Shown in pieces: positions 1 through 64,000 of a DNA stretch of 64,000 nucleotides. Both the position numbers and the translations under genes were made by a program. Within the stretch, counting starts at the first letter, position 1, and each line of letters starts with the position of its first letter. The notes beneath the pieces are model-generated. The model was not told the DNA's origin, searched no databases, and was given only the letters and a program-made list of their open reading frames with translations. The DNA is from a virus (taxonomy: Duplodnaviria > Caudoviricetes), in IMG/VR virus record IMGVR_UViG_3300020042_012633, positions 1 through 64,000 of that record, one strand, 5' to 3'.

Positions 1-2
1 CC

Positions 3-494
3 TTTCCACTTTCTCCATTGCTTACCATAGATTGGACCTAACTCACCCCACTTCTTAGCAAACTTATCATCTAATTTAATTGTATATATAAATTCTTCTT
101 GAGTCAAAAGTCTTATTCCATCCCCTACAACAAGCAGTAGTCTGTCATAAATCATATCATCTAAATCCCCAATGCCAGATTTCAACCACATTTTATCAAC
201 AGTGTCAACATAGTTCTTATAAGCATCACCATTCCAAATATTACATCCATTATCAACCAAATACTTAATGTTTGTATCACCTCGAAGGAACCAAAGAAGT
301 TCTGTTACGATTGTTTTGAATGGCATCTTCTTGGTTGTAAGTAAAGGGAAACCATCTTTCATATTGTGACGTATTTGTCTACCGAATGCTGAGATTGTTC
401 CTGTACCTGTTCTGTCTTTTTTCTCTACTCCGTTGTCAAGAATGTCTTGTAGGAGTGCTTGGTAATCCAGATCTAGTTTACTTATAAGTCCCAT
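3..494 (-). CDS. thyA: Thymidylate synthase, N-terminal part (runs off the window start)
   Basis: Not in ORF track; manual translation from ATG at 494: [53 protein letters not shown]...[21 protein letters not shown]...[12 protein letters not shown], the canonical ThyA motifs. Confidence 0.97.
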
Positions 495-518
495 ATACTC
501 TTTCTTTTTCGTTTTATT

Positions 519-653
519 TTATTCAGTAGTAACTGGAGTATTGTTACTATCATTTGTATCTTCTTTCTCATCTGTTTCTGCTATATGTTGATACCACATT
601 GGATTTGGTAGACCACTATAATGATCCCATAATTCATCTTCAATTAATTCCAT
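519..653 (-). CDS. Small acidic hypothetical protein (44 aa, DELWDHYSGLPNP)
   Basis: Manual translation MELIEDELWDHYSGLPNPMWYQHIAETDEK...; fills gap in a co-directional gene run. Confidence 0.6.
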   Translation of the reverse strand: MELIEDELWDHYSGLPNPMWYQHIAETDEKEDTNDSNNTPVTTE

Positions 654-738
654 CTTTTATTTCTGGACAAGTTAATACTCCGTATATTATAAAGATCCAT
701 GATGCAGCTATGAATGCACCTAGTGTATAAAGTCCCAT
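640..738 (-). CDS. Putative 32-aa membrane peptide
   Basis: MGLYTLGAFIAASWIFIIYGVLTCPEIKDGIN; ATG abuts upstream stop; single hydrophobic helix. Confidence 0.35.
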   Translation of the reverse strand: MGLYTLGAFIAASWIFIIYGVLTCPEIKDGIN

Positions 739-739
739 A

Positions 740-1132
740 TTAGTTAATTGGTTCTTGATATTCAAAGGTAAATCCTGCGGAGTGAACTCTAAAAACTCCA
801 TTACCATCAAATAGTTGCATGATTATTTTTTCTTGTTTCTCATTACGAGTTTGAATATATCTGTAAGTTGCTCCATCTTTAGCCTTACCAGGTAATATGT
901 GACCGATTTTGGTGTATCTGTCAGCATGATTAACCAATCCTGTGTTAGTGTAGATAATAATATCTCCTTTTTCATTTCCACTGAATATGACAGTGATGTC
1001 TGTTTGTTGCCAAGGACTTACTAAGCCGTTGACTCTGTCTGTCTTGATTACGTGATCGTAACGCTTTACAAATGTTTGAGCACTTGTTGCTAAGGAAATA
1101 AGTAATGCTGTTGCTAATAATAATTTTTTCAT
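740..1132 (-). CDS. Exported hypothetical protein (130 aa)
   Basis: Signal peptide MKKLLLATALLISLATSA-Q (cleavage before Q, typical of Bacteroidota). Confidence 0.75.
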   Translation of the reverse strand: MKKLLLATALLISLATSAQTFVKRYDHVIKTDRVNGLVSPWQQTDITVIFSGNEKGDIIIYTNTGLVNHADRYTKIGHILPGKAKDGATYRYIQTRNEKQEKIIMQLFDGNGVFRVHSAGFTFEYQEPIN

Positions 1133-1148
1133 TGTGTTTGTTTTTGAT

Positions 1149-1427
1149 TTATAAAATAGTTTTAGGAGAACATCCTAGTAAGATTGTTAGTTCGAAAGCT
1201 TTCTTTCTTGAGGGTTTAATTTTATACTCTTTAATTACTTCTGAGATTATTTGTTTAAATTTTCCATCCTCTAATTCATAGTCTAGGAAAGGAATAATTT
1301 TTCTACCTTGCTCATCTAAAGTTGCATTCTCACATAGTAGATCAAAATCTGCTGAAGGTGTTGCTTGTTTAAACAGTCTTCTGTAGCATTCTAGTAATGC
1401 TAGTTCTTCTTTAGGTGTTGCTGTCAT
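1149..1427 (-). CDS. Hypothetical phage protein
   Basis: ORF track 92 aa; ATGA overlap with upstream gene. Confidence 0.75.
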   Translation of the reverse strand: MTATPKEELALLECYRRLFKQATPSADFDLLCENATLDEQGRKIIPFLDYELEDGKFKQIISEVIKEYKIKPSRKKAFELTILLGCSPKTIL

Positions 1428-1750
1428 AACTTTTCTTTGTCTTGTTTTAGTCTTTTTATAAATGATTCTTCTCCATCATCTCCTGATAGTAACCAATCCA
1501 TTCTTTGCATATAGATTTGAGCTAACTTAATTATCTCAGCTCCTTTTTTAAACTCTTCGATTACTTCTTCAGGATATTCAGTATGGTAGTTATCTTCTGG
1601 ATATTTTTCATACCAATCAGGGCCTCTCCAAGTTTCCTCTTTCAATTCTTCTTTAGTCTTTTCTTTACCATTTTTCTCTACAAGTTTTTCTATATCCTCA
1701 GATACATCTGTTAACCTGTACTGTAAGTAGTCCCAATGTCCTCCGCTCAT
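1424..1750 (-). CDS. Hypothetical phage protein (MSGGHWDY N-terminus)
   Basis: 108 aa; preceded by AAAATAAAAGTT-ATG and a promoter-like TATATTTA box at 1773-1780. Confidence 0.8.
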   Translation of the reverse strand: MSGGHWDYLQYRLTDVSEDIEKLVEKNGKEKTKEELKEETWRGPDWYEKYPEDNYHTEYPEEVIEEFKKGAEIIKLAQIYMQRMDWLLSGDDGEESFIKRLKQDKEKL

Positions 1751-1800
1751 AACTTTTATTTTTATTTATACTTAAATATACGAAACTTATTTTAATAAAC

Positions 1801-2013
1801 CTAATCTTTTACAGTTATTTTATTAATTAATTTTAGAAGTCTGTCCTCTACATCCCCTCTTAATAATCGAGTTAGCTGTTTATCTTTGTATAGATTACCA
1901 TAGTTCTCTATAAGCCTTTCACAAGTATGAATGTGGCTTATATTTTCACAAGAGTCGATCACTTTACAGATCCACTCCCATACATCGTATTTATCTTCAC
2001 TGTATGATCCCAT
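1801..2013 (-). CDS. Hypothetical protein
   Basis: 70 aa, tightly packed operon. Confidence 0.7.
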   Translation of the reverse strand: MGSYSEDKYDVWEWICKVIDSCENISHIHTCERLIENYGNLYKDKQLTRLLRGDVEDRLLKLINKITVKD

Positions 2014-2014
2014 T

Positions 2015-2251
2015 TTATAGACTGCTGAAGGTTAAATATTTTGAAGCCTCTACCATCTGTAGGAATTTTTTTATAGCAGATGATTCTGATATTTTTCTTC
2101 CTGAAGGTGTTGTATGTTCTACTCTGGATTGTTCTTGAGATGCTCCCCAGTAACTAAAGTACTTTTTTGTTTTGGTATCTTGAACCAATACTATTTTGTT
2201 ATCTCCTACTTTGGCTTGTGCTAAAAATCTGCAATCGTTATATTTTTTCAT
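2015..2251 (-). CDS. Hypothetical protein
   Basis: 78 aa, 1-nt spacing to neighbours. Confidence 0.7.
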   Translation of the reverse strand: MKKYNDCRFLAQAKVGDNKIVLVQDTKTKKYFSYWGASQEQSRVEHTTPSGRKISESSAIKKFLQMVEASKYLTFSSL

Positions 2252-2252
2252 C

Positions 2253-2597
2253 TTATAAATTATTTAATACTGTATCCAGCATGTTTGTTTCATTTATAAA
2301 TAACTTATCCTCTAGAGCTTGTCTATTTACTTCAATGTGGGCATGAATGTTTTTTATAACTATATCATATGCTTTAGGATGAAGTGACTTACAAAAAGAG
2401 AACTTTGAGTTTGTTAACTGAACTCCTGTGTTTTGTAGAAGTACGTAGTAGTGTTTTTGCTCATTGATAAGAAAGTACTTATCTGTGAGTGGAGTCATCT
2501 TTAGAGATGTCTTAGGATGTTCCAATAGTTTGGCAACTATGTCAATGAATTGTTGCTCTTGTGGTGTTGGTGTGTACTTGAAAAACTTTTTAAACAT
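2253..2597 (-). CDS. Hypothetical protein
   Basis: 114 aa; AATAAAAGTT-ATG start context. Confidence 0.75.
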   Translation of the reverse strand: MFKKFFKYTPTPQEQQFIDIVAKLLEHPKTSLKMTPLTDKYFLINEQKHYYVLLQNTGVQLTNSKFSFCKSLHPKAYDIVIKNIHAHIEVNRQALEDKLFINETNMLDTVLNNL

Positions 2598-2688
2598 AAC
2601 TTTTATTTTTGAGAATTACCAATAGTGTGAACAAAGACCATGATTAGGCCAACTGTAACAAGTGTCATTAATGCTGCGTACATAACTT

Positions 2689-2919
2689 TTATTTTTTAAT
2701 TACTATTTGTCTTATTCTATCAAATAACTTTTTTAAATCTTGTTCGTCGTTAATTGACCATTTTTCTGTTTTTAATACATAAAAACATCCTTCATTTCTA
2801 TCAATACCTAAATCGGATTCACATTCAATTGTTAAGAATTCAGCTGCATCACTATCTGACATGCAGTTACCTTCTTGTGAGAATTCAAATGTTGCTCTTT
2901 CTAATAATACTTCTTCCAT
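2689..2919 (-). CDS. Hypothetical protein
   Basis: 76 aa, first gene after promoter at 2946-2976. Confidence 0.7.
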   Translation of the reverse strand: MEEVLLERATFEFSQEGNCMSDSDAAEFLTIECESDLGIDRNEGCFYVLKTEKWSINDEQDLKKLFDRIRQIVIKK

Positions 2920-2945
2920 AACCTTTTTTATTTGTTTCTAATACT

Positions 2946-2976
2946 TAAATATACGAAAAAAGACTTACATATGCAA
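2946..2976 (-). promoter_or_regulatory. Bacteroidota sigma70-type promoter overlapping an intrinsic terminator
   Basis: TTG-N20-TATATTTA; spacer forms hairpin GGCTTGC-ATAT-GTAAGTC plus T6. Confidence 0.8.
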
Positions 2977-2993
2977 GCCTTTTATCATTTATT

Positions 2994-3419
2994 TTACTCA
3001 ATAGTTACCATTTTCATTATGGCTGGGTTGAGATATTTTGGTATAAGTTCTTTATAAACTCTACCTCTCTTATCACTTGTAGGATCAATTACTAGCTTTT
3101 GTACATCGTCGCCATACTCACTTACAAATTCCTCAATTATTTTACAAATTGTTTCAACAATGCTATATACTTTTCCTTCTCCTGTCATCTTAAACGTATC
3201 TAGTTTATGATGCATTTGAGGTTTCTCACCAAAAGAAATAGCAAAAGTCTTATCCTCTGGATTGTATTCTCCTGAGTAGAATGTAACTGTGTAGGAACTG
3301 TCTGGTGTTTCAAATACATAATCTACAGCAAGTAGAGAATCATCCATTTCATCAAACGTTGCATCATCTTCGTGGAAAGGAAATAACGACTCTGTTAAGA
3401 GATCTCTTAGTTTTATCAT
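2994..3419 (-). CDS. Hypothetical protein with MIKLRDLLTE leader (candidate head-packaged protein)
   Basis: 141 aa acidic; own TATTTAT motif at 3433-3439. Confidence 0.75.
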   Translation of the reverse strand: MIKLRDLLTESLFPFHEDDATFDEMDDSLLAVDYVFETPDSSYTVTFYSGEYNPEDKTFAISFGEKPQMHHKLDTFKMTGEGKVYSIVETICKIIEEFVSEYGDDVQKLVIDPTSDKRGRVYKELIPKYLNPAIMKMVTIE

Positions 3420-3439
3420 GTTATATTTTATAATAAATA

Positions 3440-4154
3440 TTAGATAAACTCAATTGTATTAGTTTCTTTATCCCAATCAAACGTCATTGGCTTTTGAGTG
3501 TACTCGTAACTCTCATTCAATACTGAAGCATTAAAGAAGTGTGTACCATCTATAAACTCATAACCATATCCTGAATGAATGTGACCACAAACATGAATTT
3601 TAGGTCTTAGTCTCTCAATTCTTTCTGCTAGTAACTCACATCCTAAACCATCCCACTCTCTTCCTTTTACTGTATCTAAAGTACCAAATGCAGGACCATG
3701 AGTAATAAGAATGTCTGTGTTGTCAGGAATTGCTTCCCACTTTCCTGCTAATTCAATTCCATTTTTTGGAAGATTAAATGCCCAAGAATAGAATTCTGGT
3801 TGCCAAGGTGAACCATAAATACGAATGTTATCTTCTGGGAAGTCTCCATTTGGACCATCAAAGTACATTGTTACTTGCTCGTCTTGAAGATAATCGATCA
3901 TTGGATAGTCCTTCAAATATCCTTTTACTACTTCAGGTTCAAGTTCAAACAATCGATCATGATTACCTGCAATGAAGAATTTATCATTGTATCCTTTAGT
4001 GATTGAGAACCAAGTACAGAAATCATGGATATCATTTTTATTGTATCCTGAGTTCATTATGTCTCCTGCAGATAAGAATATCCCCTCCAGGTAAATCTGT
4101 TAGGGGAATTAATCCATGTCTTGTATGTGTGTCTGATAATACTGTTATTCTCAT
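3440..4154 (-). pseudogene. Calcineurin-like metallophosphoesterase, frameshifted near 4070
   Basis: ATG at 4154 gives MRITVLSDTHTRH..GGDILI, then the frame shifts to AGDIMNSG..IAGNHD..LITHGP..HVCGHIH; net 2-nt loss; real lesion or sequence error. Confidence 0.8.
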
Positions 4155-4271
4155 TTTATTCTCCTTGTCCTTTTTTTATTAAATAATACCACAACCAAAT
4201 AAATTTTGATCGTATTAGTTCATATCCTACTAGTACTAATAAGTATTTCATCTTGTATGTTTTTATATAAA

Positions 4272-4302
4272 TAAATATACAAAATTTATTTCGATAAAAC
4301 AA
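4272..4302 (-). promoter_or_regulatory. Bacteroidota sigma70-type promoter
   Basis: TTG-N20-TATATTTA, overlapping the end of the upstream CDS. Confidence 0.65.
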
Positions 4303-4645
4303 ATAATTCGTAGATAGAATTTGTTGTTCTAAATTTAATATAATCCTCTCTTTGTTCTATTAGTTCTATTATGTCCGTTGTCTGCCAAGTAAAGAACTGA
4401 CTGAAGGGAGACATTAAAAGACTTCTTCCTACTGCTACTTCCTTATGTTTTGATTTGAACTTACCGTTCTCATCAAACTCTAACCACATTATGTCCTGAG
4501 ATTGTTTTGTTAGGCTATCTCCTTCTCTTACTAGTTTGTAGTTCATATACTCTGTTCCGAATATTTCTGAGAATCTTTGATCTAAATGTAAATTACCATC
4601 CTCGTCTTGAGTTAATAGTACTTTTGGTTGTGCTCCTGCTATCAT
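4286..4645 (-). CDS. Hypothetical protein (start revised to MIAGAQPK at 4645)
   Basis: ATGA overlap with stop of 4642..4833; ORF-track start at 4693 overlaps another gene. Confidence 0.75.
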   Translation of the reverse strand: MIAGAQPKVLLTQDEDGNLHLDQRFSEIFGTEYMNYKLVREGDSLTKQSQDIMWLEFDENGKFKSKHKEVAVGRSLLMSPFSQFFTWQTTDIIELIEQREDYIKFRTTNSIYELFVLSK

Positions 4646-4833
4646 AATTTTTCTTTTTTGTCTTCTAGTCCATCCATTAATGTAACATCCCAATCTATGT
4701 CATCATCAAAGTTGAGACCATTTCCTCTTCCTTTATAGTCAGGATATTTTTCATGTGTTTTTATTATTGCTGATGCCCAGAAGCATCCTAATACTATTAC
4801 TACTACTGCTATTGTTGTATATACTATCCACAT
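4642..4833 (-). CDS. Small membrane protein
   Basis: N-terminal TM helix, acidic tail, 63 aa. Confidence 0.65.
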   Translation of the reverse strand: MWIVYTTIAVVVIVLGCFWASAIIKTHEKYPDYKGRGNGLNFDDDIDWDVTLMDGLEDKKEKL

Positions 4834-4847
4834 ATCTTATATTTTTA

Positions 4848-5450
4848 TTAGTCCCACCAATTTCTAATGTTTGTTTGTAATACTTTAAATAATAACTTAT
4901 GAGCTCTTTCAACATTCATATGTCCTATGCTCATTGCTATGAAGTGCTTATCATCCTCTCTTCCTTTTATGGGAGCAAATCCTTCACCATTCATAACTCT
5001 TCTATAAATGTTTGGATACTTTTTAAAGTACTGATCGTACTCCTCCCAAATGTTTTCACTCTCCCAAGTTGAATATCCTTCCTTACCCTCACATGGTTCA
5101 AACCAATGTCTGTCTTTTGCATAATCCATATACTCTAGGTCGTAATAGCTGTCCTGGAGTTTTTGCATTAAGTTTATACATAGATTCATTCTTTGGGCAT
5201 CGTACTGGGCTCTTGTGTGTCTGTCGTTGCTTCCAATGTATTTGGATTGAGCTTTTAGTTTGTGTTGTAGCAGTCTAAAGATATAATCATGATCCCAATT
5301 CCTATCTTTCCAGATAATTGGAAACCAATAGATGATATTCTTTATTCCGTGTTTAAGGAACTTGTGGTAATATCTTCCATCAAACTTCCACCATAGAGAT
5401 ATTTTATTCCAAAGGTTTAGTTTTGGTCTGTCTTTAAAAAAATCTTTCAT
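4848..5450 (-). CDS. Hypothetical phage protein (200 aa, WKDRNWDHDY motif)
   Basis: Long ORF, aromatic-rich, ends WWD. Confidence 0.8.
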   Translation of the reverse strand: MKDFFKDRPKLNLWNKISLWWKFDGRYYHKFLKHGIKNIIYWFPIIWKDRNWDHDYIFRLLQHKLKAQSKYIGSNDRHTRAQYDAQRMNLCINLMQKLQDSYYDLEYMDYAKDRHWFEPCEGKEGYSTWESENIWEEYDQYFKKYPNIYRRVMNGEGFAPIKGREDDKHFIAMSIGHMNVERAHKLLFKVLQTNIRNWWD

Positions 5451-5569
5451 TAGTATTCGTCTTTAATATATTTGTAAATCATATAACCTCCTGCTACTAT
5501 TATAATAACTACCCCTAAGGTAGTTGCTGTCATTAGCGTTACTGCTAAAAAATCTAAATATGTTTCCAT
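5450..5569 (-). CDS. Small membrane peptide (39 aa)
   Basis: METYLDFLAVTLMTATTLGVVIIIVAGGYMIYKYIKDEY; stop overlaps next ATG. Confidence 0.55.
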   Translation of the reverse strand: METYLDFLAVTLMTATTLGVVIIIVAGGYMIYKYIKDEY

Positions 5570-5570
5570 C

Positions 5571-5984
5571 TTATTTCTTTTTAAATTGTTCAAACCATTC
5601 TTCCATATATTCTAAGTAAGCACTACCATAAGCATCATCCTCTTCTATTTGAGAATTTCCACCTGCGATAAAAGCCTCTCTCATATCTTCCTCACTATAA
5701 CTTCTTTCTTGTTGCCATTTAGCACCTTCACTAAACATATCTTTCCAATATCCTGCATCTTTTGGTGGATGATAAGGATATTTTTTCCACAATAATTTAT
5801 TACCAGCTTCTTCAGGTCCACAGTCACAAGTTGTAGTATGACCACAATAACATTTTGTTTCTTGATACAATCCTAATTGCTCATCTTGTTCCATCATATC
5901 AATAAGTTTTTGCTTCTGAATTAATTTCTTTACTCCTTCCATTTTTTCTTCATTCCAGATTTGTTGTGGTTGTATTTCTTTCAT
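5571..5984 (-). CDS. Hypothetical protein with CYCGHTTTCDC motif
   Basis: 137 aa; Cys/His cluster suggests a small Zn site. Confidence 0.7.
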   Translation of the reverse strand: MKEIQPQQIWNEEKMEGVKKLIQKQKLIDMMEQDEQLGLYQETKCYCGHTTTCDCGPEEAGNKLLWKKYPYHPPKDAGYWKDMFSEGAKWQQERSYSEEDMREAFIAGGNSQIEEDDAYGSAYLEYMEEWFEQFKKK

Positions 5985-5987
5985 AAC

Positions 5988-6098
5988 CTATCTGTTTCTT
6001 ACATACTTACGTATGTCCTGAACCATCATTACCCCTACCACTAGTAATCCTCCTAAAGCGAAAGATGCTCCTATAATTCCTAAAAATAACTGTGCCAT
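5988..6098 (-). CDS. Small membrane peptide (36 aa)
   Basis: MAQLFLGIIGASFALGGLLVVGVMMVQDIRKYVRNR; follows promoter 6122-6152 and AATAAAAGTT-ATG. Confidence 0.6.
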   Translation of the reverse strand: MAQLFLGIIGASFALGGLLVVGVMMVQDIRKYVRNR

Positions 6099-6121
6099 AA
6101 CTTTTATTTTTTATTTATTCT

Positions 6122-6152
6122 TAAATATACTAAATTTATTTTACTTCTCCAA
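6122..6152 (-). promoter_or_regulatory. Bacteroidota sigma70-type promoter
   Basis: TTG-N20-TATATTTA. Confidence 0.75.
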
Positions 6153-6311
6153 CTTTTTAATGCGAGAAGTTTTTAAACAATACAACATATCATCTCCTAT
6201 GTGTTCATACTGTAGACCGTTGATTTCAACCGTTTTTCCGTGTTTCTTAGCTGTTGTAATTGATTTTAGTACACTCGATACATCTTCACACCAAACTCTC
6301 TTTCTTATCAT
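6141..6311 (-). CDS. Hypothetical protein (56 aa)
   Basis: Manual translation MIRKRVWCEDVSSVLKSITTAKKHGKTVEINGLQY...; fills the operon gap. Confidence 0.55.
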   Translation of the reverse strand: MIRKRVWCEDVSSVLKSITTAKKHGKTVEINGLQYEHIGDDMLYCLKTSRIKKLEK

Positions 6312-6316
6312 AACTT

Positions 6317-6970
6317 TTAGTTTATTCTTGCTTCGTGATGATCCTTTGGTAAGGCTAATTTTTTAATTGGTTGCATTTCCATAATTCCAAGTACTTCGTC
6401 CAGTGAAATTGGATCTAATTCATTTCCATCTACTCCAACATCCATTGCTTTGCCCTCTGCCAATCGTAAGTGGTATGGTAAGTGAACGTGACCATGAAGG
6501 TGAATTACATCTTTATTCATATCGTGCCATGAAGCAATTGGATAGTGCATACAAACAAATGTAAAGCTCTGTGTTGTTGCTTTGTTGATTGGCCTTCTTA
6601 CTTCAAGTCTTAGGTATTGACTTACTGAAGAGAATAGTTTTTGTACTCCCTCTTTGTTTCTTTCAATGTGGTGATCGTGATTACCAAGTACCAAGTGAAT
6701 GTTTTTACAAACAATTCTATCTCTGAATTCTTGTATCTTTTCAAATCCTCCAAATGACCAATCCCCTAAGTGAATTAGGATATCATCTTCACCAACCATG
6801 CAGTTGATGTTGTTCACTAGAATATCGTTCATGTGATCAAGTGAATTAAATTCCCTTGTAAGGTTTGACGATCCAATCCAGTTTGTTGTTGCTGAACAGA
6901 TGTTTGAGTGATTGTAATGTGTGTCTGATGTAAAGAACAGTCTTTGTCCTTTTTGTAATTCTATTCTCAT
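6317..6970 (-). CDS. Calcineurin-like metallophosphoesterase (start revised to 6970)
   Basis: Motifs SDTHYNH, LGDWSFG, GNHD, HGHVH; the longer ORF-track start runs through the promoter. Confidence 0.9.
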   Translation of the reverse strand: MRIELQKGQRLFFTSDTHYNHSNICSATTNWIGSSNLTREFNSLDHMNDILVNNINCMVGEDDILIHLGDWSFGGFEKIQEFRDRIVCKNIHLVLGNHDHHIERNKEGVQKLFSSVSQYLRLEVRRPINKATTQSFTFVCMHYPIASWHDMNKDVIHLHGHVHLPYHLRLAEGKAMDVGVDGNELDPISLDEVLGIMEMQPIKKLALPKDHHEARIN

Positions 6971-6987
6971 AACTTTTATTTTATACT

Positions 6988-7021
6988 TAAATATACAAAA
7001 AAAGACCTGCGTAAGCAAGCC
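6988..7021 (-). promoter_or_regulatory. Promoter fused to intrinsic terminator
   Basis: TTG-N20-TATATTTA; hairpin GGCTTGC-TTAC-GCAGGTC plus T7. Confidence 0.8.
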
Positions 7022-7042
7022 TTTTCGTAATTATTTTAACAG

Positions 7043-7113
7043 TTGGATTACAAGGACTCGAACCTAGAAAGACTGCACCAAAAACAGTTGTGTTACCATT
7101 ACACCATAATCCA
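7043..7113 (-). tRNA. tRNA-Gln (TTG)
   Basis: Acceptor TGGATTA/TAATCCA, anticodon arm ACTGT-TTTTGGT-GCAGT, T loop GTTCGAGTC; no encoded CCA. Confidence 0.92.
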
Positions 7114-7417
7114 TTTACTTGCAGGCGACTAGTACTCCAGTCCTTCTGTCCAATTAAGGAACCCATATCCTATACCTAGGTCCTGCTATATTTTTACACA
7201 TCCTTCAAGATAGGAATAATCAAAGTTGTAGTTATGTGAAGAAACATTTTAAATAGATCGGTTATTTCTTCCTGCCAAATCTTCTTGTATTTTATTATAC
7301 TCAACCAACGGAACACTTCTTGTTGTGTTTAGAATCGTCGCATTATAGGCAAATGCTATAACAAGGCGTGAATAATCAATTTTAATTCTATTTGTTGTCT
7401 TTCTATGTGTAAATTCG

Positions 7418-7489
7418 TAGCCCTGCCGGGAGTCGAACCCGACTTTCCAGGATGAAAACCTGGCGACCTAACCGATAGTCGACAGGGCC
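7418..7489 (-). tRNA. tRNA-Glu (TTC)
   Basis: Acceptor GGCCCTG/CAGGGCT, anticodon arm CCAGG-TTTTCAT-CCTGG, T loop GTTCGACTC. Confidence 0.93.
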
Positions 7490-7638
7490 AATTTGGTAGA
7501 GCTTGACCAGAAAATGGTTCATACCTACTCTACCTGACAGGATTTTTTTTATGGCATCCACCAACCTGTAGGATCATTCGTGAGACTAGCTTCCTCCAAT
7601 GATAGTTATCGTCCTAGTGCTAGATCAGATAACTGCTG

Positions 7639-7706
7639 TGATTAAGACAGGAATCGAACCTGTTATCTCCCTTACGATCGGTGCGGCTCCAATCCGCCAC
7701 TTAATC
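7639..7706 (-). ncRNA. tRNA-like element A (truncated anticodon arm, CGT triplet)
   Basis: Acceptor GATTAAG/CTTAATC, D arm GCGG-ATTGGAG-CCGC, T arm ACAGG-TTCGATT-CCTGT; only 19 nt between D and T arms. Confidence 0.7.
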
Positions 7707-7776
7707 CCTATTTAGTAGGATATCGCTTAACCTACGAAGTTGATCAGACTTCTTTTCTATACGAACGATTTTTTTG

Positions 7777-7911
7777 TGGCCAAGGACAGGAATCGAACCT
7801 GTTTGAAAGTGCCAGGTGTGTAATCACTACCCACGAACTTTGGTTTAGTATTATTTAGATTCGCTTCCAAATACGAGTTGGCTTTTTACATCTCCAATCT
7901 GCCACCTTGCC
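7777..7911 (-). ncRNA. tRNA-like element B with 85-nt central domain
   Basis: Acceptor GGCAAGG/CCTTGGC(C), D arm GCA-GATTGGAGA-TGT, T arm identical to element A; structured insert. Confidence 0.75.
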
Positions 7912-8006
7912 ATTTACCGCATGTGCGGTCACTTATCAATCGGTAGCTCCCTCTCGATATCCATCTGTGGGTGTAACACATTTGGTAGAGGGTCGAACTT
8001 TAAAAG

Positions 8007-8076
8007 AGAGCCTGGACAGAATCGAACTGTCTATATGGCGTTTGCAATGCCACCGGTCGCCATTCCCATCAAGCTC
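8007..8076 (-). tRNA. tRNA-Cys (GCA)
   Basis: Acceptor GAGCTTG/CAGGCTC, loop TT-GCA-AA, T arm GACAG-TTCGATT-CTGTC, U73 discriminator. Confidence 0.85.
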
Positions 8077-8093
8077 ATAATCTTTCTTATACT

Positions 8094-8124
8094 TAAATAT
8101 AAGGACTTATTTTCTAATATGCAA
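8094..8124 (-). promoter_or_regulatory. Promoter driving the tRNA/ncRNA island
   Basis: TTG-N20-TATATTTA, about 18 nt upstream of tRNA-Cys. Confidence 0.8.
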
Positions 8125-8135
8125 CTAAAATGTAT

Positions 8136-8167
8136 AAAAAAACCCGAATCTTTTTTTGATCCGGGTC
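8136..8167 (-). terminator. Intrinsic terminator
   Basis: CCCGGATC-A7-GATTCGGG followed by a T run, downstream of 8199..8573. Confidence 0.85.
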
Positions 8168-8198
8168 TAATAGGTTGTAGTTAGAATTCCGTATCTAG

Positions 8199-8573
8199 TT
8201 ATCTTCTTATTGTTTTTTTGATGTACTCTATTAGATCATACATAGCATATCCTACCATTCCTGGTTCAGTTGATGGACCGTTCTCCCATTCCTGGAATAT
8301 GCCTGCAATTGCTTTTATGTGTTTGTCAAGTTCAGGACCCATTGCCTCAACGTATCCCCCTGTATCAAACTCGTCATCTGCTTCTTCGTGATACTCGTTT
8401 ACCTTCTTCTTGTTCTTTTTGTATTCGATGTTATCAATCTCATCGTCAACCCATTCCTTTTCTTTCTTACCTAATTGGCTGTAGTTCATTTTAAATTCTT
8501 TCTGAGCTACGCTATCTTTACTTGATTCGTTTAACGATTCTTTTATAATTTTAACTAGGTCTGATTTTTTCAT
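8199..8573 (-). CDS. Hypothetical protein with MKKSDLVKIIKESLNE leader (candidate head-packaged protein)
   Basis: 124 aa; own TATTTAT motif at 8590-8596 and own terminator. Confidence 0.8.
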   Translation of the reverse strand: MKKSDLVKIIKESLNESSKDSVAQKEFKMNYSQLGKKEKEWVDDEIDNIEYKKNKKKVNEYHEEADDEFDTGGYVEAMGPELDKHIKAIAGIFQEWENGPSTEPGMVGYAMYDLIEYIKKTIRR

Positions 8574-8635
8574 TGTTATATATTTTAATATAAATATGTA
8601 ATGTTTTTAAAAAGAATTACCGTTCTTTTATTAAT

Positions 8636-8917
8636 TTATCCTTTTAATACTTGTTTGTTATTTGTAATCTTTGCCTCCAATTTATCTAGTCTGGAATCTA
8701 TTGCTGAGTAGATATTGTTTGTAATTTGATCTACTCTGTCGATCTCTTGATCAATCCTACGATTGAGCATTTCATTATTTTGGCTTGCTTCTAATTCTAA
8801 AACTGATACAGCCTCTGCCAATTCCTTTACTTGTTTTACTAACCTAACCACTGCCATAATTCCTAATATAATAAGAACTGCACCTGCACCTAGACCAAAT
8901 GTTACTAGTGTTTCCAT
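8636..8917 (-). CDS. Membrane-anchored coiled-coil protein (start revised to METLVTFG)
   Basis: N-terminal TM helix then heptad-rich region; enclosed by a 13-bp perfect inverted repeat. Confidence 0.8.
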   Translation of the reverse strand: METLVTFGLGAGAVLIILGIMAVVRLVKQVKELAEAVSVLELEASQNNEMLNRRIDQEIDRVDQITNNIYSAIDSRLDKLEAKITNNKQVLKG

Positions 8918-8959
8918 AATTTTTGTTTTTAAATTCAAAGAACGGTAATCTTTAATTTG

Positions 8960-9084
8960 TAGTTAGGACGGGACTCGAACCCGCACCGCATCCGCACTCC
9001 TGCGTTGATCAATTTTTTTATTAACGTGAGGATCGCTTAACCTCAGTGCAGTTTTTTTGTGTCTACCAATTCCACCACCTAACT
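8960..9084 (-). ncRNA. tRNA-like element C with 74-nt central domain (Leu-type D arm)
   Basis: Acceptor AGTTAGG/CCTAACT, D arm GTGGAATTGGTAGACAC, T arm GCGGG-TTCGAGT-CCCGT. Confidence 0.8.
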
Positions 9085-9235
9085 TCCTTACCAATCTGGG
9101 TCTTTCTTGTAGCCTTCCGAGTTATCAGTTACGGGGCTTGTACAAGAGCAGGGTTTCTGGTTTGCTGTCGTAATATAAACCCTTTTTCTTTTTGTGTTCA
9201 GCCTAACAGCATGCATTGGTAATTAAAACATGTAC

Positions 9236-9397
9236 TTATTTTACAGTTGTAGTGTCTACTGCTGTGGTATCTACACTTACTGAATCAACTTGTACTGAGG
9301 TTGAGTCTACTGTTGTTAGTCTTGCTGGTGCTTCAACTTTTTTACAACTTACTACTACTAAAGCCACTAAGGCTAATGCTAAAAATACTTTTTTCAT
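9236..9397 (-). CDS. Small Bacteroidota-type lipoprotein (53 aa)
   Basis: Not in ORF track; MKKVFLALALVALVVVS-CKK..; lipobox; follows promoter 9424-9454. Confidence 0.8.
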   Translation of the reverse strand: MKKVFLALALVALVVVSCKKVEAPARLTTVDSTSVQVDSVSVDTTAVDTTTVK

Positions 9398-9423
9398 TTT
9401 TGTTTTTATTTATTTATTATACT

Positions 9424-9454
9424 TTAATATACGAAATACTTTTTAAGTATCCAA
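9424..9454 (-). promoter_or_regulatory. Bacteroidota sigma70-type promoter
   Basis: TTG-N20-TATATTAA. Confidence 0.75.
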
Positions 9455-9462
9455 ACTTTTTG

Positions 9463-9669
9463 TTAGAAACTTACTGTAGAAAGAACTTTAATAACAGTTG
9501 TTTCTGGATCAAAATCATTTCCTAATTGTTTTGCAACTAGTAAATCAATTGATGTTCCATTTTTTTGCTCAATCCATAATTCTTTTAAGAATTTAGTTGA
9601 ATTGATCTCATTTGTATCTACATCTCTTGTGATTGTGAATACTGCTACGTTTACTTGTTTTGGTGTCAT
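9463..9669 (-). CDS. Hypothetical protein
   Basis: 68 aa, packed operon. Confidence 0.7.
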   Translation of the reverse strand: MTPKQVNVAVFTITRDVDTNEINSTKFLKELWIEQKNGTSIDLLVAKQLGNDFDPETTVIKVLSTVSF

Positions 9670-9674
9670 TTTTT

Positions 9675-9860
9675 TTACTGGTGTTGGTGTTGATGAGTAT
9701 TAATTGTTGAATTTCCTTGTAGGGTTAATCCTGAACCATCTGTAATGGTTGTGATAGGTGTTCCTGAATATATGGTGCCTGGGGTACCTGAGTATGCACC
9801 TGATGTTGTTCCTCTTCCATCTGAGAATAATCCTGATAGGTTTGTTGTTGTTTCGTTCAT
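9675..9860 (-). CDS. Hypothetical Thr/Gly-rich protein
   Basis: 61 aa. Confidence 0.55.
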   Translation of the reverse strand: MNETTTNLSGLFSDGRGTTSGAYSGTPGTIYSGTPITTITDGSGLTLQGNSTINTHQHQHQ

Positions 9861-9864
9861 ACTA

Positions 9865-10254
9865 TTATAATCTATAATTTTGAATATCTGAAATTGAAAT
9901 AATTATCTCAGAAGAATCTTCTCCGTCTAAGTTTTGTTTGCCATCGAAAAACTCTTTTAGGAATTGCTGTCTGTACAATAAAACATCTCCCGTATAAGTT
10001 CTTGTACTTATTGCTTTCTTTGCAACCTTCTCGTTGCACGTTACAGCTGCTTGTGCAACTTCTTTTCCTAACCGTGCCCCAGCTGCGTATCCTAAATAAT
10101 CAAATAAAGATACTGTTGGTTCTTGTTTTATTTCCATTTCATAAACTTTAATTGGGTTCTCATCGATGCTATCAATTAATTGAAGTACATCTGATTTTAA
10201 AAAAACAGAACTTGGTGACTTTGCCACTTTCTCTAATACTAATTTCTTTTCCAT
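9865..10254 (-). CDS. Hypothetical protein
   Basis: 129 aa; downstream of promoter 10273-10303. Confidence 0.75.
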   Translation of the reverse strand: MEKKLVLEKVAKSPSSVFLKSDVLQLIDSIDENPIKVYEMEIKQEPTVSLFDYLGYAAGARLGKEVAQAAVTCNEKVAKKAISTRTYTGDVLLYRQQFLKEFFDGKQNLDGEDSSEIIISISDIQNYRL

Positions 10255-10382
10255 AATGATTTTATTTTACATTTAATATAGGAAAAATATCCTGCAATGG
10301 CAACTAAAAGTGCTGGTAAAGTTATCATGCTTGGATGATTTTCTCCACACGTTCCACAAATGTGATTTATAACTTCTCCCAT
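10239..10382 (-). CDS. Small membrane peptide with HxCGxCGExHP motif (47 aa)
   Basis: Manual translation MGEVINHICGTCGENHPSMITLPALLVAIAGYFSYIKCKIKSLWKRN; ATG 2 nt after upstream stop. Confidence 0.55.
   Translation of the reverse strand: MGEVINHICGTCGENHPSMITLPALLVAIAGYFSYIKCKIKSLWKRN
10273..10303 (-). promoter_or_regulatory. Promoter embedded in the upstream small CDS
   Basis: TTG-N20-TATATTAA. Confidence 0.7.
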
Positions 10383-10384
10383 GT

Positions 10385-10693
10385 TTAGTCGACTGTGGTC
10401 ATTGTGTTCATCTTATTCTGAATATCATTCCAAGTACTTATGTATTCTTGAATTGTTTTAAAGTGTTTGTTACCTGACATAGGCAATAACTCTCTTGCTA
10501 CAACTTTAAGTGCATGGTTGAATGTAGATGGATAGCATATTGTTTTAAAATAAGCTCTGTCTTTTTCTCCTCTAGTAACTCTTTCGTAAACTGTGTATCC
10601 TCCTGAGGTTGCTTTTACGATGAAGAATGGTTCCATGATTGGATCCTCAATAAGTGTATCCCCTTCTGGGATGGTGTTTGGATTTCGTAACAT
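10385..10693 (-). CDS. Hypothetical protein
   Basis: 102 aa. Confidence 0.75.
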   Translation of the reverse strand: MLRNPNTIPEGDTLIEDPIMEPFFIVKATSGGYTVYERVTRGEKDRAYFKTICYPSTFNHALKVVARELLPMSGNKHFKTIQEYISTWNDIQNKMNTMTTVD

Positions 10694-10706
10694 TTGTTTT
10701 TTGTTT

Positions 10707-10970
10707 TTAGTTTAAAATAAAATCTGTTAATTCCTGTTGACCCATTCTTCCAGATTGTGACTTAACTCTTTGTCCGTCTTCTACAATAACTGTACAAGGA
10801 ATACCTCTTACTCCGTATTGTCCTGTTAGGTTGTCTGTGTCTTGGTCAATGTTTACTTCTACAAATTCAATACCCTCTTGTAGTTGCTCCTTTACTTTTT
10901 CAAAGGTAGGTGCATATTGATTACATGGTCCACACCAAGGTGCCCAGAACTTAATTACTTGCTTTGCCAT
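10707..10970 (-). CDS. trxA: Thioredoxin
   Basis: WAPWCGPC active site, GIPC cis-Pro motif, 87 aa. Confidence 0.93.
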   Translation of the reverse strand: MAKQVIKFWAPWCGPCNQYAPTFEKVKEQLQEGIEFVEVNIDQDTDNLTGQYGVRGIPCTVIVEDGQRVKSQSGRMGQQELTDFILN

Positions 10971-11113
10971 TATGCTCCTTTTGCTTTATAGTAATCTGCT
11001 TTTGAGAACTTTCCCGATGGTTGTTCTTTTAATTCTACGGATGGTTGCTTCTTTAAGGTAACAAGCCACTCCATTAACGACTGATAATTCTTCTTTGGTG
11101 AATTCTTTGACAT
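10970..11113 (-). CDS. Small basic hypothetical protein (47 aa)
   Basis: MSKNSPKKNYQSLMEWLVTLKK...; stop overlaps the trxA ATG; follows promoter 11136-11166. Confidence 0.6.
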   Translation of the reverse strand: MSKNSPKKNYQSLMEWLVTLKKQPSVELKEQPSGKFSKADYYKAKGA

Positions 11114-11131
11114 AAATTTAATTTTTGTTTA

Positions 11132-11335
11132 TTATTTAATATAAGGAATTTCTTTTAGATATCCAAGCATTATCTGATTATTTATTCGATTTTCCATTGT
11201 AGTGTAGTCGTGTATCTCTGTAAGATAGTTGAACTGCTCCATTTGAAAGTCCTTGGAATCATTTAGACAAGTCTCTTCCCACTTATCTGTGAGGTGATAT
11301 ATCTTGTTTTTAAATTTGAAAGAGTGCTTATCCAT
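11132..11335 (-). CDS. Hypothetical protein
   Basis: 67 aa; follows promoter 11339-11369. Confidence 0.7.
   Translation of the reverse strand: MDKHSFKFKNKIYHLTDKWEETCLNDSKDFQMEQFNYLTEIHDYTTMENRINNQIMLGYLKEIPYIK
11136..11166 (-). promoter_or_regulatory. Promoter inside the 3' end of 11132..11335
   Basis: TTG-N20-TATATTAA. Confidence 0.65.
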
Positions 11336-11338
11336 ACT

Positions 11339-11369
11339 TAAATATAAGGAAAAGTATTGATATATGCAA
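11339..11369 (-). promoter_or_regulatory. Bacteroidota sigma70-type promoter
   Basis: TTG-N20-TATATTTA. Confidence 0.75.
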
Positions 11370-11374
11370 CTTTT

Positions 11375-12745
11375 TTACAGTTGAAGTTTAGATCCTATTG
11401 TAATTCCGAAGGTTGTTTTAGATTCTGGATTAGTATTTGCTACTACGTTGCCTCCTAGATTGGCTTTGAATCTTTTTGTTAATGGAAAATCAAAATTAGA
11501 CCCTACAATATAAGTAAAGTACTTTGTAATGGTAAATGTATTTGGAATTGCTGTGTAACTTATTGGAGAGAGTGAAGCTGCTACCATTGGAGAAATAACT
11601 ATTCTTTTTACTGGGAATGGTTTAGTCATAAAGAATGTTGCTGAGGGTGATAGCATTACGTCTCTTCCTATAAAAATTGCTGTGAATCCAAATGCATATC
11701 CAGCTACTAATCCTTTTTTTAATAAAAATACATCATTTGCTCCTAAGGAAACAACCTCAGTTCCAAACATAGACATTACTGTTATACTTTGTCCTGATAT
11801 TTTATAAATTGATCCCTTTACGTAGTATCCTCCTATTTCCTCTCCTTGTATTTTTATTGGTATTCTTTTATCATGATTGAATAAAATTGTAGTTTTAGAA
11901 GCTGATAGTGAGAATTGTTTTAAGTTTGACCATATCATTGAGTTAGCACTATAGGAAGTTTCTCCTGTGAGGGAGCTTTGGGACATTCCAAAAGAAGCTA
12001 CTTGTGAGAAAGTGCCATCTGCATTTTGATTGTTCATCATATTTGCAGCAATCATTACAGGATTGGTTGATTGTTGTTTTTTCTTACTCTCTTCTTTTTT
12101 CTTTTCCTGTTTCTTTTCTTCTTTTTTTTCTTCCTTCTTCTCCTCTTTCTTTTCCTCTTTTGTTTCTTCTTTCTTTTCTTCTTTCGATTCGGATTTGGTT
12201 TCAGACTTTGATTCAGATTTGGTTTCGCTTGTGCTCTCTGTTTTACTTTCAGTTGGAGCAGGAGCTGCTTCACTTGTAGTTGAACTTGGAGCAGGTGCTT
12301 CTACCGTTGGAGCCTCTACTGTTGGTGCTTCTACTGTTGGTACGGGTGTACTAGTAGCAGCGGAGGCAGCTGCAGAAGCTGCTGCACTTGCACTTGCTGC
12401 TGCTGCTTGAGTTGCTGCTTGAGTAACAGACTCGGTAATTGTTTTTGTAATTATTGCTTTGGTTTCTTCTAGAATGACTTCTGCTGGTGGAGTTGTTGGA
12501 CATGGATTTAGTGAAGTATACCATTGGTAGGTTACTTCTAGCCAAGCCTGCAATGCACCTGCTTGTGCTTGCTCTGCTGTCATTATAGTATACTTACTGT
12601 AGTATGTAACTACAGTTTGTCCTTGAGAAGCTATAGTAAATACAAGTACCTCACCTGTACACCTATCTGTGTAGGTTTGAATTACATTTTGACCATAGGT
12701 GCAAAATCCTACAAGTAGGAGTAGTATATGAAGTACTTTTTTCAA
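11375..12745 (-). CDS. Exported protein: N-terminal domain, Ala/Thr/Ser and EEKK linker, putative C-terminal outer-membrane beta-barrel
   Basis: Signal peptide ending YG-Q; low-complexity linker; alternating amphipathic strands in the last ~225 aa. Confidence 0.6.
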   Translation of the reverse strand: MKKVLHILLLLVGFCTYGQNVIQTYTDRCTGEVLVFTIASQGQTVVTYYSKYTIMTAEQAQAGALQAWLEVTYQWYTSLNPCPTTPPAEVILEETKAIITKTITESVTQAATQAAAASASAAASAAASAATSTPVPTVEAPTVEAPTVEAPAPSSTTSEAAPAPTESKTESTSETKSESKSETKSESKEEKKEETKEEKKEEKKEEKKEEKKQEKKKEESKKKQQSTNPVMIAANMMNNQNADGTFSQVASFGMSQSSLTGETSYSANSMIWSNLKQFSLSASKTTILFNHDKRIPIKIQGEEIGGYYVKGSIYKISGQSITVMSMFGTEVVSLGANDVFLLKKGLVAGYAFGFTAIFIGRDVMLSPSATFFMTKPFPVKRIVISPMVAASLSPISYTAIPNTFTITKYFTYIVGSNFDFPLTKRFKANLGGNVVANTNPESKTTFGITIGSKLQL

Positions 12746-12747
12746 GT

Positions 12748-13467
12748 CTAGTTAGTAAAAACTTGTTTTTGAATCATTCTCTTAACAACTTTAGCTGTAG
12801 CTGATTCTAGTGCTTTCTTAGTTGCAGTACCAATACTTGATTGATTAAATTTTACTTCTTCTAAGTTTTCATTATTTAATAAAGTAACCTCTCTTGTTGT
12901 AATTGATTTTCCTAATCCTGAACCTGTCATGTATGTTCCAGATTGTGAGTCTACCATCTTAACTTGAAGTCCCAGTCTTGTTACCAAGCTATTTTTTACT
13001 CCATCTTTTAGATTAATTGTTTCATCTTCTGAGATTGAAAAATCATATACCTCTATGTAGCAGAAGTATTTTGCTAGTACAATATTTCCTTTTAGTTCAA
13101 TTTTCTCTGTAGATAATCCTTTCTGAGATGCTTTGTATTGATTAACCATTCTATCTTTGATAGCATCTTTTGTTTCTACGAATTCGAATCTGAATGTTTC
13201 TTCTAGAAAAGCTATTACGATATTGGTAAGTCCAAGACCTACTCTATAATCTCCAAGTTCTGGATATTGATCTATTACCTCTTTACTAACTCCTATTTCA
13301 AGTAGGGCAACAGGAATGGGCTTGCCATTATATTCAGGAATGGAATATATTGATTCCTTACCTTCAAATCCTGCTTGATAGTCCTCTGTTGTTGTTTTGC
13401 CTATTACTTGTCCAAAAGTAAAATGGCCTATAAGAATACAGGCCATTAATATTAATTTCTTTACCAT
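12748..13467 (-). CDS. CsgG-like (curli secretion channel family) exported protein
   Basis: Signal peptide; VALLEIG..LGLTNIVIAFLEETFRFEFVE..YFCYIEVYDF..LGLQVKMVDSQSG..GSGLG resembles the CsgG/TolB-N-like fold. Confidence 0.65.
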   Translation of the reverse strand: MVKKLILMACILIGHFTFGQVIGKTTTEDYQAGFEGKESIYSIPEYNGKPIPVALLEIGVSKEVIDQYPELGDYRVGLGLTNIVIAFLEETFRFEFVETKDAIKDRMVNQYKASQKGLSTEKIELKGNIVLAKYFCYIEVYDFSISEDETINLKDGVKNSLVTRLGLQVKMVDSQSGTYMTGSGLGKSITTREVTLLNNENLEEVKFNQSSIGTATKKALESATAKVVKRMIQKQVFTN

Positions 13468-13486
13468 AAGTGTATCCTTATTTATA

Positions 13487-13807
13487 TTACCAATCTAATC
13501 CGTCTTCTTTTCTTTTCTCTGTTTCAGTTTTCTTAGGCTTAGCTACTACAGCTGGTGCTGCTTGTGAAGGAGATGCTTTCTCCTTAATGATAATAGTTTT
13601 ACCTGCTGCTTGTTGAGATTGTTGGTTTGTGTTTGTAATGTTGATTACAGGTGCTGCTGCAGGAGCTGCTACTTCTGTTTTGTCCTCTCCATTGTCTCCA
13701 GTTAATTTATTTGTAACGTACCCTCCTACTCCTAGAGTGATAGTACTTATTAATCCAATTAAGATACTTTTAATTGAACCTCCTCCTGCTTCTGCTTCTT
13801 CTGCCAT
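13487..13807 (-). CDS. Membrane-anchored low-complexity protein
   Basis: TM segment near the N-terminus, AAPVINITN linker, basic tail ending DW. Confidence 0.7.
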   Translation of the reverse strand: MAEEAEAGGGSIKSILIGLISTITLGVGGYVTNKLTGDNGEDKTEVAAPAAAPVINITNTNQQSQQAAGKTIIIKEKASPSQAAPAVVAKPKKTETEKRKEDGLDW

Positions 13808-13814
13808 TTTGTTT

Positions 13815-14198
13815 TTATTTAGTTGTTGTGTCGGACATTGAGAACGATTCTCTTCCTATTATTTTATTATCTTCAGTTTGTAATTCAACAGTATAAGAGC
13901 TAACTGGTAAAGCTGATACATAGATGCTTAGGATGTTATCACCTTCTTTTCCTATTACTTTTTCTTGACTTACTAAGTCTCCAGTAAAGTCATAAATTTT
14001 AATTTTATAAGTACCTGCTGTTGCTAATTTACTATTAATTTTTACTTGTTTGTCTACTATGTAACTCTCTAATTTAAGTCCCTGAGTTTCTGTTATTACT
14101 AAGGAGTTGTCTATTTGTTGTGTTGGAAGATTCTCTAGTGCTGGATCTTGAGAGCATGCTACCAAGGTTAGTGCTATTAGTGCTAATATTTTTTTCAT
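13815..14198 (-). CDS. Lipoprotein with T9SS C-terminal-domain-like Ig fold
   Basis: Lipobox LVA-C; YKIKIYDFTGDLV..ILSIYVSALPVSSYTVEL pattern resembles type A Por sorting domains. Confidence 0.6.
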   Translation of the reverse strand: MKKILALIALTLVACSQDPALENLPTQQIDNSLVITETQGLKLESYIVDKQVKINSKLATAGTYKIKIYDFTGDLVSQEKVIGKEGDNILSIYVSALPVSSYTVELQTEDNKIIGRESFSMSDTTTK

Positions 14199-14199
14199 G

Positions 14200-15834
14200 T
14201 TATTGTATTTTTAAGATTACTTTAGTTCCGTCTTGCTTAACTGCTTCTGCTAGTTTAAAATAAATTAACCCTGCTGTGTTTGTTATTGGAGTTTTTGTAT
14301 TAAATATTAATTTATAAGGAGTTCCAGTTTTAATTGCTGTTAGTCCTGTTGAATCTAAACTACCAATGTAAAGAGTATTGCCTCTTGGAGTAGCAAAGTT
14401 TGTTGCTTGATTACCTGTATCAAACTTTACTGAATCGAATTCAAGTACTGATTGGTCATATTGTATGTTGAATTGGATACCTGCTAGTTGTTCCATTGTT
14501 AAATTAGTTGTCAACACTACTTTACCATCTACTAATGAAGTTGATACTTCTAAGTTATAGGTTTCAGCATTTGCAGCTATCTTAGCTTTAGAAGCAATCG
14601 TTCTCATAGCAGATGAATTATAGTTTGTTGATCCTTGTGCTGTAGGAACGTATGAGTGTGAAAAATCTACGTCTCCTTGAAATCCATGTACAAAGTCAAA
14701 TACTTTTTCTGCATCTGTTGGTCTGATGTATTGATTCTGTCCGAAGTAGTACTGGTCTGTTGATGCTCCGTAATTCTCTATTCTACCCCAAACATTTTTA
14801 CCACCATTAGCAGATGAAGTAAACCAACCACTTGTATTAGTTCCTGTGATATGATTTAACATTACATATGAATCATCAAAATCAACAACACCATCATTTG
14901 TAACCTCTCCTAAGAGATACTGAATTTGATAACTAAAAATATTGGCAATATCTTCAGGACCTGTTGTAGAAGCTCCAATGGCTTGTTTAAAGTTTAAAAA
15001 TGCATCCGATACTGTTACTACATCATTTAACCAACTCCATGCTATGTTATTATCAACCTCAACATAAACGTGATAATCAACATCATTTACTAATCCTGGT
15101 ACAGCTGCAGTTCCTGTTGAATCAAAATATCCTTGAGCTACTGTTTGTTGTGTTCCAGTATGTTCTATTCTATATGTGTAATATGCTTTATTTGGAACGG
15201 GTGTATATAATCTAAGGAAAACAGTACCAGCATCTCCTCCTTTTACAGGTGATAATGCAAGAGTTTGATTTTGAGCTACAACATCATAAATGGTTGTTGG
15301 GGATTGTTTTTGAAACTTTGCCCAGTTTAACATAGTTACTTTACTGTAGTCTGTATATCCATAAGGAAATTTATCTTTAATTCTAAATCTTACATAAATC
15401 CAAGGTGTTGAAGACGGAAGTGTTTTAGTAGATTGAATTGTAATTCTTTCTACTGACCAATCTGGATTAGATGGATATGATCCATTTGCTCCAGTATTCC
15501 AAGTGTGCTGTTTAGTTAAGTTATCAATACCATATCTTGTATCAGGATTGAACTTGTAACCATCCCAGTGATTTAATGTAGTTTGTATACCTGTTATCTG
15601 TCCTGTAGGAGTAAAGGTATGGTCTACTTTTTCTAGTAACTTGTTATTGTATTGGTAATCAAATTGAACTAAGTTGGGAGTGGCTGATTGATAGATCCCC
15701 TCAAACTTAATTGTAATAATGTCTCCTACATTAAACCCATTGGTATTAGGGGTTATGCAGCTTTGAGATAGATAGGCGCTTTGTCCAAAGGACATTAAAG
15801 GTAACAGTGCCAGTAGCACTAATAATTTTTTCAT
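14200..15834 (-). CDS. Exported multidomain protein with cohesin-like domains and a dockerin/EF-hand-like motif
   Basis: Signal peptide; VGDIITIKF..VQFDYQYNNKLLE and LAGIQFNIQYDQSVLEFDSV cohesin-like patterns; GEVTNDGVVDFDD Ca-binding loop. Confidence 0.6.
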   Translation of the reverse strand: MKKLLVLLALLPLMSFGQSAYLSQSCITPNTNGFNVGDIITIKFEGIYQSATPNLVQFDYQYNNKLLEKVDHTFTPTGQITGIQTTLNHWDGYKFNPDTRYGIDNLTKQHTWNTGANGSYPSNPDWSVERITIQSTKTLPSSTPWIYVRFRIKDKFPYGYTDYSKVTMLNWAKFQKQSPTTIYDVVAQNQTLALSPVKGGDAGTVFLRLYTPVPNKAYYTYRIEHTGTQQTVAQGYFDSTGTAAVPGLVNDVDYHVYVEVDNNIAWSWLNDVVTVSDAFLNFKQAIGASTTGPEDIANIFSYQIQYLLGEVTNDGVVDFDDSYVMLNHITGTNTSGWFTSSANGGKNVWGRIENYGASTDQYYFGQNQYIRPTDAEKVFDFVHGFQGDVDFSHSYVPTAQGSTNYNSSAMRTIASKAKIAANAETYNLEVSTSLVDGKVVLTTNLTMEQLAGIQFNIQYDQSVLEFDSVKFDTGNQATNFATPRGNTLYIGSLDSTGLTAIKTGTPYKLIFNTKTPITNTAGLIYFKLAEAVKQDGTKVILKIQ

Positions 15835-16304
15835 AGTTTTAGTTTTTCAATTAATTGTTCACACAACTTTTTAAGTGCTGATGAAACGTTTGTTTGAGAA
15901 AACTTGCCTCCTGAATCTATAATCAATGTTGCTGTTGAAATAGATTTTGCTTGGCCTTTTACTACAACTGTTTTTAATTCCTTCCCGTCTAATAACAGTT
16001 TACCTTGTGCAATTATTTCAGTTACTTCTACAGTATTACCGTAGACTGCTAATTGCATGCTTGTACTCTTTACATCAAAGTAGAGAATATCTATCGTTAA
16101 AATTTTTTGTGATTGTGGGTCCAAATCGTACCCTTTTTCTTGAATTACTTCTTCAAGAATGTTTTTGATACCGAAGGCTAGGTCTCTATTACCTGCCAGC
16201 GGTCCCATTACAATATTATTTTTAATATCACCTATTTTTATAGACTGTTGTGCAGAAACACTTATTCCAAATAGGAGAGATATTAACATAAAAAAAAGTT
16301 TCAT
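15831..16304 (-). CDS. Exported protein, probable CsgG-fold paralogue (start revised to MKLFF)
   Basis: Signal peptide ..VSA-QQ; C-terminus KGQAKSIST..KFSQTNVSSALKK aligns by eye with GLGKSITT..KFNQSSIGTATKK of 12748..13467. Confidence 0.6.
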   Translation of the reverse strand: MKLFFMLISLLFGISVSAQQSIKIGDIKNNIVMGPLAGNRDLAFGIKNILEEVIQEKGYDLDPQSQKILTIDILYFDVKSTSMQLAVYGNTVEVTEIIAQGKLLLDGKELKTVVVKGQAKSISTATLIIDSGGKFSQTNVSSALKKLCEQLIEKLKL

Positions 16305-16363
16305 ATCTACTATATAAAGGTTAAAAAACATTTATAAAACAGTTAATATAAAACTTCTTTAAA

Positions 16364-16370
16364 ATAAATA
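16364..16370 (-). promoter_or_regulatory. Second-class (phage late-type) promoter motif heading the exported-protein operon
   Basis: CCTATTTATT on the coding strand, same motif as before structural genes. Confidence 0.55.
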
Positions 16371-16378
16371 GGAGGTAC

Positions 16379-16834
16379 TTACAATAACTCCTCCTCGATG
16401 CGATTACCTGCAACTGCTATCTCATGCCAGTAGACTCGTCCGTCTTCAATTGCAGTCTTTATATTTCTTTGCTTGCCCATTAGTGTTGAGTTTCCAGACT
16501 TTACTTCTATAAAGTGTACCTCACACTTGTTCTTGCTATCTGTATGTGTGAACCCCACATAATCAATTGGCATCCCTAGAAACACTACATCCTCAGGTGG
16601 TACTGGGAAGTTGCTCATGAAGGGAACAAAATGCTCAATAGTCTTACCCCAATTTACTGCTGAGGATCTGAATGTTGAATCTTTCTTTACTTTTGCTTTC
16701 TCCACTATGTGGGAAGCATCTTTTTCAGCTAGTTCTATTTTTAGTTTAATTATTTCTCCTTTGAGATGATTTCCTTGAATAACTATTATAAATCCTAGTG
16801 CGATGCAGGTTACTGCCAGTATAAATGTTACCAT
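16379..16834 (-). CDS. Endonuclease related to archaeal-type Holliday junction resolvase, N-terminal membrane anchor
   Basis: GKTIEHFVPF..FLGMPIDYVGF..FIEVKSG..L..KQ PD-(D/E)xK pattern; start revised to avoid nrdA overlap. Confidence 0.8.
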   Translation of the reverse strand: MVTFILAVTCIALGFIIVIQGNHLKGEIIKLKIELAEKDASHIVEKAKVKKDSTFRSSAVNWGKTIEHFVPFMSNFPVPPEDVVFLGMPIDYVGFTHTDSKNKCEVHFIEVKSGNSTLMGKQRNIKTAIEDGRVYWHEIAVAGNRIEEELL

Positions 16835-16845
16835 GTTTTTAGTTC

Positions 16846-18555
16846 TTATCCGTCGCAGCTTAGACAATCCTCAGAAGTTCTACTTCCGATGTCCCCATTA
16901 ATTACAGAATCTGTTCTTAAATAATATAACGTTTTTAGGCCAAGCTTCCAAGCTGTCTGGTGAACAAGGTTTATAAATTTAGGACTATCTCCCGGATCGA
17001 ATGCTAAGTTTAATGATTGAGCTTGATCAACATACTTCTGTCTTACTGAAGCTTGTTCTACTAAAGCCAGTTGGTTTATTTCTGCAAATGTTAAGAATAC
17101 TTCTTTATCTTCAAACGGCATAATGTCTTCAGGTAGGTTTGCAATTGATCCTCTGTCTTTGAGAATTTGTTGCCATACCTCTTCTGTATTATGTCCTTTA
17201 TCTTCTAAATACTTTTCTAGTACTGGATTCTTTCTGATGAAAGTTCCTTTAGATGAATTGAAAGTATATACGTTAGCTGGGATTGGTTCAATACCTGCTG
17301 ATACTCCTCCTGAAATTGTTGAATTAGAAACTGTAGGTGCTATTGCAATAAGGTGAGTGTTTCTCATTCCTGTTCCCTTACACCAAACTGGTTCTCCATA
17401 TTCCTCAGCTAATTTTCTTGAAGCTGCTTCTGCTTGTGATTTAATTTGAGAGAATATTTTATTTGTCCAAGAAGTTGATGCAATTGAATTGAATGGTAGT
17501 CCTTTTGATTGTAAGAATGAATGCCATCCTAAAACTCCTAATCCTAATGCTCTTCCTTTTTTAGCAGAACGGTGAGATCTAATCATAGACTCTTTTCCGT
17601 TTGTTTTAATTAAGAATTCTTCTAATACCCCATCTAAGAAGTAGATTGCTGTCTCAACTAAGTCAGTATCCTTCCACTCCTCGTATCTTGTAATGTTTAA
17701 AGAAGATAAACAGCATACAAATGAATGCTCTTCGTCAGTATGTAGTGCAATCTCTGAACATATGTTAGTCATTGTAACATCTAAGTTATTCTTAACGTAT
17801 GCAGCAGGATTTGCGTTGTTTACATTGTCTTTAAACATGATATACGGTTCTCCTGTCTCTACCCTTGATTTAAGAATTTCAACCCATAGTTCCATTGCTT
17901 CTGGATCTCTATGCTCCAATCTTTTCATAAACTTGTCATCAATGGAAACACATTGGTGTAAGTTCAAACATTGACGGTTTGGATCTCCTTGAGGTCTTCT
18001 AATACGTAAGAATTCTTTTATGTCCCTGTGATTAATATCTAAATTTACAGATGCTGCTCCTCTACGAACTGATCCTTGGTTTGTTGCAATGATAGTTGAA
18101 TCAAAAATTTTAGCCCAAGGCACAATACCTTCTGACTGTCCTGTCTCTCCGTTTCCAATCTTTACTCCTCTTCCTCTTACTCTTCCTAATCCAATTCCAA
18201 CTCCACCTCCTAAAGAAGTAAGTCTCATTAGTTCTGCATTTGTTAATCCAATTCCTCTAATAGAGTCTGGGGTGTCTATTCCGAAACAAGATATTGGAAG
18301 TCCTTTATCTGTTCCTGTATTTGATAGTACGGGTGAAGCTAGGTTTAACCAACCCTTCCACATATACTTAAAAAACTTATTTGCTAGATCTGGTCGATCT
18401 AATCTTTTAGCTACTGCATCAGCAACTCTTCTATATGCTTTCTTTGGATTCTCATCAGGTAATAAATACCCGTTTGAAATTGTAGCCAAAGAAACTTCAT
18501 TCATCCATTCCGGATAATCTACGCCTGGTTTCCAGGCACTGTAATCTACTCCCAT
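16846..18555 (-). CDS. nrdA: Ribonucleotide reductase class Ia alpha subunit (compact, no ATP cone)
   Basis: PISCF, TNICSEI, CCLSSLN, AIAPT, KTLYY, C-terminal CLSCDG. Confidence 0.97.
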   Translation of the reverse strand: MGVDYSAWKPGVDYPEWMNEVSLATISNGYLLPDENPKKAYRRVADAVAKRLDRPDLANKFFKYMWKGWLNLASPVLSNTGTDKGLPISCFGIDTPDSIRGIGLTNAELMRLTSLGGGVGIGLGRVRGRGVKIGNGETGQSEGIVPWAKIFDSTIIATNQGSVRRGAASVNLDINHRDIKEFLRIRRPQGDPNRQCLNLHQCVSIDDKFMKRLEHRDPEAMELWVEILKSRVETGEPYIMFKDNVNNANPAAYVKNNLDVTMTNICSEIALHTDEEHSFVCCLSSLNITRYEEWKDTDLVETAIYFLDGVLEEFLIKTNGKESMIRSHRSAKKGRALGLGVLGWHSFLQSKGLPFNSIASTSWTNKIFSQIKSQAEAASRKLAEEYGEPVWCKGTGMRNTHLIAIAPTVSNSTISGGVSAGIEPIPANVYTFNSSKGTFIRKNPVLEKYLEDKGHNTEEVWQQILKDRGSIANLPEDIMPFEDKEVFLTFAEINQLALVEQASVRQKYVDQAQSLNLAFDPGDSPKFINLVHQTAWKLGLKTLYYLRTDSVINGDIGSRTSEDCLSCDG

Positions 18556-18564
18556 AAAATTAAA

Positions 18565-19542
18565 TTAAAATGCGTTGTCCCAATCCATATGCCCTTTGGC
18601 ATAATTTGTTACTCTTGATGCGAAGAAATCTGTATGCTGTTTTCCTGCTACTACAGCATCAAACCATAACATTTGTTTCAAAGCTCCTTTATCGATTTGA
18701 TCTGAAGGTATTAATGGTTTCAATCCTAAATCTCCCATCTTAGTGTTTACTCTGTGTTTGATAAAGTTTTTCAACTCGTCTTTGGTTAAGTTTTCCAAAT
18801 CCCCCATTTCAAATATCTTATCGATAAAATTGAATTCTAGTTGAAGAGCAAGGGTTGCTGCTTCTCTAATATCGTTGATAAGTCTTTCTGTTTTTAATTC
18901 TGGGTATTCTTTCATTAGTGTTCTGAATAACCAGCATCCTGCTTCTGAGTGAAGTGATTCATCTCTTACAGACCATTCAACTATTTGTCCTACTCCTTTT
19001 AGTTTGTTTCTCATTTTAAATGAAAGTAGTACTGCAAAAGAAGAGAATAGATTTACTCCTTCAGTAAAGGCTGAAAATATTGCTAGAGATCTAGCTGCTT
19101 CATGCCAGTCTGTTTCTCCGTTATTTCCATCTCTAACATCCATTAAAGATTGAATTTTAGCTGCAGTTGATTCATCTTCTAGGAATTCTGCAAAATTATC
19201 CAATCCTAACTGCTCATTTAGTAGAGCATATGCCTCAGCATGAATTGTTTCAAAGGCTCCAAAGGTAACTGCCATCATAATAACCTCAGGTTTTCTAAAC
19301 CATTTTGTTACTAAAGATGTCCAGTAATCATTTACAACTGTTTCTGTTTGAGCAAATCCTTTTAGGATTCCTCCTATAACATTTTTTTCGTGTGGTTTAA
19401 GATTTGAGTTCCAATCTGTTACGTCTTGAGACATTGGAACTTCTGTATGTAACCAGTGAGCCTGGTGCGCTTTGAGCCAGTAATCGTGGGCTTGTGGATA
19501 TTCAAAGGGCTTGTAAACTATGCGTTCGTCTTTTAGACTCAT
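18565..19542 (-). CDS. nrdB: Ribonucleotide reductase class Ia beta subunit
   Basis: FAQTE, ETIHAEAY (radical Tyr), EGVNLFSSF, RDESLH; HTDFFA near C-terminus. Confidence 0.97.
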   Translation of the reverse strand: MSLKDERIVYKPFEYPQAHDYWLKAHQAHWLHTEVPMSQDVTDWNSNLKPHEKNVIGGILKGFAQTETVVNDYWTSLVTKWFRKPEVIMMAVTFGAFETIHAEAYALLNEQLGLDNFAEFLEDESTAAKIQSLMDVRDGNNGETDWHEAARSLAIFSAFTEGVNLFSSFAVLLSFKMRNKLKGVGQIVEWSVRDESLHSEAGCWLFRTLMKEYPELKTERLINDIREAATLALQLEFNFIDKIFEMGDLENLTKDELKNFIKHRVNTKMGDLGLKPLIPSDQIDKGALKQMLWFDAVVAGKQHTDFFASRVTNYAKGHMDWDNAF

Positions 19543-19595
19543 ATTTGTTTTTTTAATATTATTTTGTAATTAAGACTGTAAGAATAAATAGCATT

Positions 19596-20948
19596 TTAGA
19601 ATGGAACTTGATTCTCCAATTCAAAGAACTTATTCGCGATTTCTTTAAAATTTCCTCTAGGTCTATCTCCTGATTCAAGTGGTGCCATGTTTCCTAGAAT
19701 CTCTATGTGTCCGTTGTTTGTATCTACTTTTGCATCCCAAGTCATACCGTCCATTCCGTATCTATTTTTCATAACGTGGATACGTCCTGTTCCTAATACC
19801 TTATCTTCTTTCATTCTTGATAAAGATAAACATACATCCGCCACCATCATCTTGTCATAAGACCCTGCTGCTTTATCTCCTTCGATAACTGAATCCTTTG
19901 CTCCCATTCTATTAACTTGAGATGGGGTAAGAATAGGTATCTGTAGTTCCTTAGCCAATCCTTTTGTTGCAATGAATACATCATCGATTTCATCTTTTCT
20001 TTCTGTGAAACGAGATTTTGAAGGTGCTTTCAAGTAATCGACATAATCAATAATAATCATATCTGGTTTATGATCCATATCGATACATTTCTGGATGTGT
20101 GCTTTGATTGTGTTTATTGAAGCTCCTTTTGGTGGATATTCTTTTACGATTAGTTTTCCTTTAAGTTTACCTACAATTTTTTCTACTTCTGCTCTATGTT
20201 TGTTTACTTCTTCAATTCCGTAACCTGTTAGGTAACAGTCAAATCGTTTTCCTACATAATCTTCTCCAAGTTCTAAAGTATAGAAGTTTACATTGTATCC
20301 CATTAACACTGCATGTGCTGCTGCAGCTACCATTGTCCATGACTTTCCTCCTCCAGGATTTCCAAACATGATAATCAAATCACCAGGACCAAATCCTCCA
20401 CCAATTGTTTCATTAAGTATTGGCCAAGGTGTTGGTATAGTAGGTCTGTAGTTTTCTCTGTAACGACTCTCTACATCTTTATTATATTCATGACCCATAT
20501 TTTTATCCATACCAGCTCTCATGGCTTTTTCAATCACTCCTCTGATTCCATCAAAGTCTCCTTGGTTTAGAAGATCTGCTGAGTTGAGTAGTGCTGCTTT
20601 GAGTTCTTGGTTTTTGGCGAACGTGGTAAATTCTTCTACTACGTATGCTAAATCATCTTGAGTTGCTTCGTAGCAGTTTCTTAATTCTGCTTTGACTGCT
20701 ACTTGTAGAATATCATTTTCTACTTTTTGTAGTTCAATCTTTAATGCTTCTAAAGAGATTGTAGTGTGATACTTGTCATAGTACTTGATTGTAGTTTCTA
20801 GAATCCATTTATGGGCATCTGAATCGAAGTAGTCTGGTTGTAGTAGTTCTCTTGTGTTGAGTAGGAACTTCTTGTCTGTTAGGAGTGCTCCTAGCACTTT
20901 CAATTGAAAGCCTTTCCCGTAGGAAGATAGTTTTGCTAATGATGTCAT
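19596..20948 (-). CDS. DnaB-like replicative helicase (T4 gp41-like)
   Basis: Walker A GNPGGGKS, TLEL, IIIDYVDYL, TPSQVNR, KNRYG. Confidence 0.93.
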   Translation of the reverse strand: MTSLAKLSSYGKGFQLKVLGALLTDKKFLLNTRELLQPDYFDSDAHKWILETTIKYYDKYHTTISLEALKIELQKVENDILQVAVKAELRNCYEATQDDLAYVVEEFTTFAKNQELKAALLNSADLLNQGDFDGIRGVIEKAMRAGMDKNMGHEYNKDVESRYRENYRPTIPTPWPILNETIGGGFGPGDLIIMFGNPGGGKSWTMVAAAAHAVLMGYNVNFYTLELGEDYVGKRFDCYLTGYGIEEVNKHRAEVEKIVGKLKGKLIVKEYPPKGASINTIKAHIQKCIDMDHKPDMIIIDYVDYLKAPSKSRFTERKDEIDDVFIATKGLAKELQIPILTPSQVNRMGAKDSVIEGDKAAGSYDKMMVADVCLSLSRMKEDKVLGTGRIHVMKNRYGMDGMTWDAKVDTNNGHIEILGNMAPLESGDRPRGNFKEIANKFFELENQVPF

Positions 20949-20968
20949 GTAACTTATTTTATTATAAC

Positions 20969-22000
20969 TTATTTTTTATATGTTGAAAGCGGTCTGAATA
21001 ATTCTAACCATCCTTCAACGTTTTTGTTTAGAGCTTCGATTTGATCTGACTCTAACATGCTTAAAAAAGTAACTACCTGTAGATTTGGTATTGACTCCTT
21101 TATCTTCTCTAATATATGAAAAATTTCGTAATCTCCCAAGCGAGGCTCGGATAAATTCATCAATTCCCAATTAGTTTTTACTTTATCCCAATCATAGATA
21201 ATACTTGCAAATATCTTCTTTGGTTTCTTTTCTTGCAACTTTTGTTCACAAATATCATAAATATCTTGCAACTGGAATGATGAATCTTTTATCAATCCTG
21301 GAAATTCCTTCAGTAATGTTTTAGGTCCTAGTGATTTAACTCCTGAAAGGTTGTCTGAGTTATCACCCAGTAGTGCTTTCATTATTAAATAATTCTCAGG
21401 AATTAACCCTATTTCTTCTTGAATATCTTTTTTTTGATAGGTTTTTTTCTTAATAGGAGAATAAACTTCTATATTTTCGTCTACTATCTGTAAAAAATCT
21501 TTATCGGAAGAAGTGATTGTTACTTTCTTTCCATTAGCTGCAAACTTCTGAGCTAGATATGAAATAGTATCATCTGCTTCTATTTTATCTATTGAAATTA
21601 AAGTGATTGGTAAACATTGTAAGTATTCAACCAATCTATGCATTTGCATTGTCATGGAAGCAAACTCATCGTCTTTATCATCGAACAATTCCCAATTGGT
21701 AATCCTCTTTATGTTTCTAGTTGCTTTGTATTCTGGATTGATGCTTTTTCTACTTGAAGAAGAAGCCTGTCCATCGAATACACAAATGATTCTAGTAGGA
21801 TCAATTGTTCTCATTAAGAACCCCAAGGACCTTAAGAAGCCAACGAGACCACCTGTGTGGTGGCCTTGTGGATTCATAGATTGTAACATTGCGAACGACC
21901 TTATAAAGGTATTCATGCTGTCCACAATCAAAACATGGTCGTTAAGTTTCCTGTCTGGCTTTTGTTCGATTTTATTTAGGATATCTAAATAATTACTCAT
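20969..22000 (-). CDS. 5'-3' exonuclease / flap endonuclease (T4 RNase H, PolI N-terminal-like)
   Basis: VDSMN, FDG, EADD, SSDKD, GDNSDNL..G.GPKT. Confidence 0.93.
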   Translation of the reverse strand: MSNYLDILNKIEQKPDRKLNDHVLIVDSMNTFIRSFAMLQSMNPQGHHTGGLVGFLRSLGFLMRTIDPTRIICVFDGQASSSSRKSINPEYKATRNIKRITNWELFDDKDDEFASMTMQMHRLVEYLQCLPITLISIDKIEADDTISYLAQKFAANGKKVTITSSDKDFLQIVDENIEVYSPIKKKTYQKKDIQEEIGLIPENYLIMKALLGDNSDNLSGVKSLGPKTLLKEFPGLIKDSSFQLQDIYDICEQKLQEKKPKKIFASIIYDWDKVKTNWELMNLSEPRLGDYEIFHILEKIKESIPNLQVVTFLSMLESDQIEALNKNVEGWLELFRPLSTYKK

Positions 22001-23069
22001 CGAGTGCTTCTAGGTTGGTTGTATCCTCTTCTACATCTGCCTCTACCATTACTGTGAAGTCTGTAGATCCTAAAGTGTTAGCCCAAGATCCTTTATGAGT
22101 ATCTTTATAGGTATCGATTGCTTTCTTATCGTCTGCAATAAATCCATGACTGGTCATAATAATTGCTCCTCTTGATTGGATACCGTCAATGTGATTCTTT
22201 TCTATCTGAACTTTGGTTCTTTTAGCAAATTCAAACTCTTTTCCTTTTGCAACGGCTTTTATCTTACTTGTTCCTGAGTTTGTGATGTTTCCAAAAGTAA
22301 CAATTACTGTTGAGTCATACCACATTGTTTTTCCTCCTTTATTTTCCAATCGAGGTTGTCCCATTGGATGTTCAGGTTTTGCAGTCCAAACTTTATTGAT
22401 TGCTACTAAAGTATTTGTATACTTGCTTGCTTCCTTTCTTGATAACATAATTTTTTGGTTTACGTTATTTCCGAATTGAGTTGACATTGCTCCTGCATTC
22501 CATTCGTTGTTGTTCTTATTTGATCTTACAGATAAGTCACATGGAACTGATCCAACTGAATCCCAGAAGAAACATAAATCATAAGGAAGATTTCCTTTCT
22601 TTTGTTCATCGATTAAGTCTAGGATGTAAACTGCTACGTCTTCTATGGTGTTTAGAGTTCCTCTATCTGCATATAAGAAAAATCCTTTATAGTCAGTTAT
22701 TTCTCCTGTGTCTTCATCAACTACTTCTTGAACCTCAAGACCCATCATTTGAGCATGTGGCCAAGACCATTTCATCTCAGTAATAATGAATACTGGGAGA
22801 ATTTGTCTTTTTTGTGCTTGAACTGCTGCCTCTAATAGTAAGGTTGTCTTTCCTGTATCGGAATGCCCTCTTAATAGAGTAATATGTCCCATAGGAATTC
22901 CTTTGAGAGAAGTTACTTCTGAGAAAGCATCTGAAACTTTAATCCAATCTTGGCTCTTAAACTTTACTGAAGTATTTGAGAACCCTTTGTTCTTTTTAAA
23001 GTTGTCCAAACTAAAACCGCCTTTGATTATATCGCTAGCGGTTTTTGTTGTTGTTTTTTTGATTGCCAT
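21993..23069 (-). CDS. recA: RecA/UvsX-like recombinase
   Basis: GIPMGHITLLRGHSDTGKT Walker A, FFWDSVGS Walker B, KGGKTM. Confidence 0.9.
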   Translation of the reverse strand: MAIKKTTTKTASDIIKGGFSLDNFKKNKGFSNTSVKFKSQDWIKVSDAFSEVTSLKGIPMGHITLLRGHSDTGKTTLLLEAAVQAQKRQILPVFIITEMKWSWPHAQMMGLEVQEVVDEDTGEITDYKGFFLYADRGTLNTIEDVAVYILDLIDEQKKGNLPYDLCFFWDSVGSVPCDLSVRSNKNNNEWNAGAMSTQFGNNVNQKIMLSRKEASKYTNTLVAINKVWTAKPEHPMGQPRLENKGGKTMWYDSTVIVTFGNITNSGTSKIKAVAKGKEFEFAKRTKVQIEKNHIDGIQSRGAIIMTSHGFIADDKKAIDTYKDTHKGSWANTLGSTDFTVMVEADVEEDTTNLEALDE

Positions 23070-23071
23070 TC

Positions 23072-23908
23072 TTAATTGAATAAATCATCGAATTTGCTTA
23101 CTGTACTTTTGTTTCCTGCTGTGGCAGTCTCTAGGGTGAAGTCTGTTTTGTTACTTCCTAAAGCTGATTCCAATGCTGTTGGAGCTTCTACTGCTGGTGC
23201 AATTGATTCCGTTGGAGTTGCAGGTGGAGTAGTTTCTTCTTCTCCTGGGTTTAAGTACTCTTGTAATTTCTTCTTGATAAATTCATAGTCGTACTGAGTT
23301 TGTACTTCTAATGCGTTTGGTTGATCCTTTAACCAAGAGTTTACTTTACTATCATCATCTGATAATGTTGTTTGCTTTGGTTTAATACGAACCGTGGTGC
23401 TTGGGAACTGACCTGGTCCTGCAGCTGGTGTATTTTCTACAACCATATCCCATCCGCTCATTACGTCTGTAAAATCTCCAATGTCTTCATCCTCTGCTAA
23501 AGCAAGTAATGCTTTGTAGATGTTCACACCGAATGACCAAAGACGAACTCCTTTTTCTTCTTCTCCTCTTACAACAACAGGAGCAAAGAATCTAGATTTA
23601 GGAGATAACTTTCCAGACAAAGACCAATTATCTTTATCGGATGTTTTTCTCAATTCTTTTACGAATTCTTCAATTGGATCTTGTTTTCCGTAATTGGAAA
23701 GGGACATCATAGGAAATTTGCCTATGTTGTAATGTAGTTTCAACTCTGTGAAAGGATCCGAAGCATTGAATGCTGAAGGAACAATTCGAATTGTTGATTT
23801 ACCATTTGCCGGTCTCCAATAGATCTTCTCAAAGTCTACTTTCTCACGGTCTTGATTTCCACCACTGTTAAGAGCGGCTAACTTGCTTTTGATAGCATTT
23901 AAGTCCAT
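23072..23908 (-). CDS. Single-stranded DNA-binding protein (T4 gp32-like)
   Basis: MDLNAIKSKL N-terminus, IRIVP, acidic tail ending FDDLFN; position beside the recombinase. Confidence 0.85.
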   Translation of the reverse strand: MDLNAIKSKLAALNSGGNQDREKVDFEKIYWRPANGKSTIRIVPSAFNASDPFTELKLHYNIGKFPMMSLSNYGKQDPIEEFVKELRKTSDKDNWSLSGKLSPKSRFFAPVVVRGEEEKGVRLWSFGVNIYKALLALAEDEDIGDFTDVMSGWDMVVENTPAAGPGQFPSTTVRIKPKQTTLSDDDSKVNSWLKDQPNALEVQTQYDYEFIKKKLQEYLNPGEEETTPPATPTESIAPAVEAPTALESALGSNKTDFTLETATAGNKSTVSKFDDLFN

Positions 23909-23941
23909 AATGTAACTGATTTAATTAAAACTTTTATTTAT

Positions 23942-23972
23942 ATAATATACGAAATATTCTTGAGTAAAGCAA
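23942..23972 (-). promoter_or_regulatory. Promoter for the SSB-RecA-exonuclease-helicase operon
   Basis: TTG-N20-TATATTAT. Confidence 0.75.
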
Positions 23973-23983
23973 CTATTGTTGCG

Positions 23984-24304
23984 TTATTTATATTTTGATA
24001 CCCTTATTGAATACCTATACGTAAGCATTACTGGGCTGGGTGGTCTAGTTATTTTTGATGCAGGTATACCTTGTTCTTTTAGTTTTTCTGCAGCCTCATC
24101 TCTGTCAGATTTTTCCTTAAAATACATAACAAGATGGCCATTTATAGTTTCAGCAGCTTTTGCACCTATCTTACTTGGGTCTTTTATGTACATGTTTTTT
24201 ACCTCTTCAAAAGGTTTTGTTTCTGCTGCTTCTTCGTTTAACATTTTTGAATTAGTAGTTAATTTGTTTTCTACTAAGAATTTTTTTAAATTAAAATTTT
24301 CCAT
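23984..24304 (-). CDS. Hypothetical protein with MENFNLKKFLVE leader (candidate head-packaged protein)
   Basis: 106 aa. Confidence 0.75.
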   Translation of the reverse strand: MENFNLKKFLVENKLTTNSKMLNEEAAETKPFEEVKNMYIKDPSKIGAKAAETINGHLVMYFKEKSDRDEAAEKLKEQGIPASKITRPPSPVMLTYRYSIRVSKYK

Positions 24305-24308
24305 TTGT

Positions 24309-24764
24309 TTATAGTTCTATTATTCTAAATAATTTTGTGTTTACTCTTTTTAGCTCGTTCCCTTTTGTTAATAGGATGCAATTTTGATAGTCACTCCACT
24401 CTACTTTGAAGTTTGTATCCAATACCCCTCCATTTAAAGACTCGATAAGTCTATTGAGAGAATTGATTGTGTATAGAGTGTTTGATTCTTTTTTTCTATG
24501 AACTAGAATGGTATTATCTAAAAAATTAGATACGTTTCCAAATTCTACGTTATAGGTACAAATATATTCGTCTTGGCTCTTTGAATAAAGAACAAATATT
24601 TTATTGTATATGATTTTATATTTAGTCTGGATTGTGGTTAGTAATCCATCTAAGTTACTTTCTGTTGAGAAGGTACAAAATAATTTATTTGACATTCCTG
24701 TATCTTTGTAATCGTATTCGATATCGTAATCGAATTGTGGCGTATATGAGCTGCTTTGAGTCAT
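24309..24764 (-). CDS. Hypothetical phage protein (true start possibly MSNKLF at 24695)
   Basis: LFCTF..HRKKESNTLYTINSLN; TATTTAT motif at 24767-24773 is only 3 nt from the annotated ATG. Confidence 0.8.
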   Translation of the reverse strand: MTQSSSYTPQFDYDIEYDYKDTGMSNKLFCTFSTESNLDGLLTTIQTKYKIIYNKIFVLYSKSQDEYICTYNVEFGNVSNFLDNTILVHRKKESNTLYTINSLNRLIESLNGGVLDTNFKVEWSDYQNCILLTKGNELKRVNTKLFRIIEL

Positions 24765-24783
24765 TAATAAATAGGATTTTGTT

Positions 24784-26109
24784 TTACAAAACTAAGTTGG
24801 TACTGTATTTGAATTTGATTGGGTACTTCTGTCCCTGGTTCATTATCTGTTCTAACGATTCTAACGTGTCTTTTCCGTCTTCTTTATCGAAATCGAACAC
24901 AAATGCATCGTAAGTATAAAGCGCTAGCTTGGTTTTCTTTTTTTGAAGAAACATTAACACATCCTTTAAGATAGTGATATTTCTTGAAGTTTCCAAGCTC
25001 TGCATCATATAATTCATAAGTTTCTGCGGATGCATGTCAGGAAGTTGTTGTGTAAACCTTTTTCCTGAGATTGGATCTTCTACATAGCCTTGCTCCTGAA
25101 ATTGCTTCCACAATGTGTCTATGTATGTTTGTATTTTATCAAACACTTCAAGGAAAGCATACTCAGGTGGAATTTTTCCATAAATTGCATGGAAGTTGAT
25201 TTGTTTTGCTTTTGCATACTCATCCTCAGCTATTTCATCCTTTCCGAAATACAGTCTTGCTAATTGAACGTGAGCTGACTCTTGTGTTAGTTCATATCCT
25301 ATTTGTTCACATAAAAGACGTAAATGATAACCGTCAAAATCCATTTCTACAAATACATCGTTCTGAGGTATGATTGCTTTTCTAAACTCAGGTGCTTTAG
25401 GTATTGCTGCAAAGTTTACAGAGTTGAAAGCATTTGTAGGACGAGAAGTTGTATTATATAAATTATACGAAGTATATGCAATATTATCTTCAATATTATA
25501 TACCGGATTGTTTGGTTTAAATAAATCTATGAATGATTGGTATGTGATTCTTAATCCAGATCTTTCAATCATAAAGAAAACCAAAGTTGCAGTTTTATTG
25601 TAGAACTCAAAACCATTTGGTATTGCATATTGCAATATGGAATTTATACTATTGTAATTTTGTTCACACTTTTCAAATAACTTTGCTATAGGAATAATTG
25701 CATTTATTTCTTTAAACTCTTGGAAACGGTTATAATACCAATTACAAGTTGAGTTTGATCTTGGAAGTTCAAGCCTATTGTAATTTGTCATTGAATATAG
25801 TAAACTGATGTCTGTAACTGACGGTAATATAAAGTGGTACAGAAGTTCTTTTTTATCTAACGTAAAAAGAGTGGTGTATTCTTTTAAGATGTCGTAGACA
25901 CAATCTTTACTTAAGTTTAATCCCTCATCATGGGTTATGGGAAGAATATATCCCTCATGATAGTCTAACGGTCTTAGATAAACCGCTACTGTGGTTGTGA
26001 GAAGTGGATGATAGTTATCATTTGAAGAAATGACTTCTACGTATCCCCCCCTTGTACCTAAATTTTTTAGAAGTTGTATTTGATCTTCCGTCTCTACTAT
26101 ATAAAACAT
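24784..26109 (-). CDS. polA: Compact, divergent family A DNA polymerase
   Basis: TTSRPTN, motif A DFDGYHLR, motif B KQINFHAIYG, NYMMQ, motif C YTYDA; 441 aa. Confidence 0.85.
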   Translation of the reverse strand: MFYIVETEDQIQLLKNLGTRGGYVEVISSNDNYHPLLTTTVAVYLRPLDYHEGYILPITHDEGLNLSKDCVYDILKEYTTLFTLDKKELLYHFILPSVTDISLLYSMTNYNRLELPRSNSTCNWYYNRFQEFKEINAIIPIAKLFEKCEQNYNSINSILQYAIPNGFEFYNKTATLVFFMIERSGLRITYQSFIDLFKPNNPVYNIEDNIAYTSYNLYNTTSRPTNAFNSVNFAAIPKAPEFRKAIIPQNDVFVEMDFDGYHLRLLCEQIGYELTQESAHVQLARLYFGKDEIAEDEYAKAKQINFHAIYGKIPPEYAFLEVFDKIQTYIDTLWKQFQEQGYVEDPISGKRFTQQLPDMHPQKLMNYMMQSLETSRNITILKDVLMFLQKKKTKLALYTYDAFVFDFDKEDGKDTLESLEQIMNQGQKYPIKFKYSTNLVL

Positions 26110-26127
26110 TTCTTATAACCTTTAGTT

Positions 26128-26161
26128 TAAATATACGAAAAAAGGCTTACCGAAGCAAGCC
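26128..26161 (-). promoter_or_regulatory. Terminator of the tail operon fused to the polA promoter
   Basis: GGCTTGC-TTCG-GTAAGCC plus T6, with TTG-N20-TATATTTA. Confidence 0.85.
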
Positions 26162-26186
26162 TTGTTGTGTTTTATTTTATTTTTTA

Positions 26187-26843
26187 TTATTTTCTCAAAT
26201 CAAAATTTGCTTTTCGATCATTTTCTAATTGAGTGGCTGCATCAGGTTCGGTAAAGGTCTCTGATGTTAGTTGAGGTTTTTGGGTTGTTGCTGGATCTTC
26301 TACTAGGTATTTGTAATCTGTTATGAAAGTTGATATTCCTTTCATTTGGGATTCTAGTGCCTGTATTGTTTTTTTATTTTTAGATTCAGCTCCTTCGTAT
26401 GGATATTTTCCAAACATTTTATCTTCAGCTGGTCCTTTTACTATCCAATCTACTTCCATGAAGTTTCTGTTAGGAACTTGTTTTTTAGTTTGTAAGTAAG
26501 TTGCCTTATCTGTTTCAACTATTTTTTTATTATTTAGATCCTGCACAAAGTACCTTTTTGCTACCCCTTTTTCTTTTTCATTTTGAGTTAGTTTTTTTTG
26601 AAAGAACCCTGCAATAGTTGCTCCTAGTATTCCTATGCCTATTACAGCTACTGTATCTCTAAGGTTATTTGTTATCTTTTCTAATTCTATTTCAGTATCC
26701 ATAGGAGTCCTACCACTATAATACTTACCGTCTGATGTTTTTACGTAAGGTCCCCTGTATGGTTGTTGAGAAAGTTTTTCAGCAAAGGCTCCTAAACTTG
26801 CATTTTTAGGCTTTGAATATTTTGCTTCTGGATAGTATGGCAT
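26187..26843 (-). CDS. Hypothetical protein, last gene of the baseplate operon (start revised to MPYYPE)
   Basis: ORF-track start overlaps the hub gene; internal hydrophobic segment. Confidence 0.75.
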   Translation of the reverse strand: MPYYPEAKYSKPKNASLGAFAEKLSQQPYRGPYVKTSDGKYYSGRTPMDTEIELEKITNNLRDTVAVIGIGILGATIAGFFQKKLTQNEKEKGVAKRYFVQDLNNKKIVETDKATYLQTKKQVPNRNFMEVDWIVKGPAEDKMFGKYPYEGAESKNKKTIQALESQMKGISTFITDYKYLVEDPATTQKPQLTSETFTEPDAATQLENDRKANFDLRK

Positions 26844-26856
26844 GTTTATGTTTTTT

Positions 26857-29619
26857 TTAAGCGTACAGGTTTTTATCTTTTTCAATCTTACCCCAGTAGC
26901 TGTCAAACTTTTGCTGTCTGTCTGCTAATCCGTTTGTTCCTCCATTTACTCTCTTAGATACTGCTCTTACATTTGCATCCGAACTTCCAGCCTTTGCTAA
27001 CCCTGTTATTCCTCTTGAAAGGTATTTCCACCAGTAGCATGCTGAGTCTGCTGCAAAATAGTTGGACTCTAGGAGTTTTGAATTATTCATTATATCTGCT
27101 TTAGATCCTATAGACTTTAAATAGTTTTGGTATTGTTGGTAATTAGCTCTACCAGTAATTTGAATATATCCTCTTCCTTTAAACTTAACTCCATCACCCT
27201 TTTGGGTATTTCCTAAGGCTTTTCTTCCTTCGTAAGCTGCTCCTGATGCAAATTCTTTCTTCCATGCAAAACCTCCTGATTCGTGAGCACATTGTGCAAG
27301 GAAGTGAGCTCTTTCTAATGGAGAGGTAATTCCGTACCGTCTCATAGCTTCTACAAGTTCAGTTGGTGGAACCTTTGTTGGTTTAGACATACTTGACTGC
27401 CTTTCTACATTAGATTCTCTATTGGCAACATCTCTTGCTGTTATACCAGGTACTTGTCCTGCTGCTGCTACTTCATCGGCATCGGGAAGCTCTGTTGAGT
27501 AAAACTGCGTTGTAACAGAAGTTTCCCACTTATTTGAGGAATCTATATTATGTTCAAGACCTGTTATTATATATCCGAACTTGTCTTGATACTTACTTGG
27601 AAGTATTCCTGCTCCTATTTTAAATGCCTGCCCTATTATAAATCCACCTATTCCATCTAACTTAAATGAAAGTTCTACAGGAACAAGTCCTGGCATTGCT
27701 GCTTTGTTTTGGGTTCTGTATTTTTTTACTACATTTTCAATAGTCCATTCTGCATGCATGGTTTTGATAGATTCCATGTCTTCTTTTTTGTACCCATCAT
27801 TTGAATTAAATTTCATAAATAGCACCATTACATCTTCTACCCACTTAGCTGTCCTATCTGCTAGTTCTTGTTTAGCATTAGCTGCCGCAGTTTCGGCATC
27901 TTTATCTATTGTAGTTTTTACTACTTTTAGTCTATCTATTATTCCTGTATTCCATCTTAATATATTTTCTATATATTCATTTGTACCTGAAGCGCTACCT
28001 TGTGCTGCAATGGATATTTGAGATGCTATTTCGTTACTGATCTTACTGCTGATTCCTACATCAGTAAATACACTTCCTATTCCTGCTAAAGTAAATACCG
28101 GATGTGTTGCTGCATTTTCTGGTGTGTTGTTTCTATCAATTACTGACCATGTTCCTGCTTCATCTTCTTCATCATAGGCTAGTCCTAGATCGTTAATTCC
28201 TCCAAGTGCTGTATTAACTCCCTCAAGAATGCTTTCCGTAATATCATACATACTTTTATTAAACTTTCCATTTTCATCTAAAGCACCATCTAATGTGGAT
28301 TTTAAATAAGCAAGTGTTATATAGATATTAAGAACGTCCTCTACAACTCCTACAGGTGGAGTTCCGGTGTGTGGAGATGTTACTGATACAAAAGAGGGCT
28401 TAGCTAGTACGCAAACTGTTGGATCTATTGAAAAATGTTCAGGACTTGTAAGAAAGGTATTGGACTTTGCATAGTCTGTATTAAACCTAGCAATTACTCT
28501 ATCTGCAGTTCCTTTTGGCTTAGTAGGATCTACTGGTGATATTAATGTGTTAAATAGATCAAATAATAGTCTTAGCGATATCCAATGCGTTGGAATGTCT
28601 GTATCAATAAGTCCTCCCCAACTACCACCATCTAATTGTACATTCTGGTAGTATCCTACATGGTCTGAAAGAAGGCCATTACCAGGAGTTCCTAGTACTT
28701 CTTTTATTTTAGAGCTATCGAAACTAGTATCTGTAACTGTAGCCATTTTGTTTATGAAAAAATGGTACATACTTTTACGCTGCTCTTTTCCTGTTTCTGA
28801 ATCTACTGGTTCAAGTTGAGCTCCTCTTTGTGCTGGATCGAATCTTAGTTGTATAGATTCTAGGATTTCTCCTTGGGATATTATTGAAACGCTGCAGTCA
28901 TATCCTCCATCAGGTGTATAGCTCCATGAGAAGTTCTTAATATAGCCAATCATCCCCTCGTAGTTATTATCAGCAGATGTTCTTATTTGTTTAATTGAAG
29001 CTGCTACATTTGACATCTTTATCCCATTGGAAAAAAAGCCATTAGGTACTGTTTGAATATCTTTTTGAAGAGCTCCACTATTATTAACGTATAGAGAATG
29101 TCCCCACTCTAGGAGAACTGTATATCCTGGTCGAAGATATAGCTCCTCCATTAATTCAAAATCCTCCAGAGTCCAACACATAAACTTTACTTCCGCTTCT
29201 CTTAGCGTACCGTATGTATTTTTTGACTTTACATTCATAGAAGTTATTCCAGGCATTGGTCTTATTCCTGTACTATCCATTCTATTGTTATAGGCTGCAT
29301 TTTGATTATACGCTCCTGTAGTATCGATTCCTTTTCGTAATCCTCTAAGTGGGGTTTGTACTCCTCCAAGAAGTACGTTGTATCCTGCTCTTTTACTATC
29401 TCCTAAAATTTTAGTAGGATCCATTCCCCCTCTTAGTTGCTTAACTTGTCCAATAGATAGTGTATTCACTGAGGAAGACATTTTTATCCAACCAGTTTTT
29501 GAGTTTAGGTATAGTAGGTCTTCGTTTGTTCTTCCAACCTTTTTTTCTATGATCGCCTTCCTAGCTGCAATTTGATCAGCTACTAACGGTGAAACTGACT
29601 TGCCATGTGCTGTTGCCAT
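26857..29619 (-). CDS. Baseplate hub-like protein with C-terminal GH19 (chitinase/lysozyme-class) peptidoglycan hydrolase
   Basis: AHFLAQCAHESGGF..YEGRKALGN..GDGVKFKGRGYIQITGRANY..VNGGTNGLADR; position after the wedge gene. Confidence 0.85.
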   Translation of the reverse strand: MATAHGKSVSPLVADQIAARKAIIEKKVGRTNEDLLYLNSKTGWIKMSSSVNTLSIGQVKQLRGGMDPTKILGDSKRAGYNVLLGGVQTPLRGLRKGIDTTGAYNQNAAYNNRMDSTGIRPMPGITSMNVKSKNTYGTLREAEVKFMCWTLEDFELMEELYLRPGYTVLLEWGHSLYVNNSGALQKDIQTVPNGFFSNGIKMSNVAASIKQIRTSADNNYEGMIGYIKNFSWSYTPDGGYDCSVSIISQGEILESIQLRFDPAQRGAQLEPVDSETGKEQRKSMYHFFINKMATVTDTSFDSSKIKEVLGTPGNGLLSDHVGYYQNVQLDGGSWGGLIDTDIPTHWISLRLLFDLFNTLISPVDPTKPKGTADRVIARFNTDYAKSNTFLTSPEHFSIDPTVCVLAKPSFVSVTSPHTGTPPVGVVEDVLNIYITLAYLKSTLDGALDENGKFNKSMYDITESILEGVNTALGGINDLGLAYDEEDEAGTWSVIDRNNTPENAATHPVFTLAGIGSVFTDVGISSKISNEIASQISIAAQGSASGTNEYIENILRWNTGIIDRLKVVKTTIDKDAETAAANAKQELADRTAKWVEDVMVLFMKFNSNDGYKKEDMESIKTMHAEWTIENVVKKYRTQNKAAMPGLVPVELSFKLDGIGGFIIGQAFKIGAGILPSKYQDKFGYIITGLEHNIDSSNKWETSVTTQFYSTELPDADEVAAAGQVPGITARDVANRESNVERQSSMSKPTKVPPTELVEAMRRYGITSPLERAHFLAQCAHESGGFAWKKEFASGAAYEGRKALGNTQKGDGVKFKGRGYIQITGRANYQQYQNYLKSIGSKADIMNNSKLLESNYFAADSACYWWKYLSRGITGLAKAGSSDANVRAVSKRVNGGTNGLADRQQKFDSYWGKIEKDKNLYA

Positions 29620-29924
29620 TATCTTGTCTTGTTAACTTGTCTAAATAATTCTAGAGCTCCTTGTATGTCTGTTGGTATTCTCAATTGTACTCCTGGTTCT
29701 ACTATTAGTGATGCTCTTTCTGAATTATTGGCTGCTGCTATTACCCACCATAGAGTGTAGTCACTGTAAAACTGTTGTGCTAAATTATCATACCTATCCC
29801 CTCCTGTAGAGATCACGTAGTAGTCCTGGTCAGATAAAGGAATTTCCGGATAGATAGTATTCATTATGTACTCTACTCCATCTGTAGTTCTTAGCCTTGC
29901 TATGTCTCTATATCTGTTTGCCAT
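29619..29924 (-). CDS. Baseplate wedge / LysM-like small protein (T4 gp53 or tail X-like)
   Basis: GDRYDNLAQQFYSDYTLWWVIAAAN..PGVQLRIP. Confidence 0.8.
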   Translation of the reverse strand: MANRYRDIARLRTTDGVEYIMNTIYPEIPLSDQDYYVISTGGDRYDNLAQQFYSDYTLWWVIAAANNSERASLIVEPGVQLRIPTDIQGALELFRQVNKTR

Positions 29925-29928
29925 TTAA

Positions 29929-32445
29929 TTAGTATTTAACAATTTGGAGTTTTTTCTTTTTACTTTCCTCTAAATCTTTTTTATAATCTATACCTATTTG
30001 TTCTAGTGTTTTTTTAGGTACTAGTCCATTAGCCTTCATTGCTCTTTCAGAATCTGTCTTTATTCTAGAGTTTTGGGCTGTTCCAGTACTTTCCTGAACT
30101 CTTACTGGAACTACTTTTGGAGGTACAAAGTTATCTTTCTTCTCTTTTGGTACTGGTTTTACTTCTTTTTTCTTTTTAGTTTTAACAACTGCTTTATCTT
30201 CTTTAGGCTCTTTCATTTCTGTAAAATAAGGATATAATCCTGTTTGAGGGGCAAAGTCGTGAATTGGTTTAAATGATATAGAACATTTTAATAACATTGG
30301 TAAACTCTGTACATCATCATCATGATCATTAACCCCTCTTCCTAATTGAATTTCCCAAGGTGCATTTGGATCTAAACTATATTTTACAGAAGTTATTACT
30401 CCTGGTATATGGCTAAAGTACGAACCAATTGTTAATCTTGCAAGCGTCCCCCTCATTAGTCCTTTGTCTCCGTAAGTAGGTGCTGTAGCTGATGCTAGAT
30501 ATATCATTTTTCTATACATAGGCATTAGCTCTTCTCTACTTGCTGCTGCAATATTAAACGATACATTTATGTCTCGATCAAATCCTCCATAGGTATAAAA
30601 GTTTTCTGCTCTACCATTATACTTGCGTCCTTGCCAATCTGCACTATAGCTATCGTCTATTGAATCAATAAATGCTCGAAAGTGTAAAAACTGTGATCCA
30701 TCTGGTGTAATTAGTTCAAAGTAAAACTTGGCAAAGTCTTTTCCTATTGAGTCGAGAGAGGTTGTTGATGGTTCTAGGGCATTTAAAACATCCACTCCTG
30801 TTCGATCTGGATCTGTAATCCAGTAGTAGTTTGCTTTTTGATTTTTAGCTTTTTGAAAGTCTGTACCTGGTACTCCTAAAAATCCTTGATCTCCAAGCCT
30901 AACTCTTTTCTCTTTACGTACGTTGTTTAGGTATGCAATATCTGTATTAACACTATCTTGGTTAAAAGTTCCTACCGTATCCACTTGGGTAACTTCATTA
31001 ATTGCCCTAGCGTCTGATATGAAGCCGTCTGTATTTGTATCAACTTTAAGGCCAATTTGCTTATCATTTTTAACTGCACCTATATTCTCCTCTGTAAAAG
31101 TTCCTGTATATGGATCCTTCTTATTCCACTCTTTTTCTAATTTAGAAGGTGTGAATATTTCAATAGGGTCTGCAGTAGTTAGGTCATGTAGTTCGCCTAG
31201 TCGCACAGTTGTATTGTTCTGCTCACTTCCAGAAAGTGCTACTCTTATCGGTGATCCATTTAAGGTATTTTGTATATTCTCTTCAGTTTTTGTTTCTGTA
31301 TAGGTGGCGTACTGACTGTATCGATCTATACTGTTATTAAAGTTATCTTGCTCTCCTTGAAGCCAAGCTGCATCTCCATAGCCTATTCCTGATGACGCAA
31401 GAGTAGTTTCCTTTTGCGAACTATCCAAGGGAAAAATTGGGATAGGTGCTCCAGTCTGTGCATTGTTTATTGAAGTTTTTGCTTCTCTTTTTGTATAGGT
31501 ATTGTTGTAGGAGTAGGATGCACTTGATACGTTATTTGCTGAATTGGGGGATGCCCAGTCTTTTTGAGCTACTGTGTTTGATCTACTTTTTATAGAGCTT
31601 TGTACGCTAGGTGTTCCTGGTGTTGGTGTGGTTTGTACTGCACGTTTTATTGTTGGGCTAAGATCGCCAAATTCTTTTGTTGGTGGGCTACCAAATGTAA
31701 CAGGTTTTTTGTACCCAAGTGTTATTGGATTTCCTTCAACAGCATTATAGGCACTTAGTCTATTTGCATCATTTTCTGGTAAGGATTTATTTGGTTTTTC
31801 ATTTGCTGAAAGAGTACCTTCACCAACTGGTTGAACCTTTGAATAGTATGCAAATTTTGGTTCTACAGTAGAGTTACTAGGATTAACTATAGCCCCATTA
31901 TTTATAGTACTGCCTTGAGTAAAAAATTGGGATTCTACCTTTCCCTCTATAGGTTGTCCTTCTAAAGCTAAAGGTGCTCCTTCAACTCCTCCTGCTCCAA
32001 AAAATCTAGTAAACGCATTTGTGTTTCCTGGGTTTGCAGGCTGTAAGTAGGTGTCCGTCCTAAATCCTTTTAGGAAATGGGTTCCTGTACCGTTAATAGG
32101 AACCTGTGCTAGAGTTGATCCTACAATCTTAACTGTACCAACAAACGTACCGCCAATTTGCTGTAAGATTGCTCCTGCAACAGATTTTCCACCCTTTATT
32201 GCTTTGGACATTTTATCCTCTGCATTTATTTGTTGAAGCAGAGCTTCATTTGCTAAATACTTTAAGCCAGGTTTGCTCGCAAGCATTTGGACAATACGTG
32301 ACGTATCATCTATTCGCCTAGAAGCTTGTATACCTATTTTATCACTTAAAGGAGGGTTGTTTATGTCCTTAGTGACGTATGGTGTTTCACTTCCATAACG
32401 AAGACTTTTAAGGTCTGTTTGGAGATTGATTAGTCCGTTTGCCAT
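29929..32445 (-). CDS. Baseplate / tail tube-initiator-like protein
   Basis: C-terminal FRAFIDSIDDSYSADW..YNGRAENFYTY..FDRDINVSF resembles tube-initiator (P2 gpU/CIS) domains; position after tape measure. Confidence 0.6.
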   Translation of the reverse strand: MANGLINLQTDLKSLRYGSETPYVTKDINNPPLSDKIGIQASRRIDDTSRIVQMLASKPGLKYLANEALLQQINAEDKMSKAIKGGKSVAGAILQQIGGTFVGTVKIVGSTLAQVPINGTGTHFLKGFRTDTYLQPANPGNTNAFTRFFGAGGVEGAPLALEGQPIEGKVESQFFTQGSTINNGAIVNPSNSTVEPKFAYYSKVQPVGEGTLSANEKPNKSLPENDANRLSAYNAVEGNPITLGYKKPVTFGSPPTKEFGDLSPTIKRAVQTTPTPGTPSVQSSIKSRSNTVAQKDWASPNSANNVSSASYSYNNTYTKREAKTSINNAQTGAPIPIFPLDSSQKETTLASSGIGYGDAAWLQGEQDNFNNSIDRYSQYATYTETKTEENIQNTLNGSPIRVALSGSEQNNTTVRLGELHDLTTADPIEIFTPSKLEKEWNKKDPYTGTFTEENIGAVKNDKQIGLKVDTNTDGFISDARAINEVTQVDTVGTFNQDSVNTDIAYLNNVRKEKRVRLGDQGFLGVPGTDFQKAKNQKANYYWITDPDRTGVDVLNALEPSTTSLDSIGKDFAKFYFELITPDGSQFLHFRAFIDSIDDSYSADWQGRKYNGRAENFYTYGGFDRDINVSFNIAAASREELMPMYRKMIYLASATAPTYGDKGLMRGTLARLTIGSYFSHIPGVITSVKYSLDPNAPWEIQLGRGVNDHDDDVQSLPMLLKCSISFKPIHDFAPQTGLYPYFTEMKEPKEDKAVVKTKKKKEVKPVPKEKKDNFVPPKVVPVRVQESTGTAQNSRIKTDSERAMKANGLVPKKTLEQIGIDYKKDLEESKKKKLQIVKY

Positions 32446-32456
32446 TTACTGGTGTA

Positions 32457-32657
32457 TTATTTTGGTGGGTTGTCTGAGTACTTGCTTGGAGTTGCTCCGT
32501 CTAAGTCTAAATCAGATGGACTTTGGTCAATATCTGGCTGATCATTTATAGATGATTGAAAATGTAATGTTGATGTGTTTTCAGAACTTGGTATGTTGGA
32601 TGGTGTAGATCCTTGCAGTCCTAGATTTGATTTTGGTAATAAGTCTATTAGTCCCAT
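32457..32657 (-). CDS. Small virion-operon hypothetical protein
   Basis: 66 aa; TATTTAT motif at 32681-32687. Confidence 0.7.
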   Translation of the reverse strand: MGLIDLLPKSNLGLQGSTPSNIPSSENTSTLHFQSSINDQPDIDQSPSDLDLDGATPSKYSDNPPK

Positions 32658-32701
32658 ATTGTATATTTTTTTAGTTTATTATAAATAGTTTGTTATCAAG
32701 G

Positions 32702-35701
32702 TTATGGAGTATTGCTTTTTACTAAATTTGTATTTTTAATATTAGCAGTTGCTACAACTTTTCCATCTATGTATACTTTTGTACCTTGTTTGGCTATTGC
32801 TATTAAAGCATCTAGTTTTGCTGCTACAGCTGAAAGAGATCCTTCATCTGCTTTTCCTTTAGCTTCTCCTGCTGACTTACTCTCTCCTGCCCCAAATAGT
32901 GACGCTACCCCTCCTACTACTGCTCCTACACCTGCTATAGCTATTAAAGAAGGTATTGCTAGTGGTCCTGCAATTGCTATTGCTGCAAGTCCTGCTGCTA
33001 TTCCAAATAGAGCTGGTCCTAGAAGAAGCATTGGACCTATTCCTGCTGTTATTGCAGAGATTAAAGTAACAAATCCATCTACTATAACTGGTATTAATGT
33101 TGCTATTCCTGCAAAAACTGATGTGATAACTGTTCCAAATGCTTCTATTCCTGGTGCTGCTAGTCCTAAGGCAAATCCCAATCCTATAGCTGCTACTGTT
33201 AGAGCTGCTAAACCTATAGCTCCAAACCCTGTCATCATAGCAGCTCCAAATGAATTTAATGCTGCTCCTAATGCTGTAAGCCCTGGTCCTGCAACGTTTC
33301 CAACTGCTGCAAGTATTCCCATTGATACTGCAAAAGCTCCTAATCCTATTGCAACATTTTTCCAATCTTTAACTTTTTCAAGCTCTTGAATTGCTTTTGC
33401 AAATATGAAGATACCTACTGCTGCTATAGCCATTGCTGCTGCTGCTTTTATTAACGCTGTTGTGTTAATTTTTGAGAAACTCTCCATCATTCCACCACCT
33501 GGCTTTCCTTTTGCTGATTGGGCTAAGTCTTCTGCTTTGTCAGTTTTTCCTGATAAGTTGGTAATCATTTTTCCTTGCGGAGAGTCTTTGCTATATAATT
33601 TACCTGATTTAGATTTAACCATATCTCCAGCTCCTCCACTCTTTGCTTTGCTATAGGCATCTCCTAAACTACCTCCAAATGTTTTTAATTTTTCAAGAAT
33701 GTTGCCTGAAAATAGTGCTTTTGTTGAAGCGAGTAAATCTTTTGTGCCTTTTATGGCTGTACCGAAGAAAGATGCTACTGCCTTTCCTGCAAATGCTGCT
33801 GTAAGTGCAACTACTACCGGGAGTAATAGATACGTTTTATCTAGAAGTTTTACAACGAATCCTATTATTCCTCCTACAACTGCAAGCATTTTAGCAAGTA
33901 TGTCAACAACTGGTTCTATTACGTCCAGTAAAGGAGCAAATGCTTGAAAGATTTTATCCATTACCTTTGCCATTTTTTCTTGAACAGCCATTCTTCTCAT
34001 ATCTGAAGCCTCTACTCCTGCTGCTGCTGCAGCCTGTTCTTCAGTCATATCTAAGTCAAGAGCTTTGTTATATGCTATCTTTGCTAGTTGATCTTTGGTT
34101 AGTCCTAATGCTTTTGCATATGCATCTTGCTGAATTCTGTTCATTTTACCGAATTCTGATATAGATGATGAGTTTTTAAATATTTCATCACCTACTTCTG
34201 CTACCTTATTACTTAGTGCAAGTTCTCTAGCTTTTTCTAAGTTAAGATCCTTTCCTATTAATAGCTCTGCTTCTAGTTCGTTTGAGATTGATGATTGAAA
34301 GTCTACTAATGAGTCTGAGATGTTATCTAGATCTTTTAGTGTTAGTCCAAGTCTTGCGGCTGATGCGGCTGCTTTAACCAAAGCTGTTCCACTGTTGCCT
34401 AGTGATAGTTTCATACTATCTGATGCACTGGCTGCATCTCTAAGAGCTACTCCTTGACTTACTGCTGATCTGTTTGATTTATTAAAATTACTAACTACAG
34501 AGACCATACTAGTAGACATGCCTTTAATGTCCTTACCTCCAGTTTGTGCCATCAATGCTAGTCCTCCAGCCTCTTCAGCTGAAAGTCCCATTGTATTTTT
34601 TAACTCTGCAGCACCTGCCATTACCTTGGGACTAAATACATTTTGGGCATTTAATCCCATTTGTTTTGTTAGTTCTCCTGCTACTTTAAGAACATCCACT
34701 GTGTCTGCTAAGGCAAAGTTGGCTCCTGCCATTGCATCACCATTTTGACCTGAAAGTCTGGAAAGTTCTACACTTTCTTTGTTTACATCTAGGAATGCAT
34801 TGTAAATTTTACCCATTAAGTAAAGAGGATCTAACATTCCCTTTCCTATGGCTTTTCCTGTTAGCATTGCTCCCTTCGCTGCAAACATAAATCTTTGGCC
34901 AAACCCTAATGCTTTTCCATCATTTAGCTCAATAGCCTGTCGAACTTGGTTTCGTAGTTTATTGTCTATATCGTCTAACTGGTTTGAGATATGTCCCATT
35001 CCCATTTTAGATGCTATACTAGATGCTGCTGATAGAGCTACTCCTGTTAGTCCAAAGGTTTTTGTTACCTCTTTTTCTAACTTATACCTTTTTTCCGTTA
35101 GCTCTACAATCTTCTGGTAGGAATCTTTTTGATTCTTGTATGCTCCAATTATTTCATTTTCATCAAAGAGTTGCTTTAGTCGTAGCTGACCTACTTTTGT
35201 TCTATTTTGGAGTTCTGCTGCTTCCAGCTGTCTCTTCTCCTTTCTATTGGCAGTTAGCTTGTCCTGTATACTCATACTCCCTGCTAGGTTTTCTGCCTCT
35301 ATTCTAAAGTTTTCAAGCTTTATTCTAGCTTCTTTATTAAGCTGCTGCAATCTCCTCTCGCTTAAGGCATCTAATTCCCTCTCTTCATCTATAATCTGCT
35401 GACCTATATTAATAATGCCACTCATGGCTTTCTTAGCACGTTGAATTCCTCCATGCTGTTTTTCCATAGAATCTGCTATTGCTCGTGCAAGGTCTAAGCT
35501 ATCTCTTAGTTCAGCATTAAAGCTAGAAGCCCCTCTGGTAAGCTTATTTACCTGACCCTCCATTGCTTCTAAAAGATCTGACATACCTTTCCCAGACTTA
35601 GTTGCCTGGTCAAAAGCAGCTTTGAATGCGCTCGTATCTTTATTTAGCGCTATGAGTTTTCGTTGTAGTCTGTCAAACTCTTGTCCGTCTTGGCTTGCCA
35701 T
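32702..35701 (-). CDS. Tail tape measure protein
   Basis: 999 aa, Ala/Gly-rich helical, hydrophobic C-terminal segments, follows tube and chaperone genes. Confidence 0.88.
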   Translation of the reverse strand: MASQDGQEFDRLQRKLIALNKDTSAFKAAFDQATKSGKGMSDLLEAMEGQVNKLTRGASSFNAELRDSLDLARAIADSMEKQHGGIQRAKKAMSGIINIGQQIIDEERELDALSERRLQQLNKEARIKLENFRIEAENLAGSMSIQDKLTANRKEKRQLEAAELQNRTKVGQLRLKQLFDENEIIGAYKNQKDSYQKIVELTEKRYKLEKEVTKTFGLTGVALSAASSIASKMGMGHISNQLDDIDNKLRNQVRQAIELNDGKALGFGQRFMFAAKGAMLTGKAIGKGMLDPLYLMGKIYNAFLDVNKESVELSRLSGQNGDAMAGANFALADTVDVLKVAGELTKQMGLNAQNVFSPKVMAGAAELKNTMGLSAEEAGGLALMAQTGGKDIKGMSTSMVSVVSNFNKSNRSAVSQGVALRDAASASDSMKLSLGNSGTALVKAAASAARLGLTLKDLDNISDSLVDFQSSISNELEAELLIGKDLNLEKARELALSNKVAEVGDEIFKNSSSISEFGKMNRIQQDAYAKALGLTKDQLAKIAYNKALDLDMTEEQAAAAAGVEASDMRRMAVQEKMAKVMDKIFQAFAPLLDVIEPVVDILAKMLAVVGGIIGFVVKLLDKTYLLLPVVVALTAAFAGKAVASFFGTAIKGTKDLLASTKALFSGNILEKLKTFGGSLGDAYSKAKSGGAGDMVKSKSGKLYSKDSPQGKMITNLSGKTDKAEDLAQSAKGKPGGGMMESFSKINTTALIKAAAAMAIAAVGIFIFAKAIQELEKVKDWKNVAIGLGAFAVSMGILAAVGNVAGPGLTALGAALNSFGAAMMTGFGAIGLAALTVAAIGLGFALGLAAPGIEAFGTVITSVFAGIATLIPVIVDGFVTLISAITAGIGPMLLLGPALFGIAAGLAAIAIAGPLAIPSLIAIAGVGAVVGGVASLFGAGESKSAGEAKGKADEGSLSAVAAKLDALIAIAKQGTKVYIDGKVVATANIKNTNLVKSNTP

Positions 35702-35737
35702 TGTAGTGTATTTTTATATAAATAGGCAAAGCTTCTA

Positions 35738-35990
35738 TTATCTAGAAGCTTTTGTGCTATAATCAGGTGCTTTAATGTGTCCATTTTGCAATATACTACC
35801 TTGTCCTGATTGTTTTTCTTGTGCTTTATTTTGTTTTTCGAAATGCTCTATTAAGCTTCTATGGGTAAATCTTCTTAGCCATATAGGAAATTCGTATAAT
35901 GTTTCAAATGAATATCCTCCATTACCATGAAATACTATATCGTGAAGTTGAGCAAAAAGCGCTGCTCTATACTCCGGCGTCAGGCCAAAG
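35738..35990 (-). CDS. Tail/baseplate assembly chaperone, second part (T4 gp51-like); no ATG, possibly reached by frameshift
   Basis: LTPEYRAALFAQLHDIVFHGNGGYSFETLYEFPIWLRRF in the +1 frame overlapping the end of 35967..36707. Confidence 0.65.
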
Positions 35991-36707
35991 AAATGTAACC
36001 CCAATAGGAATATCAACCCCTCCTTCTGGTCCGTCTTCTGGGAAGAATCTTAAATCGACATCTGGTTGTACTGTTTTTATATACTCTCTTAAAGCTCTTG
36101 AATCTCTTGCAAGTAAGAAGTTGTCCACAAAATCTCTAATAGTTTTAGGTTCTGAGTTACCTTCTACTGAAGTTATCATTCTTTTTAGTCTAGTAGATAG
36201 TTCAGCTGATGAGTCTTTATTTAATCTTTTCAATCCTTTTACTTCTTGGTTAATGAGAGTTTCATCTCCATGAGTAAGTAGCTTAAATGTAATATCTGTA
36301 TTTGTGGATGGTGTTGTAAAGAAGAATTCATTTTTACCACCTTGTAATAGAGTGTAGTCAATATCTTTATTACGTATCTCTGAAAGATCTACTGTTTCTG
36401 TTTCTCCTTTATACTCAAACTCGTAATCCTTTCCATATCCTAATACTCGAGAAGCAATTAAGATTGCATTTTTATCTCCTACTAAAAGATCTCCATAATT
36501 AATTGGAGTTACAATAAGAGATTGTAATAGTTTGTCAATAACTACTCCTTGTTGAATATAATTCTGATTAGTTAGAATATCTTCTTCACGAGCTGTCATA
36601 TACTTCATTTCAATAGTACCTGCTGCTAGTGCTGAGTCTTTTGGATATAGTAATCCTTTTGATGGTAATTCTACCATTTCGGTAGGAAATTTTTGCTTTT
36701 GTTCCAT
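35967..36707 (-). CDS. Tail/baseplate hub assembly chaperone (T4 gp26-like)
   Basis: VELPSKGLLYP..MKYMTAREEDILT..GDKNAILIASRVLGYG; between tube and tape measure. Confidence 0.8.
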   Translation of the reverse strand: MEQKQKFPTEMVELPSKGLLYPKDSALAAGTIEMKYMTAREEDILTNQNYIQQGVVIDKLLQSLIVTPINYGDLLVGDKNAILIASRVLGYGKDYEFEYKGETETVDLSEIRNKDIDYTLLQGGKNEFFFTTPSTNTDITFKLLTHGDETLINQEVKGLKRLNKDSSAELSTRLKRMITSVEGNSEPKTIRDFVDNFLLARDSRALREYIKTVQPDVDLRFFPEDGPEGGVDIPIGVTFLWPDAGV

Positions 36708-36739
36708 AAATTTTATTTGTTAGTAACTTTTTCTATATA

Positions 36740-36796
36740 TAAATATACACATAAAACTTTTTTAAAACAACAAAGCCTGACGATTGCCAGGCTTGT
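36740..36796 (-). terminator. Terminator after the tube gene, adjoining a hybrid promoter
   Basis: AGCCTG-GCAATCGT-CAGGCT plus TTTGTTGTTTT; TTG-N20-TATATTTA at 36740-36770, which also contains TATTTAT. Confidence 0.75.
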
Positions 36797-36816
36797 TTAT
36801 TTTTATTTGTGTTGGA

Positions 36817-37305
36817 TCAATAATTGAGAACACAATAATCCATTGCAATTGAAATTCCTATCTCTACTACTCCATCAGCAGAAGTCCAGTCAAATTGTCC
36901 AAAATCTCCTTTTGTTAAGAAAGCTCCTTTGATAATCCATTCCCCTACGATATCTCCTACAGGACCTAGAATGTTAAGAGTTAAATCTTTTTTATAGAAA
37001 TCTGAATAACCAGCTCTACCTGTTACTGATTCGTATCCTAAACGAGCCCATTCCATTACTGCTTGTGCTCCTGAAGGTGTGATTGGTGAGTATAGGGTCA
37101 TATCCATATTTTCCCAGTTTCTTTTTCCTCTTATTTTTCTGTAAGAGTTGATGTGATCAAGTTTGATCTCTGAATCTGTGAAGTTTGGTGCTTTCACGTT
37201 TTTAATCATGAATGCTGGAATGTTGTCTATATACATTACGAACCTGTGTTGAACCATTGGTTCGAAGGCTCTGAACATTATTTCGTTTGGATCTAATACT
37301 GCCAT
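36817..37305 (-). CDS. Tail tube protein (T4 gp19-like)
   Basis: 162 aa; W..M.MTLY.PI.PSGAQAVMEW; GDIVGEWIIKGAF; follows the sheath. Confidence 0.92.
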   Translation of the reverse strand: MAVLDPNEIMFRAFEPMVQHRFVMYIDNIPAFMIKNVKAPNFTDSEIKLDHINSYRKIRGKRNWENMDMTLYSPITPSGAQAVMEWARLGYESVTGRAGYSDFYKKDLTLNILGPVGDIVGEWIIKGAFLTKGDFGQFDWTSADGVVEIGISIAMDYCVLNY

Positions 37306-37346
37306 TTTATTTTATTTATTTTATTATAAATATCTTTGTTTATAAA

Positions 37347-39452
37347 TTATGAGAAAGTAGCTCCAGTTGGTTCGATTGTGAAATCTAATACTACAAATTC
37401 AACTGTTTTAGCTGGTTGAATAAATATTTGACCTATCAATTGGTTTCTATCTACAACATCTGCTGTGTTGTTGCTATCATCCATTACTACTCTGTAAGCA
37501 TAAAGACCTTGTCTTTGTACTACTGATTCTAAGTAAGGATTTACCGTTGCTAAGAACTTGTTTCTAGTTGAGATAGTATTCTGTTCAAATACTAAGTTAC
37601 GAGCTTGATCACCAATAAATTTCTTAAGTTCGATTAACAATCTTCTTACATTTACTCTATCCAATGCTGATGCTTTGCTTTGTAGAGTTTTTTGTCCGAA
37701 TACTGAAATACCTGATCCTGGGAATGTTGCAATTGGGTTAACTTTGGCTGAGTAAAGTGTGTCTCTATCTCCTTTAGTTAGTTTTCTTTCTGCTTGAATT
37801 ACTCCTCCAATTCCTCCTCTTACAAGTCCTGCTGGTGCAAACCATGGTGCTGATGAAGCATCTGTGAATGCATATACTCCTGGAATTACTGTTCCTGCTG
37901 GAACGTACTCGTTTCTACCCGTAGCTGATTGGATTTGTAACCAAGGCCAGTAAGTTGCTGCGTATGAACTGTTCAATGTAGCTGCTTGTCCTGTTACATC
38001 ACTTACCAATGATCCTGTTTTTACTAAATCTACTACTGCAATACAATCTCCTCTACTTTCTGCTAATACAATGAAAGAGCTGATAGTAGAAGTAAATCCT
38101 GCATTATTAATTAATCCTGGTGTAGATACTATGTTGAACTGGTAGTCATCTTTGTTTGACAATAATGATAATGCAGTTGTGTAGCTTGCAGGTATTAATC
38201 CTTGCGACTCTCCTGAAGTAGTTCCAATTGCTCCAAAATAACTAGCTCCTGATTTAGGTGCTCCGGTTGCATTGTAGAATGCTCCTGATGCTATTCTTGG
38301 TATATATGTTGAGAATAGGTTACCAGCTGCATCTCTATTAACTGTTATTCCATCATTACCTAGGTAGTTTGGAGTTGATAATGCTAGCGAAGATACTCTA
38401 ATATAGTTTGATCTGTTAGGGAATGTTCCGTTTAAGTAAGTGTATGATGTTCCTGTTGAAGAATCTGTACCTACTGTTACGTATTGGTTACCAATTATTC
38501 TTTCAATGTAGTTATCTGAATTTGGATCAAGATTTACATTAAATGTTTCTAGGATTGTTTTATTATTTGTATTATCATCTCCTTGTCTTACAATTATTGT
38601 AAATGTTCCTAATGCAGTATTAGTATTTTGAATTTCCCATCTTATATTATCTACTGAACCTGATACCAATGATCCGTCTGAGTTTTGTGCTCCTGGAGAT
38701 GCTGATCCTGTTGCGTTGTTGTAAAGAACTCCTTTTCCTAGTGTTGTTAAAGTAAACGGTACTTGATCTGTACCACCTGCTAAAGTTGCTAAAGTAAAGT
38801 TTGGTGTTCCACCTGCAATAGATCCTGTTGAGAAAGTTAGTGTATTATATGGTGTTCCTCCTAATGATGCTGTTAATTGTAGTGCTGTTGCAGTACCTGA
38901 TGCTGAGACTGGTAGATAAGTTGGGTATAGGTTTATCTCGTTGACTAAATTTGTAATTGTGGCTGCTATTGTTGATCCAGTTGCAAAATAAAACACTCCG
39001 TTAGAAGGTGAATCTCCTGGTGATGATCCAGTGGCAGTAAATGTGTAAGTGGTTCCTGCATACGATATTGCATACTGTTGACCATCCGCTGATTGTGATG
39101 CAAATGTTCCTGAACCTGTTGCTTTGTTTAATCCTGTAAACAGATTAGTTGAAACTGCTCCTGTATAAGATCCTGATATAACTTTTGTTACTAAAGCTGT
39201 TTGACCACCATTTTGAAAATAGTTTTTAACTGCTACTGAAGTAAGGAATTCGTATGAAGTAGAACTTGATAAAAAGGTTTCTCCAAACTTTCTTACGTAG
39301 TCACTATAGGATGTAACGATAAGAGGCTGGTTATCCGGTCCCTTTACTGTTGGTCCAACAAATGCTGCTCCTGCCTGGATTGGTGCTGGTGTGATAAAAG
39401 AGATATCGTTTTCTCTTGTATATACTCCTGGAGAGATAATTGATTCTGCCAT
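37347..39452 (-). CDS. Contractile tail sheath protein (T4 gp18-like)
   Basis: SPGVYTREND N-terminus; PWFAPAG..RG; GQKTLQ..SALDRVNVRRL. Confidence 0.96.
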   Translation of the reverse strand: MAESIISPGVYTRENDISFITPAPIQAGAAFVGPTVKGPDNQPLIVTSYSDYVRKFGETFLSSSTSYEFLTSVAVKNYFQNGGQTALVTKVISGSYTGAVSTNLFTGLNKATGSGTFASQSADGQQYAISYAGTTYTFTATGSSPGDSPSNGVFYFATGSTIAATITNLVNEINLYPTYLPVSASGTATALQLTASLGGTPYNTLTFSTGSIAGGTPNFTLATLAGGTDQVPFTLTTLGKGVLYNNATGSASPGAQNSDGSLVSGSVDNIRWEIQNTNTALGTFTIIVRQGDDNTNNKTILETFNVNLDPNSDNYIERIIGNQYVTVGTDSSTGTSYTYLNGTFPNRSNYIRVSSLALSTPNYLGNDGITVNRDAAGNLFSTYIPRIASGAFYNATGAPKSGASYFGAIGTTSGESQGLIPASYTTALSLLSNKDDYQFNIVSTPGLINNAGFTSTISSFIVLAESRGDCIAVVDLVKTGSLVSDVTGQAATLNSSYAATYWPWLQIQSATGRNEYVPAGTVIPGVYAFTDASSAPWFAPAGLVRGGIGGVIQAERKLTKGDRDTLYSAKVNPIATFPGSGISVFGQKTLQSKASALDRVNVRRLLIELKKFIGDQARNLVFEQNTISTRNKFLATVNPYLESVVQRQGLYAYRVVMDDSNNTADVVDRNQLIGQIFIQPAKTVEFVVLDFTIEPTGATFS

Positions 39453-39480
39453 GTTTTTATAATTTGTTTTTTAATTTATT

Positions 39481-39544
39481 ATAAATATACTACGGTTTTG
39501 GGAAACCGTCCTATAGTGTTAGGTTCTATATTCTGTTATAAATA
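39481..39544 (-). promoter_or_regulatory. Tandem late-type promoter motifs for the sheath operon
   Basis: TATTTAT at 39481-39487 and 39538-39544, each preceded on the coding strand by ACGGTTT. Confidence 0.6.
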
Positions 39545-39576
39545 GTAACCAACTATCAAAACCGTTCTGCAGGTTG

Positions 39577-39828
39577 TTAGTTTAAGGGAGTAAATTCTCC
39601 TGTCTCAATATTAACTGATCCTTTTCCAAAAATGTCTTCAAGTTCCTGTGCTATGGTTTGTTGCTCCTCTAGAAGATCCTCAAAGTATTTATGTGCAGTT
39701 TGCTGTCTTTTTTTTAATTGTAATTTTAGGATTTCAATTTCTCCTAGTTCTTGTACAACTGATTGATTCTTTTGTTGAATGCTTTTAATTTGTTGTAACT
39801 GTTGTTGTGATAACTTTTTTGTTTTCAT
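39577..39828 (-). CDS. Small coiled-coil protein
   Basis: 83 aa, Q/L/E-rich, ends GSVNIETGEF. Confidence 0.75.
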   Translation of the reverse strand: MKTKKLSQQQLQQIKSIQQKNQSVVQELGEIEILKLQLKKRQQTAHKYFEDLLEEQQTIAQELEDIFGKGSVNIETGEFTPLN

Positions 39829-39872
39829 TCCTATTCCTATTGTTTAGTTTATAATATTCTTATTTTATAGAG

Positions 39873-40247
39873 CTACTCATTTATTTTAGCAATATAATCA
39901 TTAATTGCATTTATTCTTTGTGCATCAACTTCAAAACCTGTCATAGAATTTAAAGATACGATTCTTAGTACATGTTGAAAATCACTAAAGTATTGGCTAT
40001 TTGACTTTATCCATAAAGTAACAGTTACAAAATATGCAGCATCACCTTCAGGTATTTCAGGTAAAGGGATATCTGTATCATATATTATTTTATCTGAATA
40101 TACAGCTGGGATTGTTATTAGATCTAAAAAGTTTCCATTTTCATCTAATATGTTTTCTGTTCTTTCGGCTTCTAATATTTCAAATCCTTTTGGCTTTATT
40201 GGTGTCTCTGCACCATATAAATAATTTGCTAATATAAATTTTTCCAT
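39873..40247 (-). CDS. Hypothetical protein, possible tail fibre assembly chaperone
   Basis: 124 aa directly downstream of the fibre gene. Confidence 0.65.
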   Translation of the reverse strand: MEKFILANYLYGAETPIKPKGFEILEAERTENILDENGNFLDLITIPAVYSDKIIYDTDIPLPEIPEGDAAYFVTVTLWIKSNSQYFSDFQHVLRIVSLNSMTGFEVDAQRINAINDYIAKINE

Positions 40248-40251
40248 TTTT

Positions 40252-43200
40252 TTAATTATAATATTGACAATAAATTATTCCAGGTGTTCCATTACCACCA
40301 ACAAATGTTGCACTCTTTCCACCACTACCTCCTGCTCCAAAACCAGTTCCAATTGAACCTGTTTTTGAAGTAATAACGGATGGTCCACCATTACCCCATC
40401 CTTTTGGACTATTACCTCCTGCTCCTGTTGGGACGTTAATCGATACAGCACCACTACTTTGTCCGTTTTGTCCTGGTATGTTTATATCTCCATCTGTTCC
40501 AGTTCCCCCTATACCTCCTATGGACGATGCGGCACCAATTCCAAAACCTCCTCCAGTAGCTGTATAAGTAGTTAATCCAATAATTAAAGTAGTTGAAGTT
40601 CCTGCTGTTCCATTAGCTGCAGAAGCACCACCTGAACCACTTGCTCCAATGTTACAAGTATAGGTTGTACTTGCTGTCAATCCAGTTAGTTTTTCATAAA
40701 CATAGCCACCACCACCACCACCAGCGCCACTTCCTCCTGATCCATTTCCTCCTCCGCCACCACCTCCGCCTCCAACTAATTCTACAATATATACAGTTGC
40801 TGTTGTAGTATCGGCCGGTGTGGTAAATGATGTTCCTGATGTAACTATTATGTTTCCTGTTTCACCTGGTCTTACTCCGTTTACTAGTAATGACCCTGAT
40901 ACTAATAATGAACCTGTTATAACTGCTGATCCTGAGAATGGGAATCCGTTTTTGCTTTCTCCTGCATTTAGTGCATAAGAAGCAGTTGTTGCAAAAGATG
41001 AGCTAACGGCTCTTGAGGAACTTACTGCAAAAGATGCACTTACTGCAAAAGATGCACTTACTGCAAAAGATGCACTTAGTGCAGGATTAGCACTTGTAAA
41101 AATTGATCCTGTTATGTAGGAAGCTGTTCCGAATAAAGAACCTGTTATTGAACCGCTTACTTTTAATGATCCTGTTATTTGTACTTGAGATCCTGATGCA
41201 AAGATAAGGTTTGATCTAAAACCAGTAGATGTTCCGTTTCCATGAATAAAGGCCGATTGCGCTGATGATGTTATATTATATTGACCCTGTACATGTTGAA
41301 AGTCTCCTTTTGCTATTGTACCTATTCCTTCTGCGTGTGAGCCTGTTCCTAGAGCTGTATTTGGAACATTTACTGCATCGTAATAAATACTCTGTAAAGG
41401 ATTGGTAGTAAAATTAAAATATGTAGTTCCGTTAGAACCTAGATTAGGATCGTAGTTAGAAGATGATATTATTGCAGAAGCATATTGGCTAAGATTTGGT
41501 GTAATAGTAGTAGAACCACTAGTTAGTATTAATGAAGTTATTGTAAAAGGTGCTGCTGGGAATCCAGATGTTCTGTTATCGTCTGCTTCAATTATTGTTG
41601 TTGTGGCTAAATTAACAGTTGGAAGAGATATACCATTCACAACCATAGATGTTACAGTAGAAATATTCATAGATGTTCCTAAACCAACACCTCCTCCTTC
41701 TGCGTGTGAAAATTGACCTGATGCTATGTTTCCTTCTGTTCCTTGAGTAAGAGAACCTGTTATCCTTACTGGACCTGTTACTGTTAATCCTGATCCTGAT
41801 ACTAATAATGAACCTGTTATAACTGCTGATCCTGAGAATGGGAATCCGTTTTTGCTTTCTCCTGCATTTAGTGCATAAGAAGCAGTTGTTGCAAAAGATG
41901 CACTTACTGCAAAAGATGCACTTACTGCAAAAGATGCACTTACTGCAAAAGATGCACTTAGTGCAGGATTAGCACTTGTAAAAATTGATCCTGTTATAAA
42001 AGAAGCTGTTAATGCATATGAGGCACTTAAGGCAGGATTAGCACTTGTAAATATTGAACCTGTTACAAAAGAAGCTGTTAATGCATTTGATGCACTTAAT
42101 GCTCTATTTGTACTTGTAAATATTGATCCTGTTATAAAAGAAGCTGTTAATGCATTTGATGCACTTAATGCTCTATTTGTACTTGTAAATATTGATCCTG
42201 TTATAAAAGAAGCTGTTCCGAATAAAGAACCTGTTATTGAACCACTTACTCTTAATGAACCTGTTATCTGAACTTGTGAACCAGAAGTAAATATTAAATT
42301 TGATCTATTAATGTCTGATGTACCGTTTCCATGAATAAACGCTCCAGCTACTGATGATGTTATGTTGAATTGACCTTGAGCGTGTTGGTAGTTCCCTAAA
42401 GCTACTGTACCAAATCCTTCTGCGTGAGACCCTATACCTTGTGCTTTTGTTCCTACTCCCTCTACGTGTGAACCATAACCTGATGCAGTGTTTACAACTA
42501 CCCCAGTAGGATCATAATAGGTTGACTGTAGTGGTGGATTAAAAAAAAACTGAGTCAAGTCATTGAAGGCATCGTATGTTGCAGAAGTTATTATAGGAGT
42601 TGGAGGAAATTTACTGAGGTCTACTGTGTACTCGTAATTACTATTTTGTAGGTGTAAGGAATTTAATGTAAAAGGTACTACCAGACTACTACTATAATCT
42701 CCAGTTACAGTTATACTAGTGGGCTCTATATAAAGATTTATATCAGAAGTACTATTGAAGTCGAGGCCTGCAAATTCAATATAAGTAATAGTATTAAGGG
42801 GTATTGGGTTTGTAAAGTTTTCATAATTTGTTACACCTTCTGCATGTGATGCAAATCCTGATGCTATTGTGCTCTCTCCTTCTGCATGTGAAGAGGATCC
42901 TGATGCTATTGTATTTGCTCCTTCTGCATGTGAGTATTGTCCTGATGCTGATGTAAAAAATCCTTCTGCATGTGAGAATTGTCCTGATGCTATGTTTCCT
43001 GCTATTCCTTGAGTAAGAGGCCCTGTTATCTGCTGAGATCCAGAAACAATAACTGTTCCTATTAAAGTCTGAGTATCGTTGGTTGCATCTCCAAATTGAT
43101 TTGAACCTGAGGAGTATATTACCGAGGCTGATTCAAATGTTACGTTTAGGTATGCGATTGAAGCAGTTCCTGCTATTGTTAAATTTCCATTAATGGTTCC

Positions 43201-44747
43201 TCCAGTTAAAGGAAGATATAGTGGTGCAAAAGATGCTGTTAATGCATTAGATGCACTTAGTGCATATGAGGCACTTAAGGCAGGATTAGCACTTGTATGT
43301 ATTAGTCCGTTTACATAAGATGCAGTTTGTGCTGTTACAATGTATGATGCTGTTAATGCATTTGATGCACTTAAGGCTCTATTTGTACTTGTAAATATTG
43401 AACCTGTTACAAAAGAAGCACTTTGTGCTGTTATAATGTAAGATGCTGTTAATGCATTTGATGCACTTAATGCATATGAGGCACTTAAGGCAGGATTAGC
43501 ACTTGTAAATATTGAACCTGTTACAAAAGAAGCTGTTCCGAATAGAGATCCTGTTATTGAACCGTTTACTTTTAATGATCCTGTTATTTCAACTACAGAA
43601 TCGTATGCATATATTAAGTTTGATCGAGCTACATCTGCTGTTCCGTTTCCATGAATAAAAGCTCCTGCTACTGATGATGAAATACTAAACTGACCTTGTA
43701 CGTGTTGATAGTCTCCTGATGCTATTGTATAGTATCCTTCTGCATGTGAAGAAATTCCTGATGCTAGTGTGGAAGTTCCTTCTGCGTGTGAATAAGATCC
43801 TGATGATGTTGTGCTGTCCCTTCTGCATGTGAAGAAATTCCTGATGCTAGTGTAGATTGTCCTTCTGCATGTGAACCTGCTCCTGATGCTGTTCCACCAG
43901 CTTCATCTACCCAGTCGTCTCCATCAAAATATCGACCTCCCCCTTCTGCATGGGAATAGTATCCGCTTGCAGCAGCTACATTTCCTTCTGCATGTGATGC
44001 ATATCCTGATGCTATTGTGCTCTCTCCTTCGGCATGTGAATAGTCTCCTGATGCTATTGTATTAGACCCCTCTGCATGTGAAGAAATTCCTGATGCTAGT
44101 GTAGATTGTCCTTCTGCATGTGAGTAGTCTCCTTGTGCTGTTGCGCTACTTCCTTCTGCATGTGAAGATTGGCCTGATGCTAGTGTAGATTGGCCTTCTG
44201 CATGTGAGTAGACTCCATATGCCACTGTAATATTTCCTTCTGCATGTGCACTTTTTCCTGATGCTGTTGTACCCTTTCCTTCTGCATGTGAACCTGCTCC
44301 TGATGCTGTTCCACCAGCTTCATCTACCCAGTCGTCTCCATCAAAATATCGACCTCCCCCTTCTGCATGGGAATAGTATCCGCTTGCAGCAGCTTCATAT
44401 CCCTCTGCATGTGAATAAGGTCCTGATGCTGATGTATCAATTCCTTCTGCATGTGAGGCTTCTCCAGATGCTAGTGTAGATTGTCCTTCTGCATGTGAAC
44501 CATATCCTGATGCTACTGTATTATCTCCTTCTGCATGTGAGTAGTTTCCTGATGCTATTGTATTTGCTCCTTCTGCATGGGAAGCTGTTGCTGATGCTAT
44601 ATTTCCTGGAGATCCTTGAGTAAAAGATCCTGGTATGTATAAAGAAGAGGTTGTAAACGTAGCTTGATTAACTCCGTCCACAGTAATTGTTATAGCGCTT
44701 TGGCTGAGTTGGTTAAAACCGTTAGGGATTTTGCCTATAAAATTCAT
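40252..44747 (-). CDS. Long tail fibre/adhesin (~1500 aa) with SHAEG (YadA/Hep-Hag-like) repeats, SASF/TGS repeats and a Gly-rich tip; one frameshift at 43818-43820
   Basis: ORFs 43764..44747 and 40252..42558 are joined by an open frame 43818 to 42559 (checked at 43683, 43203, 42843); GAA GG(N) GAC AGC lacks 1 nt. Confidence 0.85.
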
Positions 44748-44762
44748 TGTTCTTTATTTTTT

Positions 44763-45095
44763 TTAACTAATTTCTAATACTGATACAACTACGTCTGCTG
44801 AAGTGGCTGCTGAAGATACTACTGTTAGGTTGTCTAAGGCACTCATTACTACTTTCTGTTCACCTCCTACTAATACAAGACTTCCATTCGCAGGTACATT
44901 AGCATTCTTAACCAAATATACTGTTTTACTTTGTGAATTGCTCGTTAGGGTTACGCTAACATTGATATTGGATGTTATTACATTAGCAACACTCATTCCT
45001 ATTACTGTGGTAGAGGTAGCTGCAGGTACTGTATAAACTATGACGTTTGATGTACCAATTGATCCGCTTATGCTATTTTTAAATATATTTGCCAT
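44763..45095 (-). CDS. Small beta-rich virion protein
   Basis: 110 aa MANIFKN..VYTVPAATSTTVIGMSVAN..; sits between fibre genes. Confidence 0.75.
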   Translation of the reverse strand: MANIFKNSISGSIGTSNVIVYTVPAATSTTVIGMSVANVITSNINVSVTLTSNSQSKTVYLVKNANVPANGSLVLVGGEQKVVMSALDNLTVVSSAATSADVVVSVLEIS

Positions 45096-45113
45096 TTTAT
45101 TTTATTTTATTTT

Positions 45114-46544
45114 TTATCCCAAAGCAATAGCATATGCTAAAGCTGTATCTAATACATTTACTCCGTTTACATTAACCTGTCCTCCAGATACATTTATACT
45201 ACCAGTTATTATAGTGCTACCTGATACTAGTAATGATCCTGTTATTATAGCTGATCCTGAGAATGGAAAAGTTGGTCTTCCACTTAATGCAAAAGATGCT
45301 GTTAGAGCATAAGAAGCACTTAGTGTAGGATTAGCACTTGTAAATATTGATCCTGTTACATAAGAGGCTGTTAGTGAATTTACTGCTTGAGAAGCACTTA
45401 AAGCGTAAGATGCACTAATAGAGTAGGAGCTTGATACTGCTTGAGAAGCACTTATTGCATAAGATGCACTAGTGGCATATGAACTTGATACTGATTGTAA
45501 AACATAAGAAGCTGTTAGAGCATAAGAAGCACTTAGTGCAGGATTACTATTTGTAAAAATTGAGCCTGTTACGTAAGAGGCTGTTAGTGAATTTACTGCT
45601 TGAGAAGCACTTAATGCATAAGATGCACTTTCTGCTTGCGATGAACTAACACTATAAGAAGCACTTAAAGCGTAAGAGCTTGATGCTGCTTGAGAAGCAC
45701 TTAATGCATAAGATGCACTAGTAGCGTAAGATGAACTTAAAGCGTAAGATGAACTTAAAGCGTAAGATGAACTTAAAGCGTACGAAGCACTTAGTGCAGG
45801 GTTAGCACTACTAAATATTGAACCTGTTACATAAGATGCTGTTCCAGATAAAGAACCTGTAAAGGATGTAGCTGTTACATTACTATTAACTCGAAGACCA
45901 CCTTGTTCTGATATAGAGGCTGATACTGAACCAGATACTATTTGTGATAGGTTTAAGCCTACTATTCCTGACGCAGGGATATTGTATAAGCCTGCTCCTG
46001 ATCCTGAGAATGATCCTGTTATGCCTCCTGTAGCAAGTATAGATCCTGATAGTATTTGATTTCCTATAAAGGTATTTGAACCTGTAGTTGCAAATGATCC
46101 AGATTTAGCTGTAAAGATTGGATCTGTTTCTGCAAAATAGGAAGCTGTTAATGCGTAGGATGCAGTTGTACTATTATTAGAATAGGAACTTGATATAGAT
46201 TTTGAACTTGAAACAGCCCACGATGCTGTACCAAATAATGAACCTGTTATTCCTTGAGATACGCTTAGTGATCCTGTAATTAGCAACGAACCTGATATAA
46301 CGGCGGATCCTGTATATGGAAAAGTTGAAACTACTGTAACTGTTGTTGTATTTCCAGTTCCAGATGCTACTACTCCTGCTCCTACAAAGTTAAGTGTTGT
46401 TACTGTAGAGGAAAGAGTTGATCCCTCATCTTTTGTTACTATTGTAGTTCCTCCACCTTCTCCTATAAAATAGGAAGCTGTTAATGCATTTACTGCCCAA
46501 GATGCTGTTGCTATCTGTTTACCCTGTATTGGTTGTAATGCCAT
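45114..46544 (-). CDS. Fibre-like structural protein with (A)LSASY hexapeptide repeats
   Basis: 476 aa S/A/T/G-rich; 18-bp tandem repeats near 45726-45780. Confidence 0.75.
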   Translation of the reverse strand: MALQPIQGKQIATASWAVNALTASYFIGEGGGTTIVTKDEGSTLSSTVTTLNFVGAGVVASGTGNTTTVTVVSTFPYTGSAVISGSLLITGSLSVSQGITGSLFGTASWAVSSSKSISSSYSNNSTTASYALTASYFAETDPIFTAKSGSFATTGSNTFIGNQILSGSILATGGITGSFSGSGAGLYNIPASGIVGLNLSQIVSGSVSASISEQGGLRVNSNVTATSFTGSLSGTASYVTGSIFSSANPALSASYALSSSYALSSSYALSSSYATSASYALSASQAASSSYALSASYSVSSSQAESASYALSASQAVNSLTASYVTGSIFTNSNPALSASYALTASYVLQSVSSSYATSASYAISASQAVSSSYSISASYALSASQAVNSLTASYVTGSIFTSANPTLSASYALTASFALSGRPTFPFSGSAIITGSLLVSGSTIITGSINVSGGQVNVNGVNVLDTALAYAIALG

Positions 46545-46547
46545 ATC

Positions 46548-47774
46548 TTATGTAAATTTACCTACCATTATTATTTGGTCTGTGCTATCTAATGTATATC
46601 CTAAATTTGAAAAAGTTATAACAATGTTTGCTCCTGACTGAGCTGTTGCTCTGTTGTTTGCAGGTATAAATATTCCATTTATGTAAACTTGAAAGTCTTC
46701 TTCTCCTACAGAAGCAAAGTTTGTTGGTGCTGTTGCTATTGTTTTTACTAAGAACGTAGCAGTTGTGCTTGCTACTGTGTCTGCTAATGCTGTATTAGTT
46801 AGTCCTACGTATAGTATCTGTTCTGCTGTCATACCTGATTCTCCTTTTATTATTACTTGTCCCGTTGATAGTGGTTGATCATAAAACCTAGTTGCAGACC
46901 TTCTTACAGGTTCTAATGCTTTTTGTGTAAGAGATTGAATATCTCCTGCTGTTTCTATTCCAAAACTAACTGCTGCTTTAGAAAAGAATTTATTTGGATT
47001 AGCTACTGATGTATTTATTGCATCTGAAACTATGTATCCTGCTATTTTTATTTGAAAAGAAGTTTTTACTGTACGATCTCCTCCATCTATTAGCTCAGTT
47101 GTTGTTGAATAGTTATCAATAGAGGCTCTAAACTTAAATCTTTCAGGATCTCCCCAGTAAGAATCCGATGCAAAGTTAACAGATTCTATTATTTTATTCA
47201 TTTGTTCTACGTATTCTGTAAAAATTACGCAGGTATATACTAGATTTACGTAGTCTGGCATGATAACTCCGTAGTATTCTTTGACTGGAACTCTGTTATT
47301 TACAGTAGAAAAGTGATCATAGACGTTCTTTTTTGAGTATTTTTTCTCAAAAACACCAAAGTGAATTGGGTTATTTGCGTCCATTTTTTTGCCTAAAGTC
47401 CTGTTTTTCTCTATAGAATCACGTTTTACCATGATAAGAGGAGTCTGAATCTTACCGTTATTGTCTCTGTAAAATCCGTCTTTTTGCATAGAAGCCCACC
47501 TTTCAGGTGATCCGTATAGTATTGGTACGTTTACTTTTAAGCTGTTTTGGATTACTGATGGTCTGATTACATTATTGAAGTAGTAGAAGATTGATTCGTC
47601 TACGTCTTTTAGTCCTACTGAGAATTGCTTTACGTCATCTCCTTTAACACTTTTCTGATTCTCTCTTCTTTTGTTAGCAGGTACAGGAGCTTTGCCTTGA
47701 TTCAAATAAGGTTCAATGGTCTCTTGAGAAAGTTCTACTTGAGATTTTGGTATAGGTTTTCTAGTTAATGCCAT
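46548..47774 (-). CDS. Tail completion / sheath terminator-like protein (T4 gp15-like N-terminus)
   Basis: VPILYGSPERW..TPLIMVKR..MPDYV..YTCVIFTEY..QMN; position after neck genes. Confidence 0.65.
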   Translation of the reverse strand: MALTRKPIPKSQVELSQETIEPYLNQGKAPVPANKRRENQKSVKGDDVKQFSVGLKDVDESIFYYFNNVIRPSVIQNSLKVNVPILYGSPERWASMQKDGFYRDNNGKIQTPLIMVKRDSIEKNRTLGKKMDANNPIHFGVFEKKYSKKNVYDHFSTVNNRVPVKEYYGVIMPDYVNLVYTCVIFTEYVEQMNKIIESVNFASDSYWGDPERFKFRASIDNYSTTTELIDGGDRTVKTSFQIKIAGYIVSDAINTSVANPNKFFSKAAVSFGIETAGDIQSLTQKALEPVRRSATRFYDQPLSTGQVIIKGESGMTAEQILYVGLTNTALADTVASTTATFLVKTIATAPTNFASVGEEDFQVYINGIFIPANNRATAQSGANIVITFSNLGYTLDSTDQIIMVGKFT

Positions 47775-48262
47775 TAAATTCTTTGTTTAAGTAATCCTAC
47801 TTTGTCTGCTCTTGTTAAGTGGCAGATACAAATAATTGAAAGTGTTCCTCCAAAGTTTGGTCCGTAAGTAGTCAGTGCATAGTTCTCGTCTTTTCCTAGG
47901 AATAACTGGTTCTCCGTGGTGTTATCTACTTCATAGTAATCCTCATTCCACTGCACTATATCTCCTACCTCAGGGAAGGTATTTGCGTCTAATAAATCCT
48001 GTCTTAGAAATTTAAAGCTTACAGCTCTTATTGAGTCTACTCCGAAGTCGTCTACTGTTGTTTGTTGATCTCCTGTATCGATTAAACAGTTTAATTTTAT
48101 TGGAGACCAGAATAATTTATCTTGAGCCTCTCCGTATATGTTTGCTGTAGTTTGTTCCAAAGATATTTTATGGTATAGAACTTCCTGCTCTATTATATCC
48201 GATAATAGCTCTCTGTTTATTCCTACAAATAATTTAAAATCGTTTTGGCTTCCAAATATCAT
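47774..48262 (-). CDS. Neck / head-closure protein (T4 gp14-like)
   Basis: NIYGEA..P.KLNCLI..FPEVGDIVQW..YYEV. Confidence 0.7.
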   Translation of the reverse strand: MIFGSQNDFKLFVGINRELLSDIIEQEVLYHKISLEQTTANIYGEAQDKLFWSPIKLNCLIDTGDQQTTVDDFGVDSIRAVSFKFLRQDLLDANTFPEVGDIVQWNEDYYEVDNTTENQLFLGKDENYALTTYGPNFGGTLSIICICHLTRADKVGLLKQRI

Positions 48263-48567
48263 TATTCTATTTTTTCAATTGACTTAATTGAGATCTCTAC
48301 CTTTTTAATATTTGGTACTAATTTAAAAGTGTCTTTTTTTAATTTTTCAAATACGACTGGTCCTGGTTTTGCTGTAAGTATTTTTACTTTTAGGATTACT
48401 ATCCTAGTACTCTCATTTGAATCTACTGCTGATACCCTTGTTACTCCAGGCATAGCTCTTACAAAGTCAGCTACTTCAGATGCTGTTATTTCATCTGTGT
48501 GACCTACTCGAACCAATCCTTGGTACATTGTGAATGTTACTTCACTTATTAAATTTTTTACTTTCAT
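48262..48567 (-). CDS. Hypothetical late protein with MKVKNLISE leader
   Basis: 101 aa between neck genes. Confidence 0.7.
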   Translation of the reverse strand: MKVKNLISEVTFTMYQGLVRVGHTDEITASEVADFVRAMPGVTRVSAVDSNESTRIVILKVKILTAKPGPVVFEKLKKDTFKLVPNIKKVEISIKSIEKIE

Positions 48568-49724
48568 TATCCTACAAATATTACCATTGGAACTTGTTTC
48601 AGTGTATCTTGTAAAAAGTTTGCTTCTTGAGACTTTCTTTCTAATTGTGATACTCTTGATGTCTTTTCTAACATATCTCTTAAGTTAGTAATTAATGCTT
48701 CTTTTTCCGACCGTGAATCTGCTAACAGGTCTTGTTGGTTTAAAGTTGCTTCTGAGCCAGGAACTGGTACTGTTGTGTACTTGCCCCTAACATACGCTAA
48801 TGATTCTTTTGCAAGAGCCAAAGCATATTTATAAATCCACTGTCTTCCCATTGGATTAACTGCACTATATGTTGGATTTTCATAAGGTACGTTCGATATA
48901 TTTGTAATAGATCCTCCTACTCCTCCTGGAGTTGAAGCTGAGTCATCTAATAGTTGCTTGTCTGTTAGCTTATAGTATTCGAACCAAATTAATCCAGCTG
49001 ATTTTGGAGTTGGGAAAAGTCTTAGTTTATTATTATGTACTTCAAAAGAGTATGCTGATTTTCTTACTTGGTCATTAAACTCTATTGCTTGTACTTTTAG
49101 TAAGTCATAAGAGATTGGCATAAGAAGGAAGTTTACCCCTGGTGAGAATGAACCAAAATCAAATGCATCCATAAGAGATTGAATACCTGTTCCAGTTCCT
49201 GCGTAAGGGTCAAAGTATCTCATGATAGCAGGTGGTGCTTCGTAGTACACTTTTCGTATTTCTATACCTCCTGTTATTCCCTCAGCTTTTGCCCATGCGT
49301 TAAGATCGTACTCTTGTATGCTTGAAGAAACATTTATGTACCCTTTATTTAACGTGACGTTTCCTCCTACTCCGGCTTCTGTTCCATATGCTGAGGTTAT
49401 TCTGATTACGTTTTGAAGACTTGGAGTTATTACCGCTTCGTTTAAAGGATTGTTTATATCTCCTCCTTCTAACGATATGTAATTTTGAACTGCAAGAGCT
49501 TGGTACACTTCGTTACCATAAGTGGTAAGTGCTTCTTCAAAGCAAGCATATAAAGATCCTGATGTTAGTTCTACATCCATTAAAGGATATCCTAAACGTA
49601 TTGCACAGAATTTTGCTACTTTATCGGCTTCTGATTGAAAGGATGTATCACTATCGTAGAATCCAAATGGAGTTTGGCCTGCTTTAAAAGTAGAACTGCC
49701 ATTCCATATTTGTATGTTAGCCAT
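48567..49724 (-). CDS. Neck / head-tail adaptor protein (T4 gp13-like)
   Basis: RLGYPLMDVEL; WIYKYALALAKE..RGKY..VPG..ATLN; TATTTAT motif at 49745-49751. Confidence 0.75.
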   Translation of the reverse strand: MANIQIWNGSSTFKAGQTPFGFYDSDTSFQSEADKVAKFCAIRLGYPLMDVELTSGSLYACFEEALTTYGNEVYQALAVQNYISLEGGDINNPLNEAVITPSLQNVIRITSAYGTEAGVGGNVTLNKGYINVSSSIQEYDLNAWAKAEGITGGIEIRKVYYEAPPAIMRYFDPYAGTGTGIQSLMDAFDFGSFSPGVNFLLMPISYDLLKVQAIEFNDQVRKSAYSFEVHNNKLRLFPTPKSAGLIWFEYYKLTDKQLLDDSASTPGGVGGSITNISNVPYENPTYSAVNPMGRQWIYKYALALAKESLAYVRGKYTTVPVPGSEATLNQQDLLADSRSEKEALITNLRDMLEKTSRVSQLERKSQEANFLQDTLKQVPMVIFVG

Positions 49725-49785
49725 GTTATTTGTTTATTTTTATTATAAATATCAACCTATTTCAATAGCTAGTATTTTTGTAGAA

Positions 49786-52700
49786 TTAACCTACTCCTTG
49801 CGATCCTAGCCTTCTTACTACTGATGTTCCTTCTGATCCTGTTGTTAGCCAACCTGTTGTTGTACCTGTTAAGGTACTATTAGGTCCTGCAAACCATGTC
49901 CATGGTCCTGATCCTGAGGTTGCTGTTGAATTTACAACGTCTAGGTAATCTGACATTACTAATCCTGCTGGTGATTTACTTAGTGAGCCACCAGTAAGAT
50001 AAACTCGATTACCTGGTGTTCCTTTAACATCAAAATGTCCTACAGTTTGAGTAGTACCTGTAGCTAGAGACATTGTATGAGCTGAAGTTCCTGTGTCTCT
50101 TAGGTTTGTAAATGTATTACTTCCTTGAAAATGGTTAATGCCATTTGATGATCCTCTAGCAAAAACTACTTCGCCGTATGTTGGACTACCTCCACTAAAA
50201 GTAACAGCACTATTAGATGTATTGCTCATCTTTATAGTAGTATTAGGAAGATATATAGTAGAAGTAGTTGGAATAATCCAAGCTGAACCTGTTCCTGTTA
50301 CTGTTATTGTATTAACAGTAGAACTACTAATATTACAGTTACCTAATACATTTAAGGAACCTATACTTAGAATATTCATATTTGATGCTGATAGAAATCC
50401 TTCAATAGTTATTGATCCTGATGATGAGAAGTTGTCTAACAAGCTTTGAGTATATGGGGACTCTACTTTAATGGACTTTGTGAAAACCTTACCAGCTGTT
50501 TTTATAGTTCCATTACCATTGAATACTAAATCTGGAGTGGATGTTATGTCTGTAACAGTTCCTAGTGTTAGGCTTCCTGATATATTGAGAGTTTGGTTAT
50601 TTGTATTATTCCAGTTTGCTCTAGTAGTAGATATAAATAGTAGATTTGATATAGCTGCCGATAAAAAGGATAGTTGAAATGGTGATGTACTGTTTACAAA
50701 AACATTAGGTTTACCACTAGTGCCTAATGAAGCAGTAATAGGGCCTGTTCCTGTTCCTCCTATATAGAGATTGGTTGAGTAAAAAGTTGGACTAAATTCA
50801 ATTGATCTTGATGTAGCTGAACTTCCACTAATAAGTATGTTAGTTATGCTTGATGTATATTGTACGGGTGCAAAATTAAGCAGTGAACCAGTTCCTAGAT
50901 AGTGTAGGCTTGTTGCTGATATTTTGTTTGATGAAGCTCCTTGTGCTAATATGGAGCCAACATATATATTGTTTGAGGCAGATAGTTCTGCGTTTTCTAA
51001 CGTAAGTATTGAACTTGAAAAATTATTGGCCACTGCTACGGCAGAATTTATAATAGTTACTGGTGCGTTAGAAAGAATGCTTCCAGTTACGTTAAGATCT
51101 GGGGTTTCGAGTATCGTTAGTGTTCCTGTCTTTAGTTGCTCTTCTACTAGGGATAGGGAGTTAAATCCCGATCCAGAAAGAAGTAAATTAGGAGTTGCAG
51201 TAGTGCTTATTGAACTTGATAAAGTTAAGCTTCCGGTTATAGTTAAAGTCTGTCCCGCTACGTTATTCCAGTTTGCAGTACTACTTGATATAAACGATAG
51301 GCTTGATATTGTAGAAGTTGCAAAAGTTATAGGTGATGCTGCTGTACTAGTTACGTATACATTTGGCTTAGCTATTGTTCCAAAAGAGCCTGTTATTGAT
51401 CCTCCTCCAGCTCCTCCTAAGAATATTGTTGAGGGTCTAAACTGACTGTCGTAGTCAATTAATCTTGTTTGAGCTGTACTTCCATTATAGTACAGAGTAT
51501 TCATACTAGAGGTAAAGTTTAGTACTGCTGGAAGTGGCAGTGAACTTGTCCCTGTATAGTATACGGTATCTGCTATAAGGCTTTTACGTAATGTTCCAAG
51601 TACGTATAGTGGTCCAATAGATATGGTATTTGGAGCAGTTATGCTTGCTGCATCATCTAATGTAAGGGTACTACTTGAAAAATTATTAGTTACTGCTACT
51701 GAGCTTGATAAAATCGTAACTGCAGCATTACTTATTAGGCTTCCAGATACTTCAATAGCATTTGGAGTATCAATTGTAAGATTGCCAGTTTTTAGCTGTT
51801 TATCTACTAATTTTAAAGAAGTAAAACTTGAACCAGATAAAATTAAATTAGGAGTTGCGCTAGAGGTCATTGAACCTGTTAATTCCAACTTTTCAGTTAT
51901 AGTTACATCTTGTCCTGCTACATTGCTCCAATTTACATTACTACTTGATATAAAAAATAACGAGTTTAATCTAGATGTGGAGAATGATATAGGAGCTCTT
52001 CCAGTATTGGTTACATATACGTATGGAACTCTAGTTGAGCCTAATGAAGCTGATATTGTTCCTGATCCGCTACCTGCTAAATAAACTAAACCAGTTTTAT
52101 GCACACTATCAAACGTAAGAATTCTTTGTGCTGTAGCACTTCCTGTAACGTATATGGCAGTTAATTCAGGAGTAATATTAAAAGCACTAATATCACCACT
52201 ATTTGTGTATAAGTTACTAATTCCGGTATAAAGTAGATTAGGCGTATTTAGTGTTTTTGTTGCAGTTCCTGATCCGATAGCTAGGTTTCCAAGAGTTATA
52301 TCTTCTGAAGCAGAGACAGTTCCTTGATTAATAGTAAGCGTATTTGCAACTATATTAGTTGTCGTAAGTCCTAAATCTACACTACCAGAACTAACGGTTA
52401 ATGCTCCTGCAGTAAACTTAGAACCAGATAAACCAAACGTACCTCCTCCACCTAAAGTAAGTCCACTACTTGAAAAATCATTTTGTACCGCTACAGAACT
52501 AGTGTGGACAGTAACTGCTCCACTACTTGTTAGACTACCAGATATTATAATTGCATTAGGAGTATTGATTGTTAGCGAACCTATTTTTAATTCCTTACCT
52601 GCTAATTCAATTGAAGTGAAATTAGAACCAGAAAGGATTAAATTAGAAGTTTCTGTAACAGTCATTGAGCTTGTTAAGGTTAGGTTTCCTCCTATAGTCA

Positions 52701-55700
52701 AAGTTTCTCCTGTTACATTGTCCCAGGTTACTGTAGTTCCATTTGAAAAAATTACAGGTCCAGATGTAGAAGTGGAAAAAGATATAGTAGCTCCTCCAGT
52801 ATTAGTTACATATACATTTGGTCTTTTAGTTGTTCCAAAACCAGCTGTTATTAAACCTGATCCATTACCTGCTAAGTAGATATTTGGAGCGTTGAAAATG
52901 TTATCTAGTGTTAAAGTTCTTGGAAAAGGGGTACTTCCAGTAATGTATATGTTGGTAATTGAAGGTGTTAGGTTTGCTAATGATGCTGAGGTGTATAGTG
53001 TACCATTTGTAGGAAAGTATAGGTTAGGAGTAGTTAACTCTTTTACACCAGCTCCGGTTGCTAAGAATGACCCTATTGATAAATTATTTGGAGAGTATAC
53101 AGTTCCAGCAGTTAGTGAAAGTTGGCCTGCAACTATATTAGTTGTCGTAAGTCCTAAATCTACACTACCAGAACTAACGGTTAATGCTCCTGCAGTAAAG
53201 CTAGAACCAGACGGAGTAAACCTACCTCCGCCACCTAAAGTAAGTCCACTACTTGAAAAATCATTCATCACTGTTAGAGAACTAGTGTAGACAGTAACTG
53301 CTCCACTACTTGTTAGACTACCAGATATTGTAATTGCATTAGGAGTGTTGATCGTAAGATCGCCAATTTTTAGTTCTTTACTTGCTAGTTCTATAGAATT
53401 AAAAGCAGAACTAGAAAGGATTAAATTAGAAGTTTGTGTAACAGTCATTGAACCTGTTAAGGTTAAATTTCCTGCTATCGTTAAATTTTTTCCTGCTGCA
53501 TTACTCCAATTTGCAGTACTACCTGATATATATGATAGACTTGATATTGTTGAGGTTTCAAAAGATATAGGAGCTTGTCCTGTATTAGTTACGTATACAT
53601 TTGGTCTTTTGGTTGTTCCTAGATCTGCTGATATTTGTCCTGTTCCATCACCTGCTAAATAAACTAGAGGAGCATTGTGTATAATGGTGAATGTAAGAAT
53701 TCTTGGACTTGCAGCACTTCCTGTAACGTATATGGCAGTTAGTTGAGGAGTAAAAGAGAAGGTTCCGTCACCATTTACGTATAGGTTACCAATTCCTGTA
53801 TAAAGTAGATTAGGTGTACTTATTACAGCATTTGCACTATTTCCTCCTTGAGTATATAAATTTCCAAGAGTTATATCTTTCGAAGCAGAGACAGTTCCTA
53901 CATTATGAGTAAATGTGTTTGTAATTATATTAGTTGTCGTAAGTCCTAAATCTACACTACCAGAAGTAACGGTTAGTGCTCCTACAGTAAAGCTAGAACC
54001 AGACGGAGTAAGTTTACCTCCCTTTGTTAGGGTAAGTTGACTACTTGAAAAATTATTCATTACTGTTACAGGACTTTGTATAATATCAACACTAATACTA
54101 CTTGTTAGGCTACCAGATACTGTAATTCTATTAGGAGTGTCAATGGTTAGTGAGCCTACTTTTAATTCCTTACCTGCTAAGTCAATGGAAGTAAAATTAG
54201 AACCAGAAAGAGTTAGATTAGGAGTTGCACTAGAGGTCATTGAACCTGTTAGAGTTAACTTTCCTGCTATAGTTAGATACTCTCCTGCTATATTATACCA
54301 TTCTACGTTGCTACTTGATACAAAAGATAGACTCGATATTGTTGAGGTTTCAAAAGATATAGGAGCTCTTCCAGTATTAGTTACATATATATCTGGTCTT
54401 CTGGTTGTTCCAAAACCAGCTGTTATATTTCCTATTCCATTACCTGCTAAATAGACACTTGGAGCATAGAAGTCATCGTCTAGTATTAATATTCTTAAAG
54501 AATTGGTACTTCCAGTAACGTATATGTTACTAATACTTGATGTTACGTTTAAGCCCTGCTGATCGTATAGTTGGTTTGTTCCATGAAAAGATAGATTAGG
54601 GATAATTATTTTTTTTGTTGTACTATCGTAGGTGGTGAGATTTCCCATTGCTACGTCTTTTGAAGAAGAAATAGTTCCAGCATACATATCCACAGAGCTT
54701 AGACTGCTTGTTGCAAGACTTAAATCTATACTACCAGAATTAACGGTTAATGTTCCTACAGTAAACTTAGAATTTAAAAATGGAGTAAAACTAGATCCTC
54801 CACCTAAGGTAAATACACTACTTGAAATATTGTTCTCTACTTTTACAGAACTATTAAAAATGTTTATTGCTACACCACTACTTGTTAGGCTACTGGATAT
54901 AGTAATTATATTGGGAGTGTTAATGGTTAGTGAGCCTACTTTTAATTCTTTATTTGCTAAATCAATTGAAGTAAAATTAGAACCAGATAAAATTAAATTA
55001 GGAGTTGCACTAGAAGTCATTGAACCTGTTAAGGTTAAATTTCCTGCTATGGTTAAATCTTGTACTACTACATTATTCCAGTTTGCAGTACTACCTGATA
55101 TAAAAGATAGGCCTGATATTGTAGAGGAGTTGAATGATATTTGAGCTTGTCCTGTATTGGTTACGTATACATTTGGTCTTTTAGTTGTTCCAAGATTTGC
55201 TGTTATATATCCTGATCCATTGCCTGCTAAGTAGGTATTTGGAGCATTGTGTGTAGTATCAAACGTAAGAATTCTTTGTGCTGTAGCACTTCCTGTAACG
55301 TATATGGCAGTTAGTGGAGGAGTGAAGGTAAGGTTACTACCATTATTTGTATACAGTGTATCTATTCCCGTATAAAGTAAGTTGGGTGTGTTTATTACTT
55401 TTGTAGTAGCTCCTGTGGCTACAAGATTTCCTATTGTTAAGCCTTTTGAAGAAGATATGATTCCCTCAGTTAGTGTAACAGTTCCAATAGTGTTTATTGT
55501 AGGATCTAGGTTTATGCTACCACTAAGAATCTGTAACGCTCCTACATCAAATTTAGAGTTTAGAGATCCACTAAACCTACTTCCTCCACCTAAAGTAAAC
55601 GTAGAACTTGAAATATCATTTTGTACTTTTACAGAACTACTAAAGATGTTTATTGCTATGCTACTAGTTAAGCTACCAGATATATTAATTATATTAGGAG

Positions 55701-58700
55701 TGTTAATTGTAAGATCACCAGTTCGCAATTCCTTACCTGCTAAATCAATTGAAGTAAAGCCAGATCCAGAAAGAAGTAAATTAGGAGTTGCACTAGAGGT
55801 CATTGAACCTGTTAAGGTTAAATTTCCTGCTATAGTTAGGGTTTGGTTTGCTTGATTATTCCAATTTGCAGTACTACTTGATATAAATGATAGGTTTGCT
55901 ATTGTGGAATCGTAAAAAGATATAGAGGTTGGTCCTCCTGTGGTAGTTACGTATACATTAGGTTTTCTAGTTGTTCCAAAACTAGCTGCTATTATTCCTG
56001 CTCCATTACCTGCTAAGTATATATTTGGAGCGTTGAAGTTATTACTTAGTAGTAGGGTTTTAGTATTTGCTGAGCTTCCTGTAACGTATATATTACCAAT
56101 ACTTGATGTTATGTCTGAGTCCTCCTCATCATATAAGTTACCACTTCCTGTAAAAATTAAATTTGGAGCAGTTATTATTTTTCTAACTCCATCGCCGCTG
56201 GAGCGGAGTATTCCTATTGTTAGGTCTTTTGAAGATGAAACACTTCCTTGAGCAATTGCAAGTTCATCAATACTGCTTGTTGCAAGGCTTAGGTCTATGC
56301 TACTTGATGTAAGTACGTATAGGGTTTGTGCTGTAAACTTAGAATTTAAAAATGGAGTAAAGCTAGATCCCTTTTGTATAGTAAACCATTTACTTGTAAT
56401 ATCATTTTCTATTTTTACAGAACTAGTATTGTTAATGTATATATCAATACTACTTGTTAGGCTACTAGATATAGTAATTACATTAGGAGTGTTAATGGTT
56501 AGTGAGCCTACTTTTAATTCCTTACCTGCTAAATCAATTGAGGTGAAAGCAGAACTAGTAAGAAGTAAGGCGGGAGTCAAACTAGTAGTCATTGAACCTG
56601 TTAAGGTTAAATTTCCTGCTATAGTTAAAGTTTTTCCTGCTGCATTATTCCAGTCTACATTGCTACTTGATATAAAAGATAGGCCTGATATTATGGAGGT
56701 TTCAAAGGATATAGGAGCTTGTCCTGTATTGGTTACGTATACATTTGGTCTTTTAGTTGTTCCAAGATTTGCTACTATCTCCCCTATTCCATCACCTCCT
56801 AAGTAGACCAATGAAGCAGTATGTACAGTATCAAATGTAAGAGTTCTTGCTATTGCGCTACTTCCTGTAACGTATATGGCAGTTAATGGAGGAGTGAAAG
56901 TAAAATTAGTACCACTATTTGTATACAGTGTATCTATTCCCGTATAAAGTAAGTTGGGTGTGTTTATAATTTTTGTAGTAGTTCCTGATGCTATGGTTAG
57001 ATTTACAAGAGTTAGATCTTTTGAAGAAGATATGTTTCCAGCAGTTATTGAAACAGCTCCAATAGTGTTTATTGTAGGATCTAAGTTTATGCTACCAGAA
57101 AGTATGTTTAACGCTCCTACATCAAATTTAGAGTTTAGAGATCCACTAAACCTACTTCCTCCACCTAAAGTAAAAGCACTACTTGATATATCATTTTGTA
57201 CTTTTACAGAACTACTAAAAATATTTATAGCTATACTACTAGTTAAACTACCAGATATATTAATTAAATTAGGAGTGTTAATGGTTAATGAACCTATTGC
57301 TAGTTCTTTACCTGCTAAATCAATTGAAGTAAAATTAGAACTAGATAAGAGTAGGCTAGGAGTTGCACTAGAGGTCATTGAACCTGTTAGTGCTAAATTT
57401 CCTACTATGGTTAAAGTGTTTCCTACTACATTATTCCAGTTTACGTTACTACTTGATACGAACGATAGACTAGATATTGTTGAATTTACAAAAGTTATAG
57501 GAGCTTGTCCAGTATTGGTTACGTATACATTTGGTCTTTTGATTGCTAAAAATGAAGATGTTATTGGTCCTATTCCATCACCTCCTAAGTAGACCAATGA
57601 AGCAGTATGTACAGAGTCAAACGTAAGAGTTCTACCAGCTGCAGCGCTTCCTGTAACGTATATAGCAGTTAATAGAGGAATAAAATTAAAATCAGTACTA
57701 GTATTTAAGTATAAACTACCAATTCCTGTATAAAGTATGTTAGGTGTATTTATAGTTTTCGTACTGCCAATGGTTGCTGAGAGAGTTCCTATTAACAGGT
57801 CTCTTGAAGAAGATATGTTTCCAGCAGTTATTGAAACAGCTCCAATAGTGTTTATTGTTGGATCTAGATTTATACTACCAGAAGTAATTGCTAAAGCCCC
57901 TACGTTGAAATTAGTACCCAAAGATCCACTAAACCTACTTCCTCCACCTAAAGTGAATGTACTACTTGATATATCATTTTGTATTTTTATAGAACTACTA
58001 AAAATATTTATAGCTATACTGCTAGTTAAACTACCAGATATAGTAATTAAATTAGGAGTGTTAATGGTTAGTGAACCAGTTTGTAATTCTTTACCTACTA
58101 GGTCTATTGAAGTAAAATTAGAACCGGAGAGGATTAAATTAGGAGTTGCACTAGAGCTCATTGAGCTTGTTAGAGCTAAGTTTCCTACTATGGTTAGAGT
58201 TTGGCTTGCTTGGTTATTCCAATTTGCAGTACTACCTGATACAAATGATAGGCCTGATATTGTAGAAGTGAAGAAAGATATAGGAGCTTGTCCTGTATTA
58301 GTTACGTATACGTTTGGCTTAGAACCTGATCCAAGACCTGCTTTTATGTACCCTGTTCCATTGCCTGCTAAATAGACCAAAGAAGCAGTAAGTATGTTGT
58401 CAAACGTAAGAATTCTGTCACTTGCGGCACTTCCTGTAACGTATATAGCGGTTAATGGAGGAGTGAAAGTAAAATTAGTACCACTATTTGTATAAAGTGT
58501 ACCTATTCCTGTAAAGAGTAGGTTAGGTGTGTTTATAATTTTTGCACCACTTCCGGTTGTTAGAAGTGTTGCTATGGTTAGATCTTTTGAAGAAGATATG
58601 TTTCCAGCAGCTAGTGTAACGTCTCCAATAGTGTTTATTGTAGGATCTAAGTTTATGCTACCAGAAGTAATAGCCAATGCTCCTACGTTGAACTTAGTGT

Positions 58701-61700
58701 CCAAAGATCCACTAAACCTACTTCCTCCACCTAAAGTAAATGTACTACTTGATATATTGTTCTCTATTTTTACAGAACTAGTAAAAATATTTATAGCTAT
58801 ACTACTAGTTAAGCTACCAGATATTGTAATTAAATTAGGAGTGTTAATAGTTAGTGAACCAGTTTTTAACTCCTTATTTGTTAAATTAATGGAAGTAAAA
58901 TTAGAACCAGATAGGATTAAGTTAGGAGTTGCACTAGAGGTCATTGAACCTGTTAAGGTTAAATTTCCTGCTATAGTTAAAGTTCTTCCTGCTGTATTAT
59001 CCCACTTTGCAGTACTGCCTGAGGTAAAAGATAGGCTTGATATTATGGAGGTTTCAAAGGATATAGGAGCTTGTCCTGTATTAGTTACGTATACGTTTGG
59101 TTTAGAGCCTGATCCGAGATCTGCTATTATTATTCCTAATCCATTACCTGCTAAATAGACTAGAGAGGCAGTATGCATAGGGTCAAACGAAAGAGTTCTT
59201 GTTGATGTAGTGCTCCCTGTAACATATATAGCGGTTAATGGAGGAGTAAACTTAAGATTGGTACTATTAGTAATGTTTGAGTACAAACTACCAATTCCTG
59301 TATAAAGTATGTTAGGTGTGTTTATGGTTTTTATACTACTTCCACTTACTATTAAATTTCCTATTGTTAGATCTTTTGAAGAGGATATGGCTCCAGTAGT
59401 TAGTGTAACAGTTCCAATAGTGTTTATTGAAGGATCTAGGTTTATGCTACCACTAGAAATAGTTAATGCTACTACATTAAACTTAGAATTTAAAAATGGA
59501 GTAAAGCTGGATCCTCCACCTAAGGTAAATGTAGAACTTGATATATCATTGTTTATTGCTACAGAGCTACTAAAAATATTTATAGCTATACTGCTAGTTA
59601 AACTACCAGATATAGTAATTAAATTAGGAGTGTTAATGGTTAGTGAACCAGTTTTTAACTCCTTACCTGCTAAGTCAATTGAAGTGAAATTAGAACCGGA
59701 AAGGATTAAATTAGGAGTTGCACTAGAAGTCATTGAACCTGTTAGGGTTAAGCTTCCGGTTATAGTCAAATTCTGGCTTATTAGATTGTCCCAGTTTACA
59801 TTGCTGCCTGATATAAAGGATAGGCTTGCTATTGTAGAGGTTGCAAAAGATATAGGAGCTTGTCCAGTATTGGTTACGTATACATTTGGTCTTTTGGTTG
59901 TTCCTAGATCTGCTGATATTTTTCCTACTCCACTACCTCCTAAGTAGACCAGTGAAGCAGTGTGTATAGTATCAAATGTAAGAATTCTCTCACTTGCAGC
60001 ACTTCCTGTAACATATATAGCAGTTAATGGAGGAATAAAACTAAGATTAGTACCATTATTTGTATATAGACTACCAGTTCCTGTATAGAGTAGGTTGGGT
60101 GTATTAATAGTTTTTCTAGTAGTTCCTGATGCTATGGTTAGATTTCCTATTGTTAAATCTTTTGAGGAAGATATAGTTCCAGCTGTTAGTGATACAGCTC
60201 CAATACTACTTGTTGCAAGACTTAGGTTTATACTACCAGAAAGTACATTTAATGCTCCTATATTAAACCTACTATTTAAGGATGCAGTAAAAATACTTCC
60301 TCCACCTAAGGTGAAGGTACTACTTGAAATACTACTGCTTACTACTACAGAGCTGCTAAAAATATTAATAGGGATATTACCTAGTAAACTACCAGATATT
60401 GTAATTGCATTAGGAGTATTAATTGTTAGCGAACCTATTTTTAATTCCCTACCTGCTAATTCAATTGAAGTAAAATTAGAACCAGAAAGAAGTAAATTAG
60501 GAGTTGCAGTAGTGTTTATTGAACTTGATAAAGTTAAGCTTCCGGTTATAGTTAAAGTCTGTCCCGGTACGTTATTCCAGTTTGCAGTACTACTTGATAT
60601 AAACGATAGGCTTGATATTGTAGAAGTGTTGAATGATATGTGAGCTGCTCCTATATTGGTTACATATACGTTTGGCTTAGAACCTGATCCAAGATTTGCT
60701 GTTATCACCCCTGGGCCAGTGCCTCCTAGATAAACTAAAGAAGCAGTATGGACGGAGTCAAATGAAAGAGTTCTTGCTATTGCGCTACTTCCTGTAACGT
60801 ATATGGCAGTTAATGGAGGAGTGAAGCTAAGAAGTGTTCCTGATGTATATAAACTACCAGTTCCTGTATAAAGTAAGCTAGGTGTGTTTATAGTTTTTCT
60901 AGTAGTTCCTGATGCTATGGTTAAATTTCCAAGAGTTAGATCTTTTGAAGAAGAAACATTTCCAGCAGTTATTGAAATGTTTCCAATACTACTTGTTGCA
61001 AGACTTAGGTTTATACTACCAGAAGTAATGGCCAATGTTCTTACAGTAAACTTAGGACCAGATGGAGTAAGCCTAGCTCCTCCACCTAAAGTAATTGTGC
61101 TACTTGAAATCTCGTTGTTTAGCTCTAAAGAACTGCTAAAAATGTTTATTGCTATACTACTTGTTAAACTACCAGTTATGCTAATTGCATTAGTAGTGTT
61201 GATAGTTAAAAAACCAGTTCGTAACTCCTTACCTGCTAAATCAATGGAAGTAAAATTAGAACCAGAAAGAATTAAATTAGGAGTTATGCTAGAGGTCATT
61301 GAACCTGTTAAGGTTAAATTTCCTGCTATGGTTAGGGTTTGGTTTGCTTGAGTATTATTCCAGTTTACATTAGTTCCAGATACAAAAGCTAATGGACCGC
61401 TTGTAGAGGTTCTAAAAAGTATTGGAGCTTGTCCAGTATTGGTTACGTACACATTTGGCCTAATAGTTGTTCCAAATGAAGCTGTTATTGGTCCTGATCC
61501 AATACCTCCTAAATATATATTTGGAGCATTGAAAAAGTTATCTAATATTAGTTGTTTAGCAGCAGAGGTGCTTCCAGTAACGTATATACCACTAGCTGTA
61601 GTTGTTAAGTTTGTTGCACCACCAGCACCATATAGTGTACTACTTCCACTAAGATATATATTGGGAGCAATTATTTTTTTTGGATCTGTTCCCAGTGTAT

Positions 61701-63786
61701 TTATATATGCTGTTACTATATCTTGTGAAGAGGATATAGTTCCAGCTGTTAGTGTAATAGCTCTAATGGTGTTTATTGAGGGACTTAGGTCTATAGTACC
61801 AGAAACGACATAAAGCTCTACATTAAAAGTAGAACCTGCAAATGGAGTAAAGCTACTTCCTCCACCTAAGGTAAATCCTTGAGCGTAAATATTATTTCTC
61901 CAATCTACAGAACTACTAAAGATATTTATGTTTATAAGATTTGCAAGACTACTTGATATGGTAATTTTATTAGGAGTATTGATTGTAAGATCACCAGTAT
62001 TCAAAGACTTACCTGCTAAGTCAATGGAAGTGCAAGTAGAGCCTGAAAGTATTAAATTAGGAGAGTATTGTAGGTCTATTGAACTTGTTAGAGTTAAATT
62101 TCCTGCTATAGTTAAAGTCTGTCCTGTTACATTGGTCCAATTTGCAGTACTTCCAGTTGAAAAAACCACGTCCCCAGATGTAGATGTTCCAAAGGTAATT
62201 CTTGCACCATTTTTATTAGTTACAAATACATTTGGCTTTCTAGTTGTTCCAAATGAAGCTGTTATTTGTCCTGATCCATTACCTCCTAAATATATATTTG
62301 TAGCGTTAAAGAGATTGTCTAATAGTAGATTTTTAGCAGCAGAGGTGCTTTCGGTAACGTGTATGTTGGTAATTGTGGATGTTAGACTTGCTAATGATGA
62401 TGAGGTATATAATGCACCACTTCCGGTAAAATATAAGTTAGGAGTTATTATTGTTTTAGGAAGATTTCCATTTGCTAAGAATGTTCTTATTATTAGTTCT
62501 TTTGAAGAAGATATAGTTCCGGCTGTTAGTGAAACAGCCCCAATACTACTTGTTGTGAGGCTTAGGTTTATGCTACCAGAAGTGATATTTAAAGTTCCTA
62601 CAGTAAACTTAGTATATAAGGATGGAGTAAGATTGCTTCCTCCACCCAAAGTAAGTGTGCTACTTGAAATATCATTGTTTGCTATTACAGAACTAGTAAA
62701 AAGATTTATAGCTATACTACTTGTTAGTGCATTATTTATAGTAATTGCATTAGTAGTATTAATTGTTAATGAACCTGTTCGTAACTCCTTACCTGCTAAA
62801 TCAATGGAAGTAAAATTAGAACTAGAAAGAATTAAATCAGGAGTTGCACTAGAGGTCATTGTACCTACTAGAGTTAGATTTCCTGCTATAGTTACAGCTT
62901 GGCTTGCTACATTATTCCAGTTTACATTAGTTCCAGGTTGAAAAGTTAAAGGACCTAGTGTGGAATTTGTAAAAGTTATAGGAGCTTGTCCTGTGTTAGT
63001 TATAAGTACCGCTGGTCTTTTGGTTGTTCCAAGAGAAGCTGTTATTGGTCCTGTTCCAATACCTGCTAAAGATGCTGTTGATGCATTAAATTGTGCATCA
63101 AAGGTAAGCGTCTTACTAGCGGCAGTACTTCCGGTAACATATACGTTGCCAATAGAGGATACTAGTTGTGTTCCGCCTACTGTAGATAAAGATCCTACTC
63201 CTGTTAATACTAAACTTGAACCAGAAATACTTTTAGCAGTTGCTGTAGAAGTTGATATTGTACCAAACTCAGCACCAGCTTCTATTGATATATTTCCTGC
63301 TACAAGTGATACGTTGGTTGTTGGTTGGGTTCTAAAATAGTCTTTAAATGATGCTGTATTGTCGGTAAAACTAGTATTAAAAATAACTGATCCAGAAAAT
63401 GCTTTTCCGTTGCAGAATATCCAACCACTTCCGGATGCGCCAAGTGTAGTTGTTCCTGTATAACTTTGAGTCATTGAGGCTCCCCAAGAAAATAATGGGG
63501 TTTCTACTGCTGCTCTAGATGCAGAAGCTATAACAAATAATGTTGCTGCTGAGCTTCCACTTAGTGAGCCTTGAAAATAAGTAGCGTCTAAACTGCTACA
63601 GGAGACAGCACTATTTATTGCTATTGTACCTAATCCAGAGTTTGCATCAAGAATAACGTCGTCGGAAGATGTAGGTTGAGTTGTTGGGTCTCCTGTCCCT
63701 CCAGATCCTAAAAACCAGTTTGCTGATGATGTCCAGTTTGTAACTGTACCTAAATCTGCTGATCCTGACCAATACTTAATAGGCAT
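49786..63786 (-). CDS. Giant (4666 aa) repetitive beta-solenoid-like virion/adhesin protein
   Basis: Uninterrupted 14-kb ORF; about 17 copies of the RPNVYVTNTG landmark, mostly ~785 nt apart; S/T/G/I/L/N-rich. Confidence 0.85.
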   Translation of the reverse strand: MPIKYWSGSADLGTVTNWTSSANWFLGSGGTGDPTTQPTSSDDVILDANSGLGTIAINSAVSCSSLDATYFQGSLSGSSAATLFVIASASRAAVETPLFSWGASMTQSYTGTTTLGASGSGWIFCNGKAFSGSVIFNTSFTDNTASFKDYFRTQPTTNVSLVAGNISIEAGAEFGTISTSTATAKSISGSSLVLTGVGSLSTVGGTQLVSSIGNVYVTGSTAASKTLTFDAQFNASTASLAGIGTGPITASLGTTKRPAVLITNTGQAPITFTNSTLGPLTFQPGTNVNWNNVASQAVTIAGNLTLVGTMTSSATPDLILSSSNFTSIDLAGKELRTGSLTINTTNAITINNALTSSIAINLFTSSVIANNDISSSTLTLGGGSNLTPSLYTKFTVGTLNITSGSINLSLTTSSIGAVSLTAGTISSSKELIIRTFLANGNLPKTIITPNLYFTGSGALYTSSSLASLTSTITNIHVTESTSAAKNLLLDNLFNATNIYLGGNGSGQITASFGTTRKPNVFVTNKNGARITFGTSTSGDVVFSTGSTANWTNVTGQTLTIAGNLTLTSSIDLQYSPNLILSGSTCTSIDLAGKSLNTGDLTINTPNKITISSSLANLININIFSSSVDWRNNIYAQGFTLGGGSSFTPFAGSTFNVELYVVSGTIDLSPSINTIRAITLTAGTISSSQDIVTAYINTLGTDPKKIIAPNIYLSGSSTLYGAGGATNLTTTASGIYVTGSTSAAKQLILDNFFNAPNIYLGGIGSGPITASFGTTIRPNVYVTNTGQAPILFRTSTSGPLAFVSGTNVNWNNTQANQTLTIAGNLTLTGSMTSSITPNLILSGSNFTSIDLAGKELRTGFLTINTTNAISITGSLTSSIAINIFSSSLELNNEISSSTITLGGGARLTPSGPKFTVRTLAITSGSINLSLATSSIGNISITAGNVSSSKDLTLGNLTIASGTTRKTINTPSLLYTGTGSLYTSGTLLSFTPPLTAIYVTGSSAIARTLSFDSVHTASLVYLGGTGPGVITANLGSGSKPNVYVTNIGAAHISFNTSTISSLSFISSSTANWNNVPGQTLTITGSLTLSSSINTTATPNLLLSGSNFTSIELAGRELKIGSLTINTPNAITISGSLLGNIPINIFSSSVVVSSSISSSTFTLGGGSIFTASLNSRFNIGALNVLSGSINLSLATSSIGAVSLTAGTISSSKDLTIGNLTIASGTTRKTINTPNLLYTGTGSLYTNNGTNLSFIPPLTAIYVTGSAASERILTFDTIHTASLVYLGGSGVGKISADLGTTKRPNVYVTNTGQAPISFATSTIASLSFISGSNVNWDNLISQNLTITGSLTLTGSMTSSATPNLILSGSNFTSIDLAGKELKTGSLTINTPNLITISGSLTSSIAINIFSSSVAINNDISSSTFTLGGGSSFTPFLNSKFNVVALTISSGSINLDPSINTIGTVTLTTGAISSSKDLTIGNLIVSGSSIKTINTPNILYTGIGSLYSNITNSTNLKFTPPLTAIYVTGSTTSTRTLSFDPMHTASLVYLAGNGLGIIIADLGSGSKPNVYVTNTGQAPISFETSIISSLSFTSGSTAKWDNTAGRTLTIAGNLTLTGSMTSSATPNLILSGSNFTSINLTNKELKTGSLTINTPNLITISGSLTSSIAINIFTSSVKIENNISSSTFTLGGGSRFSGSLDTKFNVGALAITSGSINLDPTINTIGDVTLAAGNISSSKDLTIATLLTTGSGAKIINTPNLLFTGIGTLYTNSGTNFTFTPPLTAIYVTGSAASDRILTFDNILTASLVYLAGNGTGYIKAGLGSGSKPNVYVTNTGQAPISFFTSTISGLSFVSGSTANWNNQASQTLTIVGNLALTSSMSSSATPNLILSGSNFTSIDLVGKELQTGSLTINTPNLITISGSLTSSIAINIFSSSIKIQNDISSSTFTLGGGSRFSGSLGTNFNVGALAITSGSINLDPTINTIGAVSITAGNISSSRDLLIGTLSATIGSTKTINTPNILYTGIGSLYLNTSTDFNFIPLLTAIYVTGSAAAGRTLTFDSVHTASLVYLGGDGIGPITSSFLAIKRPNVYVTNTGQAPITFVNSTISSLSFVSSSNVNWNNVVGNTLTIVGNLALTGSMTSSATPSLLLSSSNFTSIDLAGKELAIGSLTINTPNLINISGSLTSSIAINIFSSSVKVQNDISSSAFTLGGGSRFSGSLNSKFDVGALNILSGSINLDPTINTIGAVSITAGNISSSKDLTLVNLTIASGTTTKIINTPNLLYTGIDTLYTNSGTNFTFTPPLTAIYVTGSSAIARTLTFDTVHTASLVYLGGDGIGEIVANLGTTKRPNVYVTNTGQAPISFETSIISGLSFISSSNVDWNNAAGKTLTIAGNLTLTGSMTTSLTPALLLTSSAFTSIDLAGKELKVGSLTINTPNVITISSSLTSSIDIYINNTSSVKIENDITSKWFTIQKGSSFTPFLNSKFTAQTLYVLTSSSIDLSLATSSIDELAIAQGSVSSSKDLTIGILRSSGDGVRKIITAPNLIFTGSGNLYDEEDSDITSSIGNIYVTGSSANTKTLLLSNNFNAPNIYLAGNGAGIIAASFGTTRKPNVYVTTTGGPTSISFYDSTIANLSFISSSTANWNNQANQTLTIAGNLTLTGSMTSSATPNLLLSGSGFTSIDLAGKELRTGDLTINTPNIINISGSLTSSIAINIFSSSVKVQNDISSSTFTLGGGSRFSGSLNSKFDVGALQILSGSINLDPTINTIGTVTLTEGIISSSKGLTIGNLVATGATTKVINTPNLLYTGIDTLYTNNGSNLTFTPPLTAIYVTGSATAQRILTFDTTHNAPNTYLAGNGSGYITANLGTTKRPNVYVTNTGQAQISFNSSTISGLSFISGSTANWNNVVVQDLTIAGNLTLTGSMTSSATPNLILSGSNFTSIDLANKELKVGSLTINTPNIITISSSLTSSGVAINIFNSSVKVENNISSSVFTLGGGSSFTPFLNSKFTVGTLTVNSGSIDLSLATSSLSSVDMYAGTISSSKDVAMGNLTTYDSTTKKIIIPNLSFHGTNQLYDQQGLNVTSSISNIYVTGSTNSLRILILDDDFYAPSVYLAGNGIGNITAGFGTTRRPDIYVTNTGRAPISFETSTISSLSFVSSSNVEWYNIAGEYLTIAGKLTLTGSMTSSATPNLTLSGSNFTSIDLAGKELKVGSLTIDTPNRITVSGSLTSSISVDIIQSPVTVMNNFSSSQLTLTKGGKLTPSGSSFTVGALTVTSGSVDLGLTTTNIITNTFTHNVGTVSASKDITLGNLYTQGGNSANAVISTPNLLYTGIGNLYVNGDGTFSFTPQLTAIYVTGSAASPRILTFTIIHNAPLVYLAGDGTGQISADLGTTKRPNVYVTNTGQAPISFETSTISSLSYISGSTANWSNAAGKNLTIAGNLTLTGSMTVTQTSNLILSSSAFNSIELASKELKIGDLTINTPNAITISGSLTSSGAVTVYTSSLTVMNDFSSSGLTLGGGGRFTPSGSSFTAGALTVSSGSVDLGLTTTNIVAGQLSLTAGTVYSPNNLSIGSFLATGAGVKELTTPNLYFPTNGTLYTSASLANLTPSITNIYITGSTPFPRTLTLDNIFNAPNIYLAGNGSGLITAGFGTTKRPNVYVTNTGGATISFSTSTSGPVIFSNGTTVTWDNVTGETLTIGGNLTLTSSMTVTETSNLILSGSNFTSIELAGKELKIGSLTINTPNAIIISGSLTSSGAVTVHTSSVAVQNDFSSSGLTLGGGGTFGLSGSKFTAGALTVSSGSVDLGLTTTNIVANTLTINQGTVSASEDITLGNLAIGSGTATKTLNTPNLLYTGISNLYTNSGDISAFNITPELTAIYVTGSATAQRILTFDSVHKTGLVYLAGSGSGTISASLGSTRVPYVYVTNTGRAPISFSTSRLNSLFFISSSNVNWSNVAGQDVTITEKLELTGSMTSSATPNLILSGSSFTSLKLVDKQLKTGNLTIDTPNAIEVSGSLISNAAVTILSSSVAVTNNFSSSTLTLDDAASITAPNTISIGPLYVLGTLRKSLIADTVYYTGTSSLPLPAVLNFTSSMNTLYYNGSTAQTRLIDYDSQFRPSTIFLGGAGGGSITGSFGTIAKPNVYVTSTAASPITFATSTISSLSFISSSTANWNNVAGQTLTITGSLTLSSSISTTATPNLLLSGSGFNSLSLVEEQLKTGTLTILETPDLNVTGSILSNAPVTIINSAVAVANNFSSSILTLENAELSASNNIYVGSILAQGASSNKISATSLHYLGTGSLLNFAPVQYTSSITNILISGSSATSRSIEFSPTFYSTNLYIGGTGTGPITASLGTSGKPNVFVNSTSPFQLSFLSAAISNLLFISTTRANWNNTNNQTLNISGSLTLGTVTDITSTPDLVFNGNGTIKTAGKVFTKSIKVESPYTQSLLDNFSSSGSITIEGFLSASNMNILSIGSLNVLGNCNISSSTVNTITVTGTGSAWIIPTTSTIYLPNTTIKMSNTSNSAVTFSGGSPTYGEVVFARGSSNGINHFQGSNTFTNLRDTGTSAHTMSLATGTTQTVGHFDVKGTPGNRVYLTGGSLSKSPAGLVMSDYLDVVNSTATSGSGPWTWFAGPNSTLTGTTTGWLTTGSEGTSVVRRLGSQGVG
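50700..63010 (-). repeat. Tandem ~260-aa (about 785-nt) repeat array within the giant gene
   Basis: Landmark at about 63007, 62227, 61448, 60667, 59881, 59092, 58309, 57526, 56740, 55955, 55168, 54387, 53596, 52813, 52018, 51358, 50703. Confidence 0.9.
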
Positions 63787-63789
63787 ATT

Positions 63790-63999
63790 TTATTTAAAGA
63801 ATATGTTTATTATTAAATCATTTGCTGCAACACCTGTTGTTGTAGGATCATCAAGAGTGGTTGTAGTAGCTATACAAATCCCTGTTGGAAAGTCTATACC
63901 TGCTGGGAAAGGACAGTTAGCTGCTGATAGTGCTGGGATAGGAATAGTTAAATAAGGAGATGTAAAAGTGGTAGGTGGTGATGTTACATTAAAAAAACG
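63790..63999 (-). CDS. C-terminal part of a small structural protein (runs off the window end)
   Basis: ..FFNVTSPPTTFTSPYLTIPIP..GIDFPTGICIATT..GVAANDLIINIFFK*. Confidence 0.75.
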   Translation of the reverse strand, partial: RFFNVTSPPTTFTSPYLTIPIPALSAANCPFPAGIDFPTGICIATTTTLDDPTTTGVAANDLIINIFFK

Positions 64000-64000
64000 T

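Follow-up and report, generated by a model that had tools for sequence, protein, structure and literature searches.

A tRNA-Leu-like phage element with a conserved, folded insert in place of the anticodon arm

Among the introns of tRNAs, bulge-helix-bulge introns have their splice sites in two 3-nt bulges with a 4-bp helix between them, and group I introns carry a P1-P9 catalytic core of about 200 nt or more. In engineered 'tRNA scaffold' RNAs, a cargo RNA replaces the tRNA anticodon arm for stable expression. mascRNA, from the 3' end of MALAT1, and the murine gammaherpesvirus 68 (MHV68) tRNA-like units fused to miRNA hairpins are tRNA-like processing elements, and tmRNA, at about 260-400 nt, joins a tRNA-like domain without a D stem to a tag reading frame and pseudoknots. 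In phage T4, RNAC and RNAD lie in the tRNA cluster. These two small stable RNAs are described as 'of yet unknown functions' (PMC9697503). Theta ribozymes have a cleavage-site G within +/-5 nt of a tRNA 3' end and share with HDV-like ribozymes a nested double pseudoknot (P1-P2-P3-P1.1-P4) with a catalytic C in J4/2 (PMC10879173).

Here we describe Element C, on the minus strand at positions 8960-9084 of a viral window (the whole 64,000-nt stretch of DNA that was analysed), which we judge to be probably a non-decoding small RNA that displays a conserved RNA module on a tRNA-Leu chassis. As in engineered tRNA scaffolds, cargo stands in for the anticodon arm and the tRNA body is kept, presumably for processing and stability, but Element C is natural, phage-encoded and Leu-type, and its cargo is conserved. 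With mascRNA and the MHV68 units it would share a non-decoding tRNA shape that recruits tRNA-processing enzymes and defines the ends of neighbouring RNAs; those units are eukaryotic or viral-nuclear and carry their cargo beside the unit, whereas Element C carries it inside. As a putative stable non-tRNA RNA among phage tRNA genes, it would resemble T4 RNAC and RNAD. A search of the open-access literature returned no description of Element C, of the sequence of its central hairpin, or of natural bacterial or phage tRNA-scaffolded RNAs.

Parts of Element C and their relation to tRNA-Leu

Every literal feature that an earlier note had read from this stretch, among them a Leu-type D arm, an A7 run, CT-GAG-G and a 43-nt insert, is present on the minus strand. 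The element opens with the acceptor 5' strand AGTTAGG (9078-9084), which pairs with 8961-8967, followed by the Leu-type D arm GTGG-AATTGGTAG-ACAC with G18 and G19 (9059-9075). It closes with the T arm GCGGG-TTCGAGT-CCCGT (8968-8984) and, at 8960-8967, the acceptor 3' strand CCTAACT (8967-8961) plus a discriminator A; CCA is not encoded. The D and T arms both belong to a match with the Rfam tRNA family (RF00005) that reaches 34.9 bits, above the gathering score of 29 (E 0.0014 over the whole window), so that the tRNA likeness is above chance. The Rfam alignment covers the acceptor, D and T arms only, and 69 nt replace 17 model positions. ARAGORN called no tRNA at Element C in the window or at the homologous loci (9/9).

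Element C has the acceptor, D and T arms of a tRNA, conserved loop bases included. It shares with class II tRNA-Leu (RF00005) the 7-bp acceptor, the Leu-type D arm with G18 and G19, the T arm with a TTCGAGT loop, the discriminator A, an A15/U48-type arrangement and a score above the Rfam gathering threshold; its D arm differs by one base from that of a normal phage tRNA-Leu(TAA) in L002. It departs from class II tRNA-Leu in having 69 nt for the anticodon and variable arms and seven A's for base 26 (the first A-rich run, A7, 9052-9058). One base after the D stem, where a 5-bp/7-nt anticodon arm with U33 and the anticodon would stand, there is A7 instead. A derivation from class II tRNA-Leu is supported.

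After the A7 run comes CTGCAC (9046-9051), the 5' strand of what the earlier note had taken for an anticodon stem, with CTGCA (9051-9047) opposite TGCGG (8996-8992), enclosing CT-GAG-G (9046-9041) and then 43 nt (9040-8998). The GAG lies within GAGG-TTAAGCGAT-CCTC (9044-9028), the core of a hairpin, H3 (TGAGG-TTAAGCGAT-CCTCA, 9027-9045), that is predicted by RNAalifold. Positions 9005-9026 hold CGTTAAT, a second A7 (9019-9013) and the palindrome TTGATCAA (9012-9005), and CGTT (9026-9023) faces AACG (9006-9003). In the place of the class II variable arm RNAalifold predicts a second hairpin, Hv (CGCA-GGAG-TGCG, 8993-9004). The linker GATGCGGT (8985-8992), 5' of the T stem, is the least conserved segment of all, with a mean pairwise identity of 0.71 among homologues.

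The earlier note had proposed either a tRNA-Leu(GAG) in which 43 nt at the 37/38 position act as an intron or mask, to be removed or cleaved by proteins to give a working tRNA, or a stable decoy. The tRNA-Leu origin stands, and the decoy comes close to the reading we prefer; the GAG anticodon and the intron are not supported. Element C does resemble intron-containing tRNAs (archaeal and eukaryal bulge-helix-bulge, bacterial group I) in its extra anticodon-region sequence, nominally at 37/38, and a G at position 37 would suit a CUN-reading tRNA-Leu. However, no bulge-helix-bulge is present in either the RNAalifold consensus or the single-sequence fold: the nominal splice sites fall at the H3 stem-loop junction (9041/9040) and in the Hv tetraloop (8998/8997). 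Nor would removal of the insert give a normal tRNA, with seven A's for one base and only 7 nt for the class II variable region, features that the earlier note had itself counted against an ordinary tRNA. It was also right that a group I intron would need far more than 43 nt; we rejected this class whether the insert is taken as 43 nt (the note's borders) or 69 nt (Rfam's), and no intron family matched at E<=10.

Searches of the phage record and of assembled RNA contigs likewise gave none of the enzymes and products that splicing calls for. The RNA ligase or endonuclease that the earlier note had suggested looking for (RtcB, RNA_ligase, Rnl1, tRNA_int_endo; PF01974, PF01139, PF09414, PF09511) gave no match in the 72.5-kb record, which is ~44% complete, in a search confined to the phage record and with a PF09511 control that matched nowhere; none of the 63 window ORFs matched a ligase or splicing-endonuclease Pfam family. 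In RNA libraries from two studies, contigs X16 (8969-9117) and X18 (8969-9155) cross the insert unspliced at depths of 17-49, while the coding flanks of Element C have little or no depth. Both contigs stop at 8969, where one of them has adapter sequence. The spliced product that the earlier note had envisaged would join 9041 to 8997, and no such joint was reported in the contigs of the two RNA runs, though contigs can miss rare forms. The RNA evidence consists of assembled contigs, which do not record ends or rare spliced forms and could include DNA carry-over. Parts of 7000-9400 were uncovered in these runs (e.g. 7648-7890) and are uninformative, the relatives there being without Element B, a second tRNA-like element, and without the spacer motif described below.

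A covarying scaffold and a nearly invariant cargo

We aligned 18 distinct Element C homologues from viral and metagenome contigs (alignment A1). The acceptor, D and T stems covary, with 10 scaffold pairs changed on both sides, among them 6/7 in the acceptor, 1/3 in the D stem (where U-A becomes C-G in 4/17 homologues) and 2/5 in the T stem. Scaffold cells are paired in 99.1% of cases, values that 0/500 shuffles reach, and the discriminator is A in 16 homologues and T in two. The scaffold is under selection. The cargo is almost constant, with 13/67 variable columns against 19/30 in the paired scaffold and a mean identity of 0.95 vs 0.80, a difference that is partly an ascertainment effect because the patterns used to find the family lie inside the cargo. 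The first A-rich run reads A/T-A6 among homologues and is nearly invariant. TGATCA was found in 10/10 matches of a pattern that did not specify it, and A7 was likewise unspecified.

Within the cargo, the sequence that the earlier note read as pairing back over the GAG is kept throughout: the GAGG/CCTC strands of H3 are invariant but for one G-U, so nearly so that the Element C family cannot test the pairing. The insert also sits at the same place in all 18 homologues, as an intron would lead one to expect. The supposed anticodon stem is less secure. CTGCA/TGCGG pairs in 17/18 homologues, eight of them with C>U opposite G, and CT-GAG-G within so regular a stem speaks for an intron. Yet L128, the sole sequence of the 18 that tests this stem, loses 2/5 of its pairs and keeps the rival hairpin CGCA-GGAG-TGCG by an A-U to U-A double change, and the stem fails again in the divergent member L367. 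This double change is the one compensatory change for Hv; the hairpin is weakened by a C.A mismatch in L367. CTGCAC pairs with GTGCGG in 17/18 homologues, not in L128; in the window fold a second TGCGG copy is an alternative partner, and subfamilies differ in this respect. The letters of the earlier note's second hairpin, CGTT..AACG, are present, but it is broken at its second pair in 8/18 homologues. RNAalifold pairs GTTAA with TTGAT around an A-rich loop (G-U to A-U in six, U-U in two).

The D loop of 5/18 homologues holds a hairpin insert, of three kinds at one site, which is a further oddity for an intron-bearing tRNA; one of these kinds is met again, with an altered stem, in a chassis (L422) that carries a different cargo. 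A covariance model (R1) run over 100 loci around the upstream RNA described below added only the divergent L367, all other matches being to the scaffold only. Clustering of the ORFs that lie up to 1.5 kb from 11 Element C loci showed none in common beyond close relatives, spurious ORFs over the element excepted, and no conserved neighbouring protein gene indicated a partner.

The same Leu-type chassis carries many other cargos. Among the 113 matches listed we found at least 90 distinct inserts, of which at least 81 lack a canonical anticodon arm and 81/90 keep at least 6/7 acceptor pairs. The acceptor AGTCAGG/CCTGACT occurs in six Element C members and is often identical in chassis with other cargo, and at least 33 cargos without an anticodon arm sit on a near-identical AGTCAGG chassis. 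So many unrelated inserts argue against an intron in Element C; on the other side, one chassis relative (L229) resembles a tRNA-Leu(TAG) with a ~21-nt anticodon-loop insert.

A hairpin shared with free-standing spacer motifs

The hairpin that holds the GAG also exists outside tRNAs. H3, as (U)GAGG-UUAAGCGAU-CCUC(A), is the 3' half of a free-standing motif found at at least 76 viral loci (76/120 among the matches listed; 61 distinct), where it is part of no tRNA and usually lies in the spacers of tRNA arrays, often directly 5' of a tRNA-Leu. The core shared with Element C is AGG-TTAAGCGAT-CCT; measured against the H3 pattern AGG-UUAAGCGAU(RU)-CCU, Element C has 12 identical bases plus CCT, with a loop of 9 nt vs 11 nt in the free-standing motif. 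There, the triplet at the GAG positions is TAG or CAG and changes in step with the opposite strand, and the two stem-extending pairs covary, as T-A (31) or C-G (28) and as G-C (46), A-T (9) or G-T (5). The triplet that the earlier note had read as an anticodon belongs to one strand of a hairpin that recurs away from any tRNA. We also considered H3 as an anticodon arm with a 9-nt loop, and dropped the idea on finding the identical loop outside tRNAs.

The free-standing motif runs A7-UCG, a hairpin (H2) with a palindromic loop, then H3. Palindromes of at least 4 nt occur in 50/61 H2 loops and of at least 6 nt in 30/61, against shuffled-loop means of 21.9 and 4.8. The window has its own copy on the minus strand (7715-7776), with C-A7-TCG, an H2 with TGATCA in the loop and the H3 loop TTAAGCGATAT, between the tRNA-like Element B and an odd 'tRNA-Thr'. 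Element C departs from this order, with H3 in front of the second A7 and the palindrome, and it has no UCG as such. Because the order differs, we regard Element C as a rearranged relative of the free-standing motif and not as a member.

The motif may form a pseudoknot; in Element C the proposed partner strand is split by the palindrome. A scan for loop variants returned 6 + 5 stretches, of which two are real motifs, one wobble-compatible (L210) and one with a C.A mismatch (L204); L022 has TCA for TCG without a matching change. None of the three gives the pseudoknot compensatory support.

By blastn against 50,697 phage records the free-standing motif gave three chance-level matches only, and its pattern occurs in one contig only of a 185,579-species genome collection. 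We take the motif to be phage-specific, a single pattern being a narrow test. At permissive thresholds, no Rfam 15 family fell on the Element C cargo, the spacer motif or the upstream RNA. We rejected tmRNA, since Element C is 125 nt long, has a D stem and gave no tmRNA match in searches that found tmRNAs elsewhere, and a Y-RNA-like assignment, since the weak Rfam YrlA matches lay elsewhere.

What Element C may do, and alternative accounts

We take Element C to be most likely a stable, non-decoding RNA and not an intron-containing tRNA, because a conserved, folded insert replaces the anticodon arm. Since the acceptor stem, the D arm (G18 G19) and the T arm are kept, the transcript should fold into the tRNA L-shape. 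RNase P would cut its 5' end and the tRNA 3'-end machinery would trim its 3' end, leaving a defined, stable RNA of ~125 nt in which the tRNA part serves as processing signal and stabiliser. The ~70-nt cargo would then be the working part in place of the anticodon and variable arms, made up in order of the A7 run, H3 (loop UUAAGCGAU), the second A-rich segment, the palindrome UUGAUCAA and Hv. In this arrangement 'GAG' would be a stem strand and no anticodon, and splicing would play no part. The cargo, probably a rearranged relative of the free-standing phage motif found mostly in tRNA-array spacers, may be a module that binds a protein or a further RNA in a sequence-specific way, and may act in trans. 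The H3 loop may pair with the stretch that follows the second A run to make an H-type pseudoknot, and two copies may dimerise through the palindrome, although RNAalifold draws part of this palindrome into a weak stem that would work against kissing.

Tentatively, we extend this proposal: uncultured phages may use the tRNA-Leu chassis broadly to display and express small structured RNAs from a large and fast-changing library, with the cargos acting in trans and that of Element C being a rearranged copy of a widespread pseudoknot/palindromic-loop module of phage tRNA arrays. Such cargos could possibly be decoys or antidotes against host RNA-targeting defences (e.g. RNA antitoxin mimics), or dimerising regulators. 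If a chassis with cargo is the right description, nature has reached the engineers' 'tRNA scaffold' trick and phages apply it to many cargos; if there is a library as well, a new class of phage non-coding RNA genes lies hidden among 'odd tRNAs'. Because tRNA finders skip such genes or label them as odd tRNAs, a layer of phage non-coding RNA may be invisible. The comparison in any case brings out two structured RNA motifs that are widespread in phage tRNA islands and match no Rfam 15 family, and both are relevant to the way lytic phages process their tRNA clusters and put them to use.

Directly upstream of Element C, 3 nt apart, lies another structured RNA on the minus strand (9085-9222), with a closing stem TTACCAAT/ATTGGTAA and the crossing pairings GCTGT..GGGTTT..ACAGC..AAACCC. 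It has no Rfam match, is conserved in L001, L003 and L005 and in at least 117 viral loci, and is the most deeply covered part of the region in RNA assemblies. Element C could be punctuation in cis for this RNA: the tRNA shape would recruit RNase P at 9084/9085 and so create the 3' end of the upstream RNA (9222-9085), as in mascRNA/MALAT1, with the cargo secondary. The 3-nt gap and the depth of the upstream RNA fit this account, and in relatives the same RNA precedes a different tRNA-like element (immuto-type, L005, L400 and others) or a real tRNA, with a T-loop-like motif within 230 nt downstream in 49/101 distinct contexts. However, no tRNA lies within 1.5 kb of at least five Element C loci (L128, L132-L134, L136), the upstream RNA was not seen in 8/11 Element C contexts (~110 nt each), and pure punctuation has no need of an almost invariant 70-nt cargo. 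We think it unlikely as the main explanation; as a second role it is compatible with a non-decoding RNA on a tRNA-Leu chassis.

Rather less likely is that H3 and the A-run form a new self-cleaving ribozyme or ligand-sensing aptamer that processes or gates tRNA precursors. Its many invariant bases, the pseudoknot that it may form and the way it abuts tRNA ends would suit such a module. Element C runs hairpin, A-rich tail, loop-complementary segment, an order also seen in small pseudoknot aptamers such as preQ1-I; no preQ1-I or other known pseudoknot riboswitch matched at E<=10 in 6500-10500. Metallophosphoesterase-superfamily enzymes can remove 2',3'-cyclic phosphates, and two such genes lie near the tRNA cluster. 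A precedent exists in theta ribozymes, HDV-like ribozymes at phage tRNA 3' ends, which also share with the present motifs the character of small structured RNAs abutting tRNA genes in uncultured phages, many with Bacteroidota hosts (PMC10879173). The helix order is unlike theirs, however, since the spacer motif starts C-A7-UCG and continues with 5' strand, H2 hairpin and H3 hairpin, the C-A7 lies between tRNA end and motif, and no HDV-family Rfam match was found; we rejected this class. More widely, no Rfam 15 ribozyme or riboswitch matched at E<=10 in the window region or at E<=1 at 20 loci, and the pseudoknot is without compensatory support. A ribozyme at the anticodon position would moreover split the scaffold, yet RNA contigs span Element C.

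A decaying tRNA-Leu pseudogene that recombined with a fragment of the spacer motif and has no function is a poor candidate. Phage tRNA slots turn over fast, as the L002 counterpart of Element B, a normal tRNA-Leu(TAA), illustrates, the window has other defective tRNA-like elements, and the free-standing motif so often stands directly before tRNA-Leu that a chimera would form easily. Against decay, three scaffold stems stay paired through compensatory changes in 18 distinct sequences, the contigs that carry the homologues have flanks that are otherwise unrelated, the cargo scarcely varies, and Element C RNA is well represented in metatranscriptome assemblies. An intron-bearing tRNA-Leu(GAG) is the least credible account, and in view of the folds, the homologues, the free-standing hairpins and the unspliced RNA contigs we consider it highly improbable.

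By blastn, 8900-9200 had no match among 50,697 phage records, and an Element C homologue used as query matched 60 records, none over more than 25% of its length and all at ordinary tRNA arms. By megablast, 5000-25000 is near Flavobacterium phage immuto (85% identity over 41% of the query), and the syntenic element in the cultured relative is annotated as an 86-nt 'tRNA-Cys'.

The tRNA-like scaffold of Element C

Element C, a tRNA-Leu-shaped element (8960-9084, - strand), is most likely a conserved, expressed, tRNA-Leu-derived scaffold RNA. The features listed in the earlier note are all found at their coordinates when the - strand is read, and the observation is real. The Rfam tRNA model matches 8960-9084 at 34.9 bits (cut-off 29; E 0.0014 for the window), with an alignment that is confined to the acceptor stem, D arm and T arm and skips 69 nt at the 17 model positions of the anticodon arm. 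Because this defining arm failed, we did not file Element C as a tRNA despite its tRNA-like score. The single-sequence minimum-energy fold is not unusual (z = -1.28), so the case for Element C depends on comparison of homologues.

A flanking protein led to a near-identical locus (L002) and a related one (L003). Pattern scans for insert parts gave 10 viral stretches, and a second pattern gave 11 viral stretches and 52 in metagenomes; only stretches with 35-nt spacing and tRNA-like flanks were counted as family, the remaining metagenome stretches being chance matches inside coding sequence. After removal of duplicates (L129 was left out as a duplicate of L158), alignment A1 holds 18 distinct sequences. 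A divergent member found later, L367, lies outside A1 and scores 96.3 bits with the covariance model R1. Double-sided changes affect 6/7 acceptor pairs, 1/3 D-stem pairs and 2/5 T-stem pairs; 99.1% of scaffold cells are paired, against 30-47% in slid controls, and none of 500 shuffles reached the observed double-change count. At the level of sequence comparison, this covariation shows that selection maintains the tRNA-like scaffold. The insert varies in 13/67 columns versus 19/30 for the paired scaffold (mean pairwise identity 0.95 versus 0.80), a contrast inflated by the discovery of the family through patterns taken from the insert itself. In five of the 18 members, one site in the D loop holds a hairpin insertion, of three unrelated kinds, one of which recurs with a changed stem in L422, on a chassis (acceptor, D and T arms) with a different insert. 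No protein gene consistently linked to Element C was found, and at several loci the surrounding 1.5 kb contains no tRNA.

The same chassis carries many other inserts. Scanning for a Leu-type D loop, a 48-78-nt gap and a T loop returned at least 113 stretches (L212-L324), with 90 distinct inserts of 45-75 nt among the matches listed. At least six of seven acceptor pairs are present in 81 of these 90, and an anticodon-arm-like start was flagged in only nine. Five of the nine, all of one group, resemble genuine class II tRNAs whose variable arms are very long. The group with acceptor TCTGGGG has a Leu-like body and a real anticodon arm (loop CTGTTTA or CTGTTAA) with a GTT anticodon, and its variable arm measures 29-41 nt. 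At least 81 inserts lack an anticodon arm (L038 and L016 are examples viewed in full), and at least 33 of these have acceptor, D and T arms that are nearly the same as in six Element C members. This diversity makes Element C one cargo type in a larger set. Separately, L229 resembles a tRNA-Leu(TAG) with an anticodon-loop insertion of ~21 nt. The 86-nt 'tRNA-Cys' of Flavobacterium myophage vB_FspM_immuto (L001 11247-11332; NC_055915.1 20246-20331), syntenic to Element C and not called by ARAGORN, resembles another tRNA-like chassis with cargo, with relatives in L005, L400, L349 and others.

Helices of the insert and a free-standing spacer motif

The helices proposed in the earlier note fared unequally. 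The GAGG/CCTC pairing, extended here to TGAGG/CCTCA, is predicted to form and is invariant in A1 apart from one G-U, so it cannot be judged from the family alone. The CTGCA/TGCGG stem pairs in 17/18 members (eight with C>U opposite G) and loses two of five pairs in L128, where a competing local hairpin, CGCA-GGAG-TGCG, is still paired through a double change. RNAalifold independently picks this local hairpin, and also pairs GTTAA with TTGAT flanking the second A run. In L367 both the CTGCA/TGCGG stem and the local hairpin are disrupted. In the single-sequence fold of the window copy, CTGCA instead joins a second TGCGG copy, absent from 6/18 members, to close a four-way junction. The CGTT/AACG hairpin is broken in 8/18 members.

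The hairpin with the anticodon-like GAG, H3, is also present outside Element C. A viral scan for AGG-TTAAGCGAT-(0-2 nt)-CCT returned at least 120 stretches, and in 76/120 among the matches listed (61 distinct) H3 forms the 3' end of a longer motif (~60-100 nt). From 5' to 3', this motif reads C-A(4-8)-TCG, an optional hairpin, AA, a hairpin termed H2, two bases, H3, and two bases plus AA; the H3 loop is TTAAGCGATRT (loci L007-L126). It usually starts directly 3' of one tRNA and leaves a gap of 5-8 nt to the following tRNA or tmRNA, and in some loci a terminator lies downstream instead. A full copy occupies 7776-7715 of the window (- strand). In genomes of 185,579 species the pattern matched one contig, and no Rfam family matched the motif.

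Among the matches listed, the two bases flanking H3 on either side covary (T-A 31, C-G 28; G-C 46, A-T 9, G-T 5), which makes the triplet equivalent to 'GAG' a TAG or CAG within a stem strand of the free-standing motif. H2 stems diverge strongly among copies, and their loops contain self-complementary words: palindromes of at least 4 nt occur in 50 of the 61 distinct loops among the matches listed (shuffled mean 21.9, maximum 34) and of at least 6 nt in 30 (shuffled mean 4.8, maximum 12), with more than a dozen distinct palindromes. The A run with TCG, which was outside the scan pattern, was yet found within 100 nt in 76/79 loci judged real among the matches listed, the exceptions having TCA (L022), a long insertion (L100) or a truncation (L059). 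TCG-Y is complementary to GCGA of the H3 loop; of the two real loop variants, the first yields a wobble and the other a mismatch, leaving a pseudoknot hypothetical.

Element C likewise has two A7 runs and a palindrome, TTGATCAA; the H2 loop of the window's free-standing copy contains TGATCAAC. Judged by these shared parts, the cargo of Element C is common to a widespread phage motif, and the different order of parts makes it a rearranged relative.

Expression and proposed role

Among 24 sequencing runs listed, six were RNA libraries, and contigs from four (X15-X18) were compared; assembled contigs are blind to transcript ends and rare forms. RNA contigs span the insert without a gap in X16 (8969-9117, depth 17) and X18 (8969-9155, depth 49), and X15 and X17 cover it in part. 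The sole joint listed, 7980/8082, lies away from Element C. Depth at 9106-9186 reaches 147 in X17, 69 in X18 and 40 in X16, with low or no depth on coding flanks, a distribution that favours RNA over carried-over DNA without proving it. RNA contigs from two studies both stop at 8969, a position within the T stem that is 9 nt short of the predicted 3' end; an Illumina adapter abuts 8969 in one of the two.

One reading offered in the earlier note took the insert as an intron or mask over a GAG anticodon, another as part of a stable decoy. Unspliced RNA contigs, together with the place of the H3 triplet in a stem strand elsewhere, leave the intron or anticodon reading unsupported. The search for an RNA ligase or endonuclease, a check that note had proposed, came back empty: Pfam identified no RNA ligase, endonuclease or CCA enzyme among 63 window ORFs, and models for RtcB, RNA_ligase, tRNA_int_endo and T4 Rnl1 had no match in the incomplete 72.5-kb record; the Rnl1 control itself matched nowhere. 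Pfam did identify two calcineurin-like metallophosphoesterases (6320-6970 and 3443-4057, - strand), one directly 3' of tRNA-Gln, as in immuto; a part in RNA end healing would be a guess.

Through its acceptor/T and D elements, whose maintenance is shown by covariation, the transcript would adopt the tRNA L-shape. RNase P and 3'-end enzymes would then trim it as a tRNA, yielding a stable RNA without a decoding role that displays its cargo at the anticodon-arm position. The near-invariance of the cargo and its kinship with the spacer motif suggest that a protein or RNA recognises its sequence specifically; a pseudoknot and palindrome-mediated pairing are possible. In its mode of action Element C would most resemble an engineered tRNA scaffold and, in part, processing signals of the mascRNA type. 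Bacterial LeuRS ignores the anticodon, so Element C may be charged with leucine, but the D-loop insertions in 5/18 members speak against charging as a conserved requirement. A plausible second role is as a 3'-end mark for RNase P on the abundant upstream RNA. By structure or Rfam match, Element C does not fit a bulge-helix-bulge or group I intron, a tmRNA or a known riboswitch, nor an HDV-like theta ribozyme (PMC10879173). RNAC and RNAD of T4, which also encodes tRNAs, are an older case of stable phage RNAs left unexplained (PMC9697503). We found no prior description of this probable tRNA-like non-coding RNA in open-access literature text or Rfam 15.

The surrounding cluster

A 72.5-kb viral record (estimated completeness 44%) supplies the window as its first 64 kb. 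Part of the window is 85% identical to immuto; genes run on the - strand, and tRNA and tRNA-like genes cluster at about 7040-9090. ARAGORN called three tRNAs in the window, Element C not among them. Upstream of Element C lies a second structured RNA (9085-9222, - strand; L001 11115-11245; L325-L441) with crossing pairings GCTGT..AAAAAGGGTTT..ACAGC..CAGAAACCCTG..GAAAGACC, the deepest part of the region in RNA contigs. This type occurs at no fewer than 117 viral loci, frequently adjoining tRNAs, with circularly permuted variants and no Rfam match; it sits within phage tmRNA in L391 and L334 and within the spacer motif in L100, and in relatives other tRNA-like elements or real tRNAs come after it.

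Element B (7778-7911, - strand), another tRNA-like gene of the cluster, scores 17.6 bits in an own-genome search; its insert is ~60 nt long and its acceptor stem is bulged. In L002 the Element B slot holds a normal 86-nt tRNA-Leu(TAA). The 'tRNA-Thr(CGT)' called by ARAGORN at 7639-7706 (- strand), adjoined upstream by the spacer motif, has an anticodon arm of 9 nt versus 13 in Rfam (stem 2-3 bp) and is probably another tRNA-like unit without a decoding role. The Element B slot is preceded upstream by ~80 nt of conserved non-coding sequence (7915-7995, - strand; aagttcgaccctctaccaaatg...gcacatgcggtaaa), which is common to immuto (L001 11830-11915) and L002 (2970-3058), with RNA contigs over 7891-7971 at depth up to 70. 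Two more conserved non-coding stretches lie 3' of Element C or the spacer motif on different contigs, downstream in L134, L136 and L036 (acacttacctatccgaaggttatgatga...) and in L128 and L132 (cgatgttggatagctaccaaatgaacttagtgg...). A single ORF of 4,666 codons spans 49789-63786 (- strand).
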